From Chloroherpetonaceae bacterium (GTDB taxonomy: Bacteria; Bacteroidota; Chlorobiia; Chlorobiales; Thermochlorobacteraceae), in assembly GCA_033763895.1 (NCBI GenBank), contig JANRJQ010000007.1, positions 322,178 to 386,177 on the forward strand: DNA of 64,000 bases. The letters are read 5' to 3'. The translations under genes and the position numbers were made by a program. The notes under the pieces were generated by a model. It worked only from the letters and a program-made list of their open reading frames with translations. It made no database searches and was not told where the DNA came from. Shown in pieces: positions 1 through 64,000 of this stretch; position 1 is the first letter of the stretch; each line of letters begins with the position of its first letter.

Positions 1-576
1 TGTAAGAAGTGAAATCACACATAAGGCGATGGAGGCAATTCCCGAAACCCCGGCGGCAAGCCCATCCAAGCCGTCAATTAAATTGATGGCATTACAAATC
101 CCAACAAGCCACAACACGGTAAGCGGCATTGAAAGAAACGGCGGAATAAATACACTTTGCGTTGAAAAGGGATCGCTGATATACTCAATTCTCAAATCAC
201 CGAAGTGCATCAGCGAAACCGCCGCCAAAACTTGGATACTAAACTTTAGGGTAAAATTTACCCCGCGAATATCGTCGTAAATTCCAATCGCGATTATCGG
301 AATTGCTGTTAATAGAATGAGAGAAAAGCCGGACTCGTAAAAATTTCGAACTGGTTCTGAAAGAAAATAAAGGGCGCCGAAGCCTAAGTAAAATGAACTG
401 AAAATGGCTAACCCGCCCAATGAGGGCATCACCTTTTTATGAATTTTTCGGGACGAATCGGGGAAATCGCCAATTCGAAAACGAATCGCGAATCGCCTAA
501 CACCTTCAGTTAAATAAAGCGAAAAGATCAGTGTAAGCAGAACGGTAAAACTTTGTAATGTTGGGAATTCTTTCAT
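1..576 (-). CDS. Glycosyltransferase family 4 (MraY/WecA-type polyprenyl-phosphate sugar-1-phosphate transferase). N-terminal 192 codons only; the gene continues left of the window.
   Basis: Not in the ORF track because it runs off the window edge. My own minus-strand translation from the ATG at 576-574 reads MKEFPTLQSFTVLLTLIFSLYL...GIYDDIRGV...WLVGICNAINLIDGLDGLAAG. It shows TM helices and the NAxNxxDGxDGLA motif of this family. ORF 29..280 (+) is antisense noise. Confidence 0.75.
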   Translation of the reverse strand, partial: MKEFPTLQSFTVLLTLIFSLYLTEGVRRFAIRFRIGDFPDSSRKIHKKVMPSLGGLAIFSSFYLGFGALYFLSEPVRNFYESGFSLILLTAIPIIAIGIYDDIRGVNFTLKFSIQVLAAVSLMHFGDLRIEYISDPFSTQSVFIPPFLSMPLTVLWLVGICNAINLIDGLDGLAAGVSGIASIALCVISLLT

Positions 577-730
577 TCGTTTGATCTATATCCTTTGCAT
601 TGGGAATGAATGGGCAGTTTGTATGTAATTTCTTCATTCGCCGTTAAGGCAGTCGTATCAATATACGAAATGATGTCTGAGGAATTTCAGGGTTTAAGGT
701 TTTGATAATCTAAAATCAATCGTTTGCGGG

Positions 731-778
731 AAAAAAATCGAATCACACTTTTCTTCCTTGAAAGTGGGTGTTTTTTTT
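731..778 (-). terminator. Putative bidirectional intrinsic terminator after recN
   Basis: Hairpin CACACTTT (744-751) / AAAGTGGGTG (761-770), flanked by an A-run on one side and a T-run on the other. It sits immediately after the recN stop codon. Confidence 0.45.
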
Positions 779-2480
779 AATTCGCCGCTAAAATGAGTTC
801 CTTAGCCGAAAGGAGCGCAGCCTCGGTGACTTCCATTCCTGAAATTAATTTTGCAACTTCTTTAATATGATTTTCTTCCGAAAGCCGATCAACCATTGTC
901 ACGGTTCGAGAATCGGCGGTTTCCTTTTTGCTTACAAAGTAATGATGATTGGCCATCGCGGCGATTTGGGGAAGATGTGTAATGGCAATGATTTGATGAA
1001 ATCGGGCGAGGTCGCGCACACTAAAGCCAACCGATTGCGCCACTTTTCCACTAATTCCCGTGTCAATTTCATCAAAAACTAAAATTGGCAACCGCTCCGA
1101 TTTCGCGAGCACCGTTTTCATTGCCAGCATCACGCGTGAGATTTCTCCTCCCGAGGCAACTTTCGCCAGCGGTTTTAAGTCTTCGCCTAAATTGGTGGAT
1201 ATCAAAAATTCAACCCAATCGCCTCCATTTTCATTCGCAGCATAAAATTGACCTTGAAATTCAATATCCCCTTCAGGCATTGGTTTCATTTGAAATGCCA
1301 CATCAAATTTTCCGTGTGGAATGCCAAGTTTGGCGAGCTCTTCACCGATTTGTTTCGAGAGCCGCTCGGCGAATTCATTTCTCTTTTGAGAAAGACGAAG
1401 CGCAAGATCGGTCACACTCTTTTGTGCCTCTTTGATTCTCTTTCCGATCTTCCCCAATTCCTCTTCAAAATTTGTAACGAGTTCAAGCTCTTCTCCAATT
1501 TTTTTTCGATAGGCAATGACTTCTTCGATGCTGCCGCCATACTTTTTACGAAGCTGTTGCAAGGCATTCATTCGATCTTGTACCTCCGAAAGCCGCTCAG
1601 CATTGAATTCAATGCGTGAATTATAGCTTTGCACAAATTTTGAAATCTCGCCGGCAAGCACCAAGGCCGATTGGGCATCGCTTTGAACATCACCAAAGCT
1701 TTTATCGATTCGGGCTAAGTCTTGCAGCATATTGCGCACTTCAACCAAACGGGTATAAACAGAGTCATCGCCGGCGTAAAGCAGCTCGTGAATAGCGTTT
1801 GTTTCAGAATAAAGCCGCTCTGAATTTTCAAGAATGCTTTGCTCACTCAGAAGATTATCGAGTTCGCCGGGTTCTGGAGAGAGCGCATCAATTTCCTTGA
1901 TTTGATACTCATATAGATTTCGCTTTTCGCGTAAAAGCTTTTCACGCTCTTTCATCTCCAAGAGAGCGTTTTTCAAAGACTTTAGATGTTGAAACGACTC
2001 AGAATAATTTTCAAGCAACCCGCCGAGCCCCGCAAATTCATCAAGCATACGAATGTGCGTTTCTACCTTTAAAAGTGATTGATGGTCATGTTGGCCGTGG
2101 AGATCAATGCACAATTCGCCGATTTCTGAGAGAAGAGAAAGGGTCACGGGAGAGTCGTTAATAAAGCAGCGCGATTGGCCTTTCGCTGAAATTTCTCTGC
2201 GAATGATGAGTTCATCGCTGGGTTCAAATTCATTGAGTTCTAAAAATTCTTTCACCCGCCGATTTGCCGAGATTTCCAATATGGCTTCGATGGTTGCTTT
2301 TTCAGCACCTTTCCTTACAGATTCGGCATTCGCGCGTTCCCCTAAAACCAACCCTAAAGCCCCGATCAAGATTGATTTTCCTGCACCGGTTTCGCCGGTA
2401 ATGATATTGAGCCCGCTGCCAAATTCAATCTGGAGCTCATCAATGATGGCAAAATTCTTGACAAATAGCGTTTTCAGCAT
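777..2480 (-). CDS. recN: DNA repair protein RecN
   Basis: 567 aa. N-terminal Walker A GETGAGKS, long coiled-coil middle, C-terminal signature ASGGEISRVMLA and Walker B ILVFDEID. Confidence 0.95.
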   Translation of the reverse strand: MLKTLFVKNFAIIDELQIEFGSGLNIITGETGAGKSILIGALGLVLGERANAESVRKGAEKATIEAILEISANRRVKEFLELNEFEPSDELIIRREISAKGQSRCFINDSPVTLSLLSEIGELCIDLHGQHDHQSLLKVETHIRMLDEFAGLGGLLENYSESFQHLKSLKNALLEMKEREKLLREKRNLYEYQIKEIDALSPEPGELDNLLSEQSILENSERLYSETNAIHELLYAGDDSVYTRLVEVRNMLQDLARIDKSFGDVQSDAQSALVLAGEISKFVQSYNSRIEFNAERLSEVQDRMNALQQLRKKYGGSIEEVIAYRKKIGEELELVTNFEEELGKIGKRIKEAQKSVTDLALRLSQKRNEFAERLSKQIGEELAKLGIPHGKFDVAFQMKPMPEGDIEFQGQFYAANENGGDWVEFLISTNLGEDLKPLAKVASGGEISRVMLAMKTVLAKSERLPILVFDEIDTGISGKVAQSVGFSVRDLARFHQIIAITHLPQIAAMANHHYFVSKKETADSRTVTMVDRLSEENHIKEVAKLISGMEVTEAALLSAKELILAAN

Positions 2481-2529
2481 AGACTTTCATTACAAGATGG
2501 CTTTAGGCGAATTTAATTGTCAATCGTCA

Positions 2530-3462
2530 TTATTTCCCGAATACTTTTTGTTCAAGCATTGCTTCCAAGTCATCCGGAAGCTCGCTCAAAAAATCATAGC
2601 CGGTAAGTTTTTCTAATTCATCCACAGAGGTTAAAAAACTTGGCCATTTATCTGATTTCGATACACCCTCATTGGGCATATTTACAGCAATAATGGCGGT
2701 ACTTTCACTCGCATCGCTAAGCCCTTCTCCTTCTTCTAACACCACCACAATTTTCCAAGTTGAAATCGGCACGGCGACTCCTCTCCCGATGGTATTACTT
2801 TTAGTTTCAAAAATTCCACCGGCGAGTATATAAAGTTCTTTATCTCCTTTTATACAAAGCTTCTGACAATACTCCTCTAATCTTAACCAAGGGCCTCCAT
2901 TGAGTTCATGCCTTTGAGGTAAAATGTTGGTGGTATAAAAGGTTGTGAGGTTATCGGCTTCGGTTTTAGTTCGTTCTTCTGAGCGCACAAGATGCCCTCG
3001 GTCATATCCGCTGCCGGTGTAGTCGTCGTGCGTTACTTTCGGGAAAGACGAAGGCAAAAGAGGGTCAGGCATAAATTTCCCACGAAAGCGCTCGACCTTG
3101 CCAAACCAATGCTTGTTTAAATTCCAAGAAACCCAATTCGCAACCCGACGCTTTTTATTGTACGATAAAACATATTGATCTCTTTCAATCAAAAAATCAT
3201 CACTTTCCGAGTCATCTTTTGGCAAGCCAAATTCAAGATGCCGCGCTCTCTTTTCCGATAGTGCTTCAGCGGGATTTCTCTTCTCTTCACTTCCGCTGCC
3301 CTTCCCATTCCCATTTGCTTTGACTTCCGGCAGTGGAATATCAACCGAGTGAAAAAATTTAGAAATGAATTCAGGCTTCAAGAGAATCAGAAGCCCGACA
3401 AACACAAAAAAAAGAAAACCAATCAGCTTTAGACTTTGGAAAGAATTTTTCCGCTTTGCCAT
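2530..3462 (-). CDS. Secreted or membrane-anchored DNA/RNA non-specific endonuclease (NucA/EndoG family)
   Basis: 310 aa. N-terminal hydrophobic anchor LIGFLFFVFVGLLILL and the beta-beta-alpha-Me motif YDRGHLVRSE with a downstream TTNILPQ. Confidence 0.85.
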   Translation of the reverse strand: MAKRKNSFQSLKLIGFLFFVFVGLLILLKPEFISKFFHSVDIPLPEVKANGNGKGSGSEEKRNPAEALSEKRARHLEFGLPKDDSESDDFLIERDQYVLSYNKKRRVANWVSWNLNKHWFGKVERFRGKFMPDPLLPSSFPKVTHDDYTGSGYDRGHLVRSEERTKTEADNLTTFYTTNILPQRHELNGGPWLRLEEYCQKLCIKGDKELYILAGGIFETKSNTIGRGVAVPISTWKIVVVLEEGEGLSDASESTAIIAVNMPNEGVSKSDKWPSFLTSVDELEKLTGYDFLSELPDDLEAMLEQKVFGK

Positions 3463-3475
3463 TCAAGAACCCGGT

Positions 3476-3865
3476 TTAGGAATTGGGGAAATCAATGCCA
3501 ACGGTTGTGATGTCAATGATTGCGCCGTCAAATTTGGTATCCTTGAACATTGATCCTGAAAAAACGGTTCCTCTTAAATCCGCTTTTGAGAAATCCGCTC
3601 CTCGAAGATAACAGTTGGTCAGATTGGCGCCCCGAAGATTTGCGCCGGTAAGGTTTGCATCGTGAAAGTAGGCACTAAAAAATTGGGCGTTCTCAAGATT
3701 AGCTCCCGAGAGATTGGTATCGGTGAGATTGGCATTGTTCAGGAAAGCGTTTTTTAATTCAGCCCCGCTAAGGTCTGCACCTTGCAAATTAAGCGGGCGA
3801 TAGGAATTGCCAACAGAAGAATTTGCGATAAGCATCCATAAATCACGATCTGAAAGTACTCTCAT
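3476..3865 (-). CDS. Pentapeptide-repeat protein
   Basis: 129 aa of tandem A(D/N)LxG-type pentapeptides, e.g. GADLSGAELKNAFLNNANLTDTNLSGANLENA. Confidence 0.85.
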   Translation of the reverse strand: MRVLSDRDLWMLIANSSVGNSYRPLNLQGADLSGAELKNAFLNNANLTDTNLSGANLENAQFFSAYFHDANLTGANLRGANLTNCYLRGADFSKADLRGTVFSGSMFKDTKFDGAIIDITTVGIDFPNS

Positions 3866-3866
3866 A

Positions 3867-4850
3867 CTAGAAGGTTGTGCTAAGTGTCATTTGATGAAGG
3901 CTACCCACTGCGCCATACGACGAAAGGCCATAGTCAAAGCGAAATTGGTTGATGATTGCCCCGAATCCCGCGGAAAGCCCAGAAAATCCAAGCGACTCCG
4001 AGACATTCAAAACCTGCCGAAGCTGATTGTTATATCCAAATCGAAGCCGGACATAATTCCCTAACAGGAATTCCCCACCAATCGTGAAATTTCGAAATCG
4101 ATTCAGCAACCCATCCGATGATTCATTCAACCGTATAAACCCTGCCGTAAGAATTAGCGGCAATCCCTCTAACTGTTTGCTTAACGCGAAGCGAAGCTCA
4201 ACCGGAAGAGGTTCATCAATTCCATTATAGGTGCTAACATTAAACCCGAGATTTTGAAGTGAAATCCCCATCGAAAATTTTTGCGGGGCATGCTTGTAAA
4301 ACAAACCAAAGTCAGATGCAAAAGCCGAAGCGCGAAGCCCCGCAAGCGAGGAGAAAATATACTTGACCGCAGCACCACCCACAATCATACTATTATCCCA
4401 ACGGTAGAGCTCACGTGAGATTCCCGCTTGAATCGCCAAATCAGCCGCTGAAAATGACCCTGTGATATTTCCCAATTCATCAGCTTCATCAAAAGTGCCG
4501 TAACTGACATACGTAATGCCAATGCCCATTGAACCGATATCTTCAAGCTCAAATCCGTAAGCCAAAAATCCGCTGTTGATATCTAAAAAATGCTTTTGAA
4601 ACGACGCGCTTCCCTGACCTGAAGATTCTTTTGAAAAAAGAGCGGGATTCTGAAACGCATTGACAATATCGCCATCTAAAGAAACCGTATTCCCCGAAAG
4701 TGCGGCGATTCGCGCACTTCGGTCATACAGCATAAAATCGTAAAGGGTCGTTGTTTGTGCTTGCAAGGTGAATCGAACGAGCACAAGCATCACCGGCAAA
4801 ACCAAAGGAAACGAAACCCGACAAAGCTTAAATCGAAATATAATTGCCAC
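3867..4850 (-). CDS. Outer-membrane beta-barrel protein, PorQ/PorV-like (T9SS-associated or UPF0164-like)
   Basis: 327 aa. Signal peptide ending LQAQ, an N-terminal SARIAALSGN...NPALF motif, alternating beta-strand pattern and a C-terminal aromatic residue. The family assignment is tentative. Confidence 0.5.
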   Translation of the reverse strand: MAIIFRFKLCRVSFPLVLPVMLVLVRFTLQAQTTTLYDFMLYDRSARIAALSGNTVSLDGDIVNAFQNPALFSKESSGQGSASFQKHFLDINSGFLAYGFELEDIGSMGIGITYVSYGTFDEADELGNITGSFSAADLAIQAGISRELYRWDNSMIVGGAAVKYIFSSLAGLRASAFASDFGLFYKHAPQKFSMGISLQNLGFNVSTYNGIDEPLPVELRFALSKQLEGLPLILTAGFIRLNESSDGLLNRFRNFTIGGEFLLGNYVRLRFGYNNQLRQVLNVSESLGFSGLSAGFGAIINQFRFDYGLSSYGAVGSLHQMTLSTTF

Positions 4851-5008
4851 AAGAAACTTGATTAGTTAAAAGATCAACTTGATCATTTTAATGGCGAAGT
4901 TATAACGGCTTCTTGGGATTATCAATCCATCTCGACGAATCTTTGATTTAAGAGCATTGACTTTTGTATTTTTATCTGCCACGTGTTCTTAAGCAAATCA
5001 TTCGAGCA

Positions 5009-5629
5009 ATGAAATTTACAATTCCGAATAACGCCCTTCTCCAAACCAACCTGTCTATCATTCGCGATAAAAATACACCAAATGATATTTTTAGAATTGC
5101 CCTTGAGAGGATATCTGAAATTATGGCCATCGAAATTGCTCGTGAGTTCGAGACCGAAACATTTCTTTATGATACACCACTTGAAAAGACAACAGGTTAT
5201 CGTTTCAAAGAAAATTTTCTTTTAGCTCCGGTATTAAGAGCGGGGTTAGGGCTTCAAAACGGATTCCTGAAATTTTTACCCGAAGCCACTGTCTCTCATA
5301 TTGGTGTCTCGCGAGATCATCACACGCATCAACCACATTATTATTATTCAAATATTCCTTCTCAAATCAGCGAACTTCACTGCCTTGTGCTTGACCCAAT
5401 GCTCGCTACAGGTGGCAGCGCTTCAATGGCCGTGAAACTGCTAAAAGAAAAGGGAGCTAAAAAGCTTACTTTAATCTCTATCGTTGCAGCACCGGAAGGC
5501 GTGCGCTTCTTTCATCACGAGCATCCGGATGTAGGGATCTATTCAGCCGCTTTAGATAGAGAATTGAATGCCAATAAATATATTCTCCCCGGTCTTGGAG
5601 ATGCCGGAGATCGAATTTTCGGGACTTGA
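5009..5629 (+). CDS. upp: Uracil phosphoribosyltransferase
   Basis: PRPP loop LVLDPMLATGGSA and C-terminal YILPGLGDAGDRIFGT. The track ORF starts at 4964; the internal MKFTIPNN start at 5009 fits the usual length. Confidence 0.9.
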   Translation: MKFTIPNNALLQTNLSIIRDKNTPNDIFRIALERISEIMAIEIAREFETETFLYDTPLEKTTGYRFKENFLLAPVLRAGLGLQNGFLKFLPEATVSHIGVSRDHHTHQPHYYYSNIPSQISELHCLVLDPMLATGGSASMAVKLLKEKGAKKLTLISIVAAPEGVRFFHHEHPDVGIYSAALDRELNANKYILPGLGDAGDRIFGT

Positions 5630-5661
5630 CTTTTCGCCAATTCGCAGAATTTAGAAGTTCA

Positions 5662-7077
5662 ATGATTCGCCTGCTTGCAAAAAAAAATTCTATCAACCAA
5701 GGTTTTTCGCTTCAAGCGCATTGGCGAAGTGCTTCCTTTTTTCCTTTATTCATCTGCCTATCACTGCTTTTGCTCATCTCCATTAATACTATGCCTTCGC
5801 TTGCGCAAATCCCACGAATGGCAAAAGAAAAATCAGTTTTGCATCCCCGATTAATTTCATCATTTGCAGGAGAGCAACCGGTTTATTTACGAGCTGAAGT
5901 TCTCTATTCGAATCGGGAGACAGAAGGCGCGCGCGTGATGATTTACCCTATCCTAAAGCGCAACGATACGCTTGAAGTTGAATTCAAAATCCCTCCCGGT
6001 GCCGCCAATATTACATTTGCTTTCGCAAGCATTGACTCCATTTACCCACAAGTATTTGTTACAAGGGTACTTTCTGAAACCGGTGAACTTGTCGAACAGG
6101 CCAATCTCTTTCAAGGTTTTACAAGAGACGACACAAAAGAACTTCTTTATGACGAAATCTTCAGATACCCTTCTTCACTCGAAGCCACCATTCGGCTTTG
6201 GGAATTTTTGGAAGAGGAGGCAGAAGACAATCAGTTTCGTGAAGAAATTGAACGCACGCTTAAGAAAATTGAATTAAAGCGTCAAACTTCAAAAATTCTT
6301 TTTGCCTCCTCCGTTGGTTACCTTTATTTAGGCAATATCACCAAAGCTATCGATGCTTTTAGAATTCTGACGGCTCAATTTCCCAAAAGCCATTACATCC
6401 CGTTGCTCTATGATTTCTTCTTAAAACGAGGAGAGGAATCCTCCATTCGGCGTGGTGCACTTCTAAAACCGCTTTCCACTTACATCTTTCAAAAAGGAAA
6501 AACAGAGGACATTTTTGAACTCTTAGATGTCTTCAAAGACACAAGCGTTACAGCAGAGGAATTGAAAGACCTTTATAAAAAACAAGAACAGCTCTTCCCC
6601 GATGTGCCGATCATGCATGCAGCGTTTGGAATTCTTTTCAAAACAAAAGCCGGTCTTTCGGTCGAGTCAATTGAAGCCTTTGAAAAATCTCGCTTTTATT
6701 TATTTCATCCCTCTGCGGGTTATTTCTTTGATGCCTCATTTGGTGAAATCAATCGATCACTATTTTCACTTGTTCACCGCGAAATGCTTGGCCAGTGCAT
6801 TGATGCCAATCGATTAGACCGTGCTGAAGAATTGATTGATTCCCTCAAATACAAACCAAAACTGATCACCCCTGAACTTCTTGGGCTTGAAGGCCGCGTA
6901 TTTTTTTTGAAAAAAAACTTTGCCCGTGCCGAACGAGCTTATATGACCGCACACAAAAAAAATTTGGAATGGGCGAAAGATGGAGTTCGCGATTGCTACT
7001 TAGCACAAAATCCCAATCGAACCGAAGCTGATTTCGATACCTACTTTCGTCGTTTAGAACGAACCTTTTCTCCTTAA
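5662..7077 (+). CDS. Hypothetical secreted protein with helical-repeat (TPR-like) character
   Basis: The track ORF 5626..7077 begins at a TTG. A more likely start is MIRLL at 5662, followed by a signal-like FFPLFICLSLLLLISINTMPSLAQ. No catalytic motif recognised. Confidence 0.5.
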   Translation: MIRLLAKKNSINQGFSLQAHWRSASFFPLFICLSLLLLISINTMPSLAQIPRMAKEKSVLHPRLISSFAGEQPVYLRAEVLYSNRETEGARVMIYPILKRNDTLEVEFKIPPGAANITFAFASIDSIYPQVFVTRVLSETGELVEQANLFQGFTRDDTKELLYDEIFRYPSSLEATIRLWEFLEEEAEDNQFREEIERTLKKIELKRQTSKILFASSVGYLYLGNITKAIDAFRILTAQFPKSHYIPLLYDFFLKRGEESSIRRGALLKPLSTYIFQKGKTEDIFELLDVFKDTSVTAEELKDLYKKQEQLFPDVPIMHAAFGILFKTKAGLSVESIEAFEKSRFYLFHPSAGYFFDASFGEINRSLFSLVHREMLGQCIDANRLDRAEELIDSLKYKPKLITPELLGLEGRVFFLKKNFARAERAYMTAHKKNLEWAKDGVRDCYLAQNPNRTEADFDTYFRRLERTFSP

Positions 7078-8301
7078 ATGAAATCGCCATTAACTCTTAT
7101 CCTTCATCGAAGCGTTATCATAGGGGCGTTGGGCTATTTCGTTGATATTTATGATTTGTTGCTGTTTGGCATTGTTCGCATCGAAAGCCTAAAATCACTT
7201 GGTGTTGCGGAGTCAGCGTTTCTCCCGGTTGGTGCCTTTCTCATTAACATGCAAATGACCGGCCTTTTATTGGGCGGCGTACTTTGGGGAATTTTGGGAG
7301 ATAAAAAAGGGCGACTTTCTGTACTTTTCGGCTCTATCCTCCTTTACTCGCTTGCCAATATTGCAAATGCCTTTGTGCAAGATGTTACCACCTACGGCGT
7401 GCTGCGTTTCATTGCCGGTATTGGGCTTGCAGGCGAATTGGGAGCGGCAATCACACTTGTCAGCGAAAGTTTGCCGAGAGAAGTGCGTGGATATGGCACC
7501 TCTATTGTTGCTGGAATTGGCGTATTAGGTGCAGTCGTTGCAGCCCTTATCGGAGATGCCTTTCCTTGGCGAACCGCATATCTTATCGGAGGAGGAATGG
7601 GCTTGTTGCTACTTGCTTTAAGAGTCAGTATGCTTGAATCAGGTCTTTATGAAAAAGCAAAAAGCAGCGCGGCAACTCGTGGCAACTTCTTTCAACTCTT
7701 TTCCAATCAATCCCTTTTCACAAAATACTTGGCGTGTATCGCCATCGGAATTCCCATTTGGTATGCCATTGGAATCTTAATTACTTTTTCCCCTGAATTT
7801 GCCAAAGCCTTAGACATAAGCGGTAAAGTGAAAGCCGGCGAAGCCATCATGTACAGCTATATCGGGCTTTCCATTGGCGACTTCGCAAGCGGTATTATTA
7901 GTCAATGGTTTCAAAGCCGACGCAAAACCGTGCTTATGTTTCTTCTACTCACCGCGGCTTCAACGGCACTCTATTTCCTTCTTCCTGTTCGAACGCCTGT
8001 CGCTTTTTATTTCATTTGCCTTCTGATTGGGATTTCAACCGGCTACTGGGCCATTTTTGTCACCACGGCTGCCGAGAGTTTTGGCACGAATCTTCGGGCG
8101 ACTGTTGCAACCTCAGTTCCCAATTTTGTTCGTGGCTCGGTTGTTCCTATGACCCTTCTCTTTCAATTTTTCGCTGGAAAACTCGGCCTTGTGTGGGGCG
8201 GGGTTTTACTTGGCGTCATATCGCTTACGCTTGCACTTTGGGCACTTCGCTCGCTCAAGGAATCCTTTCATACCGATTTGAATTATCTCGAAACCCCTTA
8301 G
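7078..8301 (+). CDS. MFS transporter
   Basis: 407 aa, about 12 hydrophobic segments, and MFS motif A GILGDKKGRLSV between TM2 and TM3. Confidence 0.85.
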   Translation: MKSPLTLILHRSVIIGALGYFVDIYDLLLFGIVRIESLKSLGVAESAFLPVGAFLINMQMTGLLLGGVLWGILGDKKGRLSVLFGSILLYSLANIANAFVQDVTTYGVLRFIAGIGLAGELGAAITLVSESLPREVRGYGTSIVAGIGVLGAVVAALIGDAFPWRTAYLIGGGMGLLLLALRVSMLESGLYEKAKSSAATRGNFFQLFSNQSLFTKYLACIAIGIPIWYAIGILITFSPEFAKALDISGKVKAGEAIMYSYIGLSIGDFASGIISQWFQSRRKTVLMFLLLTAASTALYFLLPVRTPVAFYFICLLIGISTGYWAIFVTTAAESFGTNLRATVATSVPNFVRGSVVPMTLLFQFFAGKLGLVWGGVLLGVISLTLALWALRSLKESFHTDLNYLETP

Positions 8302-8326
8302 AGTTTCTTGCGCTCTGCCCTTCTCC

Positions 8327-10711
8327 TTAAAACTCTCCTTCTCCGCGTTTCTTTGATGGCGGTGTAATGAATGTTGAATTGGCTGAGGTATCAACTCCCG
8401 GAAATAGCGACGAATATCGCTTTAAGCTTTGCGGGGTAAAGAATTCGACATACGTATTGCTTGCACTCATTGGTGCAAATTGAAAGGTCTCTTTTGAAAT
8501 CAGCCGTGCTTCCACTTGCGGCGGACGAACAAAATAGCGAGTTTGAAAACCGAGCGCTTTATCGTCGTAGCAGTCTTTCATGAATTGTGCCCAAATAGGA
8601 AGTGCCGCTCTTCCGCCTTGCCCATATTCCATTGAGGTAAAGTGCACGCGCGAGTCATCCATTCCTGTCCAGACACCCGCCACCAACTGTGGCGTAAAGC
8701 CGACAAACCACGCATCGGCATTGTTTTGCGAAGTTCCTGTCTTGCCCCCGGCTTCGGGATAAAATTTATATCGAAACCTTGCCGAAGCCGCTGTTCCGCC
8801 ATCCATCACACCCTTTAGCATCGAAACCATCACATAATTCGCCGGCTCTTCAAGGGCTTGCGAGCGATCGGGGCGAGCGGTGTAAATCACATTTCCAAAT
8901 TTGTCTTCAATTCGAATAACCGAAACAGGTTCAACATGAATGCCATTATTGGCAAAGGTGCCATAGGCCGAGGTCATTTCAAGCGGGGTCACAGAGGGCG
9001 TTCCTAACGCAATAGATAAATCCATTTGTATCGGCGATTTGATGCCCATTCGCCTTGCGTACTGCGCAATCTTATCGGGCGACATAAATTTTTGCGCTAA
9101 GCGAATGGTCACTTGATTGAGCGAATTCTTGATGGCATCTCGCAGCGTGGTTTCCCCGCCGGATTCCAAATCGGAATTCTCAGGAATCCAAACCTTAAAC
9201 GGTGTTTGAATCGCAAGCGGTTGATTGAGAAAAGTGTAATTCGGTGGAATGCCTTCATCAATCGCGCCGACATACACAAAAGGCTTAAAGGTTGAACCCG
9301 CCTGCCTTCTCGCCTGCCACACGCGGTCAAATTCCCGCTCTTTGTAATTATCAAAATTTCGGCCACCCGTCCACGCTTTGATATAACCTGTCGTTGGGTC
9401 AATGGCAACGAAGGCTGTTTGCACCGTGGTTTTCTTGGTTTGAAGCGCTTTCAACCATTCTTTATCTTCTTTGCAAAGTTTATAGGCTTCCGCTTCACTC
9501 CTGCCTGATTTCACCAACTCTTTATACTTAACATCTTCCTTGATAAAAATCTGAATCAAACTGTCACCTTCTTTTCCTGTCCACTTCCAGTACTTGTTCA
9601 TTTGCTCTTGCAAATACACGAGTTGCCGCTTGATTGCAGAATCTGCATAGGCTTGAATTCGCGTGTCAAGGGTGGTGTAAATAATGAGCCCATCGCGGTA
9701 GAGGTCAAGCTTTTCTTTTGTTAATTCTTTTTGTACCTGCCGTCGAATGTACTCGGTGAAATATGGTGCAATTCCCGCATCCGTTACAGGCGTATGATAG
9801 ACTTGTAACTTCTTTCGCTTTTCAGCTTCAGCCACTTTCTCGGTGATGAATCCGGCCTTTTCCATCAAATCGATAATCACACTCTTTCTTCCTTCAGCAA
9901 TCTCCGGCTGATCAACGGGGTTGTATCGTGCGGGGTTTTTCAAGACACCAATCATCGAGGCCGCTTCGCCAATCGTGAGTTGCGAGGCCGGCTTGCCAAA
10001 GTAGGTCCAAGCGGCGGCTTCAATGCCATAGGCGCCAGAACCGAAATACACGGTATTGAGATAAAGTTCTAAGATTTCGCGTTTGGTGTAAGTACGCTCA
10101 ATTTGAATCGCCGTCATCAGTTCCTTCACTTTGCGGCTCACTTTGCGTTCATCGCCCACATATAAGTTTTTGGCCAATTGCTGTGTAATCGTGCTCGCGC
10201 CTTTCCACGAGCGGCGAAGCAGCACCACATTCTCAATCATCGTTTGCGCAAAGCGGCGAAGGTTAAAACCCCAATGATCATAAAACTCAACATCCTCCGT
10301 TGCCACAAGGGCTTGCACCACATTTTGAGATATGGAATCCATCGGCACAGCGGTGCGGTTAATCTTGAAATACTTGGTGAGTAACACGCCATCGGCAGAA
10401 TAAACTTCGCTCGCCAAATCGGGTTTGGGATTTTCCAATTGCTCAAGGCTTGGCAATTCCGATGACAGCATCACCATCCAGCCAACCACCAAAAGCACTA
10501 CCAAGACCGCGGAACCAATCACAATGTTATAGAGCCATTGCAACTGCTTTCGCCGCTTCGCGATTTTCTTTCTTCTTTCAGGGTTGTTGAAATATTCTTC
10601 TCTTAAGCGCGAGCTGTAGCCCATTTCCTGCTGATCTCCGCTTTGAGGCTTTGGGGTTTCTCGATTTTCTTTTTGAGGATTTTCTCCTTGCCAACGACTT
10701 TCTTCAGACAT
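8327..10711 (-). CDS. mrcA: Bifunctional penicillin-binding protein 1A (glycosyltransferase GT51 + transpeptidase)
   Basis: 794 aa. GT51 motifs ATEDVEFYDHWGF and GASTITQQLAKN. Transpeptidase motifs STFKP, SLN and KTGTS. Charged N-terminal tail followed by one TM segment. Confidence 0.9.
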   Translation of the reverse strand: MSEESRWQGENPQKENRETPKPQSGDQQEMGYSSRLREEYFNNPERRKKIAKRRKQLQWLYNIVIGSAVLVVLLVVGWMVMLSSELPSLEQLENPKPDLASEVYSADGVLLTKYFKINRTAVPMDSISQNVVQALVATEDVEFYDHWGFNLRRFAQTMIENVVLLRRSWKGASTITQQLAKNLYVGDERKVSRKVKELMTAIQIERTYTKREILELYLNTVYFGSGAYGIEAAAWTYFGKPASQLTIGEAASMIGVLKNPARYNPVDQPEIAEGRKSVIIDLMEKAGFITEKVAEAEKRKKLQVYHTPVTDAGIAPYFTEYIRRQVQKELTKEKLDLYRDGLIIYTTLDTRIQAYADSAIKRQLVYLQEQMNKYWKWTGKEGDSLIQIFIKEDVKYKELVKSGRSEAEAYKLCKEDKEWLKALQTKKTTVQTAFVAIDPTTGYIKAWTGGRNFDNYKEREFDRVWQARRQAGSTFKPFVYVGAIDEGIPPNYTFLNQPLAIQTPFKVWIPENSDLESGGETTLRDAIKNSLNQVTIRLAQKFMSPDKIAQYARRMGIKSPIQMDLSIALGTPSVTPLEMTSAYGTFANNGIHVEPVSVIRIEDKFGNVIYTARPDRSQALEEPANYVMVSMLKGVMDGGTAASARFRYKFYPEAGGKTGTSQNNADAWFVGFTPQLVAGVWTGMDDSRVHFTSMEYGQGGRAALPIWAQFMKDCYDDKALGFQTRYFVRPPQVEARLISKETFQFAPMSASNTYVEFFTPQSLKRYSSLFPGVDTSANSTFITPPSKKRGEGEF

Positions 10712-10787
10712 TCACTCGACTTTGTTTCGGGATTTAAGCCCTAAATTTAATTCAACTCTCCTAAATTCCCTTCATAAGAAAAATCAA

Positions 10788-12557
10788 ATGATTAAAAACT
10801 ACTTTACACTCTATTATCTCGCGGCTGAAATTCAAGATGCCGTTCAAGGCGGGTTTGTTATCGATTGCTTTACTCAATCAAAAAATGAATTGCGTATTGC
10901 ATTTGCAACACCTTCCAAAAAAGATTACACCATTATCTTCAATGCCGAGCGCGCGGATATCGCCCTTTACTTCACCCGCGACTCCGCCCGCCAACGCCGC
11001 AATACCACCAGTCTCTTTTCGCCTTTGCGCGAAAAAGAGCTTACGTCGCTTCGCCTTGCCGATCGCGACCGCGTCCTCTCCTTCTTTTTTTCAGAATCGC
11101 TTCAATTGCAATTTCAACTCTTCAGCGCCGATACCTCATGCGCATTGTTTCAAAAAACGGGCGAGACTTGGGAATTGATTGAAAGCTTCAAGAGGAAATC
11201 TCCGGATGTCGCCTTGCCAAAGGAGTCAAAGAATCAATCCACATTCATCTCCGAAGCCTTTGCGCCATTGCCTTTAGAAGCCTCGCCTTCTTTTTTTGCC
11301 GAGTTTGAATCACTCGTTCAATCTCCTGAGAAACTTGAGGCGCGGCTTCGTGAAAGGTTAGATCAATCGACGCAGCCATTTTCTCTTGCGAAAAATTCCC
11401 GCGAAATCTTCCCTTACTTCGATTCCTTTCTTACCAAAGCATTTATCGCCCGCTTTGGAAAGGCATCGCTTGACACGGCGTCGCTTCATACCGATATGCC
11501 GCAGCTTGCCGCAGCACTTGAATCGCTTTTTGATGATCTCTTAAGCCCTGCCCCAACAGTTTACATTGAAGGTGAAGCAAGCGATTCGCCCGTCTGTCAC
11601 TTTTCACTTTTTGCCGATAGCCCAAAAGAAGGCGATACCATCTTCACTTTTGAAAGTGTGAACGATGCACTCTCGGCGTATGCCTATCACCGATACCGAC
11701 TTCTTCACACTCAAAAGGAGCGGCTGAACATGAAGAAAAATTTAGAACGGCTGATCAAAAAAAATGAATCCACCCTTCAGGCCCTTTCAACCAATGAGCA
11801 ATCAAGCCGCATCGCTAAGTATGAAGCCGAGGCCTCGCTGCTTGCAATGAACCGCTCGCTCTTAAAAAAGGGCATGACCTCGGTTACTGTTCAACATTTT
11901 GAGGCACCCTTTGAGCCCGTAACCCTTAAGCTTTTGCCCGATAAATGCCCGCAAGAAAATATCGACCTTGCTTTTCTCTCTGCTCGCAAAGCCAAAGAGA
12001 AGAAGGCCTTTCAAGAAAAACGGCGTGCCGAGCTTGCCCAATATCTTATTGAGCAATACGCGCTTTTAGAAAAGCTTGTGCAAATGAAAAGTTCAAAAGA
12101 GTTTCTTGAATTGAAACAGCGCGAAGCCTCGTTACTCACCCGTTTTGGACTCCTTTCTCAAAAGGAAGCGGAGGAAACCTTTCTCTTTCGAAAATTTCCG
12201 ATCTCCGGCAATGCAGAGCTTTGGGTGGGGAAAAATGCAAAGAATAACGACTTGCTTACGCTTCGCTATGCCAAGCCAAGCGATGTGTGGCTTCATGCCC
12301 GTGGGGTTGCGGGGTCGCATTGTGTGTTGAAATCGCACAGGCCGCCGAGCATCGTCGAGATTGAACGAGCGGCGGAAATCGCGGCGTATTATTCCACGGC
12401 ACGCACTTCCGATTTGGTGCCTGTGATTTATACCGAAAAGAAATATGTCCGCAAGCCTAAGGGGGCCGCGCTTGGCGCAGTGACGGTTGAGCGTGAGAAT
12501 GTCATCCTCGTTCCGCCAAAACCCTTCGGCCCAAAATCCGACGACGACACGGATTGA
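10788..12557 (+). CDS. NFACT-family protein (FbpA N-terminal domain + DUF814; RqcH-like)
   Basis: C-terminal DUF814-type block WVGKNAKNNDLLTLRYAKPSDVWLHARGVAGSHCVLK. The track ORF starts at 10722; the internal MIKNYFTLYYLA at 10788 is the more plausible start. Confidence 0.75.
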   Translation: MIKNYFTLYYLAAEIQDAVQGGFVIDCFTQSKNELRIAFATPSKKDYTIIFNAERADIALYFTRDSARQRRNTTSLFSPLREKELTSLRLADRDRVLSFFFSESLQLQFQLFSADTSCALFQKTGETWELIESFKRKSPDVALPKESKNQSTFISEAFAPLPLEASPSFFAEFESLVQSPEKLEARLRERLDQSTQPFSLAKNSREIFPYFDSFLTKAFIARFGKASLDTASLHTDMPQLAAALESLFDDLLSPAPTVYIEGEASDSPVCHFSLFADSPKEGDTIFTFESVNDALSAYAYHRYRLLHTQKERLNMKKNLERLIKKNESTLQALSTNEQSSRIAKYEAEASLLAMNRSLLKKGMTSVTVQHFEAPFEPVTLKLLPDKCPQENIDLAFLSARKAKEKKAFQEKRRAELAQYLIEQYALLEKLVQMKSSKEFLELKQREASLLTRFGLLSQKEAEETFLFRKFPISGNAELWVGKNAKNNDLLTLRYAKPSDVWLHARGVAGSHCVLKSHRPPSIVEIERAAEIAAYYSTARTSDLVPVIYTEKKYVRKPKGAALGAVTVERENVILVPPKPFGPKSDDDTD

Positions 12558-12574
12558 TCAATGAAAGCGATGGC

Positions 12575-12890
12575 TCTGCCTGCGCTGCACTGAGCCCTGA
12601 TGTGTCGTAACCACCTTCCTTATCCTGTCATTCCCGCAAGCGAAGCGCGTCGGGAATCCCGCACGCCTCTTAAAAGTCATGTCATAACGGACTTAAACTG
12701 AACTCGTCAAGCTCGTTGCCGTATCTGACATGTCATACATTCGCGCTGTGGTTGAGCCTGCGCGGTGGTTGAGCCTATGTGGTGGTTGAGCCTGTGTGGT
12801 GGTTGAGCTTGTCGAAACCACCTTCCTTATCCTGTCATTCCCGCAAGCGAAGCGCGTCGGGAATCCCGCACGGCACATATCATCTGCGCA
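12575..12890. repeat. Family-B composite hairpin repeat cluster
   Basis: A perfect 57-bp direct repeat AACCACCTTCCTTATCCTGTCATTCCCGCAAGCGAAGCGCGTCGGGAATCCCGCACG lies at 12609-12665 and 12816-12872. A 17-bp tandem unit GTGGTTGAGCCTGNNNG occurs four times at 12748-12815. The hairpins are ATTCCCG/CGGGAAT and GGTGGTT/AACCACC. Confidence 0.9.
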
Positions 12891-12992
12891 AATCAGCCCA
12901 AACCGCGTTCTCAGCGTTCCATCGCCTTCATTCTCAGACGGTGAAAAAATTCGCTTTAAAATTCCCCATCTCTTTTCTAAATTCTGAAATAC

Positions 12993-13021
12993 TTGTTCTT
13001 CAATAGTCTCACAACTTAAAT
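12993..13021 (+). promoter_or_regulatory. Promoter-like TTGTTC-N17-TTAAAT inside conserved block C, pointing toward array 1
   Basis: TTGTTC at 12993-12998, a 17-nt spacer, then TTAAAT at 13016-13021. The same hexamers with the same spacing recur at 53964-53992 upstream of array 2. Confidence 0.3.
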
Positions 13022-13189
13022 CACCTCGACTTATGGAAACTCACCTTACAGTCAATCAAGGTTTAACCGAACACAAAAAAATATCGACATTATTATATCA
13101 CTCCCTTCAAACGGATTTCCGACATCTGAATGAAGAACGCATCACTTTCAGGGTTAAAACTGAATATTTTGGGTTCAGAGCTCGGCATT

Positions 13190-13515
13190 TGCACCTAAAA
13201 CATTCACTGTTGGAGGTTCGAACCCCAAGTTTCGACCTAAAACATTGAAATTTGGAGCTTTTACCTCGAGAATTCGATCTTTGACCTCGACTTTTCGACC
13301 TAAAACATCGAAAATTGGTTCTTTGACCTTCAAGCTACGACCTCAAACCTCGACAGTTGAAGCTTTTAGCTCGACTTTTCGACCTTTGACCTCGGCTTTT
13401 GAGGCTTTGAGGTGGGGGGGAGTACCTCAGAGGTGGGAGGGGGTTACCTCGGAAGTGGGGTAATGACTCAAATAGGTGGAATTTGGGGGGGATTGAGGGC
13501 GGAAAGTTACTTAGA
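13190..13515. repeat. Degenerate ~21/42-bp periodic repeat tract ending in G-runs
   Basis: CGACCTAAAACAT-type units start at 13191, 13233, 13296, 13338 and 13379. They are followed by GAGGTGGG...ACCTC units with a period of about 21-22 bp and runs of G7, G3, G5, G4 and G7. Confidence 0.7.
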
Positions 13516-13647
13516 AAATCCAATGCGATAAAAACTGCGGTTTTACGCATGTTTGAATTTTATTTCAGATTAACTTAATTAATTGGGTGGTTTTACGAAT
13601 GTTTTTGAGGGATTTTATAGAAGTTCGTAAAACCATTTGTTGTGTGC
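13515..13647 (+). promoter_or_regulatory. attI-like leader, copy 1
   Basis: GGTTTTACG at 13539-13547 and 13589-13597 (direct) and CGTAAAACC at 13626-13634 (inverted), followed by GTTGTGTGC at 13639-13647. Homologous by manual alignment to 54036-54166. Confidence 0.55.
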
Positions 13648-13696
13648 AACCCTAAAAGACGACCGTGCAGACAGAAACGAGAGGACAAAATGAAGA

Positions 13697-13777
13697 AGCC
13701 AACGCACATTCAAGCACATTTGCCTGCCAACTCAAAGGCGACCACTTCGCAGGCAAAAGAGCTTGAATTTTGCCAAC
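13697..13777 (+). repeat. Structured palindromic element A, upstream of the R-M operon
   Basis: AGCCAAC, then ATTCAAGC-aca-TTTGCCTGC, a 21-nt loop, GCAGGCAAA-aga-GCTTGAAT, then GCCAAC. Same architecture as element B at 16324-16406, but both stems are changed in a compensatory way. Confidence 0.7.
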
Positions 13778-13820
13778 ACACGGGAACAATAAGACACGTA
13801 TTTTGCTAACTTTGTAACCT

Positions 13821-15389
13821 ATGACAAATAATATAAATATCGAACCTTTAAACCAAGAACTTCCAAGCAAGTTTGCGGATAGGTTAGGTATTTATTACAC
13901 GCAACAAGTAACAACTAAACATAAAAAAGACAACGGACAGTTTTTTACACCGACAGAAATTGCCCAACTTATGGCTTCTTATTGCGACTTGACAAAGAAT
14001 ACAATCAGAATTTTAGACCCAGGTTGCGGAACAGCTATTTTGACTTGTGCTTTAATTGAACATTTAGTTGAAACACGAAATGACATAGAACTTATTGACT
14101 TAGTTGCTTATGAAACAGACCCGGACTTAATTACATTTTCACAAAAGGTATTGACATATTTAAAAAAATGGCTTTTAGAAAAGGGTATTAAATTTCAATA
14201 TTTACTTCACATTCACGACTTCATTTTAGACAATGCAAAAGCATTAAAAGAAAACTATAACGGTGAACAATTTGATTTAATAATTTCAAATCCACCCTAC
14301 TTTAAACTTGCAAAGGATGATGAAAAAACCATTGCAGCAAAAGAGTTAGTAAGCGGACAGCCCAATATCTATTCAATTTTTATGGGCATTGCTGCAAAAC
14401 TTCTTTCTGAAAACGGAGAGTTGATTTTTATTACACCGAGAAGTTTTGCGTCAGGCAATTATTTTAAAGCATTCAGAGAACTGTTTTTTAACACTGTTCA
14501 AATTGACAAAATACATTTGTTTAATTCACGTAAAGACACCTTTAATCGTGACAGCGTTTTGCAAGAAACTGTTGTAATAAAAGCAATCAGAGAAGAAATC
14601 AATCCAAACAAAAATGTGCTTGTTTCTTCAAGCATAGGAATTAAAGACATTTTTCAACCTACGATAAAATATTTCAATTCTTCAGAACTCATTGACCTAA
14701 ATTCAAAAGAGAAAATTTTGCATTTGCCGACAAGCGACAAAGAAGAAAATATTTTGAATTTGGTTTCTACTTGGCACAATGTTCTGACTGATTTTGACAT
14801 AAAAATTTCAACGGGACCCGTTGTTTCATTTCGGGCTTTAGAGTTTATTCAAAACAACTATGAGAACGGAACAGTTTTTTTAGCTCCTTTATTTTGGCTA
14901 CATAACGTAAACAAAATGACTTTAGAATGGCCAAAACAACTAAAAGAAAAAGGACAATTCATAAGAATAGAAAACGGTTCTAAATCATTACTGCTACCAA
15001 ATAAAAACTACATTTTATTAAGACGCTTTAGCACAAAAGACGACAAGAGCAGATTGATTGCAGCACCTTATTTCTGCAACTATGTTAAATCATATTTTGT
15101 AGGAGTTGAAAACAAAGTGAATTACATATACAGAAAAGACGGACACTTAGACCGTAACGAAGTTGTTGGACTTTGTGCATTACTGAATAGTGAATTATTT
15201 GACACTTACTTTCAAATTTTCAACGGAAACGTAAATGTAAGTGCAACCGAACTTAGAGAAATGAGATTTCCACCATTAGAAAACATAAAAGAAATTGGCA
15301 ATAAAATCATACTTTCCAACGACTACTCAATGAACAATGTAAACAACATTGTAAACGAGCTTTTTGAATTGGAAGTAATAATGAATTGA
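13821..15389 (+). CDS. N6-adenine DNA methyltransferase (Eco57I/PstI-type, gamma class)
   Basis: 522 aa. FFTP near the N-terminus, AdoMet motif ILDPGCGTAIL and catalytic motif LIISNPPYF. Followed 1 nt later by a restriction endonuclease gene. Confidence 0.9.
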   Translation: MTNNINIEPLNQELPSKFADRLGIYYTQQVTTKHKKDNGQFFTPTEIAQLMASYCDLTKNTIRILDPGCGTAILTCALIEHLVETRNDIELIDLVAYETDPDLITFSQKVLTYLKKWLLEKGIKFQYLLHIHDFILDNAKALKENYNGEQFDLIISNPPYFKLAKDDEKTIAAKELVSGQPNIYSIFMGIAAKLLSENGELIFITPRSFASGNYFKAFRELFFNTVQIDKIHLFNSRKDTFNRDSVLQETVVIKAIREEINPNKNVLVSSSIGIKDIFQPTIKYFNSSELIDLNSKEKILHLPTSDKEENILNLVSTWHNVLTDFDIKISTGPVVSFRALEFIQNNYENGTVFLAPLFWLHNVNKMTLEWPKQLKEKGQFIRIENGSKSLLLPNKNYILLRRFSTKDDKSRLIAAPYFCNYVKSYFVGVENKVNYIYRKDGHLDRNEVVGLCALLNSELFDTYFQIFNGNVNVSATELREMRFPPLENIKEIGNKIILSNDYSMNNVNNIVNELFELEVIMN

Positions 15390-15390
15390 T

Positions 15391-16326
15391 ATGAGTAAAA
15401 CAGAAGAAGCACAAGAGATACTGAAAGCATTAGGACTGCCGCCAGCACAATACAACGAAATGGCGGCATTGACATTTTTAGCAATCTGTAACATTAAGGA
15501 AAATGACAGTTGGGCAAACGCAACTCGTCAAAGTTTAGGCGTTACAAAAGGAATAATGACTTTTGTAAATGACAATTACGGTAAATCATATGCACCAAAT
15601 ACAAGAGAAACATTTAGAAGACAAGTGCTTCACCAATTTGTTCAGGCAAGGGTTGTTGACTACAACCCCGACAAACCTGATTTGCCAGTAAACAGCCCAA
15701 ATGCTCATTACGCTTTAACAAAGGAAGTTTTGGAAGTTGTAAAAACATACAAAACCAAAAATTGGGACAAAGCTCTTAAAAACTTCATTGACACGGTTGG
15801 AAAACTTTCAGAAGTGTATTTGAAAGAAAGAGAATTAAATCAAATCCCTGTTACACTTCAAAACGGAGAAACAATAAAACTTTCCGCAGGAAAACATAAT
15901 GAAGTTCAAGCTGCAATAGTTGAACAGTTTGCTCCACGTTTTGCAAATGGTGGTACACTTCTATACTTAGGCGACACAGCAAAAAAAGATTTGTTTGTGG
16001 ACGAAAAAGGGCTAAAAGATTTGGGCATTCCAATTGACCAACACAGCAAACTACCTGACGTTGTAATTTATGACAGTAAAAGAAAATGGTTGTTTCTAAT
16101 TGAAGCCGTAACTTCTCACGGACCTGTTTCGCCCAAACGACTTTTAGAGCTTGAAGAATTTTTAAAAGACTGCAAAGTTGGTAAGGTTTACGTGACCGCT
16201 TTTCCCGATATGTCAGAGTTTAAGAAACATTCAAACAACATTGCTTGGGAGACAGAAGTTTGGTTAATGGAAGTTCCTGACCATATGATACATTTTAACG
16301 GAGACAGATTTATGGGGCCAAGATAG
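15391..16326 (+). CDS. Type II restriction endonuclease, BsuBI/PstI family
   Basis: 311 aa, tightly coupled to the methyltransferase. N-terminal HTH-like EEAQEILKALGLPPAQYNEMAALTFLA and C-terminal DVVIYDSKRKWLFLIEAVTSHGPV, which match my recollection of this family. Not verified by search. Confidence 0.75.
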   Translation: MSKTEEAQEILKALGLPPAQYNEMAALTFLAICNIKENDSWANATRQSLGVTKGIMTFVNDNYGKSYAPNTRETFRRQVLHQFVQARVVDYNPDKPDLPVNSPNAHYALTKEVLEVVKTYKTKNWDKALKNFIDTVGKLSEVYLKERELNQIPVTLQNGETIKLSAGKHNEVQAAIVEQFAPRFANGGTLLYLGDTAKKDLFVDEKGLKDLGIPIDQHSKLPDVVIYDSKRKWLFLIEAVTSHGPVSPKRLLELEEFLKDCKVGKVYVTAFPDMSEFKKHSNNIAWETEVWLMEVPDHMIHFNGDRFMGPR

Positions 16327-16406
16327 CCAACGCAATTGGTGGCACATTTGCAAAACCGCACAAGCCAAAGCTAAAGCCAAGTTTTGCAAAAGAGCCACCA
16401 AGCCAA
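16324..16406 (+). repeat. Structured palindromic element B, downstream of the R-M operon
   Basis: AGCCAAC (16324-16330), TTGGTGGC-aca-TTTGCAAAAC (16335-16355), a 24-nt loop, GTTTTGCAAA-aga-GCCACCAA (16380-16400), then GCCAAC (16401-16406). Confidence 0.7.
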
Positions 16407-16462
16407 CGCCAACAAAAACTGACACTAAATGACTGAAAAACAGACGACAAAAACAGAAGGGC

Positions 16463-16597
16463 AGCACACAACAGCGGTTTTGCGTAATGGCGGGTTCGGT
16501 GCTTCGCATGACAGTTTAGTGGTAGGTTCAAGTTCAGTTCTTCGATTGAACTTTTGTGCTAAAAATCCGCCACTACGCCAAGCCGCTCCCCATTAGC
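16463..16597 (+). repeat. attC-like imperfect palindrome 1
   Basis: Left arm GCACACAAC-AGCGGTTTTGCGTAATGGCGG pairs, with mismatches and a CCCCA bulge, with CCGCCACTACGCCAAGCCGCT-cccca-TTAGCC. Near-identical by manual alignment to 61370-61502. Confidence 0.65.
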
Positions 16598-16659
16598 CGT
16601 CATTGTAAAGCGACACTTAGAAAAAACCTTAAATTTGAAACGAACTAAAGAATAACAAA

Positions 16660-17115
16660 ATGCTAAAACTGGAATTCAAAAAAGACATTAACACAACAGC
16701 TCAAAAAGTTTATGAATCGATGTTGGGTTTAAAGAACAAAAGCACATATGAACATTGGACCTCTGCCTTCAACCCTACTTCTACTTACGAAGGGAATTGG
16801 GAAATTGGAAGTAAAATTTATTTTGTTGGAATGGACGAAAATGGAAAAAAAGGAGGAATGGTTTCAAGAATTGAAGATAATCAACCTTCTAAATTTGTTT
16901 CTATCCAACATTACGGATTCTTAAATGGAGATGATGAAATAACTACTGGCGAACAAGTTGAAAAATGGTCAGGCGGACACGAAAATTATACATTTCAAGA
17001 AACCAATGGCATAACAACTGTGACAGTAGAAATTGACGTAATTGAAGAATATTCAGATTATTTCAAAGACAACTATCCAAAAGCATTAGATAAATTGAAA
17101 GAAATTTGTGAATAA
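16660..17115 (+). CDS. SRPBCC (AHSA1/START-like) domain protein
   Basis: 151 aa. Size and pattern (KVYESMLG...WTSAF...GGxxxGRI...) are typical of SRPBCC ligand-binding proteins. Lies in a cassette. Confidence 0.7.
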   Translation: MLKLEFKKDINTTAQKVYESMLGLKNKSTYEHWTSAFNPTSTYEGNWEIGSKIYFVGMDENGKKGGMVSRIEDNQPSKFVSIQHYGFLNGDDEITTGEQVEKWSGGHENYTFQETNGITTVTVEIDVIEEYSDYFKDNYPKALDKLKEICE

Positions 17116-17124
17116 CATTTTTGT

Positions 17125-17487
17125 ATGCAAGAAACAGACAAACATAACGAACGAATTGCAAAAATGACTTTTGCTTCTGTTTTTCCGCATTACGTTACAA
17201 AAGTAGAAAGTAAAGGAAGAACAAAGGACGAACTGTATCAAGTTATTAAGTGGTTAACAGATTTTGACAAAGCAAAAATTCAACAACTCATTGATGAAAA
17301 AGTAACTTTTGAAACTTTCTTTGAAAGGGCAACTCTAAACCCAAATGCGGAAAAAATTACAGGAATGATTTGTGGTTACAGAATTGAAGAAATTCAAAAC
17401 CCTTTAACTAAAAAAGCAAGATATTTGGACAAAATAATTGACGAATTAGCAAAAGGTAAGAAAATAGAAAAAATTTTAAGACAATAA
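17125..17487 (+). CDS. DUF2200 family protein
   Basis: 120 aa. KMTFASVFPHYVTKVESKGRTKDELYQVIKWLT...YLDKIIDELAKGKKIEKIL matches my recollection of DUF2200. Confidence 0.6.
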   Translation: MQETDKHNERIAKMTFASVFPHYVTKVESKGRTKDELYQVIKWLTDFDKAKIQQLIDEKVTFETFFERATLNPNAEKITGMICGYRIEEIQNPLTKKARYLDKIIDELAKGKKIEKILRQ

Positions 17488-17503
17488 TAAAAAAACAATA
17501 AGA

Positions 17504-17911
17504 ATGGCAAAACAAGTTTTTATCAATTTAGCAGTAAAAGACCTTCAAAAATCAATGGTTTTTTATACTGCACTTGGCTTTTCAAATAATCCACAATTTT
17601 CTGATGATACTGCAAAATGTATGGTTTGGAGTGAAAACATTTATGTTATGTTACTAACCCACGAAAAATTTTCAACTTTTACAACAAAGCAAATCGCTGA
17701 TACAAAATCGAAAATTGCAGGACTTTTTTCATTGTCTTTAGAAAGTATTGAAGAAGTGAATATACTTATGACAAATGGACTTAATGCTGGTGGAATTGAA
17801 CCCAATGAAATGAGAGATTATGGATTTATGCAACAACGAACTATTGAAGATTTTGACGGACACACTTGGGAAGTATTTTATATGGATATGAGTAAATTTC
17901 CAACTGAATAA
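17504..17911 (+). CDS. VOC (glyoxalase/bleomycin-resistance fold) family protein
   Basis: 135 aa. FINLAVKDLQKSMVFYTALGF...DFDGHTWEVFYM is typical of the VOC fold. Confidence 0.8.
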   Translation: MAKQVFINLAVKDLQKSMVFYTALGFSNNPQFSDDTAKCMVWSENIYVMLLTHEKFSTFTTKQIADTKSKIAGLFSLSLESIEEVNILMTNGLNAGGIEPNEMRDYGFMQQRTIEDFDGHTWEVFYMDMSKFPTE

Positions 17912-17922
17912 AAACAACGAAC

Positions 17923-18078
17923 GGCTAACACGGGTTTTGCGTCAGGCGGGCTGACGTGCAAACTTGGAGCATTGTGCTTCTATTGAACTTTAGTAATAAA
18001 TTGAAACTTTGTGCTCCGAACTGAAAGTCAGCGAAGCTAAACCCGCCCGAACGCAAAGCCGCTCCCCCATTGTGCGCC
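17923..18078 (+). repeat. attC-like imperfect palindrome 2
   Basis: GGCTAAC-ACGGGTTTTGCGTCAGGCGGGCTGAC pairs with GTCAG..CCCGCCCGAACGCAAAGCCGCT-ccccca-TTGTGCGCC. Its left box GGCTAAC is complementary to the cassette start TTAGCC at 16592. Confidence 0.65.
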
Positions 18079-18395
18079 TTTTAACTGTAAATCATCGAGA
18101 CAACAATTAGCCAAAACCTAACCAAATAAAGCTTTCAAATCGATATATTTTGCTTATTTACACAAATTATCTTAACATAAGTAGTTTACAACCTTCTTAT
18201 ATTTACTTTTCTTGCATGAATAGATGATTTTATGAGCAGAATTGGCCTTATTCCAACAGAATAAATCAAATTGCATTGATCAGGGTGAAAAGGAAACTTG
18301 ACACTTTGTGACTTGATTGAATATCACCGCTGTGAAACGAGGGCGAAGTCATAAAAAGTTAAAAGCTATTCATCTATTCTAATGATTTAATCCAT

Positions 18396-18863
18396 ATGAC
18401 CATTCAACAAAAAATAACCCCTTGCCTTTGGGTTGAAAAAGATGCAAGAGAAGTCGTCAATTATTATTTATCAATTTTTAAGGAAGGCAAACTCAAAGAT
18501 TATCGACAATTCACCAATCCACCGGAAATGGGGGGCGAGACTTTTGAAACGGCGGTAATGGAAATTGCAGGAATGGAATTGAGTATTTTAGCTGCAGGGC
18601 CACTATTTAAGTTTAACGAAGCCGTTTCGTTTGTCATTAATACCAAAGACCAAGCTGAAACCGATTATTATTGGGAAGCCATCACTTCAAATGGCGGCGA
18701 AGAAGGGGTATGCGGTTGGTGTAAAGATAAATATGGACTCTCGTGGCAAATTGTTCCCGTAGAATACTTCTCTCTTATTCATAATGATGACCCCAAAGTC
18801 AGAGAAAAAGCCTTAATGAATACTTTTAAGATGAAAAAGCTTATTCTATCGGAGCTAAAATGA
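18396..18863 (+). CDS. VOC-superfamily protein of the PhnB/YjdN type (3-demethylubiquinone-9 3-methyltransferase-like domain)
   Basis: 155 aa. ITPCLWVEKDAREVVNYYLSIF...GWCKDKYGLSWQIVP is characteristic of this family. Confidence 0.7.
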   Translation: MTIQQKITPCLWVEKDAREVVNYYLSIFKEGKLKDYRQFTNPPEMGGETFETAVMEIAGMELSILAAGPLFKFNEAVSFVINTKDQAETDYYWEAITSNGGEEGVCGWCKDKYGLSWQIVPVEYFSLIHNDDPKVREKALMNTFKMKKLILSELK

Positions 18864-18951
18864 TCTTAATTTGGTAATTCTTATCCAAGATGAAACTTTA
18901 AAAAAAAGATAGAGGCATTTTAAGTAAAATAGAATTTAACTATCACTATTT

Positions 18952-19308
18952 ATGAAAAAGAACCTCTATAAAATATTTTTTTACATCATACTTACCTTTG
19001 TTTTTAGTTGCGATGGTAGTGTAGAACCTCTTGAACCGATTCCAGAATGGCTTGATGTTTAAATTTCGGAATTCAAAGCACAAAATGTTACAAACCCTCC
19101 ACGAGTTGTTTTTCGGTATAAATTCAAAGGGAATATCGTTTATTATATTCCACCGATTTGTTGCGATGAGTTCAGCATGTTGTATTCTGAAGATGGAAAA
19201 TTAATATGTGCTCCTGATGGGGGTATTGGCGGATTTGGCGATGGAAAATGCTCAGACTTTTTTCAGACGGCATCTGATTGTACTAAGATATGGCGTGATA
19301 ATAGATAA
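18952..19308 (+). pseudogene. Small Cys-rich lipoprotein gene interrupted by an in-frame TAA
   Basis: Not in the ORF track. MKKNLYKIFFYIILTFVFSC (lipobox) ...PEWLDV, then TAA at 19060-19062, then the same frame continues ISEFKAQNVTNPPRVVFRYKFKGNIVYYIPPICCDEFSMLYSEDGKLICAPDGGIGGFGDGKCSDFF... to a stop at 19306-19308. Confidence 0.55.
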
Positions 19309-19379
19309 CTAAATCAGTGACTTTACCCTTTCATCATCATCCAATCTAAAATAGAAAATTAAATTTGCGAATAGATCTC

Positions 19380-21662
19380 TCAGCTTTCAATCATTTTATC
19401 AAGGTTCGAAAGTATTTCCGAAATAACATAAGGTTTTTCAATGAAAGCGGTTGCACCTTCCATTTCTTTTGTAAACTCTCGAATTCCAAGGCTGCCACTT
19501 GCAATGATAATGGGAAGCTTGGGGTTAATTCGCCGAAACTGTTGGATTAAATCTCTCCCACTTAATTTGGGTAAATCAGAATCGGTTATGACAAGGTCGA
19601 TTTTATCTTTGTGTAACTTAAAAAGATTGGAGGCTTCTAAGCCATCGAAGGCCTTAAAGACGGCATATCCTTCATGTTCCAAAAAGTCGGAGAGCATGTT
19701 ATTGATTTCTATTTCATCTTCAACGAGCAATAAAACACCCTTTTTGATTTCTGTTTCAAGTTCTTTGGTAAAATTAGCTTTCGCAAGAAGCGGGAAATAA
19801 AGTGAAAAAACAGTTCCTTTCCCTACCTGAGATTGAACATCGATAAACCCTTTATGCGCTTTCACCACACCGTGAACAATGGAAAGGCCAAGACCTGTCC
19901 CTTTCCCTTTTTGCTTCGTGGTAAAAAAGGGTTCAAACATTCGCGCTCGAACATCTTCAGAAATTCCGGTTCCGGTATCCGTGATTCGAATCTCGATAAA
20001 TCCATTTTGCGACTTTGCCTCTGGGAAGTGCTTTTGAACAATGGCTTCGTCTCTTACAAAACTTTGAATTCTCATCATTCCGCCATTAGGCATTGCGTCA
20101 CGAGCGTTAACAGCAAGGTTGAGTAAGATTTGGCATAAATTGGTATGATTCCCACTGATATAAAGATCGCTTGATGCCTGCTGAAACTCCAGATCAATGT
20201 TTCGTGGCATTGAAGCGCGCAACATCACATTCACTTGTTTGAAAACTTCAGTAATTGCAATCGGTATTAGTTCTAACGATTCAGAGCGAGAGAAAAGCGA
20301 GAGCTGCTGAACCACTTCTTTTCCTCTTTCGGTAGCGGTGCGAATTATTTCCACCGAATGTAACATTGCCTCAATCGTTTTTTTCATCTTCATTCGCTCA
20401 GAAGCGAGTGTAATGATGCTGAGGATGTTGTTAAAATCGTGGGCGATACCCGAAGAAAGGGTTCCTAAGGCCTCCATTTTTTGTGATTGAAGCCGTTCAA
20501 GTTGGCGCTTTTCTTCTTCAATCTTTTTTTGTTCTGTCACTTCAAGTGAAGTTCCAATAATGCGATAGGCTTGACCATTCTCATCGAAAAGAGGTGCAAG
20601 CTGAGTCATCCAATAGGTTTGCCGACCATTCATGATCATGCTTTCTTCATAAGCGATTCGCTCGCGCTTTTCAATTGCTTTTCGATAATTTTCCTTGATT
20701 TTTACGATTGCTTCGGGTGAGAATATTTTTGCCAATTCGTCTAAAAGCTTGCCTTCCAGAAGAACTGCGTTTAGATGAGCCATTCTTTCGTAGGCGGGGT
20801 TTACTTCACGAACACGATACTGATCTATCCCTAAAACATCAATAACAAAAATGGCAATTTCGGCGCCATAGTAAATGCTTTTCAAAAACGCCTCGCGCTC
20901 TTTGAGATGCAGCTCACCTTGTCTCTGGGCTACAAGGCTTCGACCTTCAGGGATGATGAACTCAACCTTACCTTCGTCATCAAATAATGGCTTGAGTGAA
21001 AAATCGATGAGATGCGGCTTTCCTTTTGCTTGAACTTCAACCTCAAATCGAACATCGCTACCGTTTGCAGCTTGGTGTATACCTTGCTTTAACTTGTCTT
21101 GCGCGTCTTTCGAAATCTGCCACCAATAACAATCCCAAAAATACTTTCCAATAACTTCAGTTGGCGGAATTCCACCAAAGGTTAATGCTGCTTTATTGGC
21201 TTCGAGCAAAATGCCATCGGGCGAAAGCAAGCCAATCATGTGGAACATATTATCAACAATAATCTGATGCCGCTTTTCTGCAGAACGAAGTTTTTTTTCA
21301 GTGAATTTGTTAAGCGAAATATCGCGCACCATAACAAAAAATTTCTCTTGAACCTGATCATACTTAGCGGCCCATTGAAACCAACGGTAATTTCCATCGA
21401 AATCGCGATATCGGTTTTCAAATGCAGATAACGGCTTTCCCTCAATTAGATCTTCGGCAGCGGTGAGTGTTGGTGCAATGTCTTCGGGATGAAGAAACTC
21501 GGAGAAGTGCTTTCCGAGAATAGTGTTGCGTTGGTAACCCATTTGACTAACCCAAGCGTCGCTCACTTCAATAAAATGACCATCTTTTGAAAGTACTCCA
21601 AGCAGCAACTGAGAGCTGTTCGCAAGTTCAAAAAGTGTTTCGGTGGAAATAAGTGTTTGCAT
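19380..21662 (-). CDS. Hybrid sensor histidine kinase (multiple PAS domains + HisKA/HATPase + receiver)
   Basis: 760 aa. H-box GIAHDFNNILSII, N-box LNLAVNARDAM, G-boxes DTGTGI and GTGLGLS, and a C-terminal receiver LLLVEDE...DLVITDSDLP. Confidence 0.9.
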   Translation of the reverse strand: MQTLISTETLFELANSSQLLLGVLSKDGHFIEVSDAWVSQMGYQRNTILGKHFSEFLHPEDIAPTLTAAEDLIEGKPLSAFENRYRDFDGNYRWFQWAAKYDQVQEKFFVMVRDISLNKFTEKKLRSAEKRHQIIVDNMFHMIGLLSPDGILLEANKAALTFGGIPPTEVIGKYFWDCYWWQISKDAQDKLKQGIHQAANGSDVRFEVEVQAKGKPHLIDFSLKPLFDDEGKVEFIIPEGRSLVAQRQGELHLKEREAFLKSIYYGAEIAIFVIDVLGIDQYRVREVNPAYERMAHLNAVLLEGKLLDELAKIFSPEAIVKIKENYRKAIEKRERIAYEESMIMNGRQTYWMTQLAPLFDENGQAYRIIGTSLEVTEQKKIEEEKRQLERLQSQKMEALGTLSSGIAHDFNNILSIITLASERMKMKKTIEAMLHSVEIIRTATERGKEVVQQLSLFSRSESLELIPIAITEVFKQVNVMLRASMPRNIDLEFQQASSDLYISGNHTNLCQILLNLAVNARDAMPNGGMMRIQSFVRDEAIVQKHFPEAKSQNGFIEIRITDTGTGISEDVRARMFEPFFTTKQKGKGTGLGLSIVHGVVKAHKGFIDVQSQVGKGTVFSLYFPLLAKANFTKELETEIKKGVLLLVEDEIEINNMLSDFLEHEGYAVFKAFDGLEASNLFKLHKDKIDLVITDSDLPKLSGRDLIQQFRRINPKLPIIIASGSLGIREFTKEMEGATAFIEKPYVISEILSNLDKMIES

Positions 21663-22211
21663 AGCAGTATTTTGGTGACGAGAGAATTTTAAACTAACTA
21701 CTTAAAAATAAAGTAAAATTTCAATCGATTCTAATAATCGAATTTCATTTGGTGTTGGAAATCACACCATTTCAAACTCCGAATTGCCTCCTTAAAGCAC
21801 CGAACAAACCTTCGAATCAATAGAGTTCAAAATGACGAAGATGAATTTTTCTTCAATTTATTTTCGGATAAGGTTCAACTTTTTTTGCGTAAGTCACTAA
21901 ACTCGGTGAATAAGAATAATTACATTTACATAACCGCCATCTATCATTTATGGGTCGATTCAAGATAGAGAATTGCGGTCGATTCGACTCAAGGGGTTCG
22001 AGTCCCCGTTCGCGTCTGGTTGCAAATGCCGGAAACGGCATTCGGCTAACAAGCCACAAGAAAAGGGGAGGAATGATTCAGAAATGAATAAATTAAAGTA
22101 AAGTTTGCAAGCGCAAGGATACCGTTTGAATATTTTTCAAACTTATTTGTACTTCCCTTTCCTTCAATATCTTTCCCTTTTTTGATTTTATAAAACCTAT
22201 GCCCTTTTATC

Positions 22212-22931
22212 ATGTTTAGAAAAAAGTATCAAGTCAAACCCAATACAGTCGGTTATTTATACCGCGATAATGTTTTTGTTGCAACTTTATCTCCGGGGAT
22301 TTATAAATTTTGGGATTTCAGAAATCGAACCGAGCTTTTTATACTTCCTGAGCCTTCTCGGTTATTATCGATTGTCAATCAAGAAGTATTGACAAAGGAT
22401 AACATTGCACTTCGATTTTCATTTTATGTCGTTTACCGAATCGTAGATGGCGTTTTATTCCTTAAAAAATTTACTTTGGATCGGCCTATTAACGCCATAA
22501 TTTCAGAAGCGGAGCAACGATTATTGCACGGTGCTCAAATTCATGTCCGAAAGAAAATCTCATAAATCGAAAGTGAAGATTTAAATGAAAAGCGTTCCGA
22601 ATTTGCTGACCTTCACACACCTGATTTTGAAAAATAGATGTCTGAGATTGGAATTATGATCGAGCAAATTCAAATTCGTGATATAACCTTTCCCAAAACA
22701 ATTCAAGATTTATTTGCAAAACACTTGGAGGCAAAAATCAAAGCAAAATCGGAGCTTGAAAATGCAAGAACAGCCGTAGCAGCTGCAAGAGCTTTGAAAA
22801 ATGCTTCCGAATTAATGAAGGATGATGAGAACATAAGATTTTTTCAGATGATTGAAACACTCAATAAAATTGCGGAAAAAGGAAAGCACACCTTTATGAT
22901 TGGGGATTTTCAACAATTCATGAAAAAATGA
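22212..22931 (+). pseudogene. SPFH/band-7 (stomatin/HflC-like) gene broken by two in-frame stops
   Basis: ORFs 22212..22565 and 22638..22931 are in the same frame. Reading through TAA (22563-22565) and TAG (22635-22637) gives ...HVRKKIS*IESEDLNEKRSEFADLHTPDFEK*MSEIGIMIEQIQIRDITFPKTIQDLFAK..., a continuous SPFH-like sequence. Confidence 0.65.
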
Positions 22932-22937
22932 AGAATA

Positions 22938-22966
22938 GAAAAAGCGGGGTACTTCCCCGCTTTTTT
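22938..22966. terminator. Bidirectional intrinsic terminator between the SPFH pseudogene and fbaB
   Basis: A-run, GCGGGG (22944-22949), tactt, CCCCGC (22955-22960), then TTTTTT. Confidence 0.7.
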
Positions 22967-22986
22967 CATTTATAACCAATTGTGAA

Positions 22987-24078
22987 TTATGCAATCGTCA
23001 CGTTCTTATCGAGATATACATCTTGAATCGCGTTTAAGATTCCGACGCCTTCGTTCATTGGGCGTTGGAAGGCCTTTCTGCCCGAAATCAAACCCATTCC
23101 GCCGGCACGCTTATTGATAACGGCTGTGCGAACGGCATCTTGAAGATCATTTTCACCGGAAGCGCCGCCGGAGTTAATCAAACCAGCTCGGCCCATATAG
23201 CAATTGAGCACTTGATAGCGGCAAAGGTCAATCGGGTGATCGGTCACGAGATCGGTGTACATACGGTTATCAGATTTTCCGTATGGATTTTCCTTTGAAT
23301 TCAAGGCCTTGTAACCGCCATTATTTTCAGGCAGCTTTTGCTTTATGATATCGGCTTCGATGGTTACGCCCAAGTGATTGGCTTGTGAGCTTAAATCGGC
23401 TGAAACATGATAGTCGGTACCATTGATTTTGAAGCCTGAGTTTCGGAGGTAGCACCAAAGGATGGTTGCCATTCCTAGGTCATGCGCTTGCTTGAAGGCT
23501 TGCGCGACTTCAACGATTTGACGGCCCGATTCAGGTGAGCCGAAATAAATTGTAGCACCAACCGCCGCACAGCCCATATCATGTGCTTGCTTTAAGTTTC
23601 CGAACATAATTTGGTCGAACTTATTCGGATATGTGAGAAATTCATTGTGATTGATTTTGACAATGAATGGAATTTTGTGCGCATACTTGCGCGCCACACT
23701 CCCTAAAACGCCAAAGGTTGAAGCTACCGCGTTACATCCGCCTTCAATCGCAAGCTTGATAATATTTTCACCATCAAAGTACAATGGATTTTTAGCGAAC
23801 GATGCACCGGCAGAGTGTTCAATGCCTTGGTCAACGGGTAGAATCGAAAGATAACCGGTGTTGGCTAAACGGCCTGTACCGAAAAGGGTTTGGAGATTTC
23901 TTAAAACATTAATTGAGCGATCGGAGTGGCTCCAAATGCGATCAACAAAATCCGGACCCGGAAGATGAAGATGAGCCTTATCGACTTTAGCTTTATGTTC
24001 AAGAAGTGCCGAAGCATCCTTCCCTAAAACTTCAGCGACATCAATGGTTAATGACGATTCTACGACTGCGGTACTCAT
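22987..24078 (-). CDS. fbaB: Class I fructose-bisphosphate aldolase (FbaB/DhnA type)
   Basis: 363 aa. Collinear with E. coli FbaB as I recall it, including [44 protein letters not shown] and [20 protein letters not shown]. Confidence 0.9.
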
Positions 24079-24407
24079 AGTATTTTCTTACAGATGGTTG
24101 AAAAAATAAGCGATCTTAATTGATTCCTTTTGGGCATATCGCCAAAAAACGGTGAAATATGCACCTGCTAAAAGTTCCCAAAAATACGCATTTCAATCTG
24201 AAATGAATTGATTTCTTTTGATTCTTTTCTATGAACCCATCATTCCCTTTTCTTGCTTGCTGAATCATAATTCTTCAAATGAGATTCGTTCGTGCGTTTC
24301 GTGTAGGCCGCGTTTTTTTTCGTAACAGAACTCCGTTAAAACATTCGACAAGTATCACGATGTTATTCGATTTTAGTTTGTAATTTCCGCCACTTGCTAA
24401 ATACTCG

Positions 24408-26561
24408 ATGAATCAATTCAAACACACACATCTTAGACGGCAACTTGAGCGTTTCAATCTTACGCTGGAGTCGCTTTCTCCAAATTTGATTGAATTCTTA
24501 AATGAAGTTGATCAAACATACACCGACTATGATGACGAGCGGCAGCGAAGTGAACACTCGATGGCATTGAGTTCAAAAGAATTGATGCAAGCCAATGAAG
24601 AACTTCGAGCTGTTTTTCAAGTGATTCCTGATATTTTTTTGCGGATAGATTCTGAAGGCATCATACTCGATTGCCGCGGTGGCGATCGTATTGATTTTCC
24701 GAAATATGAAACCCTGCCCAATGTTGTTCAAGCGCCAAATGATGATTCCATTCGAATAAATCTTGTTGGTCGAAAGATTCAAGATGGGCCTGACGACAAT
24801 GTCTCTCTTCTTTTTGAACATGCGGTAAACCAAGTCGCCAAGAAACGTGCGTTACTGACAATTGAATACTCGCTTAATACTTCCGATGGCAAGCGATTTT
24901 ATGAGGCACGGTTTTTCCCCTCCGGTAAAGATGAATCAATCGTAAGTATTCGAAATATTACGGGAAGAAAATCAGCTGAGATGGAAATTCTCAAACAAAA
25001 AACTTTCTTCAGTCAAGTTATCGATCTCAATCCAAATTTCATTTATGCCAAAGATCGAGACGGACGGTTTACGCTTGCAAATCGCGCAATTGCAGATGCC
25101 TATGGCACCACACCTGAAAATATGATTGGGAAAATGGATTCTGATTTTGGCGTTTCTCGAGGTGAAAATTATCTCAATGATATTCGAGATGTTTTTGATC
25201 ATCAGCAAACAAAATCAAGCCCAGAAGAGCAATTTACAGATTCCAACGGGATGCATCGATTTCTTCAATCATTTAAACGGCCACTCATTTCAAGTGATGG
25301 CAAAGTCATGCAGATGCTTGTGGTATCAAATGATATTACATTTCGCAAGATTGCTGAAGAAGAAAACGAATTGCTTTCAAAGCAATTGCTTCAGTCCCAA
25401 AAGCTTCAAGCTATTGGGACTCTCGCCGGCGGAGTGGCACATGACTTTAATAACTTGCTAAGTTCAATTACAGGCTTTAGTTCGCTCATGCGCTTTACAC
25501 TCACACACGATTCCCTTACACCGGCAGCAATCGAAGAGCTTTCAAGCTATCTTGATTTGATTGATCAAGCGGCGATGCGTGGCGCAAAAATGATCAAGCA
25601 AATTCTTGGCTTCTCGCGTCAAGGAAAGATTAATGTAAAAACCACTGAAACAATTGGTCTAATTCAAGAAGTTATCAAGCTCATCCAACACACAATCGAC
25701 CGACGAATAAAAATTGAAACTGATTTCACCCCGGAGTATTCAATTATTGATGCCGATGAAAGTCAGATTGTTCAAGTGCTCATGAATCTCTCTGTGAATG
25801 CTGTCGACGCAATGATGGAAAACCTTCCAGAGAAGCATGAAGGAAAACTAAAGTATCGTGTCGATGTGGTTGATAATGAAACAATTCCTCCCGCTCTGCC
25901 GAGAAAGAACAGAGCAAAGCGATATGTCCGGGTTTCAATTTCTGATACAGGAATCGGAATTCAAGAAGAATTGAAATCACGTGTTTTTGAACCCTTTTTT
26001 ACAACAAAACCGCCGGATAAGGGCTCAGGCTTAGGTTTAGCAATGAGTTATGGTATTGTAAAAAATCATAACGGCTTCATTTGGCTTGAGTCAAAAGTCA
26101 ATGAAGGCACAGAATTCTCATTATTTTTTCCGCAATCTGAAAATATTAACGCAGTGGATTTACAAATACACCCAAACCCTTTACCACAAATAGGGAAAGG
26201 TCGGATATTGGTTGTTGATGATGAACCGGCATTACGACTTCTTTTAACTCGAGGGCTCGGCAAATTAGGTTATCAAGTAATCTCGGCATCAAACGGTCAG
26301 GAAGGTGTCTTGATGTATAATGACCACGCTTCTGAAATCGACGCCATTATTTTGGATATGAATATGCCCATCATGAATGGAATGGATGCTTATAAAGCAA
26401 TTCGCTCCATTAAATCGGATATGAAAATCCTATTTGTGACAGGGCATTTAAGTGATGCGAATGCAGAGATATTGAAGGACGAATTGAATACGGTCATTAC
26501 CACCAAACCTTATGCAATCGGAGATATTTCCTCGCTTTTAGAAAAACTTTTGCAGATGTAG
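24408..26561 (+). CDS. Hybrid sensor histidine kinase (PAS + HisKA/HATPase + receiver)
   Basis: 717 aa. H-box GVAHDFNNLLSSI, N-box NLSVNAVDAM, G-boxes DTGIGI and GSGLGLA, and a receiver ILVVDDEPALR...DAIILDMNMP. Confidence 0.9.
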   Translation: MNQFKHTHLRRQLERFNLTLESLSPNLIEFLNEVDQTYTDYDDERQRSEHSMALSSKELMQANEELRAVFQVIPDIFLRIDSEGIILDCRGGDRIDFPKYETLPNVVQAPNDDSIRINLVGRKIQDGPDDNVSLLFEHAVNQVAKKRALLTIEYSLNTSDGKRFYEARFFPSGKDESIVSIRNITGRKSAEMEILKQKTFFSQVIDLNPNFIYAKDRDGRFTLANRAIADAYGTTPENMIGKMDSDFGVSRGENYLNDIRDVFDHQQTKSSPEEQFTDSNGMHRFLQSFKRPLISSDGKVMQMLVVSNDITFRKIAEEENELLSKQLLQSQKLQAIGTLAGGVAHDFNNLLSSITGFSSLMRFTLTHDSLTPAAIEELSSYLDLIDQAAMRGAKMIKQILGFSRQGKINVKTTETIGLIQEVIKLIQHTIDRRIKIETDFTPEYSIIDADESQIVQVLMNLSVNAVDAMMENLPEKHEGKLKYRVDVVDNETIPPALPRKNRAKRYVRVSISDTGIGIQEELKSRVFEPFFTTKPPDKGSGLGLAMSYGIVKNHNGFIWLESKVNEGTEFSLFFPQSENINAVDLQIHPNPLPQIGKGRILVVDDEPALRLLLTRGLGKLGYQVISASNGQEGVLMYNDHASEIDAIILDMNMPIMNGMDAYKAIRSIKSDMKILFVTGHLSDANAEILKDELNTVITTKPYAIGDISSLLEKLLQM

Positions 26562-26619
26562 GCAGAGTCACAACACTTTTTGCATGTTGCAACCCACCTC
26601 TGAATTATCAAATAATCAC

Positions 26620-27339
26620 TTATAATTGATGGCTTTCGGGTTGAAGAACCAATTCTCCCAACACGAGATTAGGCGGTGTAAGCGCAGTGATTAGCACCAT
26701 TTCAGCCGCTTGATGAACGGAGAGCATTTTATCGCGTTGAACTCGCATTGTGATATTATTCCAAAACCCGGTATTCACTCCGCCGAAATGCAAGAGTGAG
26801 AGTCGAACGCCATCGCGCATTAAATCTTGCGTCATCGCTTTGGTTAAACCGGTAACCCCATACTTTGAAGCCGAGTAGCCGGAAGACATTCTCATCACCG
26901 ATTTTCCTAAGATTCCGGGCAGGTTAATGATGTGACCACTTTTTTGCTTCATCATTGCTTCTGTCGCAAATTTCGAGGCATAAAAAGTCCCTTTCAAATT
27001 CACATCTATCATTTCATCAAATTCTTCAACCGAAAGTTCTTGTATTGACTTTAAATGACCAACGCCAGCAGCATTTAAGAGAATATCAATTTTGCCAAAC
27101 ATCCCGAGAGCATTTCCAAAAGCCTTTCTTACATCCGCAGCATTCCGAACATCAGCTACTTCAATGAGGGTTTCTGTATCATAACTGCTGTATAGTTCGT
27201 GAGCCAACGCATCGAGGTCGCTTTTTGTACGGCTCATTAATACAAGCTTTGCGCCTTCTTTTGCAAAGAGTCTTGCGGATTCCGCCCCGATTCCTCGTCC
27301 GCCTCCGGTGATAAAAATCACCTTATCAATCATTCTCAT
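26620..27339 (-). CDS. Short-chain dehydrogenase/reductase (SDR)
   Basis: 239 aa. Cofactor motif TGGGRGIG and catalytic YSASK. Confidence 0.85.
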   Translation of the reverse strand: MRMIDKVIFITGGGRGIGAESARLFAKEGAKLVLMSRTKSDLDALAHELYSSYDTETLIEVADVRNAADVRKAFGNALGMFGKIDILLNAAGVGHLKSIQELSVEEFDEMIDVNLKGTFYASKFATEAMMKQKSGHIINLPGILGKSVMRMSSGYSASKYGVTGLTKAMTQDLMRDGVRLSLLHFGGVNTGFWNNITMRVQRDKMLSVHQAAEMVLITALTPPNLVLGELVLQPESHQL

Positions 27340-27427
27340 TCTTTTTACCTCTTTTAATTCTATTCTAAGAACTTCGCCACAGACGATTCAAAAAATATCG
27401 TTTTGTGTTTTCCTTAAAATTAATTCA

Positions 27428-29056
27428 TCACTTATCAGCCTTAAGCAACGAAAGAATTCCTTGGAGCGGAATTCGTAGCCACTTCGGCCGATTATTTCGC
27501 TCGTAAGCCAATTCATACATAACCTTATCCAATAGATAGGCGTTCAAGAAAAATGAAATTTCAGATATTTCTTTGGGAAGGAGTTTTTTGCCTTTGACAT
27601 GCCCCAAATAAGATTTTAGGAATGCACGAGCAAGAACAAAAAACCAAGCCTCAGCAAATGGCTCCGATTTTTCTTTAGCTTTTTCGTTAAGGGTTGGATG
27701 CTGATATATTCCGGCGTAAGCAGCATAATGCAAAGAGCGTATCATTCCGGCTAAATCTTTACAAACCGAATATCGCTCTCGGCGTTCCTCAATAGGGCGT
27801 GCAGGCTCACCTTCAAAATCAATAATAGTAAAATCTTCTCCTGTAAAAAGTACCTGCCCAAGATGATAGTCGCCGTGAACCCTTTGTTTTACAAGCTTTA
27901 GTGGCCTTTTTGAAGTAAGTTTCAATCCGTTGGATAGTTCTTTTTTTGCTTTTAGAACTTGCTCGGCAAGCGTTGCTTCATTCGGTTCCAAAGCCGGAAG
28001 TTGAGTCTTGAGACCCTTCAATTCAAGTTCTAATAAATTTTTCGTTTTGGTTAACACGGCGTGGATGTCGCTTTCCTTCATCTTTTGAGGAATCAAATCT
28101 TTTTCTTTTGCCGCAGAAAGCGCTAAGTGCATTTGAGCGGTGCGTTTCCCTAAAAGACCAACCATCGACAAGGTTTCTTTGCCAATAACTTGAAGCAGTG
28201 GCTTTTCCGGCGACCAATCTGAAAATAAATCCTTAGGCGGTATTTCCGACTGAAGCTTTTTGGAATGAACGGAGGAATAATAGTCCGATGCTTTGCTCTT
28301 AAATAAATGCCAAGCATCCGATTGATTGGGGCTAAAGCCAAGCGCAAGAGCAACAACGGTTGGCCTTTTCGACTGATTGGTCAGAAGGATTTCACCCGCG
28401 AACTTCGCAGAGTGTTTGAAACCGGCTTCGTCTGTCAAGTATTCTGAAAGCTCGGCATCAGGATTTTTCCCCTCAACTTGCTTTCGGTAAAACTTAACAA
28501 AAAGTGACTTTCGCGCCCCCTTTTTCCCAAAGTACAGAGATGTATTGCTTTGTTCTAAACCTAATACTCCCGACTGCTTGCTGAATCGATTTGATGGCGC
28601 AATCGACTTAAATTTCCTTCCTTGAATCCCTTTTAGTGTAACTGAAGCTTTTGAATTTGGTTGAATGGAATCCAATTGAACTTCTTTCGAATTTGCAATA
28701 AGCTTAAAAAGAAATCGCCGAAACCTTGGCTCTTGAAAAGCATCTTGAAGCACGAGCATTTCTAACCCATAGGCAAAGGTGGTTATGATCCCTTCGATCT
28801 CGCCGGCATCGTTCTTCTCACTTAAACTTTGTTTAGGAACCAAATTCAAAAAAAGTTGGTATCGAGCACTTGTACGATCTTTGAAACGAAACGATAAAAC
28901 TGCAAGTACCGTGTTGGTCTCTTGAGCCAAAAAACAAGATTCTATTTCAAATTTTAAGAGCGATTTCGATTTCTCTCCATACCACCGCGATTTCTGTACA
29001 TAAGTCAGAATCGCTCCCTTTACTTCAGGCTTTCCGATAATATCAACCCATCGCAT
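27428..29056 (-). CDS. mak: Maltokinase (Pep2/Mak-like aminoglycoside-phosphotransferase fold)
   Basis: 542 aa. HGDYHLGQVLFTGEDFTIIDFEGEPARPIEERR...DLAGMIRSLHYAA. Its start lies immediately after the glgE stop. Confidence 0.75.
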   Translation of the reverse strand: MRWVDIIGKPEVKGAILTYVQKSRWYGEKSKSLLKFEIESCFLAQETNTVLAVLSFRFKDRTSARYQLFLNLVPKQSLSEKNDAGEIEGIITTFAYGLEMLVLQDAFQEPRFRRFLFKLIANSKEVQLDSIQPNSKASVTLKGIQGRKFKSIAPSNRFSKQSGVLGLEQSNTSLYFGKKGARKSLFVKFYRKQVEGKNPDAELSEYLTDEAGFKHSAKFAGEILLTNQSKRPTVVALALGFSPNQSDAWHLFKSKASDYYSSVHSKKLQSEIPPKDLFSDWSPEKPLLQVIGKETLSMVGLLGKRTAQMHLALSAAKEKDLIPQKMKESDIHAVLTKTKNLLELELKGLKTQLPALEPNEATLAEQVLKAKKELSNGLKLTSKRPLKLVKQRVHGDYHLGQVLFTGEDFTIIDFEGEPARPIEERRERYSVCKDLAGMIRSLHYAAYAGIYQHPTLNEKAKEKSEPFAEAWFFVLARAFLKSYLGHVKGKKLLPKEISEISFFLNAYLLDKVMYELAYERNNRPKWLRIPLQGILSLLKADK

Positions 29057-29057
29057 C

Positions 29058-31169
29058 TTACTTCAGCTTTAAAATATGAGCTGATGCATGTTGGGGATTT
29101 AACTCAACATAATTCCATTCGCCATTCCATTGATAAACTCTATCGGTTAAGAGATCTTTTACAGTGTAAGAACTGCCTAGCCCCAATTCTGTATTTGGAA
29201 CAAACACCCAACCCGATTGAGAATGATGCGGATCAAGATTCACAACACACAACAAAACATTTTTCTGCTCTTCATCATACTTGAGATAAGCAAGAAGTTC
29301 TTGATTTTCGATAGAGTAGCCCTGATTGACAGAGAGAAATCGGATGAAGTTTGTTTTTTGAAGTGACGGATTTTCTTTTCGAATTTTATTCACTTTTGAA
29401 ATAAACTCTCGAATATTTCCTTCTGCATTCCACTCCCACTGTTTCAATTCATACTTTTCAGAATCGAGATACTCCTCTTTTCCTTTGATCAACGGTGTAT
29501 TGATACAGAGCTCGTATGCAGGGCCGTAAATACCAATGTTTGAGGAAAGTGTTGCTGCAAGCGCATATCGCGAAACAAATGCAGCTCTTGGTGCATTGTG
29601 TAAATATTCCTCCGAGAGAATATCAGGTGTATTAGGCCAGAAGTTTGGTCTAAAATATTCCTTTACTTCTGTTGTTGTTAATTCGGTTAAATATTCCGTT
29701 AGCCCTTGCTTATTATTTCTCCAAGTGAAATAAGTGTAAGAATGTGTAAAGCCGCCTTTCGCAAGCCTGTACATCAGTTTAGGACGAGTAAAGGCCTCTG
29801 CGAGAAAAATCGTTTCAGGATGTTTTTCTTTGATGCTTCCTATACACCAATCCCAAAAGCCAAGCGTTTTCGTATGCGGGTTATCGACCCTAAAGATGGT
29901 CACGCCTCGCTCAATCCAGTAATAAAAAATACTTCGAAGTTCTTCCCAAAGTGCTTCCCAATCCTCTGTTTCAAAGTTAAAAGGCAAAACATCTTCATAT
30001 TTCTTTGGCGGGTTTTCAGCGTGTTGAACTGTGCCATCAGGCCGCCACTTAAACCAACTTGGATGCTCTTTGACATAAGGGTGATCTGGCGAGCATTGAA
30101 ACGCAATATCGAGCGCAATATCAATTTTATGAAGTCGCGCTTTTTGAACAAAAGTTTCAAACTCTTTGACAGTCCCCAATTCTGGATGGATCGATTTATG
30201 CCCACCTTCCTTAGAGCCAATGGCCCAAGGGCTTCCGGGCTCACCGGGCTTTGAAACCACATTGTTGTTTTTCCCTTTTCGTTTGGTTATCCCAATCGGA
30301 TGAATAGGCGGAAGGTAGATGACATCAAAACCCATTCGCTCAATTTCAGGCAGTAGCTTTTCACAGTCTTTAAATGTTCCGTGCTTACCATTTTCACCAT
30401 AAGAACGTGGGAAAAATTCATACCAAGTGCTGAAAGACGCCTTCATTGGGTCAACCGTGACTCTCAGAGTTTTATATCGAGAAGCATAATTTTTATCGGG
30501 GTAGCGAAGCATCGTTTGGTTCAATTCTTCGCTTAAAGCAACAGATGCCGCCTTTGAAACAGTTTGATCAGAAATTGTTAAGAGCGACTCTTGCAGGAAA
30601 TTCATATCCTCTTTTCGCCCCGCTTTTTTACAGGCTTCAAACGCGGTTTCAATCAATTGCTTTCCTACTTGCAATTCAAGTTCAATATCCACGCCTGCGG
30701 CATATTTTTTTTCAAACCCTGCACGCCACGTGGCAAAATGATCGACCCACGCTTCAACGGTGTATTCATAAGTACCGATCTCACTCACCAAGAATTCTCC
30801 ACACCATCGGTCATTCAGCATCGGTTCTAAAGGCACGGATTCCCACTCTCTTTGCTTATGTCGAAAAAGCAAATTCGCGAGAACTTTGTCATGCCCATCC
30901 GAAAAAATATCCACTTCAACTTTTACTTTTTCATTTGGAACCCGTTTAATGGGAAATAAACCGCCGTCAAGCTCAGGTGTCATCCGCTCAATAATCGGCC
31001 TTGCTCGACCATCATCTGGTTTAGATAAACTGAAATTACTAAACGATTCAATCCGCTTAGGAGATCCACTTACCTTTTGAGTCACCGTGGATTTCTTTGT
31101 TGGTGTGAGTTTCGAAGGTGATTTCGAGGATGATTTTACGTCTGTTTTTTTTGTGCCTTTAGTTGGCAT
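29058..31169 (-). CDS. glgE: Alpha-1,4-glucan:maltose-1-phosphate maltosyltransferase GlgE
   Basis: 703 aa. GH13 blocks GFDVIYLPPIHP, IFRVDNPHTK and FLAEAFT. About 45 aa of K/S/T-rich N-terminal tail. Confidence 0.85.
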   Translation of the reverse strand: MPTKGTKKTDVKSSSKSPSKLTPTKKSTVTQKVSGSPKRIESFSNFSLSKPDDGRARPIIERMTPELDGGLFPIKRVPNEKVKVEVDIFSDGHDKVLANLLFRHKQREWESVPLEPMLNDRWCGEFLVSEIGTYEYTVEAWVDHFATWRAGFEKKYAAGVDIELELQVGKQLIETAFEACKKAGRKEDMNFLQESLLTISDQTVSKAASVALSEELNQTMLRYPDKNYASRYKTLRVTVDPMKASFSTWYEFFPRSYGENGKHGTFKDCEKLLPEIERMGFDVIYLPPIHPIGITKRKGKNNNVVSKPGEPGSPWAIGSKEGGHKSIHPELGTVKEFETFVQKARLHKIDIALDIAFQCSPDHPYVKEHPSWFKWRPDGTVQHAENPPKKYEDVLPFNFETEDWEALWEELRSIFYYWIERGVTIFRVDNPHTKTLGFWDWCIGSIKEKHPETIFLAEAFTRPKLMYRLAKGGFTHSYTYFTWRNNKQGLTEYLTELTTTEVKEYFRPNFWPNTPDILSEEYLHNAPRAAFVSRYALAATLSSNIGIYGPAYELCINTPLIKGKEEYLDSEKYELKQWEWNAEGNIREFISKVNKIRKENPSLQKTNFIRFLSVNQGYSIENQELLAYLKYDEEQKNVLLCVVNLDPHHSQSGWVFVPNTELGLGSSYTVKDLLTDRVYQWNGEWNYVELNPQHASAHILKLK

Positions 31170-31244
31170 ATCGGTTGCAAGTTAGTTGGTTAAATGACGG
31201 GTACGAATATGAATGTTTTAAGAGAAAATGAAAAATCAAACGCA

Positions 31245-32252
31245 TTATTTTTTCAATGCGCAAATACAACAGACATCGACAATATCTGAAGGTTTAGCCC
31301 CGCGGGAGAGATCGTTCATTGGCTTTGCAAGTCCTTGAATAATTGGCCCAATTGCAGTAGCGCCTCCAAGGCGTTCGGTTAATTTGTAACCAATATTTCC
31401 CGCATCAAGATTTGGGAAGATAAAAACGTTGGCTTTACCGGCTACTTTTGAGCCGGGAGCTTTTCGCTCACCAATACTTTGAATAAACGCCGCATCAAAT
31501 TGCAATTCACCATCGATGAGTAAATCCGGTTTTTTTGATTTTACAATTTCAAGCGCTGCGAGCACTTTGTCAACGGCTTCATGTTTCGCACTTCCTTTCG
31601 TTGAAAATGAAAGCATTCCTACAATAGGTATTTCACCCGTAAGGGTGAGATGCGATTGAGCCGTTGTCACGGCAATATCGGCAAGTTCTTCGGGAGAAGG
31701 ATACGGAACAACCCCGCAATCAGCAAAAGAAAATACTTTTCCCGGTGCCGACCAATGATTTTCGGGGAAAGCCATTAAAAAGAAACTTGATACCAATTTG
31801 GTAAGGCTTTTATCGACGCCGATAATTTGAATGCCTGCTCGAAGCACATCAGCCGTTGAGGAAACCGCACCGGCCACACATCCATCTGCTTCTCCTCGCC
31901 TGACCATCATTGCGCCATAAAACAGCGGATTTTTCATTGTTTCTTTGGCGCTCTCATAAGTCACTCCTTTAGCTTTGCGAAGTGTAAAATATTCACCGGC
32001 GAATTCTGAAAATTTCTCCGATTTCTCAAAATCGATAATCCTGATTTTGGTTGGATTAAACGGTTCATTGATACTTTGAAAGCCAGCTAAAATTTTTTCG
32101 GGATTTCCAAGCAAAATCGGCTTCACGAGTTCTTCCTTTGCGAGTTCTGCCGCCGCAAGAAGCGTGCGCTCATCGGCAGATTCAGGTAAAACAATCCCTG
32201 CTTTTTTTTCTCGTGCCTTTTTTCGAATCGAGGATAAAATTGGATGTACCAT
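31245..32252 (-). CDS. pta: Phosphate acetyltransferase
   Basis: 335 aa. PTA_PTB-type blocks VSSTADVLRAGIQIIG and GPIIQGLAKPMNDLSRGA. Confidence 0.9.
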   Translation of the reverse strand: MVHPILSSIRKKAREKKAGIVLPESADERTLLAAAELAKEELVKPILLGNPEKILAGFQSINEPFNPTKIRIIDFEKSEKFSEFAGEYFTLRKAKGVTYESAKETMKNPLFYGAMMVRRGEADGCVAGAVSSTADVLRAGIQIIGVDKSLTKLVSSFFLMAFPENHWSAPGKVFSFADCGVVPYPSPEELADIAVTTAQSHLTLTGEIPIVGMLSFSTKGSAKHEAVDKVLAALEIVKSKKPDLLIDGELQFDAAFIQSIGERKAPGSKVAGKANVFIFPNLDAGNIGYKLTERLGGATAIGPIIQGLAKPMNDLSRGAKPSDIVDVCCICALKK

Positions 32253-32377
32253 ACTTGGAAAGCGTTTTGAATTTCACATGCAAATAAATATACATAATCA
32301 TTCAGAAGTGGCTTTTCTTGCATCACACACAAACTCAAGAGTAAAGTGTATTAGAAGTGATAAAAGCCTAAAACAAC

Positions 32378-32400
32378 AAAGGGCACTTGAAGTGCCCTTT
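32378..32400 (-). terminator. Intrinsic terminator after folE
   Basis: AAAGGGCAC-ttgaa-GTGCCCTTT, followed on the minus strand by a T-rich tract. It lies about 30 nt beyond the folE stop. Confidence 0.6.
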
Positions 32401-32429
32401 AGTATCAAATATCAAAATCTATCTTTTAA

Positions 32430-33206
32430 TCACACGCGATTGGCCGATTGCACGATTCTCATAAATTCAGAGCGTGTAGCTGAATTCTGAATAAATACAC
32501 CGCCAAGCTTACTTGTTACAGTATCGGAGTTTACATCTTCTACCCCGCGCGATTTCACACAGTAGTGTTTTGCAGTAATTAATATGGCAATGTCTTCTGT
32601 TTCCAAAATGTAAGAAAGCGCATAGTAGATTTGCTCTGTTAGACGTTCTTGAATTTGAGGTCGCTTTGCAAAAAACTCCACGATTCGGTTAATCTTCGAG
32701 AGTCCCAATACTTTTTTCTTAGGTATATAAGCCACTTGGGCCAAGCCATCGATAATTACAAAATGATGCTCGCAATTGCTTTGTACATTGATATTTCGCT
32801 CAATTACCATTGAGCTATAGCCCATTTTATTTTCTACCGTTGTGCACTTCGGGAAATTTTTCCAATCAAGCCCATAAAAAATTTCATCGACATACATTTG
32901 TGCAACCCGCCGTGGTGTGTCGGTAAGGCTATCATCAGATAAATCAAGACCCAAAACCCGCATAATTTCAGTAAAGTTTTTTGCGATGATGGTCCGCTTT
33001 TCTTCATCAGTGAGGCCTGTTTCTAATTGAGGGGTCGCAACATTGCGACTTCTCAAAAAATCGGCAACTTGCTCACCGAGAACAGGATCTGATTTTTGAC
33101 TTTTTCGTACAGGGGTTTCAAATTCAGGGTCTTGAGTCGAAAACCCATTGATGACCATTAATTCTTCACGCTTTGAATTTTCTTCTTGAAAACCGGTTCT
33201 AATCAT
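32430..33206 (-). CDS. folE: GTP cyclohydrolase I (FolE) with an N-terminal extension
   Basis: CEHHFV zinc motif and RPQIQERLTEQI. The track start at 33269 would overlap queD by 56 nt. The internal MIRTGF start at 33206 removes the overlap. Confidence 0.85.
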   Translation of the reverse strand: MIRTGFQEENSKREELMVINGFSTQDPEFETPVRKSQKSDPVLGEQVADFLRSRNVATPQLETGLTDEEKRTIIAKNFTEIMRVLGLDLSDDSLTDTPRRVAQMYVDEIFYGLDWKNFPKCTTVENKMGYSSMVIERNINVQSNCEHHFVIIDGLAQVAYIPKKKVLGLSKINRIVEFFAKRPQIQERLTEQIYYALSYILETEDIAILITAKHYCVKSRGVEDVNSDTVTSKLGGVFIQNSATRSEFMRIVQSANRV

Positions 33207-33213
33207 TTTTGAG

Positions 33214-33726
33214 TTACTCTCCTCGGTAAACGACGAAATTTCGTTCTGATTCAAATACTTTGACTTCATATAAGTCGATTCCTTTCATATTAAGTTGTTT
33301 TAGCTTGCGTTCAATAACTTCCCAAAACACAACAGCAATAACCTCGGCCGTCGGCACGGTATCACGGAACATTTCCACATCAAAGTTGAGGTGTTTGTGA
33401 TCGACTTTTGATAGGATTTCTTCTTCTAAAATTTTCTTTAAAATTTTTAAATCAAAAAGATAACCGGTTTCTTTATCCACAACTCCAGAAAGGGTTACTT
33501 CTAAGTCGTAGTTGTGGCCGTGCCCATAAAAATTATTGCAGATGTCATAAACATCACAATTTTGCTCATCGGTGAATGTTGGATTAAAAAGGCGGTGGGC
33601 AGCATTGAAATGAACTTTGCGGGTGACATAAACTTTACGGGGTTTTTCAAGTACCCGATTGATTACTTTTTCCGTAACGGTTTCTCTACTTGGTTCCCAA
33701 ACCTTTACTTCATTGGGTTCGATCAT
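33214..33726 (-). CDS. queD: 6-carboxy-/6-pyruvoyl-tetrahydropterin synthase family protein (QueD/PTPS)
   Basis: 170 aa. FNAAHRL, CNNFYGHGHNY and DHKHLN motifs. Lies upstream of folE in the same operon. QueD versus PTPS cannot be separated by eye. Confidence 0.75.
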   Translation of the reverse strand: MIEPNEVKVWEPSRETVTEKVINRVLEKPRKVYVTRKVHFNAAHRLFNPTFTDEQNCDVYDICNNFYGHGHNYDLEVTLSGVVDKETGYLFDLKILKKILEEEILSKVDHKHLNFDVEMFRDTVPTAEVIAVVFWEVIERKLKQLNMKGIDLYEVKVFESERNFVVYRGE

Positions 33727-33882
33727 AAAAAAGAAATTGATTTAAAAGCCTTGTTTAGTTATAATCGGTTCTCATACTTAAAAGTTCAGACGGAGTTTTT
33801 TCTGATTTTGGTTGAAACTTACGAGAGTTTTTTCTGAGCATTTTCTTAGTACAATAAAACAAACGCTTTGAAGTTACAAAGG

Positions 33883-34407
33883 TTACGGGAAGAGTTGAAT
33901 ATTTTGAGTTGGAGGCTGTGGATTATAATCCTCATCCGGTTCGTTAAAAAGATATTTCGGATTGAGTCCTTTACATGAGGTGAGATAAAGCGTGCAGTTT
34001 CGACAAGAAAGGGAAAGCCAAGTAGGATGTCCGTAATAATCTTTCCACTTCGATACCGCCACTCCATTTTGATATTCTATCCCAAAACAATGCTCAAGGC
34101 AAGAGGCTTGAAATACTCCGTTGGCGCAAGCGTGCGTTTCGCTTCGTTGGCAAACAAAATCCTTACAAATTTTTACTTCAGGATTTTCGTGTTTGATTGG
34201 CTTGGGATACCCGCGCATTTCAACTTTAATCACATGCCAAATTCGTTTAAGAAAAACGACCGAATTTCGAAAGTGCCATAATGGGTTATACCAACTTACA
34301 CCGGCTATTTCCAACAACAGCAACGCCTGCGCTGCCTGCCTTGCTCGCCGATGATTAGCAGCAACTCCGACGAGCCATTGCAATAATTGAATTCGCCTCT
34401 TTTTCAT
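33883..34407 (-). CDS. Hypothetical Cys-rich protein
   Basis: 174 aa with eleven Cys in the C-terminal two-thirds (ICKDFVCQRSETHACANG...SCLEHC...SCRNCTLYLTSC). No family recognised and the start is uncertain. Confidence 0.4.
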   Translation of the reverse strand: MKKRRIQLLQWLVGVAANHRRARQAAQALLLLEIAGVSWYNPLWHFRNSVVFLKRIWHVIKVEMRGYPKPIKHENPEVKICKDFVCQRSETHACANGVFQASCLEHCFGIEYQNGVAVSKWKDYYGHPTWLSLSCRNCTLYLTSCKGLNPKYLFNEPDEDYNPQPPTQNIQLFP

Positions 34408-34521
34408 TAAGCAGTATGGATTTTTTAATTTCCAGTTCCCTAAACTTTATTTTTTTAATCTTCGTTTAATAGCCGAATATTCAGACTTCAAGAGTACATT
34501 CAAAATCGAATTCAATTTTAT

Positions 34522-35790
34522 ATGCCGGAGTTAACCCTTCTTAGAATTTTTCTGTTTGTTCTTCTTGTTCTTTCAATCGTTTTTTATCTCAAACGAGGGT
34601 TTAAAAAAATTCTAACTCATTTTTTTCCTCACTCAAATAACAATGATCTTCTCTCACTTGCTATCCCAATAGTTATATTTTCGTTTCCAATTCTATCTTA
34701 TCTCCTTCGTCTTATTAAACCACTTCGCGAAACCAACTTCATCTATAATCTTCTTTACTTTTCAAGTGTTTTAGGAATCTTTACAGGAATATTAGTGGCT
34801 GCCTTTGTCTTTTGGGATTTGTTAAGAATTCTAAAGCGTGTTTTCCTTTTCTTAATTCACTTGTTTAGACAATCTTCACCTGCGGCTGAAATCGCCAATC
34901 AACAATTATCGATTCAGCCCACCTTTGAAACCAATGAAACGGATGCCTTCTCCAAATCTCGTCGTGATTTTCTCTTGAAGTCGGTACCAGCAAGCGCAAG
35001 CCTATTCTTTCCTTCCGTTATTACAGGCTACAGTCTTTTCAATAACCGAACCAATTACAATATCAATCGAATGACCCTCCATTTTCCGAATCTTCCGGCG
35101 GAGCTTCGTGGGTTAAAGATTGCACAAGTCAGCGATATTCACTCGGGCGTTTATATGCCTCAGCATAAAATGGAAGAAATCACTGAAACTGTTAATTCGC
35201 TTTCGCCGGATTTGGTGACGCTCACCGGCGATTTCATTGCAGGGGAATATTCAGAAATTCAGCCGTTTGTAAATGGGTTCAAAAACTTAAAATCAACTTA
35301 CGGAACATTCTCCTGCCCGGGTAATCATGATGAATGGCTCGATATCAAAGCGATTACCGCTGCAATGAATCAAAAAAATCTAAACCTTTTACAAAACGAA
35401 TTTCAAACGCTTGTTATCGACGGCGCACCGCTTCATGTCATTGGTATGGATTTCGATTCCCCTCGAATCAAAAATTTTGATGAAGCCACTCAAAAACTCC
35501 CAAGTGAAGGGTTTCAACTTTTGCTTTGCCATCATCCCGATTTCTTTGAAACAGCCAAAAAACGAAACATTGATTTAATGCTTGCCGGCCATACTCACGG
35601 CGGTCAATTGGCTCTTGATTTCCCCGGTTTAGAAATCTACCCGATTGATTTGTTCTACAAATATCCTCGTGGCCTTTATGAAGAAATTCATCATAAATCG
35701 CAAAAGCTTTATGTGAATTTAGGCATTGGAATTACAGGAACTCCTCTCCGAACCGTGCAGGCCGAAGTCGCTTTGATTACACTTGCCTAA
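34522..35790 (+). CDS. Membrane-anchored metallophosphoesterase
   Basis: 422 aa. N-terminal TM helices, then the calcineurin-like motifs DIHSG, GDFIAG, GNHDEW and GHTHGGQ. Confidence 0.85.
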   Translation: MPELTLLRIFLFVLLVLSIVFYLKRGFKKILTHFFPHSNNNDLLSLAIPIVIFSFPILSYLLRLIKPLRETNFIYNLLYFSSVLGIFTGILVAAFVFWDLLRILKRVFLFLIHLFRQSSPAAEIANQQLSIQPTFETNETDAFSKSRRDFLLKSVPASASLFFPSVITGYSLFNNRTNYNINRMTLHFPNLPAELRGLKIAQVSDIHSGVYMPQHKMEEITETVNSLSPDLVTLTGDFIAGEYSEIQPFVNGFKNLKSTYGTFSCPGNHDEWLDIKAITAAMNQKNLNLLQNEFQTLVIDGAPLHVIGMDFDSPRIKNFDEATQKLPSEGFQLLLCHHPDFFETAKKRNIDLMLAGHTHGGQLALDFPGLEIYPIDLFYKYPRGLYEEIHHKSQKLYVNLGIGITGTPLRTVQAEVALITLA

Positions 35791-35806
35791 TTCAGTTCGA
35801 TTTTGA

Positions 35807-36700
35807 ATGAAAGTCTTTTATTCGGATAAATACACCATCCCGCTTCCGCCAGACCATCGATTTCCAATGGTGAAGTATAAATTGGTCAAAGAAGGCTTAC
35901 TTAATGAAGGTATTCTATCGATTGATGAAATTTTTGAACCCCACTTAGCCACACAAAATGAGTTACTCCTAGCACACACGGCATCGTATGTAAATGATGT
36001 TTTTTTAGGAACCCTAAACGCCAACGCAATTCGCAAAATTGGGTTTCCTTGGAGTGAAGGCCTTGTTCAACGCTCTCAAGCGACCGTTGGCGGTGCAATT
36101 GATGCCGCCTATGAAGCACTTCAAAATGGCATTTCCGGAAACTTAGCCGGTGGCACTCACCACGCTTTTGCCGATTCCGGTGAAGGCTACTGTGTTTTCA
36201 ATGATTTGGCCGTCGTGTGTCAATTGCTTCTTTCAACAAACGAAGTTCAACGAATCGCAATTATCGATCTTGATGTTCATCAAGGCAATGGCAACGCGGC
36301 CATTTTGGGTCAAAACCCGCAAGTGTTTATTTTCAGTATGCACGGCGAAAAAAATTATCCCTTTCGAAAAGTCGCATCAACGCTTGATATTGGGCTTCCC
36401 GACGGCACAAGTGATGAAGGTTTTCTCTTTGAATTAAAAAAATACTTACCAAGCGTTTTTTCATTTAACCCCGAGCTTGTGCTTTATCAAGCCGGCGTTG
36501 ACCCTCTATTTAGTGATGCTTTAGGCAGGCTTTCATTAAGTCATGAAGGGCTTGTAGAGCGAGATAGGCTTGTACTAGCAGAGTGCCGAAAGCGAAGTAT
36601 CCCGATTTCACTTGCCTTGGGAGGTGGTTACGCAAAGCCGATTGAAGATACCGTCAAAGCGCATTTGGGAACTTACCGGGTGGCAAAAGAACTATTCTAA
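35807..36700 (+). CDS. Histone deacetylase / acetoin-utilisation (AcuC-like) family deacetylase
   Basis: 297 aa. GGTHHAFADSGEGYCVFND and IIDLDVHQGNG motifs. Confidence 0.85.
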   Translation: MKVFYSDKYTIPLPPDHRFPMVKYKLVKEGLLNEGILSIDEIFEPHLATQNELLLAHTASYVNDVFLGTLNANAIRKIGFPWSEGLVQRSQATVGGAIDAAYEALQNGISGNLAGGTHHAFADSGEGYCVFNDLAVVCQLLLSTNEVQRIAIIDLDVHQGNGNAAILGQNPQVFIFSMHGEKNYPFRKVASTLDIGLPDGTSDEGFLFELKKYLPSVFSFNPELVLYQAGVDPLFSDALGRLSLSHEGLVERDRLVLAECRKRSIPISLALGGGYAKPIEDTVKAHLGTYRVAKELF

Positions 36701-36705
36701 TAAGA

Positions 36706-36906
36706 TCACGGGCTCTTTTTCTTTTCGGCAATTTCTTGATAAATGTTAATCAACTCATTGTAAATCCCAATGGCCAAAATTGTTGGAGCCCAAAGCCCAA
36801 TAAAGATGGCGATGCTTTCATGATTTTGACTCTGACCGAAAAAAAATAAATAAATCGATAGAACAATAGAAAGGCCTGCAGCAAGAAAGTAAAAGATTGG
36901 TTTCAT
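36706..36906 (-). CDS. Small membrane protein (hypothetical)
   Basis: 66 aa with two hydrophobic helices. Supported only by ORF shape and its fit in the intergenic gap. Confidence 0.35.
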   Translation of the reverse strand: MKPIFYFLAAGLSIVLSIYLFFFGQSQNHESIAIFIGLWAPTILAIGIYNELINIYQEIAEKKKSP

Positions 36907-37275
36907 TTTAGAGTTAAGATTCTCATGACAGGAAGGTCATGTGTGTTGTTAATACGTTGTTGATTTGCTTGAGCAAAAACCAATGCCTCTCAAATCCCAG
37001 ACATTCACTCGTTGTAATCTATAATTCATTTTTCTGACTCCCGAAAAATGAAGCACTAAATTCCAAAACTCTAAATTAGGAAAGCGCGCGACTTATTTGG
37101 AATACAAATGGCTATTTTTTCGATTAATTTAGATTCATTCAAAGCTTCCTCTGAACGGCCAAATCAGCTTTTTTCAATAGGTAATTAAGCCCAATAGGTT
37201 TATATTTTTTTGATGAACTTTCTCCGATTGAACTCGGAAAACCCATCCGTAAGGAATTACGAAAGGAGCTTGATT

Positions 37276-38670
37276 ATGACAGCCTATTCAACGCACTACC
37301 CTGAGCATACCACACCAATGTGGTTGAACTCACATGAGCACCCACCAATTACTCCGGATACTGTATGGGAAACCTTAGGCAAAACGATGCTCGCCGATGG
37401 CGGTGGAATCACCGACTTTGTGCTCGACCTTCGCCGAAGCCGAGGCTCTTATCTCTACGATTCCCTCAATCAACGAATGATGCTTGATTTCTTTACTTTT
37501 GTAGCTTCTTCGCCCATAGGAATTAATCATCCAAAGCTTTGGAGCAACCGTGCGTTTTTGGATAAGCTTTTATTCGCCGCTATTGTGAATCCATCAAATT
37601 CAGACATTTACACCGTCGAGTTTGCAGAATTCGTGGATACTTTTTCCCAAGTTGCAAAGCCCGCCTCAATGAAATACACTTTTTGGATTTCAGGCGGTGC
37701 GCTTGCCGTTGAAAACGCCTTGAAAGCTGCGTTTGATTGGAAGGTTAGAAAGAACTTTAAAAAGGGATACAAATCAGAAAAGGGACATCATGTCATTTAC
37801 TTCCGTGAAGCCTTTCACGGCCGTTCGGGTTACACCCTTTCTTTAACCAACACCGACCCGGCAAAGACGTTGCACTTCCCGAAATTTTCGTGGTCGTGCA
37901 TTGAAAATCCGAAACTTACTTTTCCTCTTTCGGAGCGTCATATTCAAAAAGCGTTGGACTTGGAAAAGCACGCCATTGCTTCAATTCAAAAAGTTTTTAA
38001 GGAACATCAAGATGAAGTCGCAGCCATTGTAATTGAACCGATTCAAGGAGAGGGTGGAGACAACCACTTCAGACCGGAGTTTCTTAAGCATCTTCAAACC
38101 TTGGCACACGAACATGAGGCGCTGCTTATTTTCGACGAAGTTCAAACAGGGCTTGGACTCACTGGAAAAATGTGGGCTTCCGAACACTTTATCATTCCTG
38201 ATATCATCACTTTTGGTAAGAAAATGCAAGTGTGTGGGTTTATGGCATCAAACCGCTTGGATGAAGTGGATCAACATGTTTTTCAGGCAGGCAGCAGAAT
38301 CAATTCCACTTGGGGTGGGAACTTGGCCGATATGGTTCGCTCGAAAAGAAATCTTGAAATTATTAAAGAAGATAACTTGGTCTTAAATGCCGCAACCGTA
38401 GGCAATCATCTCTTGAATCAATTGCTTGAACTTGGAGAGGAATTCGGCGAAAGACTAACGAACATCCGAGGCCGCGGGTTGATGATTGCATTTGATATGC
38501 CTAATCGCGATTCGCGTAATCACTTTATTAAAAATGCACAAGACTCAGGGTTGATGATTTTGGGTTGTGGCGAAAAAAGCGTTCGGCTTCGCCCTCCGCT
38601 CACCTTAAGTCTTGAGGAAGCAGACGAGGGAATTTCAATTATTCGAAAAGTTGTGCAAACAATGGCATAA
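37276..38670 (+). CDS. Class III aminotransferase, L-lysine 6-transaminase-like
   Basis: AAAGGAG Shine-Dalgarno sequence before the ATG at 37276 (track ORF starts at 37210). FDEVQTGLGLTG and FGKKMQ (PLP lysine region). The N-terminal region resembles Lat proteins as I recall them. Confidence 0.75.
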   Translation: MTAYSTHYPEHTTPMWLNSHEHPPITPDTVWETLGKTMLADGGGITDFVLDLRRSRGSYLYDSLNQRMMLDFFTFVASSPIGINHPKLWSNRAFLDKLLFAAIVNPSNSDIYTVEFAEFVDTFSQVAKPASMKYTFWISGGALAVENALKAAFDWKVRKNFKKGYKSEKGHHVIYFREAFHGRSGYTLSLTNTDPAKTLHFPKFSWSCIENPKLTFPLSERHIQKALDLEKHAIASIQKVFKEHQDEVAAIVIEPIQGEGGDNHFRPEFLKHLQTLAHEHEALLIFDEVQTGLGLTGKMWASEHFIIPDIITFGKKMQVCGFMASNRLDEVDQHVFQAGSRINSTWGGNLADMVRSKRNLEIIKEDNLVLNAATVGNHLLNQLLELGEEFGERLTNIRGRGLMIAFDMPNRDSRNHFIKNAQDSGLMILGCGEKSVRLRPPLTLSLEEADEGISIIRKVVQTMA

Positions 38671-38908
38671 CCCTTTTCCCCCCAATTCCTTCACCCAAAA
38701 AACCCACCGGTTTTGAATTCCCTCAGAATAATCCTTCAAGAACCTTTGTGAGTGTGAAATATTCGATTAAATTTACCAATTGTATTACTGCTTGGTTGTC
38801 AACTTCAAGATACTCTCCCTTTTCACTGAAACTTAAATCTTGAATGGGCACTAAGCCCTTTGGAAATCAAATCATTTTGACCTTGGTCAATTTGAAAAAG
38901 AAATCGTT

Positions 38909-40594
38909 ATGAAAAAACAACTGATTATTCACCAACATAGCACTGAAATTCAAGTTGCGATTGTTGAAGATGGCAGACTTGCAGAGCTTTTGATTGAAAG
39001 ACCTGAAAACGCCCGAACCGTCGGCGATATTTATCTTGGCAGAGTTCAAAAAGTCGTTGAAGGATTGCAGGCCGCCTTTGTTGATATTGGTCAAGACTTA
39101 GATGGCTTCTTACATTTTTCGGATGTTGGAACAACGGGTGAAGATTATCGAGCGATGATGACGGAAGAGTTCGACGACGAGGATGATGATGACGATGACG
39201 ACGACTATGATGATGACGAACCGAAACGACCGCAAGGCGGAAACGGACGCTCCCCTCAAAAAAGCACTTCAACGGCTTCACCTGTAGCCGGTGAGAATCA
39301 AGGTCGAGACCGCGAGGCTGAGGCGCGTCAAAAGCGGCTCTCATATACGCAAATGATTGCCGGTAAACTCAAGCCCAACGACAGCATTTTAGTCCAAGTG
39401 ATTAAAGAACGCATCAGCACCAAAGGCTCTCGCTTGACTTCCGATATCACCATTGCCGGAAGATTTATGGTTCTCTTGCCATTTGGGCAAGGGAATATTG
39501 CCGTTTCAAAACGCATTTCAAACCGCCGTGAGCGCAAACGACTCAAGAATATAGTCCGCTCAATGCTTCCTAAAACATTTGGCGCAATTATCCGAACTGT
39601 TGCAGAAGAGCAAGACGAAGTACTTTTGAGAACCGATATGGAAATGCTTCTCAATAAGTGGAAGCAAATTGAAGAAAAGCTGAAAACCGCAAAACCGCCG
39701 CAGCTTATCTTTAAAGAAGATGCAATTACCCTTTCAGCTCTTCGTGACTATCTCAATGATGATGTTTCCGAAATCGTCTGCGATTCGCCTTCGCTTTACA
39801 AAGAAAGCCTTGCCTTTGTTCGTTGGGCTGCGCCCGAATTTGAAAAGCGAATGACGCTTTACAAAGGCAAGTTACCTGTATTCGAAAGCTACGGTATAGT
39901 CAAAGATGTGGAATCCATCTTTTCAAGAAAAGTGTGGCTTAAATCAGGTGGTTATTTGATTATTGAACACACCGAGGCGATGGTTGTTGTAGATGTCAAT
40001 AGCGGCCGTTATGCTGCCAAAAAGGAACAAGAAGAAAATTCACTTCGTACCAATTTGGAAGCTGCCAAAGAAATTGCACGGCAATTGCGACTTCGCGACA
40101 TTGGCGGCATCATTGTCATTGATTTCATCGATCTCTTGGACGACCGAAATGCCAAGAAAGTATATGAAGCGATGAAAACCGAAATGCGAAGAGACCGTGC
40201 AAAGTCGAATGTCATTCCGATGTCAGACTTCGGTATCATGCAAATCACTCGCGAGCGGGTTCGCCCAAGTTTAATGCAACGAATGGGAGAACAGTGCTCT
40301 GCATGCGGCGGCACCGGAAAAATTCAAGCGCGAAGAACAACCGTTCATCAAGTTGAACGTTGGCTTCGCAAGTTTGCTTTGCGCAACCGGCCATTCACCA
40401 AATTGGATTTAACCGTTAGCCCCACGATTCTTGAACCCTTAATGAGCGAAACGCTCAAGCCAGATTGGAAATGGTTTTTACAGCACTTGGTGATTGTTGA
40501 TATCAAACCCGATGACAGCCTTCGAAGCGATGACTTCCGTTTTCAGCTCAAGAAAACCGGACAAGATATCACCACAGAATATGGAATGTTATAA
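38909..40594 (+). CDS. rng: Ribonuclease E/G family protein (RNase G-like) with an acidic insertion
   Basis: 561 aa. S1 domain [23 protein letters not shown], catalytic core VVVDVNSG and [11 protein letters not shown], Zn-link CSACGGTG. Contains a poly-Asp insert [19 protein letters not shown]. Confidence 0.85.
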
Positions 40595-40619
40595 TTAAGC
40601 CTGAAAAGCGATTGAACGA

Positions 40620-41102
40620 GTGAAACAGCTGGCCAAGATTCTCGGAACAGGTTTTGGAACCGGACTTGCACCCATTGGGTCGGGGACGTTAGGAAGCCTT
40701 TTAGCGGTTGCGGTGTATTACTATTTCGCCGAATACCAACACCAATTGTTGCTTTGGCAATGGCTTTTAATTCTTGTTGGTGTTTTTTTCCCGATTGGAA
40801 TTTGGTCGAGTGGTGAATTGGAAGATCTTTACGGTCACGACCCGCGCCAAGCAACCATCGACGAATTGGTTGGCCAATGGATTGCTTTTTTGTTTCTTCC
40901 TTTTTCTTGGAGCACCCTGATTTTAGGTTTTGTTTTTTTCAGACTCTATGATATCACCAAGCCTGAGCCGATAAACCGAATCCAAAAACTTCCAAAAGGG
41001 TTCGGCATCATGATGGATGATGTCTTAGCAGGTATTTATGCCAATATCTCCGTTTGGATTTGCCTCATCGGGTATGATAAAATCAAAATTATTTTGTCTT
41101 GA
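40620..41102 (+). CDS. pgpA: Phosphatidylglycerophosphatase A
   Basis: 160 aa, GTG start. GSGTLGSLLAV, YDITKP and GIMMDDVLAG motifs. Confidence 0.85.
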   Translation: MKQLAKILGTGFGTGLAPIGSGTLGSLLAVAVYYYFAEYQHQLLLWQWLLILVGVFFPIGIWSSGELEDLYGHDPRQATIDELVGQWIAFLFLPFSWSTLILGFVFFRLYDITKPEPINRIQKLPKGFGIMMDDVLAGIYANISVWICLIGYDKIKIILS

Positions 41103-41126
41103 TCTCACCTTCTTTGCGTCCAATTC

Positions 41127-41633
41127 ATGAAGCAACTTTATCTTATTCGGCATGCAAAGTCGAGCTGGAGTCATCCTGAGCTGACTGATTTCGAGCGGCC
41201 ATTGAACAAACGCGGACGAAGAGACGCACCAGTTATGGGCAGCCTGTTAAAAGAGAAAGGCATTAAGTTTTCTTCGTTCATTTCAAGCCCTGCAACCCGC
41301 GCAATCATGACCGCAAAACTCATTGCCGATGCCGTTGGTTATGCAGTCGATGACATCATCACCGATATTCAAATCTACGATGCTCCAACAAACAAACTGC
41401 TTTCAATTGTTCAATCATTTCCTGATCAATTTGAAACCATCGCACTCTTTGGGCATAACCCCGCAATGACGGAATTGCCAGAATTACTTACGGGGAAATC
41501 GCTTGAAAATGTCCCGACTTGCGGCGTGGTGGGAATTCGCTTCCCAGCCCTTACTTGGCAAACCGTTAAAGAAAAAAGTGGAGAGCTTTTTCTCTTCGAA
41601 TACCCTAAAAAGTATTTGAAAAGCGACGATTAA
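41127..41633 (+). CDS. Histidine phosphatase family protein (SixA-like)
   Basis: 168 aa. LYLIRHAKS (RHG motif) and LFGHNP. Confidence 0.75.
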   Translation: MKQLYLIRHAKSSWSHPELTDFERPLNKRGRRDAPVMGSLLKEKGIKFSSFISSPATRAIMTAKLIADAVGYAVDDIITDIQIYDAPTNKLLSIVQSFPDQFETIALFGHNPAMTELPELLTGKSLENVPTCGVVGIRFPALTWQTVKEKSGELFLFEYPKKYLKSDD

Positions 41634-41712
41634 GTCAATCATATTTTTGAGAAGCCTTTACGACTCCTGTGCAAATCTTATTCTCGCACTGAATTCTAAA
41701 CCGAATTCCGAC

Positions 41713-42561
41713 TCACTTCTTTTCAACAAACTGAACCACCGTTTCAAAGTATTCTTCAGGCTTCTCAACCATTGGCACATGCCCACACTCTTCAATAAAA
41801 TGAAGGGTTGAGCCTTTGATTTCACGATGAATCAACTCGGCATATTTTGGGGGAATGAATCGATCGTTACGACCCCAGATAATTAAGACAGGCTTTTTAA
41901 CTTCACCCAGCTTTGCACGAACGCCGCTTCGCTTTAAGTCGAGTTTCTTGAAACTGCGGTTTAAGGCCATCATCGCCTCATAATTTTCCTTCTTTCGTAC
42001 CATTTCCCAATTCCGCTCAAAATGCGCCGGTGTGATATGTGTAGGATTATGATAAACGCTCTGCATCGTTTTTCGGACAAACTTGCGCGATGAAACCACC
42101 TTGTGTAATACATGCCGAACCCCCCAAACGCTCGCCATTCCAATGAAACCGGGCAACGATAGAAATCCGTCGGAATCGGTGAGCACCAATTTTTCAAATT
42201 GTTTAGGATAAATCGTTTCATTGGCTAAGAGATACTTTGCCCCCATTGAGTGGCCAACCGCCACGAGCGGCTCACCGGGCATTGTGGTTTTGGCAAGGAA
42301 TTCAGAAAGAAGTGAAGCGTAAAGCGTCAGTGAATATTGAATAGTAGAGGGTTTATCGCTACCGCCGAAGCCAAGCCAATCAAGCGCAAGGACACGATAG
42401 TGCGAAGCAAATAAGGGAATCACGCGTTCATACGCCTCTATGGATGAAGAAAAACCGTGAAGCAAAACAAGTGTTTTTTGACCTGCACCCGCTTCGAAAT
42501 AGCGATGGTTGTAGTTGCCTAACTGAATGAATTTAAATTCGCTTTCTTTGAGACTTGACAT
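41713..42561 (-). CDS. Alpha/beta hydrolase
   Basis: 282 aa. LLHGF and nucleophile elbow GHSMG, with a C-terminal ECGHVP histidine. Confidence 0.85.
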   Translation of the reverse strand: MSSLKESEFKFIQLGNYNHRYFEAGAGQKTLVLLHGFSSSIEAYERVIPLFASHYRVLALDWLGFGGSDKPSTIQYSLTLYASLLSEFLAKTTMPGEPLVAVGHSMGAKYLLANETIYPKQFEKLVLTDSDGFLSLPGFIGMASVWGVRHVLHKVVSSRKFVRKTMQSVYHNPTHITPAHFERNWEMVRKKENYEAMMALNRSFKKLDLKRSGVRAKLGEVKKPVLIIWGRNDRFIPPKYAELIHREIKGSTLHFIEECGHVPMVEKPEEYFETVVQFVEKK

Positions 42562-42644
42562 TGATACTCCTTGCTTTCCAAAAGATACAAAGAATGAGAA
42601 TCAGTTGAGAATGAGATCGCTGCGATACTTCAGTGTTACAGCTT

Positions 42645-42985
42645 GTGCGGCGCTTAAGCCTGCGCGGTGGTTGAGCTTGTCGAAACAACCGCGCAATTTC
42701 TTTTCATGTCATTCCAGCAAGCGAAGCGCGTCGGGAATCCAGCACGCACCAAATTGAGGTGGTTGAGCTTCTAGAAACTACCGCATCGTTTGCCCTTTAT
42801 CCTTTGTGTTCTCAGTGATTCCTCAGTGTACTCCGTGTTTCGGAATTACAAACACAAAGGTCACAAAGAAATACCACAATGGACACGGAGAATAAATACA
42901 ATCATTTGTCATTCCCGCAAGCGGAGCGCGTCCGAAATCCTCCACGCAGCAAATTGAGGTGGTTGAGCCTCTCAAAATCATTCCT
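42645..42985. repeat. Family-B composite hairpin repeat cluster
   Basis: Composite 77-bp units GTCATTCC..CGGGAATCC..CACCAAATTGAGGTGGTTGAGC..GAAACTACCGC lie at 42708-42784 and 42908-42984, exactly 200 bp apart. An extra GGTGGTTGAGCTTGTCGAAACAACC lies at 42667-42691. Confidence 0.9.
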
Positions 42986-43090
42986 CAAGTTCCACTTGTT
43001 TTCACGACATTCCTTTCTTTGAATTGCTTAATTTTGCCTCAACAGTCACACTCTGATTCGTCTATTCTCTGATAGAAAACACCATAGAAA

Positions 43091-44110
43091 ATGAACATTG
43101 AAAAATCCCAAATAGAATTCATTTCAGAAATAAAGTATAAAGTCCGGCAGGCGCAATACGATGCCTTAAAAGCGGTAAATATTCATCTCATCAATTTGTA
43201 TTGGGAGATTGGCAAGTCCATTGCTGAAAAACAGTCCGAAAGTTGGGGGAAAGCGATTGTCCCCACTTTATCCAAAGAGCTTCAATCAGAATTCCCCGGC
43301 ATTGGTGGCTTTTCTGAAGGAAATCTATGGTTGATGGCACAATTTTTTACTGAATATCACAGTGATGAAAATCTCGTACTACTGGTACGAGAAATTAGCT
43401 GGAGTAAGCATGTTACAATTCTTAAAAAATGTAAGGATAACTTAGAACGAAAATTCTATACTCTCTCAACAAAAAAATTCGGATGGACGAAAAACGTACT
43501 TGCCCATCACATTGAAAACAAAACCTATGAGAAGTACCTCTTAAATCAAACCAATTTCGAGCAAAGTTTACCTGATACCATTAAGAATCAAGCAGTATTG
43601 GCTGTAAAAGATGAATATACTTTCGATTTTTTGGGGCTATCTGAACAACACTCAGAGCGGGAATTAGAACAAGCCTTGATACAAAACATTAGTAACTTTC
43701 TGCTCGAAATGGGTCATCAGTTCACCTTTGTCGGGAATCAAGTGAAGTTAGCCGTAGCCGAGAAAGAGTATTTTATTGACTTGCTCCTTTTCCACCGGCA
43801 GTTGCAATGCCTTGTAGCAATTGAACTGAAAGTCGGAGAATTTCTACCCGAGTATAAAGGGAAAATGGAATTTTACCTTTCCGTACTCAATGATCAAATG
43901 AAACTACCCAATGAAAATGACAGCATTGGCATCATCATTTGCAAAGAAAAAAATAGAACCATTGTAGAATATTCGCTCAAAACTGCATCTCAACCGATTG
44001 GCGTGGCAACCTATACTCTAACGGAAGATTTGCCTTATCAATATCAAAATCTCCTGCCAAGCGGAAAGGAAATCAGCGATAAAATCAATAAGTATTTTGG
44101 TGAAATATAG
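43091..44110 (+). CDS. YhcG-like PDDEXK nuclease domain protein (DUF1016)
   Basis: 339 aa. LYWEIGKSIAEKQ...WGKAIVPTLSKELQSEFPGIGGFSEGNLWLMAQFF and C-terminal IDLLLFHRQLQCLVAIELK (PD-ExK-like). Confidence 0.8.
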   Translation: MNIEKSQIEFISEIKYKVRQAQYDALKAVNIHLINLYWEIGKSIAEKQSESWGKAIVPTLSKELQSEFPGIGGFSEGNLWLMAQFFTEYHSDENLVLLVREISWSKHVTILKKCKDNLERKFYTLSTKKFGWTKNVLAHHIENKTYEKYLLNQTNFEQSLPDTIKNQAVLAVKDEYTFDFLGLSEQHSERELEQALIQNISNFLLEMGHQFTFVGNQVKLAVAEKEYFIDLLLFHRQLQCLVAIELKVGEFLPEYKGKMEFYLSVLNDQMKLPNENDSIGIIICKEKNRTIVEYSLKTASQPIGVATYTLTEDLPYQYQNLLPSGKEISDKINKYFGEI

Positions 44111-44142
44111 CCGAAGCGCAGAATTAATTTTTAGCCACAAAA

Positions 44143-44316
44143 CGGCGCCGCACTGCGCCCTGCGCGGTGGTTGAGCCTGTCGAAACCACTGTCTGAACTG
44201 TGATTTATAGGATTAAGTGATGAACATGATTATTAATGTCATTCCCGCAAGCGAAGCGCGTCGGGAATCCTGCACGCACCAAATTAAGGTGGTTGAGCCT
44301 GTCGAAACTACCGCGT
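44143..44316. repeat. Family-B composite hairpin repeat cluster
   Basis: GGTGGTTGAGCCTGTCGAAACCAC at 44167-44190 and a 77-bp composite unit at 44238-44314, in direct orientation with 42908-42984. Confidence 0.9.
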
Positions 44317-44649
44317 GATGAAGACACGCACGCAGATGACACTGATTGAGCAGATTAACGCAGATATTCAGTGAAAATCAGTTCATACTGCGTTTCAGTA
44401 ACCGGGATGAAAAAGATTTTATTATAGACTCAAAAAATCGCTTTCAAAATTCATTTCCCTTTTCTAAATTCTTAAATCTTTGTTCCTTCAAGAGAAAAAA
44501 TATTTGTCTATTGATGAAAGAATGACTTAAATTTCTTAAGGTGATATTTATTTTAAATTATTAAAATGTAAATCCGTAAATTGCAAAAAAAATCGATTAT
44601 TTTTTATATCCAGTAGCTTCAATAGTAAAAAATCTAAACTCAACCTATA

Positions 44650-45369
44650 ATGGATAACTTAGATAAATTAACCAAGCTTTATTCAAATTTAATAAAGCTC
44701 ATAAATAATAGAAAAGATGACTTTAATGAAGAATTTGTAAGTGTTTTTAACTATGCAAAAGGCTCAGAATACGACAATAAAGAATTCGACAATAAATTTC
44801 TAATTGTTGGTAGATCAGTAAATGGATGGACAAATTACAATAAAAATGAATTGTTATTAAAAGAAGGTGAAATTATAAACCGAATAGGAAATGATAACCT
44901 ACAATGGACAATTAACAATTGGGGTATAAATTACGGTAAAACCTATAACACAAAAAGGTCTGCCTTTTGGAGAATAAATAGAAAAATAACCGATTTAGTA
45001 TATCAAGTAAGTGATTATAATTTTAATAAACTTAGCTGGACAAACCTTTACAAAATATCAAATGCTGCAGGAGGAAATCCTTCTCCAAAATTACAGGCTT
45101 TACAATTTGATCTTGTGAAACAAATATTAATTGAAGAAATAAGAATTTTAGAACCAAAATACATCGTTTTTCTCACTGGTTACGACTGGGCAAAACCATT
45201 CTTAATTGAAAACGATAACATTAAAATAGAATTACTCAATCAGACTAATTATGTAAAAGCAAAAGGCTCTTTTTTTAATAGTAAATTTGCAGTTGGACTA
45301 CATCCACAAGGAAAATTAGAAATGAAACATGCAGAAGAAATATTAGAATATTTGGATTTAAAAAATTAA
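44650..45369 (+). CDS. Hypothetical protein with weak UDG-superfamily-like hints
   Basis: 239 aa, AT-rich. FLIVGRSVNGW near the N-terminus and FAVGLHPQGK near the C-terminus loosely resemble UDG-fold motifs A and B. The inference is weak. Confidence 0.45.
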   Translation: MDNLDKLTKLYSNLIKLINNRKDDFNEEFVSVFNYAKGSEYDNKEFDNKFLIVGRSVNGWTNYNKNELLLKEGEIINRIGNDNLQWTINNWGINYGKTYNTKRSAFWRINRKITDLVYQVSDYNFNKLSWTNLYKISNAAGGNPSPKLQALQFDLVKQILIEEIRILEPKYIVFLTGYDWAKPFLIENDNIKIELLNQTNYVKAKGSFFNSKFAVGLHPQGKLEMKHAEEILEYLDLKN

Positions 45370-45495
45370 CTTTAGGAAATGATAATATTTAGTTTGGTAT
45401 TTTATCATGTAGCCAAAGAGTTTATTGCTTTATATGAAATATATTAAAATTTAATCATATTACTCTAACCCTTAATTCGAAATAACAAATAATCA

Positions 45496-45846
45496 TCATA
45501 AACTTTTCAAAGATTCATAATGCTTTTTAAGATGTTTTTCTAAAATTTTCAAACATTCCTTTTTTTCTCTAAATGATAGCGTCTCATTAACAAAATACGA
45601 CATCTCCACATCATTTAAGTTTTTAGCCAAATAATCGTATTCTTGATCAGTAATTCGGAAAACTTGTTTTATTGCGTTATCAATTAAATCAGGAATTCCG
45701 CCAATAGTCTTTAATCCTAATTCATCCCAAGTTCTGTTTCGCCTTTTGCAACGGCTTATTAAAGAATCTTCTACACATGTTTTTTCGTCAAGCGTGGCTA
45801 TTTGTGCACTTTGCTCATTGAGATTTAAATTTTTATTCATGACCAT
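45496..45846 (-). CDS. Hypothetical protein
   Basis: 116-aa ORF in an AT-rich accessory block. No motif recognised. Confidence 0.4.
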   Translation of the reverse strand: MVMNKNLNLNEQSAQIATLDEKTCVEDSLISRCKRRNRTWDELGLKTIGGIPDLIDNAIKQVFRITDQEYDYLAKNLNDVEMSYFVNETLSFREKKECLKILEKHLKKHYESLKSL

Positions 45847-45960
45847 TTTTATTTTATAGAATTACACACCAATACCTGTACTTATTATTTACTTACAATT
45901 TTAAATTCCCATCTTCGAGGAAAAAAAATTAAGAAAAAACGATAGTCTTTTTCTTATATC

Positions 45961-46308
45961 TTAATGTCTCTTTGCGAAATAAATCTTCTTCGGAAATTTC
46001 CCAAAAACAAAAGTCGTGACTTGACATAACCAAAATTTATGCTCGCGTGGCTTACCATTAAATGTTCGTAGGAAATAATCCCCACCTCCAAACATCACTT
46101 CTCCCTCTTTGACTAAATCAGCGACATAGGAGCCGTCAAATCCTTCAGTTGACATTATCACTTCCACTTCTTTTTCGCCATCAGCGTACATATCAAGGAG
46201 TTCATCAGCGCCCGAAACCATCTCCAATTCTTCCTTAAGCCCAGTCCAATTTGGTAAATCGATATACCAACGGCCGTCTTCTTCCTTATAAAAGCGATAA
46301 TATTTCAT
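45961..46308 (-). CDS. Conserved-looking hypothetical protein
   Basis: 115 aa. RWYIDLPNWTGLKEELEMVSGADELLD...FWLCQVTTFVFGKFPKKIYF looks like a small family I have seen before, but I cannot name it with certainty. Confidence 0.45.
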   Translation of the reverse strand: MKYYRFYKEEDGRWYIDLPNWTGLKEELEMVSGADELLDMYADGEKEVEVIMSTEGFDGSYVADLVKEGEVMFGGGDYFLRTFNGKPREHKFWLCQVTTFVFGKFPKKIYFAKRH

Positions 46309-46721
46309 TTTTGATATTATTTATGTTTTTGATTACACATTGAAAGGCGGCTGTTAGTTCGCTGAAAGTGAAAAAAAACTTCTAGATTTTACAACTATTT
46401 TATCAAACAATTTTTTAATAAAACATTCCATTGTCGGCAATATTATATGTGAATTTATTTCTGATGCATTCAATTCTATTTCTCAATTATATTACTCATT
46501 TCTATTTTTTTCCCTCACCCCCTTCTTGCACCTCATCACACCCCATAATTTCTTTGCACATTCATTTGCTGGAACTTCTTAGATTGCGCTTTGTTAAAGT
46601 TCACGAGAGTTTGTGAAAGCTTGAAGATTACGGAATTGAAACGCACAAAAATCCATATCAACCAAGAGGCAGTAAAAACTGCCCTTTCGTATTTTAAACA
46701 CTTTTTAATCATTGAATCGCA

Positions 46722-49700
46722 ATGACCGGCGCAACAGAAACGCTTCTTCAAAAAATATCATTATCTTCTTTTCTCTCCCGCTGCGAAGCCTTCTTTCCAA
46801 AAGAGTTTCGCATGCCAAAAGCGTCTGAAACCCTCACCTACACTGGCCTTTACGGCTCACTCTCGTCGCTTCTCTCCGCAAAGCTGTATCAAAATCATTC
46901 AGGTGCGGTTGTGCTAGTGGTTTCAGAAGAGCGATATGAACTCTATGAAAACGATTTGCCCGTGATATTCGGCACCGCCGCAAAAGAGCAAATTTTAGAT
47001 TATATCTCCGAGCCTTCCCGCGTGCTTTCGTCACTCATTTCCGGCAAGCACACGAAACCATTCATTCTCGCTACCGACCGCGACCTCTTCCGCCCCACCG
47101 TTTCTCGCAAAAGCGCCGAGCGCAGCAAATTACTCTTGGAACATGGCAAAAAAGTCGGATACGAATCCGTTATTCAATTCCTCACTGAGAATCACTTTAC
47201 CCGAAAAGATTTCGTCGAAGCCGAAGGCGATTTCGCCGTGCGCGGTTCCATCATCGATGTCTATTCCTACGGCGCCGCCGAGCCCTTCCGTGCCGAGTTT
47301 TTCGGGGATGACATCGATACCCTTCGTTATTTCGATATCCAATCGCAACTTTCAACCGCCGCCACCGATGCGGCCTTAATCGTCTCGAATCTCTTGGGCG
47401 ATGGCATCACCGAATCTACACTCTTAGACTTTTTACCGGAATCCACACTCTTCATTTTGGATCAAGTTCAAAGCCTTCATTTTGAAACTGATGAGATGGA
47501 AAACATTCCCTTCACCGACTTTGAATCAAAAACACAATCTTCTCCCAAGGTTTATTTTTCAATGCTCGGCGAATCGGATATCGCCTTTCCGGCAAAATCT
47601 CAAATCAAGTTTAATTCTAATTTCAAATTCTTTTCGGAGTCGCTTTCAAAAGCAGCCGAAGCCAATCAATCGTTGGTGATAGCCACAAAGTCGCAAAAGG
47701 AGATTGGAGAGCTTGTGGAGTTTATGCAAGCCACTCCTTCACATCACGACGAGGGCGAAAGCACCGATACTGCAAAGCTGCCCATTGATGAATTGACCAT
47801 CGTTCCCGAAACACTCTACGAAGGCTTTACGCTTGGCTCAATCTCTCTTTACACCGAGTTCGACATCTTCGGCAAGTTGCACGCACATAAGCTTCGGCGT
47901 AAGCGCAAGATTCGCCCGATTTCCCTCCGTGAACTCCGAGCCTTGAAGGTCGGCGATTTCATCGTTCACGAAGATTACGGCATCGGTGTTTTTATGGGGC
48001 TTGAAAAAGTGAAAGTGGCGGGCTCGCAACAAGAGTGTGTGCTCGTGCATTACGAAAAGGGCGATAAGCTTTATGTGAACATCCAAAACCTTCACTTGCT
48101 TTCGAAGTATTCTTCGGGTGAAGGTCGCACGCCCTCGCTTTCGAAACTCGGCAGCGATAAATGGCAACAAAGCAAGGAGAAAATCAAAAAGCGGTTGAAA
48201 GATATCGCCCGAAACCTCATCGAACTTTATGCGAAGCGCAAAGCCTCGGTGGGATTTGCACACGTTTCCGATACCGTGTGGATGCGCGAATTCGAAGCCT
48301 CCTTCATTTTTGATGAAACGCCCGATCAGCAAACTGCGATCGACGCCATCAAAAAAGACATGCTCTCCACAGCCCCGATGGATCGGCTCATCTGCGGCGA
48401 TGCCGGTTTTGGAAAAACAGAGGTTGCAATGCGTGCTGCGTTCAAAGCTGTGGAATCGGGCAAACAAGTGGCGTTGCTTGTTCCCACCACCATTTTGGCG
48501 CATCAACACTTCCGCACCTTTAAGCAGCGATTCCAAAACTTCCCCACGCAGATTGAAGTGCTTTCGCGCTTTGTTCAGGCAAAAGAAGCAAAGCGCATCA
48601 CCAAAGCCACACAAGAAGGAAAGGTTGATATTCTAATTGGCACACACCGTTTGATTTCGAAAGATGTGGTGTTTAAGGATTTAGGATTGCTTATTGTTGA
48701 TGAAGAGCAGCACTTTGGTGTCGCGGCGAAAGAGAAACTTCGAGAAGCCTTTCCGAATGTCGATTCGCTTACCCTTTCCGCCACACCGATTCCGCGAACG
48801 CTTCAATTTTCAATGATGGGCGCACGCGATCTCTCCATCATTTCCACTCCGCCGAAAAATCGGCAACCCATTGAAACCATCATCCACGAATTTGATGAAG
48901 ATTTCATCAAGAAAGCCATTAGCCGCGAGCTTGGGCGAAACGGGCAAGTCTTCTTCCTTCACAATCGAATTGGAACCATTGAAGATATGTACTTGCTCAT
49001 CAAACGCCTCTTCCCCACGGCGCGCGTGGCGTATGCCCACGGGCAAATGCCGACCAAACAGCTTGAGGAAATCATTATGGATTTTCTTGATAAAGAAATT
49101 GATGTGTTGGTGTGTACCACCATTATTGAATCAGGCGTGGATATTTCGAATGTGAATACGATTGTGATTAACCGCGCCGATATGTTCGGCCTTTCCGACT
49201 TGTATCAGCTTCGCGGACGCGTAGGGCGCAGCGAGCGCAAAGCATATTGCTACCTCATAACGCCTCCGGTTTCAACCCTCACCCAAGAGGCACTGCAACG
49301 CTTGGCCGTGATTGAAGAATTCACTGAACTTGGCTCGGGCTTTAATGTTGCACTGCGCGATTTGGATATTCGTGGCGCGGGAAATTTATTGGGGGCCGAG
49401 CAATCGGGATTTGTTTTTGATGTTGGGTTTGATGTCTATCAAAAATTGCTTGAAGAGGCTGTAACGGAATTGAAATCCACCGAGTTCAAATCCATTTTCA
49501 AAGACGCGGAGATTCGAAAGGAGAAAGTTGAGAAGCCGGCCGATATTACTTTCTTCTTTGATGCGCTCATTCCGGGTTATTATGTGGAGTCAGCGGCGGA
49601 GCGGTTTGCACTCTATGAGCGGGTTTCGAAAGCCGAGAGTATGAAGGATGTTGAGGCATTTGAAAAGGAATTGGCCGATCGATTTGGAAAAATCCCTGAA

Positions 49701-50024
49701 GAATGTCATCATCTGATTGCCGTAACAAGGCTTCGTTTTTTCACCTTACCGCTGAAAGTGGTGAAGATTGATATCACGCCCGACCGTGTGGTACTCACCT
49801 TCCCCGATGGTTCAGTGGATAAAGCCTATTACGAAAGCAAAACTTTTGAAAATGTGCTTAGCGCAATTCAAAGTGGGGCACTAAAAAAGTTTTCCCCACA
49901 GTTTAAGCATGAAAAGAAGTTCCGCCTTGAATTCAATTTTCCTCATCCCGTCAAAGAAAATCCCAAAAAGGCTTTAGATTTTGTGCGTGAGATTGCGGGG
50001 GTGTTGATGAATAATAATAATTAA
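46722..50024 (+). CDS. mfd: Transcription-repair coupling factor Mfd
   Basis: 1100 aa. CarD/RID block GDFIVHEDYGIGVF, helicase motifs GDAGFGKTEVA and VDEEQHFG, and translocase block RGRVGRS. Confidence 0.95.
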   Translation: MTGATETLLQKISLSSFLSRCEAFFPKEFRMPKASETLTYTGLYGSLSSLLSAKLYQNHSGAVVLVVSEERYELYENDLPVIFGTAAKEQILDYISEPSRVLSSLISGKHTKPFILATDRDLFRPTVSRKSAERSKLLLEHGKKVGYESVIQFLTENHFTRKDFVEAEGDFAVRGSIIDVYSYGAAEPFRAEFFGDDIDTLRYFDIQSQLSTAATDAALIVSNLLGDGITESTLLDFLPESTLFILDQVQSLHFETDEMENIPFTDFESKTQSSPKVYFSMLGESDIAFPAKSQIKFNSNFKFFSESLSKAAEANQSLVIATKSQKEIGELVEFMQATPSHHDEGESTDTAKLPIDELTIVPETLYEGFTLGSISLYTEFDIFGKLHAHKLRRKRKIRPISLRELRALKVGDFIVHEDYGIGVFMGLEKVKVAGSQQECVLVHYEKGDKLYVNIQNLHLLSKYSSGEGRTPSLSKLGSDKWQQSKEKIKKRLKDIARNLIELYAKRKASVGFAHVSDTVWMREFEASFIFDETPDQQTAIDAIKKDMLSTAPMDRLICGDAGFGKTEVAMRAAFKAVESGKQVALLVPTTILAHQHFRTFKQRFQNFPTQIEVLSRFVQAKEAKRITKATQEGKVDILIGTHRLISKDVVFKDLGLLIVDEEQHFGVAAKEKLREAFPNVDSLTLSATPIPRTLQFSMMGARDLSIISTPPKNRQPIETIIHEFDEDFIKKAISRELGRNGQVFFLHNRIGTIEDMYLLIKRLFPTARVAYAHGQMPTKQLEEIIMDFLDKEIDVLVCTTIIESGVDISNVNTIVINRADMFGLSDLYQLRGRVGRSERKAYCYLITPPVSTLTQEALQRLAVIEEFTELGSGFNVALRDLDIRGAGNLLGAEQSGFVFDVGFDVYQKLLEEAVTELKSTEFKSIFKDAEIRKEKVEKPADITFFFDALIPGYYVESAAERFALYERVSKAESMKDVEAFEKELADRFGKIPEECHHLIAVTRLRFFTLPLKVVKIDITPDRVVLTFPDGSVDKAYYESKTFENVLSAIQSGALKKFSPQFKHEKKFRLEFNFPHPVKENPKKALDFVREIAGVLMNNNN

Positions 50025-50070
50025 TATAAATTAAGAACTACCATTTTAAAACTAACTCACTGTTAACTTT

Positions 50071-51495
50071 ATGTTTCTCCGATCTCCTCATTTTCGGTTT
50101 TTGATCCTCGTAATTACATTTAATTTTCTTGTTTTCAGTGGCTGCACCAACTCAAAGATAAGCACATCTAGTTTATTTACTGAAAACCATCCTTTCATTT
50201 TCATAAAGGAATATCAAAAGTATATCCCCATTTCCGTGAATAAAGGAGATACAACAATTTACCCTGATTTGGTTTTTCATAAATTGGAAAAAGGAAGTCA
50301 TCAATACCTCAATTATTTCAATATATCATCAGAAGTTAATCAAGAAATTATAAATTTCGACACCTCACTATCTTCCTCGATATCATACTTTAATCACAAT
50401 AAAGAGATATTCTTTTCGAATGGTAGTATTTTTTATTTATTTGAAAATTTTTCTAAAAATTTATTTATTTTTCTTGCAACCCCAATTTTTATGAGTTTAG
50501 GAGTAGCATTTGGACTACTCTTTAGCCCTTTTATTATCCAAAAGGCTATTTTTGACCCCCCTGAGGTAATCTATTTTGATGTAAGAGATGAAGTTACAAA
50601 TCAATCTCTTAATTCTACACTTATTTATTGTGTACCAAATCACTTTATTTCACAAGTATTTGAAGACAGCTTGGGTTTAAGGAAACGACTGAAAGAACCA
50701 AAACTTGAGTATATAAAAATTGATTCAAATACAATCAAATTGATTCAAACGAGTTTACCGAATACTCCAACAGCTTTAACAGCCTTAGGAAATGCACTTA
50801 TACCCTTTGCCCAAACTAAGTTTATTCATGATTTTGACTATCGATATTACTCTGAAAGATTAAAGCTTTCTAATCAATCAGACACGGATGTAGAGTCGAT
50901 TAATTCAATAAAAAAACGATTCAAAAGTCGTGATACTTCTTTTACCTCGATTTATCCATTTGGTATTACTAAAAAAGATTTCTTAAATCTATTAAATATA
51001 AATCTTACTTTGGAAGAAAGTAGGAAGGTCAATTTCGACAGCATAGGTTTTTACTTCATATTTCACCGAGAGGGATACATTCCTCAATACCTTTACATCG
51101 ATTATCAAAAATTTAAAGAGACTTTGTTTAAAATTAAATTAAAAAGAAGAGAAGTTTCTGTCTCTGACAATAATTTAAATTTCTTTAATGAATTTTTGAG
51201 AATTAACTACTTTTTGCATGAAGTATGGAACATTAAAAAAAAATTTCCCAAGAAATTTAAGTTAATCCCTTTAGATACCTATTTAACATATTCAAAATTA
51301 AGTGAAATTGATGCTTCAATTGAAATTATTGAGAAATTAATACCTCAGGAACCAGTAGTAGAAATTTATAAGTTTATAAAATATCAATTTTTAGGAGAAA
51401 CAACATCCGATAAATCAAGTTCTAGGTATTTAACAGACAAAGATTTTTTTCTATTTAAATATGATTATATCTTGTTCAATGAGGAACTTTATTAA
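50071..51495 (+). CDS. Hypothetical lipoprotein (AT-rich orphan)
   Basis: 474 aa. Lipobox LVFSGC, very Asn/Lys/Phe/Ile-rich, with one internal hydrophobic segment. Confidence 0.45.
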   Translation: MFLRSPHFRFLILVITFNFLVFSGCTNSKISTSSLFTENHPFIFIKEYQKYIPISVNKGDTTIYPDLVFHKLEKGSHQYLNYFNISSEVNQEIINFDTSLSSSISYFNHNKEIFFSNGSIFYLFENFSKNLFIFLATPIFMSLGVAFGLLFSPFIIQKAIFDPPEVIYFDVRDEVTNQSLNSTLIYCVPNHFISQVFEDSLGLRKRLKEPKLEYIKIDSNTIKLIQTSLPNTPTALTALGNALIPFAQTKFIHDFDYRYYSERLKLSNQSDTDVESINSIKKRFKSRDTSFTSIYPFGITKKDFLNLLNINLTLEESRKVNFDSIGFYFIFHREGYIPQYLYIDYQKFKETLFKIKLKRREVSVSDNNLNFFNEFLRINYFLHEVWNIKKKFPKKFKLIPLDTYLTYSKLSEIDASIEIIEKLIPQEPVVEIYKFIKYQFLGETTSDKSSSRYLTDKDFFLFKYDYILFNEELY

Positions 51496-51515
51496 ATTTC
51501 TAATTCAAATTTAGT

Positions 51516-52052
51516 ATGTCACACAATTACTATCTACCATCAGATTTAAGCTCGTTAATTTCAGATGAAAAAATTGATTTCTTCGTTTACCCAAATAGAC
51601 AAAAGCCGACTTATGAATATCTGAAAGTTATAACTTTTTTTATTATTTGGCTGATTATATGCGGGATGATTACTTTTGTTATACTATCACCTCTTATTAA
51701 TGGCGAAAGTGTAACTATTTACTTTAATGATAGAGCTTATACAGGAGACTCAAACAATTTGATTCCCGTTATAGTCTCCCTTATTATTCCTATTACATTT
51801 TTTATTGGAGGAGCAGGTGTACTTATATACAATATCAATCAAATGATGCAAAAAGGGGGAATATTTGTTGGTACGATTACTCGATTAATTCATTCTCACA
51901 AAGGAAAGATTAAGGTTTATTCTTGGAGAGAATTCCTCGGGGTTTTGGAAATTGATGCTGAAGAAGGAGATGTATCGTTGAAATTAAGGACTGGAACGGT
52001 TCAAAAACAAAACGGAAGTAAGGTCTTTTTACACGATATTGTTCATATTTAG
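51516..52052 (+). CDS. Hypothetical membrane protein
   Basis: 178 aa with two TM helices. The frame continues plausibly for 20 more codons past its TAG stop (see findings). Confidence 0.45.
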   Translation: MSHNYYLPSDLSSLISDEKIDFFVYPNRQKPTYEYLKVITFFIIWLIICGMITFVILSPLINGESVTIYFNDRAYTGDSNNLIPVIVSLIIPITFFIGGAGVLIYNINQMMQKGGIFVGTITRLIHSHKGKIKVYSWREFLGVLEIDAEEGDVSLKLRTGTVQKQNGSKVFLHDIVHI

Positions 52053-52304
52053 GGAATTGAAGATTCCTTATCAATTGCTACAATGTGTAAGACAAGAATT
52101 GATGAACAGTACTGATAACGAGAGATTATACCTAAAATTTTTCTGAAAAGTCTTTTCTTCAAGTTAAGAGCAGTAAATAGTATATCACCGTTAAAGTCTA
52201 TTTGAAAAATGAATATGGTGAATTACTACTTTGTAAGACTATACATAAAAAGCAGTCTTTATAGAATACTACACTCAAAAACAGAGCAGAAAAAGATGAA
52301 CTCG

Positions 52305-52705
52305 GCCAGCTCGATGCGGAATCCCGCACGCCTATCATTCACACGGTGACCACGGCATGCGCCGCCTCACTTCGTCTCTCGAAGTATCGAAACAACCTGC
52401 TACAAGACACGGTCATTTCGAGGCTTGTAATATGCTCGTCAAGCTCGCACCGAGAAATCTCAGACCTTCTGCACTTCAAATATTGAGGTGGCTCTGCTTG
52501 TCGAAACCACCGTCTCGCGGGGAACAGCTTTTGAAAGGAAACCACAAAGAACACAAAGAAGAAACACAAAAGGACACAGAGAGAAAACGAGGTCATTCCG
52601 GCAAGTCGCTTCTGCGACGCGTCCGGAATCCTGCATGCCCATCATTACCACGGTGGTTGAACCTGCGACACACGGAGCCTGTCGAAGTGCCGAAACCACG
52701 AACCA
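52305..52705. repeat. Family-B composite hairpin repeat cluster
   Basis: Contains GGAATCCCGCACGCC, GAGGTGGCTCTGCTTGTCGAAACCACC, a CACAAAG-rich tract, and a ~108-bp unit at 52592-52699 that is homologous to 53409-53509. Confidence 0.85.
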
Positions 52706-52749
52706 CATCACACAGTCATTTCAACAAACTCTATGACCAAACTTTTCTT

Positions 52750-53055
52750 TTACTCCTCAAATGGATTCTTTTCAGGACTTTGACGATTGGAAAAAAAGGA
52801 GAGGATTTCAATTCGATCGTCACTCACCTGATAATACATTGTGTTGTACTTCAGTATAACAAAACGGTGAATGGGTTTGACTTTACTTTTTGGGAAAACA
52901 AGTGGGTTTCGTGAAATTAAATCAATAACACGGTCAACTTTTTGGGCGAGTCGTTGAATCTCTTTCTCAGTAAAATTCTCTTGCAGATACTTAATCGTTT
53001 TTGAAAGCTCTTCTACGGCATTATCCGTCCAAACCACGTTATAACCACTTTTCAT
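52750..53055 (-). CDS. Type II toxin, RelE/ParE family
   Basis: 101 aa. VVWTDNAVEELSKTIKYLQENF...RFVILKYNTMYYQVSDDRIEILSFFSNRQSP is typical of ParE/RelE. It overlaps the upstream antitoxin gene by 17 nt. Confidence 0.8.
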   Translation of the reverse strand: MKSGYNVVWTDNAVEELSKTIKYLQENFTEKEIQRLAQKVDRVIDLISRNPLVFPKSKVKPIHRFVILKYNTMYYQVSDDRIEILSFFSNRQSPEKNPFEE

Positions 53056-53272
53056 ACAGTGCTTTCACTGCAAGATGTGAGGTCACTTTGCCGAGTTTTG
53101 CATCGTCAATTCCCTTTTCAATTGATGCCTTTTCATCACGAGTCAAATCATCCCACCATTCTTGATTTTCTTCCTCCTTGATTTTAAGAAGTTTCTCAAT
53201 GACTTTCGTGTCTTCCAACCCTGAAAGCCATTGAATCAATTCAATCTTCTTATCGGAAACTTGACCTTGCAT
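53039..53272 (-). CDS. Putative antitoxin
   Basis: 77 aa, acidic and helical. Overlaps the toxin start, as in a classic toxin-antitoxin operon. Confidence 0.6.
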   Translation of the reverse strand: MQGQVSDKKIELIQWLSGLEDTKVIEKLLKIKEEENQEWWDDLTRDEKASIEKGIDDAKLGKVTSHLAVKALYEKWL

Positions 53273-53344
53273 ATCTATTTTTTAATTCAATTGTTCCGTC
53301 TTTCTTTCTCCCTCAAAATATATCGTTTCTCACGAAGACCCAAA

Positions 53345-53780
53345 AACCTTGATAAATCCGTGGTTGAACCTCTTCGGCGGTTGAGCCTCTTAAAACAAAT
53401 CACTGCATGTCATTCCAAGAAGCAAAGCGCGTCCGGAATCCTGCACGCCCATCATTAGCACGGTGGTTGAGCCTGCGCCGCACTGAGCCTGTCGAAGTGT
53501 CGAAACCACCTGATCCACGGTCATTTCGTCAGGCTCAATGACCTCTTTCTTTGTCATTTCGAGCGCAGCGAGAAATCCCATCGCTTTCCCCAAGCCAGAG
53601 ATTTCTCCCTCCGCTTCGCTCCGTTCGAAATGACAACCGTTTTTGCAAATCATTCCGCCTTGTCCGTTATCTGAAAAGCAAAACTCACTCATGAATGAAA
53701 AAGGAATGTCATACCAGCTTGTCCGGTCTCAGACATTCAAAAAACTTCTGGGGTGGTTGAGCCTGTCGAAACCACAGAGC
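53345..53780. repeat. Family-B composite hairpin repeat cluster with GTCATTTCGA variants
   Basis: A unit at 53409-53509, inverted GTCATTTCGAGCGCAGCGAGAAATCC / GGAGGGAGAAATCTCTGG-type hairpins at about 53550-53640, and GGTGGTTGAGCCTGTCGAAACCAC at 53752-53775. Confidence 0.85.
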
Positions 53781-53963
53781 CTCAAGAGACTAACCTCTTC
53801 TCATAGAATACAAATTACTCAGACCTATCAGATGAACGCCATAGACCGAGTGAAACTGTCTCAACAGCATCAACAGCGTAAACATGAGAGATAAACACAA
53901 CTATACTTTTCCCTTAAAAAATCGCTTTAGATTATCACTCCTCTTTTCTATCTTTTGATAATC

Positions 53964-53992
53964 TTGTTCACTATCGACTCTCTAACTTAAAT
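53964..53992 (+). promoter_or_regulatory. Promoter-like TTGTTC-N17-TTAAAT inside conserved block C, pointing into array 2
   Basis: TTGTTC at 53964-53969, a 17-nt spacer, then TTAAAT at 53987-53992. Same hexamers and spacing as 12993-13021. Confidence 0.3.
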
Positions 53993-54035
53993 GACCTCTG
54001 CATTTGCATCTTTAATAATGGAATTTTTAATTCAA

Positions 54036-54166
54036 AAAGACCAATGCGAGATAAGAAGCGGTTTTACGCCTGTTTGAATTTAATTTCACTTTAACTTAAA
54101 TAATAGGGTGGTTATGCGAATGTTTCTTGAATATTTTGAGGGCGTTCGTATATCCTATTGTTCAGC
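54036..54166 (+). promoter_or_regulatory. attI-like leader, copy 2
   Basis: CCAATGCGAG..GCGGTTTTACGCCTGTTTGAATTTAATTTCA..GGTGGTTATGCGAATGTTT..TTCGTATATCCTATT-GTTCAGC. Collinear with 13515-13647 by manual alignment, with the inner repeats more degenerate. Confidence 0.55.
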
Positions 54167-54179
54167 TAAACTCCGCTTC

Positions 54180-54256
54180 GCCGAACATCGGTTTTGCGTG
54201 AGTCTTCGGGCTGCTTCGCGCCCACTGGCCCCCGCAAAGCCGCTCCCCATTAGCGG
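54180..54256 (+). repeat. attC-like imperfect palindrome 3 (short, no associated ORF)
   Basis: GCCGAAC-ATCGGTTTTGCG pairs with CGCAAAGCCGCT-cccca-TTAGCGG. It lies immediately after the leader. Confidence 0.5.
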
Positions 54257-54302
54257 TCAGTGTAACCAGATATCAGTTCAAAAACAAGACATGATAGACT
54301 AA

Positions 54303-55478
54303 ATGATTAAAATAACAAGTAACATATCGTTACCAAAAATTCAGAACTTATATACTCAACTTGCTTCATCCAATGATTCTGTGATTGATGTGCATTTGCC
54401 TAAAAAGATAGAAAAACTGGATTTCGGACTGTTATTCTCTTACCTACAGTTTTTATCCACTTGGGTAAGAAATAATCGTTCAGGTAAATTGTATCTACCA
54501 ATTAACAACACGGAAGAAGCAATTGAATATTTGGATGCCAATGAGTTTGTTTATCCATCCATTGTATTGGCTTGGGAGAAAGAAATTGTAAATGCGAATG
54601 GGGAAAACATAAAAGGTGAATTGAAGAATCCGAGTAAGGAATATTTCAATCGTATGGATTTCTTCGACTTAAAAGGAACTTCCGTTCCTATTTATTGCTT
54701 CGACCACGACAAATCCAACAGAGGCCTTTCACGCCACTTTTACAAGAATTTTAGAGAGTTAGTAAATGAAACCACTCTAGGTTTTAATCTTTTCAATGCC
54801 TTTAAAAAAGTTGGAGACTTCAACAAAGGTGTGTTTAGAACAGGTGTAAAAGGTCATTATGATGACTTTATAGCAATAATCCACGAACTTTTTACGAATA
54901 CACACGAACACGCAAAGACGAATGAACTTGGCTATAATCTATATCCAAATATTCGTGCATTACAATTGAAATTCCACAAGAAGCCGATTAACAAATTTGT
55001 TGAACAGTTTCAAGATTATGTAGGTCTTGTTCAATATTTCAATTCAGGATTTAATATAAATCCCCAAGGTGAATTATATCTGTTAGAAATTTCGATTTTG
55101 GATAGTGGTCCTGGCTTTGTGAAACGATATAAAAAGATAAGCGACTACAATTTGAACATATCCGAAGAGGTTGAAATTATCAAGCAATGTTTATACAGAC
55201 ACAACACTTCTGCTGATGGACTCAGAGGTGAAATTAAAGGTATTGGGCTTGACAGAGTTCTACAAACACTTGATGGAAAAGGATTTGTAAGAATAAAAAC
55301 TGGACGGGCAGATATTTTTCGGGACATGAGAAACAATCGCTATCATCATCATGACAATGCAAGCGAAATTCAGTTGAATGATTTCCAGAATAACAGCACC
55401 AACAATTTTACTGTATATCCAGTAGCAGAAGGCACTTTACTTTCTATTTTTTATCCCTTAGAATTTAATCAGCTATGA
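54303..55478 (+). CDS. GHKL/HATPase_c-like ATP-binding protein with an uncharacterised N-terminal domain
   Basis: 391 aa. N-box IIHELFTNTHEHA, G1 box LEISILDSGPGF and G2 box IKGIGLDRV. No HisKA H-box. Its stop overlaps the next start in an ATGA overlap (55475-55478). Confidence 0.7.
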   Translation: MIKITSNISLPKIQNLYTQLASSNDSVIDVHLPKKIEKLDFGLLFSYLQFLSTWVRNNRSGKLYLPINNTEEAIEYLDANEFVYPSIVLAWEKEIVNANGENIKGELKNPSKEYFNRMDFFDLKGTSVPIYCFDHDKSNRGLSRHFYKNFRELVNETTLGFNLFNAFKKVGDFNKGVFRTGVKGHYDDFIAIIHELFTNTHEHAKTNELGYNLYPNIRALQLKFHKKPINKFVEQFQDYVGLVQYFNSGFNINPQGELYLLEISILDSGPGFVKRYKKISDYNLNISEEVEIIKQCLYRHNTSADGLRGEIKGIGLDRVLQTLDGKGFVRIKTGRADIFRDMRNNRYHHHDNASEIQLNDFQNNSTNNFTVYPVAEGTLLSIFYPLEFNQL

Positions 55479-57745
55479 GAAACTACTTTATATACCAATA
55501 TGAAGACGCAGTTTCTTCAACAGGAAAACTGAGAGTTACGGTATTGTTTGTTCACCAAACAAAAATCGGTTCTCAGAATGAATTGGCTCAAGAATTAAAT
55601 AACTTTTTTCAGGAACACAGTATTACCGACAAATTGGTGGTTCTTGTTCCGAAATATCTTGATGCTTCATCTTTAGAATATTTCAAATCAGGCAGAGAAA
55701 CAACATTTCAAAGGGTTCCGGGCAAGTCAGTAGACTATTTTGATAAATGTTTGATGATTTATGAGTTTGATGCTGGCGGCAGTTTTACTTTGATTGAAGG
55801 AAAGAAACCAAAACATGAATCAAAGTTCATTTCACATCTATTGAGAAGCGGTTCAACTGTAATTTTCAAAAACAATGGCGGTTTGGTTGAATCAACTCCT
55901 GACCATCACTTTGTTTTCCCAAGCAATAAACACTGTTCTAAGTTTATACGAACAGGAAATGTTCTGATAAATCAATCAGAGATATTCTTTCTCGCTGTTC
56001 AACTTTTGAAACATACGAAGGATAAAAATATTATATACTGCGATACATCATCAATCAATGTTCTGCCATATTCGGTTTTTGAATTGAGAAGAAGGTTTAA
56101 GCAAGAGTTTGATTGTCCAATTGTCCATAGTTTTAAATCATACGATGTATTTGAAAAAAGCACTGATAGTTTTTCTCCTGAATCGTTAGTATTAATTTCA
56201 GCATCTACATCAGGTAATATCATTGACAGGCTATTAAAGGAAAAAAGAGCCGATAAAGAACAGATACAGATTATTTACTTCTTAGGTCGAAATGATAAAT
56301 TCTTAAACCATAGTGCTAATATAATTTGCAACCTGACAAAGGATTCTGATTTTCAATTAGGAGAAGAAGAATTTGAAACCTACAACAATCCTGAAGATTG
56401 TAAACTTTGTAAGAACCATTCACGACCAATAAATATTCGTGGAGACGTATTTCTTACAGTTCAGCCGAAAGTTGAAAGGCATCTTCTAACAATAAAACCT
56501 GAATATTTCGCAAAGAGTATAGCAACCTTTGCTGAACACTATAAAAGCAGATTGCCAAACGAAGGTGTAATTAAGGTCTATTACAAAGACAATTTTCCTG
56601 ATGCGAACTACGAAGTTTATTTTGATATTGTTTATCTGCTAAAGAACTTAACCAAGTTCACAAGGTTTGACGAAGCACTAAATAGACACATTGACAAATA
56701 TATACCTGCGAATACAAAATATCTTTTGCATCTCCCTGACATTGGTTCAGAAGAACTCGCAAAGCATATCCTTACTAAAATTCCATCAAGTATAAAACCC
56801 GAGTTAATAAAACTAGATTCAGGCTTTACAACTAAAATCAAAGAAGAATCTGGAACTGTTGTCATTGTTGCTTCCTGCATTACCACAGGCAAAAAACTAT
56901 TACAGATAAGCCGATTAATGCGAAATATGGAGAAGTTGAATTTGGTTTATTTCGTGGGTATTTACCGACCTGTAAATGACACGTTCGCAACTGACTTAAT
57001 TAGTGATTTAAAGAAAGGAAAAGACAAAAGCGATGAACGACCATTTGTCGCAGTTGAAACCATTTACTGTTCAATACAGCAAACCGAAACTTCTTGGGAA
57101 CTGGAAAAAGTCATTTTTGAAGACTTTATAGGTTCACTTGATGAAGACAAAGAGCCAGAAGTTTACAGCTATGTAAATGAACGACTTGAAATTCTCCGTG
57201 ATAACAAAAAACTTCGTGGTTTTAGTAATGATGTTTTACTGAAAACTGTTGGCAAACAAGATTTACGATTAAGGAAGAATTTTGCGTTCTGGAATTCATT
57301 TGAATATAAAGAAAATGAAGTAGCTCAATCAGAAGTTTACTTTACCATTTCGACAATCATTTCAAACCTTGAACAAAAGCAAATCAATTCTCATCCATCA
57401 CTTAAGCAGACAAACTATGTGAGAAATATGCTAAGTCCGAGAAACTTTCACCGATTTAATGACGGCATTATTCAAGCATCACTGCTAAGAAGCGGCAAGA
57501 CTGAATATTTCTCCTATGACCTTGACAGCGAACTTAGTTTGCAAATGAAAGAATTCCTGTTAAGTATCATTGACAAATACAATTCAGCAGACGGTGAGGC
57601 CTTAATGGAATTTTTGCTTGCAATTGGCATCAGGCGACTAAAAATGAAAAAAGAAGACCTAAAAGAAGTATTAATCAAAGCAATTAATTGTCCAGACAAA
57701 ATAGTATCAAGATTTTCAGAATACATACATAGTAAGATTCCATAA
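55475..57745 (+). CDS. Large protein with two degenerate phosphoribosyltransferase (PRTase)-like folds
   Basis: 756 aa. HHFVFPSNKHCSKFIRTGNVL...IYCDTSSINVLPYS...LVLISASTSGNII forms the first PyrE-like unit, and GTVVIVASCITTGKKLL marks the second. In both PRPP loops the acidic pair is replaced by Ala/Ser. There is a CKLC dyad between the units and a helical C-terminal ~230 aa. Confidence 0.6.
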   Translation: MRNYFIYQYEDAVSSTGKLRVTVLFVHQTKIGSQNELAQELNNFFQEHSITDKLVVLVPKYLDASSLEYFKSGRETTFQRVPGKSVDYFDKCLMIYEFDAGGSFTLIEGKKPKHESKFISHLLRSGSTVIFKNNGGLVESTPDHHFVFPSNKHCSKFIRTGNVLINQSEIFFLAVQLLKHTKDKNIIYCDTSSINVLPYSVFELRRRFKQEFDCPIVHSFKSYDVFEKSTDSFSPESLVLISASTSGNIIDRLLKEKRADKEQIQIIYFLGRNDKFLNHSANIICNLTKDSDFQLGEEEFETYNNPEDCKLCKNHSRPINIRGDVFLTVQPKVERHLLTIKPEYFAKSIATFAEHYKSRLPNEGVIKVYYKDNFPDANYEVYFDIVYLLKNLTKFTRFDEALNRHIDKYIPANTKYLLHLPDIGSEELAKHILTKIPSSIKPELIKLDSGFTTKIKEESGTVVIVASCITTGKKLLQISRLMRNMEKLNLVYFVGIYRPVNDTFATDLISDLKKGKDKSDERPFVAVETIYCSIQQTETSWELEKVIFEDFIGSLDEDKEPEVYSYVNERLEILRDNKKLRGFSNDVLLKTVGKQDLRLRKNFAFWNSFEYKENEVAQSEVYFTISTIISNLEQKQINSHPSLKQTNYVRNMLSPRNFHRFNDGIIQASLLRSGKTEYFSYDLDSELSLQMKEFLLSIIDKYNSADGEALMEFLLAIGIRRLKMKKEDLKEVLIKAINCPDKIVSRFSEYIHSKIP

Positions 57746-57779
57746 TAACATGATAACTTAATCGAATAAAAACACCGAA

Positions 57780-57914
57780 CCGCTAACAGCACCTTGTCAA
57801 AAGCGGGGCGGACAATGGTAAAATGAACATTAGATCATTAAATAAGCATTTGTGCTTGCATGACAGTTTGGTGCTCCTAAAGCCCCGCCCTCGGCAATAC
57901 CCAAAACGTTCAGC
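57780..57914 (+). repeat. attC-like element 4 (least canonical)
   Basis: Left box CCGCTAAC-AGC, inner stem GGGCGG (57806-57811) / CCGCCC (57885-57890), a centre homologous to elements 1 and 5 (TGCTTGCATGACAGTTTGGTG), and a right end AAAAC-GTTCAGC. Arm pairing is otherwise poor. Confidence 0.4.
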
Positions 57915-57944
57915 TAAACTCCGCTTCGCTGCGTTTAGCTGAAC
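57908..57944. repeat. Perfect 12-bp-stem hairpin at a cassette junction
   Basis: GTTCAGCTAAAC (57908-57919), a 13-nt loop, then GTTTAGCTGAAC (57933-57944). Its first 22 nt are identical to 54160-54181. Confidence 0.85.
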
Positions 57945-58001
57945 GGGGAGCATAAACAACTTCACAGCATACATTAAACAAACAAAAATATTTTTGGACA
58001 G

Positions 58002-59771
58002 ATGACAGTAAAACCCAAAATCACAGAACTACTCAAACGACTTAATGACGGAGTAATTGAAAAGGAAGAAGTAATCGCTTTATCTCTGCTTTCTTCAGTT
58101 GCAGGAGAAAGTATTTTTCTTTTGGGTGCACCGGGAGTAGCAAAATCCTTGGTTGCAAGACGACTTAAATACGCTTACAAAGACGGCAGTTCATTTGAAT
58201 ATCTTATGAACCGCTTTAGCACACCAGACGAAATATTTGGACCCGTTTCAATTTCCCAACTTAAAGACCACGACAAATACGAGAGAATTATAAAAAATTA
58301 CTTACCGACAGCAACGGTTGTTTTCCTTGACGAAATTTGGAAAGCGGGACCTTCAATACAAAACGCTTTACTAACCGTTCTTAACGAGAAAATATACCGA
58401 AACGGAGAGCAGGAAGTTCAAGTGCCGATGAAAGCACTTATTTCAGCTTCAAACGAATTGCCAAGCAAAGGCGAAGGACTTGAAGCCCTTTGGGATAGAT
58501 TTCTTGTTCGCTTAATTGTTGATGGTGTAAAGGACAAGCAGAGTTTCAATGACATGATTTCAAAGACATTGAACTCATACAGCGACACCGTTGGTGAAGC
58601 ATTGAAAATTTCTGATGACGAATACAAAAAGTGGAACAAACAAATTGACGAAATAGAAATTCTCGAAAATGTATTCAATGTAATTCACGTTATCAGGAGT
58701 TTTATAGACCTACACAATCAGCGAGAAGAAAACAAACAAAATCCGATTTACATTTCAGACCGTAGGTGGAGAAAAATTGTTAGACTTCTTAGGACTTCTG
58801 CATTTCTCAATGACCGTAAAATGGTTGATTTGATGGATTGCTTTTTAATTAAGGATTGTCTTTGGAATGAGACAGAACAAATTCAAACTGTTTCTCAGTT
58901 TGTTAAGGACGCTATCCAAAAACACGGATATAATCTTTCATTAAATATGAGTTCAATTTCAGACGAGTTGAAAGACTTTTGGAAAGAAGTGCTTGAAGAA
59001 ACAAGTCACATGAAAAAAGTTCAAATACCCAAAATTTATTATCAGCATTTCTATTTCATTGAAGGTTTTGACCGACCTCTCATAAAAATTTCAGACTATA
59101 ATCAATTAGGTGACGACTACATTAATGTAACATTCTATCAAAATTCAAATGAGGATTGGCAAAGAAGAAATTACCCGCAGAATTTTAGAATTAAATTAAG
59201 TAATAAGCCCAACAACATTGTTCATGATGGTCAACTAAGAAAAATTGAAACAACAGACAGTGAAAAACCTGCAACTAAAAGACCACACCCTGCGGTTAAA
59301 AAAGATTGGGATAAACGAGTAAAAGTAGTTCTCACAACTACAAGTAACCTCAAATCAAGAATAGATAGTTTTAAAAGTAATGACTTAAAGCATATTAGAA
59401 CAAATCTATTTGTAAATGAATCCTATGCAGAAATTGTCGAAGACAACCTAAGACAACTTCAAAATGAAATTGAAAAATTAGAAGTTGAAGTGAGTAGAAT
59501 TCAACATTTTTACGAAAATGTCGAACATGATGTTTTCATTGATTCTGCATTGCTTAGTTTGACAAATGGGAAAAGCGATTTTGCCCTATCAGAATTGACA
59601 GATGAATTTGAAGAGTGGATTTTCGAACAATTGCAAAATCTTGAGATTACAAATTCAAATGAATTTCTAAGCAACGACTTGAATTTCTATTTGAATAATA
59701 CTGACATAGATGAAGACCTTTATAATGAACTTATAGAAGCTATCGAAAACCGATTAGATAATGGACAATAA
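58002..59771 (+). CDS. ravA: MoxR-class AAA+ ATPase, RavA-like
   Basis: 589 aa. Collinear with E. coli RavA as I recall it: GESIFLLGAPGVAKSLVARRLKYAY..FEYLMNRFSTPDEIFGP..VVFLDEIWKAGPSIQNALLTVLNE..LISASNELP..LEALWDRFLVR..SDRRWRKIVRLLRTSAF. The C-terminal region is divergent. Confidence 0.85.
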   Translation: MTVKPKITELLKRLNDGVIEKEEVIALSLLSSVAGESIFLLGAPGVAKSLVARRLKYAYKDGSSFEYLMNRFSTPDEIFGPVSISQLKDHDKYERIIKNYLPTATVVFLDEIWKAGPSIQNALLTVLNEKIYRNGEQEVQVPMKALISASNELPSKGEGLEALWDRFLVRLIVDGVKDKQSFNDMISKTLNSYSDTVGEALKISDDEYKKWNKQIDEIEILENVFNVIHVIRSFIDLHNQREENKQNPIYISDRRWRKIVRLLRTSAFLNDRKMVDLMDCFLIKDCLWNETEQIQTVSQFVKDAIQKHGYNLSLNMSSISDELKDFWKEVLEETSHMKKVQIPKIYYQHFYFIEGFDRPLIKISDYNQLGDDYINVTFYQNSNEDWQRRNYPQNFRIKLSNKPNNIVHDGQLRKIETTDSEKPATKRPHPAVKKDWDKRVKVVLTTTSNLKSRIDSFKSNDLKHIRTNLFVNESYAEIVEDNLRQLQNEIEKLEVEVSRIQHFYENVEHDVFIDSALLSLTNGKSDFALSELTDEFEEWIFEQLQNLEITNSNEFLSNDLNFYLNNTDIDEDLYNELIEAIENRLDNGQ

Positions 59772-61350
59772 ATTCGATAGGTTTCAAACATTCGGTTCAA
59801 TTGCAGATGAAGCTACTAGAAGAAAAGTAGTTCAAAGCATTTATTTTCAGTTGCAAAAGAAATCAGAAAGCGGCATTGGCTTCGCCAATGCTGATACAGA
59901 TAATTTTGCTACTGCTATTAATGACATTCTCTCTAATCCCACAATGAAAGAATTGTGTTCAAAAGACCCTGAACTTTCTGAAAAGATAACACAAGATATT
60001 CTTGACTTTATAAATAAGACCAAGAAACAATTAAATAAAACTGAAAATCCTTTTGAAAATGAAATAGAGCTAAAGCAAGAATTTGAACATAGCAAAAGGT
60101 CTGAATTCAAAAATAAATGGGAGAAAGTAAATCCAACGATTAAGAACAACTATGACACAAAGGAGCTCGATGTTACTTTTTATGAAAAGGAGTTTGCCAA
60201 AAGTTTGGATGAAAAAATTAAAAACTACAAAGACAAGCCAAGTTTTGAAAGTGTAAAAGAACACTTCAATGAAAAGTGGGACGAATTACTATACAAGAGA
60301 CAAACAAAATGGGAACTTGACCAGATAGAAGAACAACGGAAAAAATTCTGTGAAGAATTATACAAACGAATTGAAGAACTAAAAAAACTTCAAGAAGCAC
60401 TTGAGCCATTTACCAAAGAATTAGGACGGCTTTGGGATATGAGTAAAGGAAATTGGCAACGAGTAAATCTTGATATTTTAAAACAGTATGCTGAACTTTT
60501 GCAGAGAGATAAATCACTAAAAGAACTTGCTGAAATGCTTGGCAAAATGCGGCAAGCTGAAAAGGAGTTTGAAGAAGAACTTTTTGCAAACATTCAATTG
60601 AAACCTGAATGGAAAGTGGAGCACGCCAGCAAATCGGACTTAATCGGTATTCACGAAAGCGATGATTTAAGCAGTTTGCTTCCTTCTGAAACAGCTTTAC
60701 TTGCTGACGAAACGATGCAATCCGTATTCTTCAAAAAGTTTGCGGAAAAGAAACTGCAAACATTCGAGTATCAAGCAAAAATGCTTTCATACCGAGAAGA
60801 AGAATTTCAGGACAAACGACAAAAGGAAAAAGAAGAAGCAAAAGGGCCTTTTATCATTTGTGTTGACACGAGCGGTTCAATGCACGGAACACCTGAAACT
60901 GTTGCCAAGACACTTTGTTTCGCCATTTTGAAAATCGCCATTCGTTATAACCGAAAGTGTTATCTCATTTCGTTTTCGACAGGTATTGAAACGCTTAACC
61001 TGACAGATTTGAAAAACTCTTTGGATAAAATCATTTCTTTTCTTTCAATGAGTTTTCACGGTGGCACAGACGCAACTCCTGCTATGAGAGAAGCACTTAG
61101 AATGTTAACAACTCAGGACTACAAAAAGGCAGACGTGATAATGGTTTCCGACTTTGTGATGTCTGCATTTGACAAAACAACACAAGACAAAGTAAAATCA
61201 GCGAAAGACAACAAAACAAAATTTCATAGTTTGGTAATTGGTAACAGCCAAAATCCTGCGACAATTAAGGACTTTGACAGTAATTGGTTTTACGACTTGA
61301 ACAATCCAAAGAGCTTATTGACACTCATTAAAAACATTAACGAACTATGA
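59761..61350 (+). CDS. viaA: VWA-domain protein, ViaA-like
   Basis: 529 aa, overlapping ravA by 11 nt. GRLWDMSKGNW...LAEMLGKMRQAE and the MIDAS motifs GPFIICVDTSGSM..FHGGTDATPA..VSDF are collinear with E. coli ViaA as I recall it. Confidence 0.8.
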   Translation: MDNKFDRFQTFGSIADEATRRKVVQSIYFQLQKKSESGIGFANADTDNFATAINDILSNPTMKELCSKDPELSEKITQDILDFINKTKKQLNKTENPFENEIELKQEFEHSKRSEFKNKWEKVNPTIKNNYDTKELDVTFYEKEFAKSLDEKIKNYKDKPSFESVKEHFNEKWDELLYKRQTKWELDQIEEQRKKFCEELYKRIEELKKLQEALEPFTKELGRLWDMSKGNWQRVNLDILKQYAELLQRDKSLKELAEMLGKMRQAEKEFEEELFANIQLKPEWKVEHASKSDLIGIHESDDLSSLLPSETALLADETMQSVFFKKFAEKKLQTFEYQAKMLSYREEEFQDKRQKEKEEAKGPFIICVDTSGSMHGTPETVAKTLCFAILKIAIRYNRKCYLISFSTGIETLNLTDLKNSLDKIISFLSMSFHGGTDATPAMREALRMLTTQDYKKADVIMVSDFVMSAFDKTTQDKVKSAKDNKTKFHSLVIGNSQNPATIKDFDSNWFYDLNNPKSLLTLIKNINEL

Positions 61351-61369
61351 CGACAGACAGAATGCCAGC

Positions 61370-61502
61370 AGGTAACAGCCGTTTCGCGTAATGGCGGTTG
61401 CGGTGCTTCGTATGACAGTTCTGTGGTAGGTTCAAGTGTAGTTCTTCGATTAAACTTTTATGCTAAAAATCCGCCACTACGCCAAGCCAGCAACCTTTAG
61501 CA
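61370..61502 (+). repeat. attC-like imperfect palindrome 5
   Basis: AGGTAAC-AGCCGTTTCGCGTAATGGCGG pairs with CCGCCACTACGCCAAGCC..cct-TTAGCA. Most positions are identical to element 1 (16463-16597) on manual alignment. Confidence 0.65.
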
Positions 61503-61571
61503 GTCATGTTTTTTACATTGTCTCTCATCAATAAGCGACTTAAAAACTCACTTTAATCGGCTTCACTTGCG

Positions 61572-62741
61572 GTGAATAATTTAGCATTTGCCGCATTTTT
61601 GCGGAGAATAGTGTTTATATTTACCGCAACAAAGTTTCAAAAAGTGGCTAAATACATTTACGAATACGAAAATTGGACAGAATTCACTTGGCGTGAAAAA
61701 TCCATAAATGCACTATTTGGGGAAGTTCGCAATCTGCAAGGCAAGATTATAGGGCAGATGAATACACTTGGTTTTGCCACAAAAGAACAGGCAACACTCA
61801 CTACACTGACACTTGACATTATTAAATCATCTGAAATAGAAGGAGAAAAACTCGACTATGACCAAGTTCGTTCGTCAATTGCAAGAAGACTTGGCATAAA
61901 TACCGCCGGGCTTATTCCATCCAATAGAAATGTGGATGGCGTTGTAGAGATGATGCTTGATGCAACTCAGAATTATCAAAACCCACTCACAAACACGCAA
62001 CTGTTTGGCTGGCATTCGGCACTTTTTCCAACTAGATATAGCGGAATGCACAAAATAGCGGTTGGTCGCTATCGAATAGGTGAAATGCAAATCGTTTCAG
62101 GTGCTATGGGAAAAGAAAAAGTTCATTACGATGCAGTTCCTGCAAGCAGTGTAAAAGAAGAAATGGATATGTTCTTAAAATGGTTTAATGACAACTCCCC
62201 AACTGACCCTGTACTAAAATCTGCAATCGCTCATTTTTGGTTTATCATCATTCACCCCTTTGACGATGGAAACGGAAGAATTGCAAGAGCGATATCAGAT
62301 TTAATGCTTGCCCGTGCAGACAAAACATCTGAACGATATTATAGCATGTCAAACCAAATTTTGATTGAACGAAAGCAATATTATGAGGTTTTGCAAAAAG
62401 TTCAACACAGCAGTGGCGATATAACAGAATGGTTAGACTGGTTTTTAAATTGCCTTAAGAATTCGTTGTTGGCTACAGACACTACTCTGCAAAAAATATT
62501 GCGTAAAACTGAATTTTGGAAAATTCACGAAAAAACCGAATTTAACGAACGACAGAGATTGGTATTAAATAGGCTCTTTGATGGATTTGATGGGAAACTA
62601 AAATCATCCAAGTGGGCAAAAATTGCAAAATGCTCGCCCGACACAGCATTGCGTGACATTAAGGACTTAATTGACAAGGGAATTTTACGCCAAGAGCATC
62701 AAGGCGGACGAAGCACAAACTACGAACTTGCCAACTTCTGA
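61572..62741 (+). CDS. Fic/DOC family protein (AMPylase-type fold with an N-terminal DUF4172-like region)
   Basis: Fic motif HPFDDGNGRIARA. The true start is probably the GTG at 61644, giving MAKYIYEYENWTEFTW. C-terminal winged-helix-like tail. Confidence 0.85.
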   Translation: MNNLAFAAFLRRIVFIFTATKFQKVAKYIYEYENWTEFTWREKSINALFGEVRNLQGKIIGQMNTLGFATKEQATLTTLTLDIIKSSEIEGEKLDYDQVRSSIARRLGINTAGLIPSNRNVDGVVEMMLDATQNYQNPLTNTQLFGWHSALFPTRYSGMHKIAVGRYRIGEMQIVSGAMGKEKVHYDAVPASSVKEEMDMFLKWFNDNSPTDPVLKSAIAHFWFIIIHPFDDGNGRIARAISDLMLARADKTSERYYSMSNQILIERKQYYEVLQKVQHSSGDITEWLDWFLNCLKNSLLATDTTLQKILRKTEFWKIHEKTEFNERQRLVLNRLFDGFDGKLKSSKWAKIAKCSPDTALRDIKDLIDKGILRQEHQGGRSTNYELANF

Positions 62742-62753
62742 ATTTAATACTAC

Positions 62754-62892
62754 CGCCAACATTGGTTTAGCGTCATCTTGCTAACGTGCGACCTTGGTGC
62801 TTTGTTCTTCTATTCAAGTTCAGTGCAAATTTGAAAGTGAAATGCTCTGAAATTGCCACCTTAGGGTACCTGCAAACCGTTCCCCTTCAAAT
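62754..62892 (+). repeat. attC-like imperfect palindrome 6 (last in the array)
   Basis: CGCCAAC-ATTGGTTTAGCG pairs with CTGCAAACCGTT-cccc-TTCAAAT. Its centre is homologous to element 2 (..CTTGGTGCTTTGTTCTTCTATTCAAGTTCAGT..). Confidence 0.5.
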
Positions 62893-63106
62893 ATCAAGTT
62901 AGAAGTAAATTCTACCTAAATATTTTGAATCTTCTCATTACCTTCATTTTGATTTATTCTTCATCACGATAAAACCAATTTCTGATTTTCACTTTTCCAT
63001 ACTTTAATGCGCAAAAAATCACCCCTTGTATTAGGATTTCGACAACCAACGCCGGTGAAGCGTCAGGCTATTTCCTTTCGATGTTATAGTTGGGTTATAG
63101 GAAAGA

Positions 63107-63150
63107 ACTCATTAAAAAACCAAAAGCCCCTCGCGGGGCTTTTCGGTTTC
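63107..63150. terminator. Bidirectional intrinsic terminator between array 2 and metY
   Basis: AAAAAACCAAAA-GCCCC-tcgc-GGGGC-TTTTCGGTTT. T-runs follow the hairpin on both strands. Confidence 0.6.
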
Positions 63151-63196
63151 CTTTGTTGTTTGAAAATGTGCTTGTTGTTTAATCCTCGTGGTACAT

Positions 63197-64000
<804 letters not shown>

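Follow-up and report, generated by a model that had tools for sequence, protein, structure and literature searches.

The attI1 site of integrons comprises DR2, DR1, L and R boxes. A classical integron cassette begins with a core to which the inverse core of its own 59-base element corresponds, and the canonical attC site carries its extra unpaired bases on the R''-L'' arm. About half of all attC clusters are CALINs, the origin of which is unexplained, and to our knowledge attI sites beyond a few mobile integron classes are essentially uncharacterised.

Clusters of attC sites in which no integron integrase is present are known as CALINs (Cury et al. 2016, PMC4889954; Neron et al. 2022, PMC9024848), and complete integrons have been reported in Chlorobi and Ignavibacteriae. 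IntegronFinder annotates the attI sites of classes 1-3 only, by exact match (PMC4889954). A further kind of target, the attG site, has been suggested to give rise to small CALINs and SALINs and to be a possible ancestor of attI (Loot et al., bioRxiv 10.1101/2022.09.11.507474).

Here we describe two related leaders in a 64-kb stretch of DNA (hereafter the window), which are the only leader sites that it contains and each of which stands at the head of a co-oriented cassette array. The reading that we consider fairly probable is that the leader serves as an orphan attI-like site and that the cassettes were brought in there by an integron-type tyrosine recombinase whose gene lies elsewhere. The attI-like reading is supported for function and position; as an attI proper, the leader fails on adjacency to intI.

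Two leaders with one architecture

The two leaders, the elements within them and the repeat next to leader 2 are as follows.

13515-13641, plus strand: leader copy 1, head of array 1, with the junction GTT at 13639-13641 (repeat family D6 and profile match)
13539-13547, plus strand: direct word a of leader 1, GGTTTTACG, extending to about 20 nt, GGTTTTACGCATGTTTGAA
13589-13597, plus strand: direct word b of leader 1, GGTTTTACG, the left arm of a 13-bp hairpin in which 13588-13600 pairs with 13623-13635
13624-13641, plus strand: core of leader 1, TTCGTAAAACCATTTG|TT, which holds the inverted word at 13626-13634
53916-54010, plus strand: D8 element directly upstream of leader 2 (repeat family D8)
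54036-54162, plus strand: leader copy 2, head of array 2, with words at 54060, 54110 and 54147 and GTT at 54160
54145-54162, plus strand: core of leader 2, TTCGTATATCCTATTG|TT (motif match and complementarity)

An earlier, sequence-only reading of this DNA had taken the two leaders to be homologous along their length and their similarity to end at the GTT. Both claims are borne out by the alignment of the copies, in which 13515-13641 and 54036-54162 align over 127 nt without a gap at 76% identity and similarity stops at the GTT. A leader profile built from the two sequences recovers them with nhmmer at E values of 7e-39 and 4e-41, the third-ranked match in the 64-kb window having an E value of 0.39.

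Within copy 1, the 9-mer GGTTTTACG occurs twice in direct orientation (13539 and 13589, plus strand) and once inverted (13626, minus strand, spanning 13626-13634), exactly as first described. The GTT reported behind the inverted 9-mer is also there, with four bases between the two and the GTT starting at the fifth. The equivalents in leader 2 are GGTTTTACG at 54060, GGTTATGCG at 54110 and CGTATATCC at 54147. Both copies have their elements in the order direct, direct, inverted, GTT, and the spacings from word to word to word to GTT, at 50, 37 and 4 nt, are exact in both leaders despite 24% divergence. Tandem Repeats Finder, run on the leader, did not detect its internal repeat of about 50 nt.

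It had been raised as a possible objection that the leader might be a common dispersed repeat with no link to the arrays, and within the window this is countered by its two copies, both of which head arrays. A REP origin was rejected on the same distribution and on local alignments to five REP clusters, which gave z scores of -0.5 to 1.7. The D8 element has other copies at 12945-13040 and 44432-44485; a third leader copy beside the third D8 element was considered and ruled out by the leader profile, which matches the window twice only. The backbone upstream of leader 1 includes an NFACT gene at 10722-12557, for which Candidatus Thermochlorobacter, at 38% protein identity, is the closest GTDB representative; with NFACT relatives only 38% identical, the GTDB representatives are too distant for synteny.

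Cassette arrays

Each leader opens a low-GC run of plus-strand genes with long imperfect palindromes between them. In array 1 the order is leader, type II RM system, palindrome P1, three small ORFs, P2, a PhnB-like gene and a convergent histidine kinase gene. Array 2 runs from its leader through P3, PDC-M65A/B, P6, MoxR and VWA, P4, Fic/SoFic and P5 to a convergent gene for a PLP enzyme of Cys/Met metabolism. The cassettes can be delimited as follows.

13640-16592, plus strand: cassette 1.1, type II RM, with methylase at 13821-15389, BsuBI/PstI-type endonuclease at 15391-16326 and attC P1 at 16464-16600
16593-18069, plus strand: cassette 1.2, three small ORFs, ending in attC P2 at 17921-18077
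18070-18863, plus strand: truncated terminal cassette of array 1, with the PhnB-like gene at 18396-18863 and no attC after it
54161-54249, plus strand: cassette 2.1, without an ORF and essentially attC P3 at 54178-54257 (model E 1.6e-4)
54250-57908, plus strand: cassette 2.2, PDC-M65A/B candidate defence pair, ending in attC P6 at 57779-57916
57909-61496, plus strand: cassette 2.3, MoxR AAA+ and VWA genes, ending in attC P4 at 61368-61504
61497-62879, plus strand: cassette 2.4, Fic/SoFic gene, ending in attC P5 at 62752-62887

As far as can be told from the matches of the encoded proteins, the cassettes carry mostly predicted phage-defence genes, namely the type II RM, PDC-M65, SoFic and MoxR-VWA systems. 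The three ORFs of cassette 1.2 comprise a 151-aa product without a family match, a DUF2200 protein and a product whose glyoxalase/bleomycin-resistance-like match is weak, lying close to the Pfam cut-off. Cassette 2.3, probably a fusion, opens with a 37-nt hairpin (57908-57944) that has a 22-mer in common with cassette 2.1. An exact protein look-up with four window ORFs, as delimited here, returned no record.

The units downstream of the leaders are integron-type cassettes and both arrays are CALINs sensu Cury et al. (PMC4889954): there are at least two structured attCs in each, every R'' can pair with the opening bases of the cassette that it terminates, and there is no integrase in the vicinity. 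With two and four attCs and no integrase within 13-40 kb, they resemble other CALINs. They differ in one respect, since CALINs are defined without a head site whereas each array here opens with a conserved attI-like element. A conserved head of this kind on each cluster argues for insertion in situ and not for breakage of a former integron.

The attC family

The window contains six attC hairpins of one family, two in array 1 and four in array 2, all of which begin xxxxAAC. The boundaries of the cassettes were examined by taking the 10 nt after x|TT (the bar marking the predicted crossover point) and matching them to the 10 nt that precede the C of the next AAC, read as the reverse complement. 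Matches to the next site amounted to 8, 8, 7, 8, 2 and 6 of 10, compared with 2-5 of 10 for the same site, and their sum of 39 is the maximum over all 720 permutations, a value reached by 6 of them. After G| come 8-9 nt that can pair with the R'' box of the following attC, and this next-site complementarity is the signature of classical integron cassettes.

A good alignment was obtained for thirteen attC sites, drawn from the window and other contigs and mostly 136-137 nt long. With the stem specified by hand, 12 of its 24 pairs show compensatory changes across these 13 sites, and 77.5% of alignment cells pair, as against 31-43% in slid controls. RNAalifold found no structure in the first MAFFT alignment of the palindromes; the trimmed alignment with the hand-set stem did give one. 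A covariance model from the trimmed attC alignment (R1), trained with five of the window sites and with P3 held out, scores 79-129 bits on the five training sites and 26.6 bits (E 1.6e-4) on P3. Scanning the window with R1 yielded no attC beyond the six.

In its uniform length of about 136 nt, conserved sequence and compensatory stem changes this family is like the homogeneous attC families of sedentary chromosomal integrons, for example the Vibrio cholerae repeats, as it is in having an R'' that ends in AAC and can pair with the beginning of the cassette to which it belongs, and an R' that starts with GTT. It differs from them in that four of the six window copies have A (three) or T (one) in place of the G before TT at the start of R', which suggests that the arrays may be decaying, and in that the family crosses Bacteroidota, Ignavibacteriaceae, a Chloroherpetonaceae MAG and phage contigs, with members in dozens of IMG/VR contigs. 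The extra unpaired bases of the local attCs lie on the R' arm, beside the R box, unlike those of canonical sites. A search with the 19-mer of the attC right arm gave 14 metagenome matches and one viral match, which were discarded as chance matches to GC-rich coding DNA without the left arm.

The GTT as cassette junction

Loci from other bacterial and phage contigs that were used for comparison are labelled by L-numbers. In one of them (L104, another genome) the same RM cassette stands after an ordinary attC, reading ...CGCAAAGCCGCGGTCCG|TTGTGTGCAACCCTAAAAAGACGACC... across the boundary. From the GTT on, the window and L104 are about 93% identical, including the 5' leader of the cassette, and before the GTT they are unrelated, the upstream sequence being an attC right arm in L104 and the leader in the window. 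The RM methylases of the two are 97% identical as proteins, and in both the RM cassette ends in GCACACAAC, the complement of its own first bases. The 22-mer GTTCAGCTAAACTCCGCTTCGC follows leader 2 and attC P6 and is found nowhere else, and the sequence after leader 1 is a typical cassette 5' end, as found after many attCs.

Read from these breakpoints, the leader GTT is the true cassette junction, with strand exchange predicted at G|TT; in leader 1 the crossover would fall between 13639 and 13640. The earlier proposal that the leader is the array-proximal recombination site therefore holds, given the L104 breakpoint at the GTT, the next-site complementarity, the shared 22-mer and a recurrent core described below. 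A crossover at the left-hand AAC, with the attC preceding its cassette, was also considered, since the AAC is invariant and the extra bases are on the right arm. It was set aside as the main reading because the sole conserved array-end element sits on the left, because the 22-mer starts precisely at the G|TT on the right of P6 and at that of leader 2, and because the Ignavibacteriaceae homologues carry a canonical GTT on the right.

The homology breakpoint at the GTT also bears on a mainly transcriptional role, in which the leader would be a Pc-like promoter or operator of the downstream operons and its place at the array heads secondary. Both copies do stand upstream of co-oriented operons, the repeated words could be operator sites, and attI regions of known integrons overlap promoters. 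We nevertheless hold this to be highly improbable: it leaves the breakpoint unexplained, no sigma-70-like promoter was predicted inside either leader, the downstream operons are unrelated, and an attC lies between leader 2 and the first ORF. Rfam at its gathering threshold and a tRNA/tmRNA search of the 64-kb window found no RNA family or tRNA gene, so that the leader has no known-RNA or tRNA-derived att match.

A junction-proximal core in other bacteria and phages

The ~16 bases with which the leader closes (TTCGTAWAW-N6-G|TT) are also found at the heads of arrays in unrelated bacterial and phage contigs, and TKCGTAWAW-N6-G|TT heads arrays in eight loci besides the leaders. The pattern T[GT]CGTA[AT]A[AT]-N6-GTT has 12 matches in the 1.22 Mb compared, against 2.4 +/- 1.9 in block shuffles, and its only matches in the window are the two leaders. 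The core matches at L063, L073 and L087 lie in loci that were obtained by attC patterns and are consequently independent of the core motif. Two of the core loci, L087 and L117, belong to phage genomes and have terminase, portal and head genes upstream.

The RM cassette directly follows TTGCGTATATTTATGAG| at L105, GTGTTGCGTATATATGCTCG| at L106 and TGCGTATATCTGGGAG| at L118, while at L104 TTGCGTATATTTATGAG| precedes another first cassette, not RM. A divergent recombinase gene, cut short at 251 aa, starts 180 bp away from the L104 core. Its product has Phage_int_SAM_4 and Phage_integrase domains; its best partial NCBIfam matches are XerA/integron integrase and TIGR02249, and its PDB matches are a Xer-like protein, IntI4, XerA and XerD. 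Perfect complementarity between the 8 nt that follow G| and the R'' of the first attC downstream is seen in L087, L073, L104, L117 and leader 1. At eight of nine core loci the attCs are exclusively downstream of the core and on the same strand, the exception being L118, with an attC 1.3 kb upstream. Most of the other core sites have no integrase within 2.5-10 kb, and the site may on that account be a preferred genomic target and not a dedicated attI.

The upstream part of the leader behaves differently from the core. Its ~100 nt showed no significant similarity to the upstream regions of L104 and L106 in pairwise comparison, and the leader profile (nhmmer) found nothing significant in any of the comparison loci. 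BLAST of the D8, leader and P3 sequences against plasmids and phages gave no match, and an exact-pattern scan of genome and metagenome contig collections with a 21-mer of the leader gave none either. Among the sequences compared, the two direct words accordingly appear specific to this genome, as the upstream part of the leader has no relative outside it.

That only ~16 nt are common to the leader and the other core sites, and that cores head cassettes in unrelated contexts, including phages between structural or replication genes with no integrase near, is what would be expected if the leader were a duplicated intergenic module containing a secondary attG-type target, used by an integrase in trans, with upstream words and a hairpin that serve another purpose or none. 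Integron integrases do insert at double-stranded genomic GWT sites (Loot et al., bioRxiv 10.1101/2022.09.11.507474). This explanation differs from the orphan attI-like site mainly in whether the accessory words matter, and we think it rather unlikely. The E. coli attG consensus is minimal (GWT and weak flanks), whereas a 9-nt block stands at a fixed offset in at least eight independent sites here; the leader has two further copies of the word at conserved spacing; the leaders have accumulated arrays of three and four cassettes and not single insertions; and one core, that of L104, adjoins an integrase remnant.

By analogy, the leader would share with attG sites its nature as a genomic double-stranded target, away from an integrase, that receives cassettes at a GWT triplet. 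Described attG sites have almost no consensus beyond GWT; the leader, unlike them, shares with other genomes and with phages a 9-nt block whose offset is fixed, and it has accessory repeats and multi-cassette arrays accumulated at the site. The GTT of an attG is present, but the extended conserved core and the repeated words are absent from described attG sites. On sequence grounds, the leader appears to work like an attI and to be more specific than described attG sites.

The hairpin of the leader, GGTTTTACGAA-N26-TTCGTAAAACC, is built of the attC inner-arm word and shows a compensatory T-A to A-T change at one arm position between leaders 1 and 2. On these grounds the leader's 3' half could once have been an attC-like hairpin, possibly an inverted one, that survives as the last remnant of a cassette or an inversion, marks where a decayed array ends and no longer functions as an integration site. 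In the minus-strand alignment of R1, which spans 13571-13647 from end to end, the place of R'' is taken by GCACACAAC and that of R' by GTTAATC, and the longer spacer is on the left arm, opposite to the cassette attCs. This weak minus-strand preference suggests that the leader may derive from an inverted attC-like site. However, R1 does not recognise the leader as an attC, since its minus-strand match to leader 1, at 9.6 bits and E 3.4, falls short of significance and it does not match leader 2 at all. A functionless relic would also leave unexplained both the exact spacing in two copies and the same offset from core to G|TT at the heads of phage and chromosomal arrays without an evident hairpin partner, and we judge it improbable.

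Comparison with attI and search for an integrase

The orphan attI-like site, as favoured here, is best placed by direct comparison with attI. Like attI1 and attIVch, the leader lies at the 5' boundary of an array, with the crossover at G|TT and one site per array; its cassette-proximal boundary carries the G|TT of an attI. By analogy with attI1, the inverted L-box-like element just before the R box and the two upstream direct repeats may correspond to the known boxes. This arrangement of L, R and direct repeats is present in both leaders, and elsewhere only the inverted word and GTT are conserved. The leader is unlike attI in having no sequence similarity to known attI classes, in occurring as two diverged copies 40 kb apart in one chromosome, and in its L-box word, which resembles the L box of the local attCs and can form a 13-bp hairpin with an upstream copy.

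A further difference is that the leader is not beside intI. The sequence-only reading had suggested looking for a tyrosine-recombinase gene next to a leader copy, and none lies next to either copy or within the window: Pfam searches of 50 ORFs returned no Phage_integrase, and tblastn of IntI1 against the 64-kb window gave nothing below E 1. The IntI1 query scores 168 bits on Pfam Phage_integrase. No integrase remnant was seen among the ORFs upstream of leaders 1 and 2, and in the window neither leader has the adjacency to intI that characterises attI, where the gene is normally divergent and no more than a few hundred bp away.

The 9-mer word

GGTTTTRCG occurs 10 times in the window, compared with 1.57 expected, and none of 100 shuffles reaches 10. 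Seven of the 10 occurrences lie inside leaders or palindromes, which indicates that the word is not generally abundant in the window and speaks there against the concern, voiced at the outset, that it might simply be a frequent 9-mer. The claim that the same word, with one change, forms the inner arms of the palindromes stands for three of six, in which GGTTTTGCG is the left inner arm (16476, 17933 and 54190) and the right arm is CGCAAAGCC or CGCCAAGCC; the remaining three carry variants.

In the alignment of 13 attC sites, the positions that match the 9-mer covary, which points to their being kept as structure and not as a sequence word. The element conserved in other genomes is TKCGTAWAW, which overlaps the inverted 9-mer copy only. 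The suggestion that GGTTTTRCG is the word bound by the recombinase may accordingly be retained in part: the inverted copy, which overlaps TKCGTAWAW, is a plausible binding element, but the exact 9-mer is not conserved elsewhere and the direct copies have no outside counterpart.

A model for cassette entry

As regards the identity and location of the recombinase, binding of the word, the strand exchanged, the role of the direct words and promoter activity, what we propose is inferred from the arrangement described above. The recombinase would bind the core, consisting of the L-box-like TTCGTAWAW, a 6-nt spacer and the R box GTT, and the leader, as the double-stranded partner, would pair with the folded strand of a cassette attC hairpin. 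One strand would be exchanged between G and TT, and replication would resolve the intermediate, such that each new circular cassette is placed immediately behind the leader. The two direct words farther upstream may be accessory binding sites, like DR1 and DR2 of attI1.

A broader version of this model is tentative, and we offer it as a possibility that falls short of being probable. The integrase of the Bacteroidota-Ignavibacteriota-Chlorobiota integron lineage may recognise a landing pad of about 20 bp, TKCGTAWAW-N6-G|TT, with orphan copies in chromosomes and phages, making up a distributed integron in which attI is uncoupled from intI; in the present genome the pad would have been elaborated into a 127-bp leader with accessory repeats and duplicated. 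If true, arrays consisting largely of defence genes could arise and be traded at several loci in each genome, none of which would need an integrase of its own.

On a practical level, a head site that can be recognised across phyla and phages would provide a sequence handle for locating the entry of cassettes into genomes, and would help to tell insertion in situ from integron decay. The core site could also help to explain the movement of defence cassettes between distant lineages and phages.

Relatives of the cassette genes

Homologues of the PhnB-like protein are 85-90% identical, some of the named ones being from Bacteroidota. The Ignavibacteriaceae contigs that carry such a homologue (L041-L046) contain cassette arrays with attCs 92-96% identical to P1, P2 and P4, and these arrays have canonical GTTA cores and perfect next-site complementarity. 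Homologues of the RM methylase are 95-99% identical in many assemblies.

Defence content and structure of the cassettes

The cassettes of the window code for phage-defence systems or candidates for such systems, located as follows:

13821-16326, type II RM system
54303-57745, PDC-M65A/B (484 and 959 bits)
58002-61350, MoxR-VWA pair
61572-62741, SoFic

Judging from its sequence, cassette 2.3 of array 2 looks like a fusion of two cassettes from which the intervening attC has been lost. Its 5' end is a perfect 12-bp hairpin, GTTCAGCTAAAC...GTTTAGCTGAAC (57908-57944), homologous to cassette 2.1, a unit of the same array that has no ORF. At the other end, the R'' box of its terminal attC, P4, is GCAGGTAAC (61368-61376), which fits the beginning (GTTACCTGC) of another RM cassette, one on contig L044.

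Three different attCs of the window, P1, P2 and P3, share an identical local replacement in which the canonical G is lost: the spacer ahead of the crossover, marked here by a vertical bar, is GCTCCCC(C)A|TT (16585-16592, 18061-18069 and 54242-54249, respectively), and Ignavibacteriaceae homologues that are 92-96% identical elsewhere have xxAAAC(C)G|TT at that spacer. The change could represent decay, or adaptation to another integrase. One position of the attC stem, columns 25 and 133 of an alignment of 13 attC-family sites, forms a standard pair in none of the 13 sequences and may be a conserved mismatch that serves as a structural mark.

DNA upstream of the leaders and low-GC islands

Both attI-like leaders are preceded by D8, an AT-rich repeated element of ~95 nt with the pattern AAAAAATCGCTTT...CTTTTCTA...TTGTTC, which lies 470 nt from leader 1 and immediately adjoins leader 2. 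GC-rich dispersed palindromic repeats of the host (REP), GGTGGTTGAGCCTGTCGAAACCAC and TGTCATTCCCGCAAGCGAAGCGCGTCGGGAATCC, also occur in clusters in the window; these border islands and are found upstream of both D8-leader units, and no sequence relation was found between the leader and the REP repeats.

12945-13040, 44432-44485 and 53916-54010, three D8 copies
12600-12880, 42630-42990, 44159-44314, 52480-52700 and 53369-53775, REP clusters
52750-53272, minus strand, ParE toxin gene preceded by an antitoxin-like ORF of 77 aa

The ParE/antitoxin-like pair sits amid REP repeats, some 0.8 kb ahead of leader 2. Between leader 1 and its D8 copy (13230-13460) there are 21-nt and 63-nt tandem repeats together with a G-rich 22-nt repeat, GAGGTGGGGGGGAGTACCTCA, a block that has no counterpart at the leader 2 copy.

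Two islands of very low GC content (0.29-0.30), at 44650-46310 and 50071-52052, lie on either side of mfd. The majority of their ORFs match no family, and attC sites were found in neither island; the first is preceded by the third D8 copy (44432-44485), and no leader copy was found in it. Elsewhere in the window, the neighbouring ORFs 22212-22565 and 22638-22931 match the N-terminal and C-terminal parts of Band_7/SPFH, respectively, and by this match look like one gene that has been split or frameshifted.

The PhnB-like gene and arrays on other contigs

Homologues of the PhnB-like gene of the window (18396-18863) are 85-90% identical to it, and several named ones are from Bacteroidota. In Ignavibacteriaceae contigs, PhnB and AHSA1 form a cassette with attCs at its bounds (L041, 3198-4127); the gene in the window has neither an AHSA1 gene nor an attC.

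Two arrays from IMG/VR contigs (L070, 2958-7653; L075, 7672-13579) have plus-strand attCs with correct next-site complementarity, and almost all long ORFs between these attCs are on the minus strand, opposite to the usual cassette orientation. On a further contig, L047, a distinct repeated element of ~150 nt, ATGCATATTTGTAAAGTAACTTA...GCCTGA... (1600-1800, 5440-5625 and 8330-8549), stands ahead of three gene sets of a defence-gene array. This array is flanked by housekeeping genes, and its last member is the PhnB-like gene.

Follow-up and report, generated by a model that had tools for sequence, protein, structure and literature searches.

Whether a run of genes closed by imperfect palindromes is a cassette array or only a set of genes followed by common repeats is the question raised by positions 54036-62892 of a 64-kb stretch of DNA (here called the window) from a Chloroherpetonaceae MAG. 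Scanning the window with a covariance model (R2) trained on 28 homologous attC sites, with attC 2a and attC 2b outside the training set, gives six significant matches, all on the + strand, co-oriented with the genes (6/6), and confined to two arrays: two sites in array 1 at 13.5-18.1 kb and four in array 2 (54036-62892). The best R2 match that is not a site has 10.9 bits (E 0.75). The four palindromes described in an earlier note on this DNA are therefore real, and two more lie in array 1 as R2 matches. The region is likely one of two integron-type gene-capture cassette arrays in the Chloroherpetonaceae genome, with the following parts (an arrow marks a crossover).

13515-13639, + strand: attI-like leader of array 1, crossover G13639↓T13640; direct repeats GGTTTTACG at 13539-13547 and 13589-13597, core CGTAAAACCATTTG at 13626-13639
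13640-16592, + strand: cassette 1a, PstI/BsuBI-type R-M pair; methylase 13821-15389, endonuclease 15391-16326 (Pfam Eco57I/N6_Mtase and BsuBI_PstI_RE)
16464-16599, + strand: attC 1a, R2 110 bits; R'' GCACACAAC, L'' GGTTTTGCG, L' CGCCAAGCC, spacer GCTCCCCA, then TTAGCCG
16593-18069, + strand: cassette 1b, three small genes (Pfam); 151 aa unknown 16660-17115, DUF2200 17125-17487, glyoxalase/VOC-like 17504-17911
17921-18076, + strand: attC 1b, R2 107 bits; R'' ACGGCTAAC ... CGCAAAGCC GCTCCCCCA, then TTGTGCG
18070-18863, + strand: tail of array 1, with a PhnB/3-dmu-9_3-mt-like VOC gene at 18396-18863 (Pfam)
53916-53969, + strand: D8, a conserved 54-nt element upstream of leader 2, with copies at 12945-12998 and 44432-44485
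54036-54160, + strand: attI-like leader of array 2, crossover G54160↓T54161; GGTTTTACG at 54060-54068, GGTTATGCG at 54110-54118, core CGTATATCCTATTG at 54147-54160
54161-54249, + strand: cassette 2a, empty, 89 bp, nearly all attC 2a
54178-54256, + strand: attC 2a, R2 32 bits, E 2e-6
54250-57908, + strand: cassette 2b, PDC-M65A 54303-55478 and PDC-M65B 55475-57745
57779-57915, + strand: attC 2b, a different subtype with canonical ..AAAACG↓TTCAGC R', R2 36 bits, E 1e-7
57909-57945, + strand: perfect 12-bp hairpin TTCAGCTAAAC..GTTTAGCTGAAC, fold z -5 to -6
57909-61496, + strand: cassette 2c, MoxR-type AAA+ ATPase 58002-59771 and VWA protein 59761-61350 (Pfam bpMoxR/AAA_5 and VWA_2)
61368-61503, + strand: attC 2c, degenerate, R2 108 bits
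61497-62879, + strand: cassette 2d, DUF4172-Fic protein, SoFic-like, 61572-62741 (Pfam)
62752-62886, + strand: attC 2d, degenerate, R2 74 bits

Besides those of the leaders, the exact crossovers are A16592↓T16593 and A18069↓T18070 in array 1 and A54249↓T54250, G57908↓T57909, and T61496↓T61497 in array 2. The final crossover of array 2, G62879↓T62880 (GTTCCCC), is set by alignment to relatives and lies 6 nt before the TTCAAAT previously taken for the last right box. The base preceding TT in the window attCs is G in two, A in three, and T in one; all six have AAC, and their L boxes are recognisable throughout and intact in three. Arms with GGTTTTGCG/CGCAAAGCC and a CCCCA bulge, previously described for the palindromes, are found in three of the six sites, the remainder being degenerate (2c and 2d) or of a different subtype (2b), while the resemblance noted between palindrome 5 and a copy in array 1 amounts to 85% identity (61357-61507 versus 16453-16603). 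The motif CGCAAAGCCGCTCCCCATT, with up to three mismatches allowed, has 3 matches in the window against 0.03 expected, and GGTTTTRCG has 10 against 1.6 expected, 8 of them inside the arrays or leaders. The window attCs are 79-156 nt long and, bar the empty 2a, each cassette holds one to three genes.

Imperfect palindromes at gene ends may also be ordinary REP-type repeats or terminators behind genes, with no role in recombination. True REP-like families do adjoin the arrays and GCGAAGC is over-represented genome-wide, but the sequences of these families are unrelated to the attC sites. Within the window the sites are confined to the two arrays. None of the six is called by a terminator scan, a T-run is absent, and Rfam families give no match to them. 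The left box of a site pairs with the start of its own cassette, 1.5-3.7 kb upstream, and not with its own right end, and homologous sites bound whole-cassette polymorphisms in other genomes. The REP or terminator reading is contradicted by these features and is extremely improbable.

The leader proposed for array 2 (54036-54160) is real and has a homologous copy, 54036-54162 being 76% identical to 13515-13641; these leaders of about 125 bp have been seen in this MAG only. Both appear to be attI-like from their layout, two direct repeats GGTTTTRCG followed by a core CGTA-N9-G↓TT. The same core with identical spacing is found at attI beside recombinase genes in five of the loci compared (L180, L182, L137, L141, and L181), and that of array 2 is close to CGTATATTTGATAG↓TT from Flavisolibacter tropicus (L180) and CGTATATTTAATCG↓TT from Ferruginibacter (L182). 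The upstream context common to both leaders consists of D8 and REP clusters, without a recombinase; D8 is possibly a promoter or a platform flank.

The first 8 nt of a cassette are complementary to its own downstream R'' at all eight positions in cassettes 1a (TTGTGTGC, the reverse complement of R'' GCACACAA), 1b (TTAGCCGT, of ACGGCTAA), and 2b (TTAGCGGT, of ACCGCTAA), and at six of eight in 2a and 2d; the complementarity is lost in 2c. Compared with the start of the next cassette, the same R'' boxes match at only 2-5 of 8 positions; the own-end pairing claimed for the block starting at 54250 holds in full. Between cassettes 1b and 2b, a C/G exchange in the start is matched by a compensating one in R''. 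Own-form bottom strands give end-to-end folds in which an 8-9-bp R box is accompanied by a GGGG bulge: attC 1a gives a full hairpin, and attC 2a an R box, GGGG bulge, and L box. The spacer geometry is asymmetric, 2 nt by 6 nt, and among the 28 sites 5 of 13 consensus stem pairs carry compensatory changes. If the system works as integrons do, the bottom strand of attC would fold to a hairpin of R box, asymmetric unpaired spacer, L box, and variable tip, and a tyrosine recombinase would exchange one strand directly in front of the R'-box TT; the cassette could then be excised as a circle and inserted again at attI, which would be the reason that its first 8 nt are complementary to its own R''. 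The recombinase would be encoded outside the 64-kb window and act in trans, or would have been lost.

Outside the MAG, the reading of the region as a cassette array is borne out by arrays with G↓TT, by the own-end rule (perfect complementarity in 13/13 cassettes of the relatives' arrays), by a shared MoxR-VWA cassette, and by strain differences of whole cassettes. The same attC family, at up to 92% identity, builds canonical arrays in other contigs, where the crossover is G↓TT (31/32 homologous sites, against A↓TT in three well-kept window attCs). The MoxR-VWA cassette and its attC keep 95% nucleotide identity across different array contexts, over 57949-61487 to L142-L147 and over 57949-61408 to L148-L151, in which the cassette starts G↓TTACCGGC. 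Cassette 1a is 82-85% identical in nucleotides to L152-L154 and its attC about 92% identical to L152:6780-6913; the left part of attC 1b is 85-87% identical to the attCs of L152, and cassette 2b is 92% identical to Parapedobacter-type loci in the ORFs only. Between related strains, entire cassettes are present or absent, and the break falls at G↓TT: relative to L137 and L140, L141 has one more cassette, of 907 bp, placed precisely at the G↓TT of attI, and L148 and L150 share 15.4 kb at 100% identity on the downstream side of a ..CCG↓TT junction but are unrelated on its upstream side. Searches found no close relative of the MAG, and whole-cassette polymorphism is seen only in other loci of the attC family. 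Multigene cassettes of 3-11 kb are atypical for integrons and count against the integron-type reading.

The cargo (a PstI-type R-M pair, PDC-M65A/B, MoxR-VWA, and SoFic) is 82-95% identical in nucleotides to Bacteroidota and metagenome sequences, the host being a Chloroherpetonaceae MAG, and its proteins have cluster mates at 90% identity or more in Parapedobacter, Rhodonellum, Aquiflexum, Phnomibacter, and others. For the NFACT protein in the flank, the sole match at E<=1e-50 is itself. The cargo consists of anti-phage or conflict genes whose recent source is gene pools of the Bacteroidota type, and PADLOC matches to PDC-M65A (E 8e-146), PDC-M65B (E 3.5e-289), and SoFic in cassette 2d (E 8e-48) agree with the conflict-type content suggested earlier. 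The GHKL and PRTase labels given to the first gene pair of array 2 are not confirmed: it has no Pfam or PDB sequence match, and PDC-M65A/B, a candidate two-gene defence system, is its sole label. Cargo 92-95% identical to Bacteroidota-type sequences and of lower GC content (31-39% in the arrays, 41-51% in the flanks), in a record that is a MAG, might instead be Bacteroidota-derived array pieces misjoined into a Chloroherpetonaceae contig during assembly or binning. Such an artefact is very unlikely, as the two arrays are separate and each is flanked by core genes within a single 524-kb contig, the MAG-specific spacer GCTCCCCA is in both arrays and absent from 32 foreign copies, the leaders are confined to this MAG, and the PBP-NFACT flank is recovered in an independent Logan assembly.

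The absence of an integrase from view was correctly noted: neither Pfam on all sizeable ORFs nor tblastn with IntI1 and the family's own recombinase found a tyrosine recombinase or remnant in the 64-kb window. With two and four attC sites, the arrays have at least the two of a CALIN and no integron integrase within 4 kb, the sequence 3' of array 2 in the window being 1.1 kb only. Array 2 is a genuine CALIN-type array, of an integron-like family that is probably not run by a classical IntI. In five related loci the array begins 100-240 bp after a co-oriented gene for a 385-aa Xer-like recombinase; recombinases at 100, 77, 61, and 60% identity precede G↓TT in L137/L140, L181, L180, and L182, and in L141 about 20 codons of the gene are left, adjoining the same attI. 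This adjacency in five loci suggests a link between recombinase and array. The protein aligns continuously with XerA and lacks the IntI-specific insertion, with no counterpart of IntI1 ~197-260 or VchIntIA 214-247; its closest solved relatives are XerA and XerC-like proteins, and it carries an N-terminal extension of about 115 aa. Both NCBIfam models stay under their cut-offs, the integron integrase TIGR02249 at 190 bits (265) and XerA at 214 bits (220). The earlier suspicion that the recombinase is perhaps not a classical IntI is thus upheld by the adjacent protein, but not by the reason then given, A before TT, since the relatives have canonical G↓TT. The wider 385-aa family has 7399 matches, and relatives with 36-47% identity in viral contigs are mostly without such sites.

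A classical CALIN would be an IntI-dependent integron with intI elsewhere or lost, and the 385-aa gene a bystander such as a conserved neighbouring gene or a target gene. Integrons with a true IntI are known from Chlorobi, Ignavibacteriae, and Salinibacter (PMC9024848), half of CALINs come from genomes with IntI at another locus (PMC4889954), canonical AAC...GTT and chimeric-site logic are present in the attCs of the relatives, and the integron-integrase model fits the N-terminal half of the recombinase no worse than Xer models do. However, a screen with IntI1 of 48 loci holding the same cargo or attC family found no IntI-like gene, four diverged recombinase copies stand at a fixed short distance ahead of the first G↓TT, and the 2-nt by 6-nt attC spacer is unlike that of class 1. 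IntegronFinder defines an attC operationally by a covariance-model match at E<1. A substitute covariance model from 11 class-1 attCs, which scores class-1 sites at 44-60 bits, detects 0/6 window sites but also 0 canonical relatives, and is too narrow to be decisive; the class-1 and family models do not cross-detect. Dependence on a classical IntI is accordingly unlikely.

A more novel reading, somewhat less likely than not, is that the window arrays are orphan platforms of a distinct integron-like class, widespread in Bacteroidota and the Chlorobi-group, with a 385-aa Xer-like recombinase without the additional domain, integron-like folding and shuffling, and defence-island cassettes of up to 11 kb. 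If so, standard tools miss such elements or call them integrase-less CALINs, and the A↓TT sites with their shared spacer represent a host-specific change of the crossover region in this MAG. The arrays in the window seem partly decayed or adapted to the host: A↓TT occurs in three attCs with an identical spacer, which looks transplanted and breaks one covarying stem pair, two attCs are degenerate, and the 5' end of one cassette is missing. Because of the A↓TT sites, the broken stem pair, and the degenerate 2c and 2d, the arrays may be inactive. These same features, together with 64 kb devoid of a recombinase and the recombinase-less context of D8 and REP clusters upstream of both leaders, would suit fossil arrays, that is, dead relics imported or duplicated as blocks, whose palindromes are at most insulators or RNA-stability elements. 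Against this, three cassettes combine perfect 8-nt own-end complementarity with full-length hairpins, an 89-bp empty cassette in first place is expected for a recent attI event, and in L141 an attI beside a truncated recombinase gene still differs from its relatives by an added cassette. A fossil state is somewhat doubtful, though a serious possibility; it is compatible with the main reading, an integron-type gene-capture system, as regards the origin of the arrays and differs only on present activity.

Compared with CALINs (Cury et al. 2016, PMC4889954), the window arrays are alike in having at least two co-oriented attC-type sites between promoter-poor genes, no integrase nearby, chimeric-site logic, and accessory and defence cargo; they differ in that each has an attI-like leader, that there are two platforms 40 kb apart, and that three sites are A↓TT and the multigene cassettes are large (1.4-3.7 kb). 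Integron arrays are known to stockpile defence systems (bioRxiv 10.1101/2024.07.02.601686, 10.1101/2024.07.02.601719). Classical integrons (class 1 IntI1; VchIntIA/VCR) likewise have an attI with accessory direct repeats and a simple site, insertion at G↓TT, and a folded bottom-strand attC with R box, unpaired spacer, L box, and variable tip. Their attC spacer is, however, a more or less symmetric bubble of 5-6 nt that has two extrahelical bases, rather than a 2x6 asymmetric loop, and the recombinase beside the complete relatives differs from theirs in lacking the IntI-specific domain, in its N-terminal extension, and in being co-oriented with the cassettes. As far as the account in PMC9668308 of Messier and Roy (2001) goes, the IntI-specific domain around patch III is held necessary for integron recombination. 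Integrons with an upstream and co-directional integrase share the placement of the recombinase gene seen in complete relatives, but theirs is a bona fide IntI with the additional domain. Xer/dif-type modules (XerA/XerC/XerD; pdif of Acinetobacter plasmids) are also gene modules bounded by short recombination sites. Xer sites are duplexes of about 28 bp with two 11-bp arms, not hairpins of 80-200 nt, and the modules have neither attI-style ordered arrays nor own-end complementarity. REP/BIME and RAYT-type systems share imperfect intergenic palindromes, but cassette logic is missing from REP elements, which also occur outside arrays and are unrelated in sequence.

Two junctions deserve separate mention. 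The tail of array 1 is without an attC, there being no R2 match 3' of its gene, and is either the former right flank of attI or a decayed cassette; its VOC protein has cluster mates at 90% identity or more in many metagenomes. In array 2, 21 nt of the hairpin region at 57909-57945 recur after attI-2 at 54161, and the similarity of the MoxR cassette to its relatives starts only at 57949. From this arrangement, the hairpin reads as a putative cassette start and its matching R'', with the remaining attC deleted, fused to the next cassette.

The window comes from the chromosome of a Chloroherpetonaceae MAG, on a contig of 524,516 bp, and its proteins are identical to MDX2128675-MDX2128715 (locus tags SFU91_065xx-067xx). 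Most of it is taken up by housekeeping genes, among them PBP1A, NFACT, mfd, RNase G, and pta (Pfam). Two stretches, at 13.5-18.9 kb and 54.0-62.9 kb, are low in GC (31-39% versus 41-51% in the flanks) and have genes on the + strand only, with long imperfect palindromes between them. Crossover points, written X|TT, were set from the conserved right end of the palindromes and by alignment to relatives, and cassette junctions were read by eye; site choice by energy per nucleotide gave wrong sites.

Cassettes of the two arrays (window positions, strand, content)
Array 1, cassette 1a: 13640-16592, + strand, PstI-type methylase and endonuclease
Array 1, cassette 1b: 16593-18069, + strand, three small genes
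Array 2, cassette 2a: 54161-54249, + strand, empty
Array 2, cassette 2b: 54250-57908, + strand, PDC-M65A/B
Array 2, cassette 2c: 57909-61496, + strand, MoxR and VWA
Array 2, cassette 2d: 61497-62879, + strand, SoFic-like Fic

By the definition of Cury et al. (PMC4889954), both arrays are CALINs. Among all sizeable ORFs of the window, Pfam identified neither a tyrosine nor a serine recombinase, and tblastn against the window returned nothing with IntI1 and no remnant with 385-aa-type recombinases, the Xer-like proteins found beside related arrays. The earlier note had seen no integrase, and that holds for the whole 64 kb.

A covariance model built from 28 aligned homologous attC sites (four from the window and 24 from other contigs) identifies six window sites, each on the + strand; below these, the highest score is 10.9 bits. 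The sites at 57779-57915 (36 bits) and 54178-54256 (32 bits) are among the six and had not been used for training. With these matches and the cassette logic described below, the array reported earlier at 54036-62892 is genuine, and the near-identical palindrome said to lie 45 kb away corresponds to 16453-16603, which is 85% identical to 61357-61507 in direct-repeat analysis. Ordinary terminators had been named as the case against a cassette array; the sites contain no T-run and a terminator scan calls none of the six. Rfam gives no match, and the REP-like repeats of the same genome are unrelated in sequence to the attC family. A second, home-made model from 11 attC sites taken from IntI1 plasmids detects class-1 sites and detects neither the six window sites nor their canonical relatives; neither model detects the sites of the other. 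Since it misses the canonical relatives too, the class-1 model was dropped as a test of attC membership. Among genome contigs, the 16-nt pattern CGCMAAGCCGCTCCCC gave 120 chance matches in high-GC genomes, none with the left arm, while a metagenome scan with a pattern including the MAG-specific spacer GCTCCCC gave no match.

The cassette model predicts that the start of a cassette is complementary to the R'' box of its own attC, and this model is established (summarised in PMC4889954). In cassettes 1a, 1b, and 2b, the first eight bases are the exact reverse complement of their own R'', 1.3-3.5 kb downstream, whereas the same R'' boxes match the adjacent R' tail at just 2-5 of 8 positions. The pairing proposed for the block at 54250, with its own 5' end rather than its neighbour's, is exact over eight bases in cassette 2b. 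A C/G swap between cassettes 1b and 2b is compensated in R''. With the own start in place of the right end, the arrangement that a circle would have, the bottom strands fold over their full length into an R box of 8-9 bp, a GGGG bulge of 4-5 nt, an L box, and a variable tip. The spacer is asymmetric (2x6). Compensatory changes are present in 5 of the 13 consensus pairs across the 28 sites. Own-end complementarity and this fold are the signature expected of integron cassettes. The heptamer GCGAAGC occurs 29 times in the whole window, with 8.7 expected, and is present on the bottom strand of three attCs of the window (1a, and 2a twice) and in the hairpin at 57909. GCGAAGC forms a very stable DNA mini-hairpin. 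Its complement, GCTTCGC, is found in the tips of several extracted class-1 attCs.

The same attC family is present in other genomes. A 3.1-Mb metagenome contig (L152) has attCs up to 92% identical to the two main types of the window, and the own-end rule is obeyed perfectly by five of its cassettes in a row; one of these, 8.5 kb in length, has a PstI-type R-M pair with 82% identity to that of the window. Two further loci (L148 and L150) share 15.4 kb of 100% identical sequence downstream of a ..CCG|TT junction, and upstream of this point they are unrelated. Comparisons among relatives show that cassettes have been gained at attI and replaced at G|TT.

The window copies show signs of drift. The 8-nt spacer ends CG|TT in 31 of 32 homologous sites from other contigs, and the spacer at the A|TT sites of the window attCs is GCTCCCCA. 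The form GCTCCCC(C)A followed by A|TT is found at 16585-16592, 18061-18069, and 54242-54249, on three different attC backbones, and is missing from all 32 homologous sites in other contigs; it looks to have been transplanted within this genome. In attC 1b the shared spacer disrupts one of the covarying pairs of the family; attCs 2c and 2d are degenerate. At the start of the MoxR cassette, a hairpin remnant (57909-57945) has taken the place of the native first 9 nt, and the final 9 nt ahead of its crossover also deviate from the sequence in relatives.

Each array is preceded by a leader (13515-13641 and 54036-54162), and the two are 76% identical by direct-repeat analysis. Both have two direct repeats of GGTTTTACG (GGTTATGCG in one case) 50 bp apart, a motif identical to the L'' box of the attCs, and a core of CGTA-N9-G followed by TT. 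From these features the window leaders look like attI sites. A metagenome scan with a leader pattern gave no match, and the leader has no homologue in any fetched locus. The own-end rule and the occurrence of the family elsewhere support the earlier reading of a cassette array.

Related arrays lie beside a recombinase. In loci L137 and L140, the gene of a 385-aa tyrosine recombinase stops 105 nt ahead of G|TTACCAGC, the junction that opens an 11.3-kb cassette with hsdRMS, DUF6932, a 310-aa gene, M65A/B, and a 119-aa gene; the R'' of this cassette (GCTGGTAAC) is at position 13074. L141 has the same attI, intact, with one cassette more (907 bp, exactly at G|TT), and just ~20 codons of the recombinase left (1-700 bp region). 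It is a second example of an orphan platform. Recombinases in the same position are 77% (L181), 61% (Flavisolibacter tropicus, CP011390.1), and 60% (two Ferruginibacter MAGs, L182 and L183) identical, and the first two cassettes of F. tropicus obey the own-end rule. All attI cores near these recombinases are CGTA-N9-G|TT, for example CGTATATTTGATAG|TTGTGTGCAAC in F. tropicus; the window leader cores are CGTATATCCTATTG|TT and CGTAAAACCATTTG|TTGTGTGCAAC.

The 385-aa recombinase aligns continuously with archaeal XerA, but with VchIntIA in two pieces that skip residues 214-247, and with 43 gapped positions opposite residues ~197-260 of IntI1. The skipped region is the IntI-specific additional domain, which has been described as necessary for integron recombination (PMC9668308; PMC8138268). 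The protein scores below the curated cut-offs for both integron integrase (190 bits; cut-off 265) and XerA (214 bits; cut-off 220). Its relatives on viral contigs are 36-47% identical and mostly lack such sites. One viral contig, L196 (IMGVR_UViG_3300027819_000009), has four minus-strand matches to the family model (1885-4303 and 5690-6874) upstream of a 394-aa relative that is 36% identical and below the integron-integrase cut-off, a divergent layout as in classical integrons. From adjacency in five loci, we infer a link between recombinase and arrays. The folded bottom strand of attC would be the strand recombined, the co-oriented Xer-like recombinase would catalyse the exchange, and in this MAG the enzyme would either act in trans on the arrays or have been lost.

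For the cargo proteins, cluster mates at 90% amino-acid identity or more come from Parapedobacter, Rhodonellum, Aquiflexum, Phnomibacter, and numerous metagenomes; the flanking NFACT protein finds only itself at E<=1e-50. These comparisons show the cargo to be of foreign origin. Of the identities proposed earlier, the pair given as RavA-ViaA is MoxR-VWA by Pfam, and Fic is matched by Pfam and by PADLOC (SoFic). The labels GHKL and PRTase for the first gene pair have no Pfam or PDB sequence support; the pair matches PDC-M65A/B in PADLOC. It is 92% nucleotide-identical to copies that come after a type I R-M system, with homology confined to the two ORFs (54303-57744). PDC-M65A/B is found in type I R-M islands without attC (L132-L136), in the 11.3-kb cassette (L137-L141), and alone in a 3.7-kb cassette in the window. 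These three packaging states bear on how cassettes arise, and the R-M-island and cassette versions, at 92% nucleotide identity, are a rare starting point for that question. Contigs on which the MoxR-VWA cassette lies in other arrays match it at 95% identity over 57949-61487, including the attC; there it begins G|TTACCGGC and has the matching R'' GCCGGTAAC.

Integrons are known in Chlorobi and very rare in Bacteroidetes (PMC9024848), and reports of defence cargo in integrons date from 2024 onwards (bioRxiv 10.1101/2024.07.02.601686; 10.1101/2024.07.02.601719). If the window arrays are CALINs only, they are one more integron array stockpiling defence systems, this time from a Chlorobi-group lineage that has been sampled little. 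The evidence on the recombinase, the very large cassettes with several genes, and the two orphan attI-like platforms probably set them apart from ordinary members. If the recombinase reading is true, there is an integron-like family in Chitinophagaceae and relatives with cassettes of up to 8-11 kb and an enzyme without the IntI-specific domain; single-strand attC recombination would not be tied to that domain, and surveys requiring it would give too low a count of such elements in Bacteroidota, from which almost none are reported. In the part of the literature that was covered, nothing describes arrays associated with a recombinase that lacks the IntI domain, nor such arrays from Chitinophagaceae or Bacteroidota, which is absence of evidence only; the IntegronFinder 2.0 supplements have no Flavisolibacter entry. 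With two recombinase-less leaders, trans-servicing of several attI platforms is directly testable.

Several other elements lie near the arrays. A 54-nt element (AAAAAATCGCTTT...CTTTTCTAAATTCTGAAAT.CTTGTTC) at 12945-12998, 44432-44485, and 53916-53969 precedes both leaders, and its third copy, at a locus without a leader, lies 5' of a 239-aa ORF of low GC (44650-45369). The element is a possible promoter or platform flank. Between this element and the first leader are about ten 21-nt tandem repeats (TTCGACCTAAAACATTGAAA-like) and a G-rich stretch (13178-13510), both missing from the array 2 platform. An island directly after mfd (50071-52052; 29% GC) has two ORFs of 474 and 178 aa, neither matched by Pfam or PADLOC, and lacks attC-type sites. 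Two interleaved REP-like families, GGTGGTTGAGCCTGTCGAAACCAC and the hairpin TGTCATTCCCGCAAGCGAAGCGCGTCGGGAATCC, neither related to the attC family, form clusters at 12603-12910, 42633-42984, 44159-44314, 52480-52700, and 53369-53775; these lie upstream of both arrays and on either side of a YhcG/PDC-S02 nuclease gene (43091-44110). The REP-rich region that immediately precedes array 2 also has a minus-strand gene for a ParE-family toxin (52750-53055), with a small ORF (53039-53272) upstream of it.

Follow-up and report, generated by a model that had tools for sequence, protein, structure and literature searches.

PDC-M65, corresponding to cassette CAS_00195, is one of 145 candidates that were found embedded in R-M or BREX operons, and this "guilt-by-embedding" in R-M operons is a criterion that has yielded validated defence systems (Payne et al., bioRxiv 10.1101/2024.01.29.577857). 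The PDC-M65 catalogue entry comes without a domain description or mechanism. PRTases also figure in described defence systems: those of ShosTA and PsyrTA are described as toxins, and Ophion contains one among its components (bioRxiv 10.1101/2025.09.30.679545). ShosT is a PRPP-Mg-binding protein that disrupts purine metabolism (PMC11961720), and the PRTase-like effector of Retron-Eco11 depletes PRPP and carries a motif, VVILTDTIGSGNQ, that is required for defence (PMC12746101).

The gene pair belongs to PDC-M65

The window analysed here, the whole 64,000-nucleotide stretch of DNA, contains two adjacent genes, A and B (Table 1), that form a copy of the PADLOC candidate defence system PDC-M65. 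In profile searches the PDC-M65A model covers residues 2-390 of protein A (E 8e-146) and the PDC-M65B model residues 1-754 of protein B (E 3.5e-289), so that both HMMs are matched end to end, with gene order and strand in agreement as well. Relatives of the pair sit in type I R-M operons, matching the PDC-M65 discovery criterion, and we see no structural difference that would set the window pair apart from the other members. These full-length matches, obtained with the PADLOC run that the initial annotation had proposed, answer its remark that the module could not be matched to a named system; the pair is already catalogued, hence no new find, and is a good target for experiments. All 38 of the 38 distant relatives of B also match PDC-M65B, and the PADLOC models for ShosT, PsyrT and retron PRTases did not match B. 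A Pfam search of A and B returned no HisKA, no receiver and no domain of any kind, and no metabolic family was matched in NCBIfam or Pfam.

Table 1. Coordinates of the gene pair, its predicted domains and motifs, and the flanking repeats within the window.
Feature	Position	Strand	Basis or remarks
Gene A, 391 aa, PDC-M65A member	54303..55478	+	ORF; PADLOC match; AF2 pLDDT 89.5, pTM 0.91; dN/dS about 0.08
A N-terminal alpha/beta domain, aa 1-135, variable	54303..54707	+	Confident AF2 beta-alpha-beta pattern
A C-terminal predicted GHKL/Bergerat-type ATP-binding domain, aa 186-391	54858..55475	+	Motif order and predicted secondary structure
A N-box HELFTNTHEHA, aa 194-204	54882..54914	+	E195, N199, T200 invariant
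A G1 box DSGPG, aa 267-271	55101..55115	+	D267, G269, G271 invariant
A G2 box KGIGL, aa 312-316	55236..55250	+	K312, G313 at least 95% conserved; G315, L316 invariant
Gene B, 756 aa, PDC-M65B member	55475..57745	+	ORF; PADLOC match; AF2 pLDDT 81.2, pTM 0.57
B N-terminal domain, aa 1-112, variable	55475..55810	+	28% mean pairwise identity, 3% conserved columns
B domain 1, aa 113-292, OPRT-like PRTase-fold unit with hood (alternatively SIS-like)	55811..56350	+	AF2, Foldseek
B hood motif HHFVFPSNKHCSKFIRTGNVL, aa 144-164, predicted flexible	55904..55966	+	H145, H153, F157, R159, N162 invariant
B domain 1 loop CDTSS, aa 189-193, at PRTase PPi-loop position	56039..56053	+	Follows strand 186-189
B domain 1 phosphate loop LVLISASTSGN, aa 238-248, without acidic pair	56186..56218	+	S242, S244, T245, S246 invariant
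B cysteine cluster C285...C309-x2-C312	56327..56410	+	C285, C312 invariant; C309 in 96/97
B domain 2, aa 386-535, PRTase-like	56630..57079	+	Repeats secondary-structure order of domain 1 (AF2)
B domain 2 loop VVIVASCITTGKK, aa 462-474	56858..56896	+	A466/S467 at DD positions
B C-terminal all-helical domain, aa 536-756	57080..57742	+	Signature F-x-R-F-N-D-G-I-I-Q...R672...E712
22-nt perfect direct repeat GTTCAGCTAAACTCCGCTTCGC, upstream copy, cassette-bracketing	54160..54181	+	
22-nt repeat, downstream copy (57908-57929), inside 18-bp-arm hairpin	57907..57945	+	

A mobile two-gene operon of defence islands

A self-contained and translationally coupled operon, this copy of PDC-M65 is horizontally mobile and resides in defence islands. 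As first annotated, the stop codon of A and the start codon of B overlap as ATGA (55475-55478; junction sequence CAGCTATGAGAAA). A survey of whether the two genes always co-occur, suggested with that annotation, found an A-family ORF directly 5' of B and on the same strand in all 101 of the 101 loci with enough upstream sequence. The same order is found on plasmids of Pantoea and Agrobacterium: compared with the A HMM, the proteins encoded upstream of B score 8e-62 and 3e-40, and they have kept the A motifs; A-then-B synteny is obligate across Bacteroidota and Proteobacteria. At the DNA level the window cassette is about 92% identical to copies in Parapedobacter and other Bacteroidota, with homology confined to positions 54303-57744, beginning at the ATG of A and stopping at the stop codon of B, and it moves as exactly two ORFs. 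Its GC content is 0.34, compared with 0.40-0.47 in core genes, and its distribution is patchy, the close subfamily being present in 21 of 185,579 species genomes. Strong purifying selection acts on A and B (dN/dS 0.07-0.09, about 0.08 for both), and their dS is equal.

The immediate neighbours of the pair in the window are a ParE-type TA pair, a MoxR-VWA pair and a SoFic-like Fic protein. The genomic setting originally described is thus accurate for these three, while R-M genes adjoin the pair in other genomes and not here, where the only ones (PstI-type, 13821-16326) lie some 38 kb away. Elsewhere the pair repeatedly adjoins known defence genes: at one locus (L022) it is surrounded by type I R-M, IetA/IetS, an AriA-like ATPase, DRT2 with a WYL protein, transposases and an integrase; at another (L023) it is located within a type I R-M operon; and at a third (L026) its neighbours are AbiH, MazG and PDDEXK. 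The 127 nearest ORFs include five HsdS and five AriA/Old/GajA-like proteins, HsdM occurs in 14 and HsdS in 9 of 107 loci, and further neighbours comprise a type IIG R-M, an SngC/BrxH-like helicase and PDC-S25. There are also settings with no obvious defence neighbours, namely a locus where efflux genes flank the pair (L025) and the Pantoea plasmid copy. Together, the synteny, the DNA identity limited to the ORFs and the defence neighbours support the original view of a discrete, mobile two-gene conflict or defence module.

Protein A is a predicted GHKL-type ATP-binding enzyme

All of the motifs originally quoted for the two proteins are present at the residues given, those of A being HELFTNTHEHA at 194, DSGPGF at 267 and GIGLDRV at 313. 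In an alignment of 88 distinct A-family sequences (22-94% identical), E195, N199, T200, D267, G269, G271, G315, L316 and G377 are invariant in 88/88. Compared with GHKL enzymes of the Glu-x3-Asn type (SpoIIAB/RsbW, PDK/BCK, GyrB, MutL, Hsp90, MORC), the motifs of A come in the expected order and on the expected secondary-structure elements, and the shared series (E-x3-N, D-x-G-x-G, a disordered lid, G-x-G-L and a terminal G-T strand) is invariant throughout. The lid, at residues 301-313 ahead of the G2 box, has low pLDDT in the AF2 model.

Fold comparisons point in the same direction at non-significant scores. The top Foldseek matches of the A model are Topo VI-B, ParE/GyrB, CckA CA, SpoIIAB and GRP94, all at E >= 0.07 (best PDB match 0.07, non-significant), with phage topoisomerase II ATPase domains also among the leading matches; the BFVD matches, viral histidine kinases and an Hsp90 homologue, are weak (best E 0.17), so that GHKL proteins lead both lists, albeit non-significantly. 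Using hhalign, A could be aligned to SpoIIAB at the N-box alone (probability 0.2%, non-significant), and its G1 box aligns, again non-significantly, with that of a Pfam-annotated histidine kinase. Unlike GHKL enzymes, A reaches significance in neither fold nor profile comparisons and is matched by no HATPase_c-type model of Pfam: HATPase_c leaves it undetected, while the two ordinary kinases of the window score about 1e-21. From its invariant motifs and these weak, non-significant fold matches, and without a profile match, A is predicted to be a GHKL/Bergerat-type ATP-binding enzyme; the ATPase assignment of the initial annotation therefore stands as far as its motifs go and gains no significant fold or profile match.

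A further departs from GHKL enzymes in that its chain stops at the GHKL domain, leaving no DHp domain or H-box, no receiver and no S5-like transducer, and in having a family-specific N-terminal alpha/beta domain. In this domain only 3% of the columns are at least 90% conserved, and it has no Pfam or PDB match; a STAS identity was considered and rejected. Pfam and Kyte-Doolittle analyses agree with the earlier report that A has no H-box, receiver or TM segment, and no TM-like segment was found in either protein (maximum 19-residue mean 0.86 for A and 1.21 for B).

Protein B has a PRTase-fold model that has lost the acidic pair

The motifs quoted for B are located at residues 144 (HHFVFPSNKHCSKFIRTGNVL), 238 (LVLISASTSGN) and 462 (VVIVASCITTGKK). 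Its homologues comprise 1,204 cluster representatives at E <= 1e-3, and in an alignment of 97 distinct B-family sequences (28-95% identical) H145, H153, F157, R159, N162, D190, S242, S244, T245, S246, G472 and R483 are invariant in 97/97. The B model matches PRTases, with 34 structures at E <= 1e-3 and a Foldseek probability of 1.0; these matches include OPRT, APRT and PyrR, in an output that does not say which B domain matched, and no SIS protein is among the top 50. The model of B thus has a PRTase fold, and the acidic pair that would serve PRPP-Mg is lost in every family member examined, none of the 97 sequences carrying an acidic residue (D or E) at the DD-equivalent positions 241-243 and 466-467, as had been noted for both loops of the window protein. 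This complete loss argues against PRPP-Mg chemistry, and B may only bind its ligand.

In the AF2 model, domain 1 has the order alpha-beta-alpha-beta-loop-beta-alpha-beta-alpha-beta. Its hood aligns with the PyrE hood and its STSGN loop with GmhA, and its best weak sequence matches are SIS proteins. Compared with SIS domains (GmhA, MJ1247), the ISASTSGN loop and the following helix-strand segment resemble the ISTSGNS segment of GmhA, but all scores are insignificant and the OPRT-like hood comes before this domain. Judged by sequence, domain 1 could equally be a PRTase-like unit or an SIS-like phosphosugar-binding domain; of the two degenerate PRTase-like units first proposed, the fold is borne out by structural matches to the B model, and domain 1 retains this ambiguity. 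The hood is the most conserved segment of B (region 113-166 at 56% mean pairwise identity; pLDDT < 50 at residues 137-165), and the N-terminal domains are the least conserved regions of the system; many distant relatives of B align only from about residue 117 onward. Within the CDTSS loop, D190 is invariant and C189, T191 and S193 are at least 95% conserved. Low-scoring hhalign alignments to Apt and PyrE bring residues 455-487 of domain 2 into register with their DD loops, and the domain 2 loop contains the invariant G472 together with S467 in 93 of 97 sequences. The C-terminal domain, for which no family or structure match was found, has its own invariant residues (W541, E544, R570, Q618, F658, R660, N662, D663, G664, Q667, R672, E712). 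The cysteine cluster is a possible zinc site. Neither protein has a recognisable toxin domain.

B shares features with ShosT, the Retron-Eco11 type III-A3 effector, the PRTase of PsyrTA/RqlHI and OpnC of Ophion: all combine a PRTase fold, a defence-island operon and a nucleotide-dependent partner, and the domain 1 loop of B ends in SGN, as does TIGSGN of Eco11. However, B has two tandem PRTase-like units with additional N- and C-terminal domains, no acidic residue at the DD positions (Eco11 keeps TD, and ShosT binds PRPP-Mg), none of the PNNxP motif of retron PRTase effectors, and as its partner a GHKL protein rather than a helicase, a DprA-like protein or a reverse transcriptase.

Possible modes of action

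We tentatively favour a model in which the pair works as an ATP-gated module centred on a PRTase-like effector, which would interfere with nucleotide metabolism and in this way block phages. A would be an active Bergerat-fold enzyme, its Glu-x3-Asn pair providing the general base and an Mg ligand, and would act on B as an ATP-driven switch, either as an ATPase or as a kinase toward a Ser/Thr/His hydroxyl or imidazole. B would be the effector, and the orotate-PRTase-like pocket of its domain 1 the most conserved part of the system; this pocket would be made up of the flexible hood, in which His, Lys, Arg and Asn residues are invariant, and the CDTSS and S-x-STSG phosphate loops, and its binding of PRPP or a nucleotide may dispense with the usual Mg-dependent chemistry. 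Regulation or oligomerisation could fall to domain 2 and the helical C-terminal domain, and the fast-evolving N-terminal domains of A and B may read an infection cue. Upon infection, the ATP cycle of A would free or activate B, which would sequester or consume PRPP or nucleotides and thereby stall replication in the infected cell, an action resembling that of ShosT and Retron-Eco11.

The roles could also be reversed, which we consider unlikely, with A as the effector, a GHKL-type Glu-x3-Asn protein kinase (SpoIIAB/RsbW- or PDK/BCK-like), and B as sensor or scaffold. Once triggered, A would phosphorylate host or phage proteins or B itself, and the pseudo-PRTase pockets of B would sense how much nucleotide or PRPP is present, or else a nucleotide made by the phage. 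The invariance of the catalytic motifs of A, general-base Glu included, and its lack of an H-box and transducer domain fit this assignment. So does the missing acidic pair of B: type I PRTase-like domains without it are more plausible as binders than as enzymes, and the invariant, Ser/Thr/His-rich flexible loops of B could take phosphate. However, A has neither a known kinase substrate nor recognised kinase-family membership, its alignment to SpoIIAB stops at the N-box, the most conserved pocket lies in B and is as compatible with a catalytic or effector site as with a sensor, and known PRTase-like proteins of defence systems are effectors.

A purely addictive role is improbable. Here the pair would be a toxin-antitoxin module that stabilises mobile elements and defence islands, with B as toxin, A as ATP-dependent antidote and no direct anti-phage role. 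In favour of this role, the two genes form a compact, translationally coupled operon with the putative regulator first, relatives of the pair occur on large plasmids, some of them conjugative, and TA genes, integrases and transposases adjoin it; in RqlHI and ShosTA, moreover, the PRTase protein is a proposed TA toxin (PMC11961720). Nevertheless, TA and defence functions are compatible, ShosTA being both (PMC11961720), A and B are far bigger than usual TA components, their variable N-terminal domains suggest that changing targets are recognised, and embedding in R-M operons is the criterion that gave validated defence systems.

Decidedly improbable is a role in handling nucleic acids, in which B would bind ssDNA or RNA through its PRTase-like folds and cysteine cluster, much as ComFC or PyrR, and A would be an ATP-driven GHL-type clamp, foreign nucleic acid being recognised or processed. 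ComFC, which combines a zinc finger with a PRTase domain, binds ssDNA; B likewise has a PRTase-like fold beside conserved cysteines, which lie between its two domains, PyrR structures are within its significant Foldseek matches, and topoisomerase ATPase domains (Topo VI-B, GyrB/ParE, phage topoisomerase II) top the list for A. Against this, the Foldseek evidence for A is non-significant, A lacks the transducer domain and the DNA-binding or cleavage partner typical of GHL clamps, neither protein contains a nuclease domain, and B shows no detected sequence kinship to ComFC or PyrR, no competence or pyr context and a far larger architecture. Competence or DNA-uptake genes are not recurrent in the neighbourhoods surveyed.

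The possibility that the pair serves nucleotide salvage or phosphosugar metabolism, in a housekeeping or regulatory capacity, is very remote: PRTase and SIS folds are metabolic folds and some copies sit among ordinary genes, but the pair is patchily distributed, shares its high DNA identity across phyla over the two ORFs only, has foreign GC content, no conserved metabolic neighbours and no metabolic family match, and lacks the catalytic acidic pair in all members.

Sequences flanking the cassette

The 22-nt direct repeat GTTCAGCTAAACTCCGCTTCGC has no further copy in the window beyond the two that bracket the cassette, and 0.13 matches would be expected by chance.

The gene pair matches the defence candidate PDC-M65

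Comparison with PADLOC-DB v2 places the two adjacent genes, A and B, in the catalogue entry PDC-M65 over their full lengths: residues 2-390 of A correspond to positions 4-397 of the 398-position PDC-M65A model (E 8e-146), and residues 1-754 of B to positions 1-758 of the 763-position PDC-M65B model (E 3.5e-289). The initial annotation had matched the pair to no catalogued system, which these alignments show to be wrong. A is directly followed by B on the same strand, as PDC-M65 requires, and the junction, CAGCTATGAGAAA, contains an ATGA stop/start overlap. Judged by each sequence feature open to test, the pair is almost certainly PDC-M65.

PDC stands for "phage defence candidate", and the source preprint curated 145 such candidates from cassettes located within BREX, DISARM and type I R-M operons (10.1101/2024.01.29.577857). 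Its supplementary table enters cassette CAS_00195 (FAM_00905>>FAM_02964) as "Assign as candidate PDC-M65", and its authors themselves label the 145 PDC systems untested (10.1101/2024.01.29.577857), so that the earlier description of the pair as uncharacterised was sound. A literature search found no mention of PDC-M65 by name in the running text of the papers it covered, and no paper describing a GHKL-plus-PRTase system.

All motifs initially quoted for the two proteins are present, namely HELFTNTHEHA at 194, DSGPGF at 267 and GIGLDRV at 313 in A, and HHFVFPSNKHCSKFIRTGNVL at 144, LVLISASTSGN at 238 and VVIVASCITTGKK at 462 in B. Neither protein contains a Pfam domain, a meaningful NCBIfam match or a hydrophobic stretch of transmembrane quality. 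The coordinates of the pair, its parts and its surroundings are collected in the table.

Features of the gene pair, its protein products and its surroundings in the window, together with the neighbours of related pairs elsewhere
Location	Coordinates	Feature	Remarks
Window	13821-16326	PstI/BsuBI-type restriction enzyme and Eco57I/N6-type methylase	low-GC patch, outside the island
Window	43091-44110	YhcG/DUF1016 PDDEXK nuclease	outside the island
Window	50071-52052	two very low-GC genes (0.29)	directly after mfd
Window	52484-52510, 53749-53775	shorter copies related to the 82-nt repeat	
Window	52618-52699, 53428-53509	82-nt direct repeat, 91% identical	brackets the ParE/antitoxin pair
Window	52750-53272	ParE/antitoxin pair	minus strand
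Window	54160-54181, 57908-57929	perfect 22-nt direct repeat bracketing the cassette	122 nt upstream of A, 163 nt downstream of B
Window	54303-55478	A, 391 aa	plus strand
Window	55475-57745	B, 756 aa	plus strand
Window	57907-57945	hairpin with 18-bp arms	left arm and loop form the downstream 22-nt repeat copy
Window	58002-61350	bpMoxR AAA+ gene and ViaA-like VWA gene, overlapping	bpMoxR Pfam E 1e-52
Window	61572-62741	DUF4172-Fic-HTH protein	PADLOC SoFic match E 8e-48
Protein A	1-135	alpha/beta domain	AF2
Protein A	136-185	helices	AF2
Protein A	186-391	proposed ATP-binding domain	AF2
Protein B	1-112	variable N-terminal domain	
Protein B	113-292	domain 1	with flexible hood
Protein B	293-385	linker	conserved cysteines
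Protein B	386-535	domain 2	
Protein B	536-756	helical C-terminal domain	
L003, L010		type IIG R-M enzymes	
L020		SngC/BrxH-like helicase	
L022 (Parapedobacter)		HsdR, IetA/IetS, AriA-like ABC ATPase; A-B; transposases, DRT2 and WYL protein, integrase	in this order
L023		HsdR-HsdM-HsdS, ABC ATPase; A-B	pair embedded in type I R-M operon
L026 (Pedobacter)		AbiH, MazG-like, PDDEXK, PDC-M54A-like giant protein	
L107		PDC-S25 (ThsA-like SIR2)	
L109 (Agrobacterium tumefaciens plasmid pQ15_94_1)	12360-16034	multiubiquitin-domain protein, ThiF-family E1-like enzyme, DUF6527 protein, UvrD-type helicase	integrase and antitoxin also present

A and B occur together across a large family

The exact B sequence belongs to a Chloroherpetonaceae MAG, and proteins 94-95% identical to it occur in Parapedobacter, Rhodonellum and a Verrucomicrobia MAG. 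Relatives of A follow a pattern like that of B, with adjacent locus tags joining the two in several genomes, and a search of a word-indexed database with the A1 profile returned the same 140 proteins and added none. An A homologue ends 2-14 nt ahead of B in 21 of 21 genome loci. In the synteny set of 107 loci, to which 80 metagenome loci and one "viral" contig had been added, six are cut by a contig end, and the remaining 101, which have enough upstream sequence, all carry an A-family ORF directly upstream of B on the same strand (101/101). The question raised at the outset, whether the two genes always co-occur, can thus be answered in the affirmative for every testable locus.

An exhaustive profile search recovered 1,204 cluster representatives of B at E <= 1e-3, of which 659 also pass E <= 1e-30; most are full length. 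B is present in Bacteroidota and in Alpha-, Beta- and Gammaproteobacteria. Among distant members sampled at 24-40% identity, 38 of 38 match PDC-M65B, and Pfam assigns a domain to none. Plasmid-borne relatives (22-40% identity) were found in Spirosoma, Pantoea, Agrobacterium, Rhizobium, Polymorphobacter, Cupriavidus, Pseudomonas and Burkholderia; on the Pantoea and Agrobacterium plasmids the gene immediately upstream of B belongs to the A family (hmmsearch 8e-62 and 3e-40, respectively) and retains ELFxNTH, DSGxG and GxGL. The phage genome collection yielded no relatives of B. PDC-M65 is a large, coherent family of unusual architecture that others had flagged earlier.

At one locus (L027) a partial A-like ORF (HMM positions 1-292) runs from about 3268 onward on the minus strand, opposite to and downstream of B; this could be a truncated or rearranged second copy.

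A carries the motifs of a GHKL-type ATPase

The AF2 model of A (pLDDT 89.5, pTM 0.91) ends in a proposed ATP-binding domain in which a helix carries the N-box, a strand leads into G1, a disordered lid (301-313) lies ahead of G2, and three strands complete the domain. Across 88 distinct sequences, reaching down to 22% identity, the invariant residues are E195, N199, T200, R218, E262, D267, G269, G271, G315, L316, G327, R340 and G377. A therefore has the motifs of GHKL/Bergerat-fold enzymes, with the Glu and N-box Asn, the G1 D-x-G-x-G and the G2 glycine motif in that order. In the GHKL superfamily Mg-ATP is bound by the N-box Asn, and adenine is read by the Asp of G1. GHL ATPases and Ser kinases (SpoIIAB/RsbW and PDK/BCK) use as general base a Glu four residues before the Asn; most histidine kinases lack that Glu. 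From the invariant Glu and Asn we infer that A is a gamma-phosphate-transferring enzyme, with water or a protein side chain as the likely acceptor.

Matches to known members of the superfamily are weak. Foldseek comparison with the PDB is weak (best E 0.07), the list being led by Topo VI-B, ParE/GyrB, the CckA CA domain (probability 0.57), SpoIIAB and GRP94, and the equally weak BFVD list is led by viral histidine kinases and an Hsp90 homologue. By hhalign the A N-box falls on that of SpoIIAB and its G1 on that of a HisKA kinase, neither alignment being significant. Pfam HATPase_c-type profiles match neither A nor 36 family members even at E <= 10, whereas HATPase_c scores about 1e-21 against each of the window's two ordinary kinases. 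Searching the PDB by hmmsearch with the A and B profiles found nothing.

In contrast to two-component histidine kinases, A lacks an H-box and a receiver, and neither HisKA nor Response_reg matches it or its 36 family members. Unlike MORC/paraMORC and GHL ATPases, it has no C-terminal transducer domain: the last GHKL strand spans 375-385 of the 391 residues, and no S5-fold transducer follows it. The N-terminal domain, which gave no matches, is the least conserved part of A, with 3% of columns at least 90% conserved. A STAS-like N-terminus, as in partner switching, was rejected, as hhalign to SpoIIAA gave a probability of 0.2% on an unrelated segment. The ABC-3C/Lamassu effector family CTD11 (PF20277) aligned with 7 of 36 A members at 13-20 bits around residues 148-240, and is a weak lead; no member reached the gathering threshold of 27.7 bits, and A of the window had no match.

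B combines a PRTase-like fold with loss of the acidic pair

For B (AF2 pLDDT 81.2, pTM 0.57), Foldseek against the PDB returned 34 chains at E <= 1e-3. Every one is a type I PRTase, the set including orotate and adenine PRTases, PyrR and HGXPRT, and is matched with probability 1.0 and a target TM-score of 0.45-0.63; the match is not assigned to either unit of B. This bears out the PRTase-like fold initially proposed. Pfam Pribosyltran-type profiles match none of 36 close and 38 distant members, except for one UPRTase hit at E 0.1. Within domain 2, VVIVASCITTGKK stands in exact register with the acidic-pair (DD) loops of Apt and PyrE in low-scoring hhalign comparisons, so that A466 and S467 occupy the acidic-pair site. 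Domain 1 has the same alpha-beta order as domain 2, and its hood aligns with PyrE FTLKSGRKSPYFFNA, although not significantly. At least one unit of B is PRTase-like, and probably both are.

Domain 1 may instead be SIS-like. Its only database matches, all weak, are SIS proteins (GmhA model E 0.11, MJ1247 E 0.19), and its ISASTSGN loop aligns best with ISTSGNS of GmhA (hhalign E 0.12, 18 columns). In a test for internal duplication, domains 1 and 2 give a collinear alignment of 87 columns at E 0.06, no better than negative controls.

The PRPP loop of catalytic type I PRTases carries two adjacent acidic residues before T/S-G-x-T, and B lacks this acidic pair. The initial annotation had noted this loss in one protein, and it extends to the whole family: none of 97 B sequences has D or E at the DD positions of either loop (241-243 and 466-467). 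Invariant in the same 97 sequences are H145, H153, F157, R159, N162, D190, S242, S244, T245, S246, C285, C312, G472 and R483, along with a C-terminal signature of F658, R660, N662, D663, G664, Q667, R672 and E712; C309 occurs in all but one (96 of 97). Conservation within B peaks in the hood segment (113-166), where mean pairwise identity is 56% and a third of columns are at least 90% conserved, and is lowest in the N-terminal domain.

A mobile cassette with close copies in Bacteroidota

The cassette is 91-92% identical at the DNA level to Bacteroidota copies, and homology runs from the start codon of A to the stop codon of B between unrelated flanks. At 0.34 (GC3 about 0.30), its GC content is below the 0.40-0.47 of core genes. 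Relative to three relatives, dN/dS is 0.07-0.09 in A and B alike and dS is similar in the two (0.34-0.37, with A reaching 0.49 in one of the comparisons), and therefore both genes are functional and have travelled together. The cassette was recently acquired from, or is shared with, Bacteroidota.

The 22-nt repeat that brackets the cassette is found nowhere else in the window (0.13 chance matches expected) and resembles a site duplicated by insertion or recombination, yet the sequence shared among related cassettes ends at the ORF limits. An integron attC site was rejected for the flanking hairpin, which is only 39 nt long and has GTT at its 5' and AAC at its 3' end; attC sites have these ends (GTT/AAC) in the opposite orientation. 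Rfam, tRNA and promoter/terminator scans around the cassette gave nothing informative.

Defence genes recur beside the pair

In the Chloroherpetonaceae genome the pair lies in a low-GC region of about 13 kb, flanked by mfd and a Cys/Met-metabolism gene, which it marks as a defence island. The same region carries a ParE-type toxin-antitoxin pair, a bpMoxR-VWA pair and a Fic protein. Elsewhere, the 127 nearest-neighbour ORFs include five HsdS proteins and five AriA/Old/GajA-type ATPases, and type I R-M genes lie within short flanks at up to 14 of 107 loci. Defence genes recur beside the pair but not at every locus: at L025 it lies between efflux genes, and on the Pantoea plasmid among ordinary genes. 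The association with defence genes, which is based on context, is strong, and we consider a conflict or defence role for the pair reasonably probable.

A 496-aa AriA-like ABC ATPase lies 10 nt upstream of A in a subset of close relatives (L002, L009, L022, L023 and L024). The example at L022:7328-8818 matches PADLOC AriA at 1e-34 and has no AriB partner. With counterparts at 11 of 107 loci, and none in the window or at most loci, it was rejected as a third core gene; it may be an optional component or a mere frequent island neighbour.

The only "viral" contig carrying the pair, L107 (IMGVR_UViG_2847593706_000001, 1-10654), has it at the contig end, adjoining the PDC-S25 gene, a gene for a 1074-aa unknown protein and a RadC/JAB-like gene, a setting that suggests a defence island carried by an integrated element rather than a gene of a phage. 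On the Agrobacterium plasmid, a distant A-B pair adjoins a Bil-type ubiquitin-like module; the antitoxin there is of the Phd type, and thyX is also present.

A possible ATP-gated effector

PRTases are already known from antiphage systems. The PRTase toxin ShosT binds PRPP-Mg and interferes with purine metabolism (PMC11961720), the PRTase-like effector of Retron-Eco11, whose partly degenerate motif VVILTDTIGSGNQ is needed for defence, lowers PRPP once phage helicases trigger it (PMC12746101), and PRTases have been reported in PsyrTA and Ophion as well (10.1101/2025.09.30.679545). Set against the defence PRTase clade (ShosT, PsyrTA, type III retron effectors), B matches PDC-M65B alone in PADLOC and lacks the PNNxP of the retron effectors' Gx14PNNxP motif. 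The pair is at most "like" a PRTase-effector system whose effector has an ATP-dependent partner of a new kind.

In true PRTases the acidic pair holds Mg and the ribose hydroxyls. The pocket of domain 1 retains phosphate-binding loops together with basic and His residues but has lost those that hold Mg and the ribose hydroxyls, and therefore likely binds PRPP or a nucleotide in an unusual manner. This pocket would be the functional heart of the system, A would require ATP, and the variable N-terminal domains of both proteins are candidate recognition surfaces.

By analogy with the PRTases of ShosT, Retron-Eco11, PsyrTA and Ophion, we favour a model in which A restrains or activates B under the control of ATP, B sequesters or consumes PRPP or nucleotides, and the infected cell is arrested, though as a specific mechanism it is quite doubtful. 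A broader reading, tentative and on balance unlikely, is that PDC-M65 is an anti-phage system in which a divergent GHKL enzyme gates a partner with two pseudo-PRTase domains by means of ATP, a metal-free pocket lined by His, Arg and Ser serves as PRPP or nucleotide sensor or sink, and the variable N-termini recognise phage, a logic absent from characterised systems. Rival explanations are that the roles are reversed and A is a kinase effector, that the pair is a pure addiction module, or that it is a nucleic-acid-binding machine of the ComFC/PyrR type. Housekeeping metabolism is nearly excluded, as distribution, transfer and context all speak against it.

If PDC-M65 protects against phages, a widespread defence family would be added, B alone comprising about 1,200 clusters at 50% identity. 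It would join two themes of immunity that have so far been separate, Bergerat-fold ATP switches and PRTase-type effectors directed against nucleotide metabolism, and the family-wide loss of the Mg-PRPP acidic pair beside an invariant pocket would represent a metabolic fold turned into an immune sensor or sink. Since Pfam covers neither protein, the domain dissection supplies concrete residues to mutate.

Other modules of the window

The Fic protein is likely a single-gene defence system of the same island. The MoxR protein is RavA-like, under the NCBIfam cutoff, and its bpMoxR domain is described as belonging to "MoxR-vWA-beta-propeller ternary systems" (Pfam). PADLOC gave nothing meaningful for the MoxR-VWA pair beyond a weak RtcR-type AAA match of the MoxR protein (5.6e-05), and the two may form a separate NTP-dependent conflict module. 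MoxR, VWA and Fic were rejected as parts of the A-B system, as they adjoin it in 0 of the first 21 loci. The sole R-M system in the window, of PstI type, lies 38 kb from the pair. Around the ParE/antitoxin pair, the 52.05-54.3 kb region has no convincing ORF, Rfam match or tRNA. The two genes directly after mfd encode a 474-aa protein with a lipoprotein-like N-terminus (…FSGC) and a 178-aa protein that contains hydrophobic segments; Pfam and PADLOC gave no significant match for either, and the two genes may be another foreign cassette.
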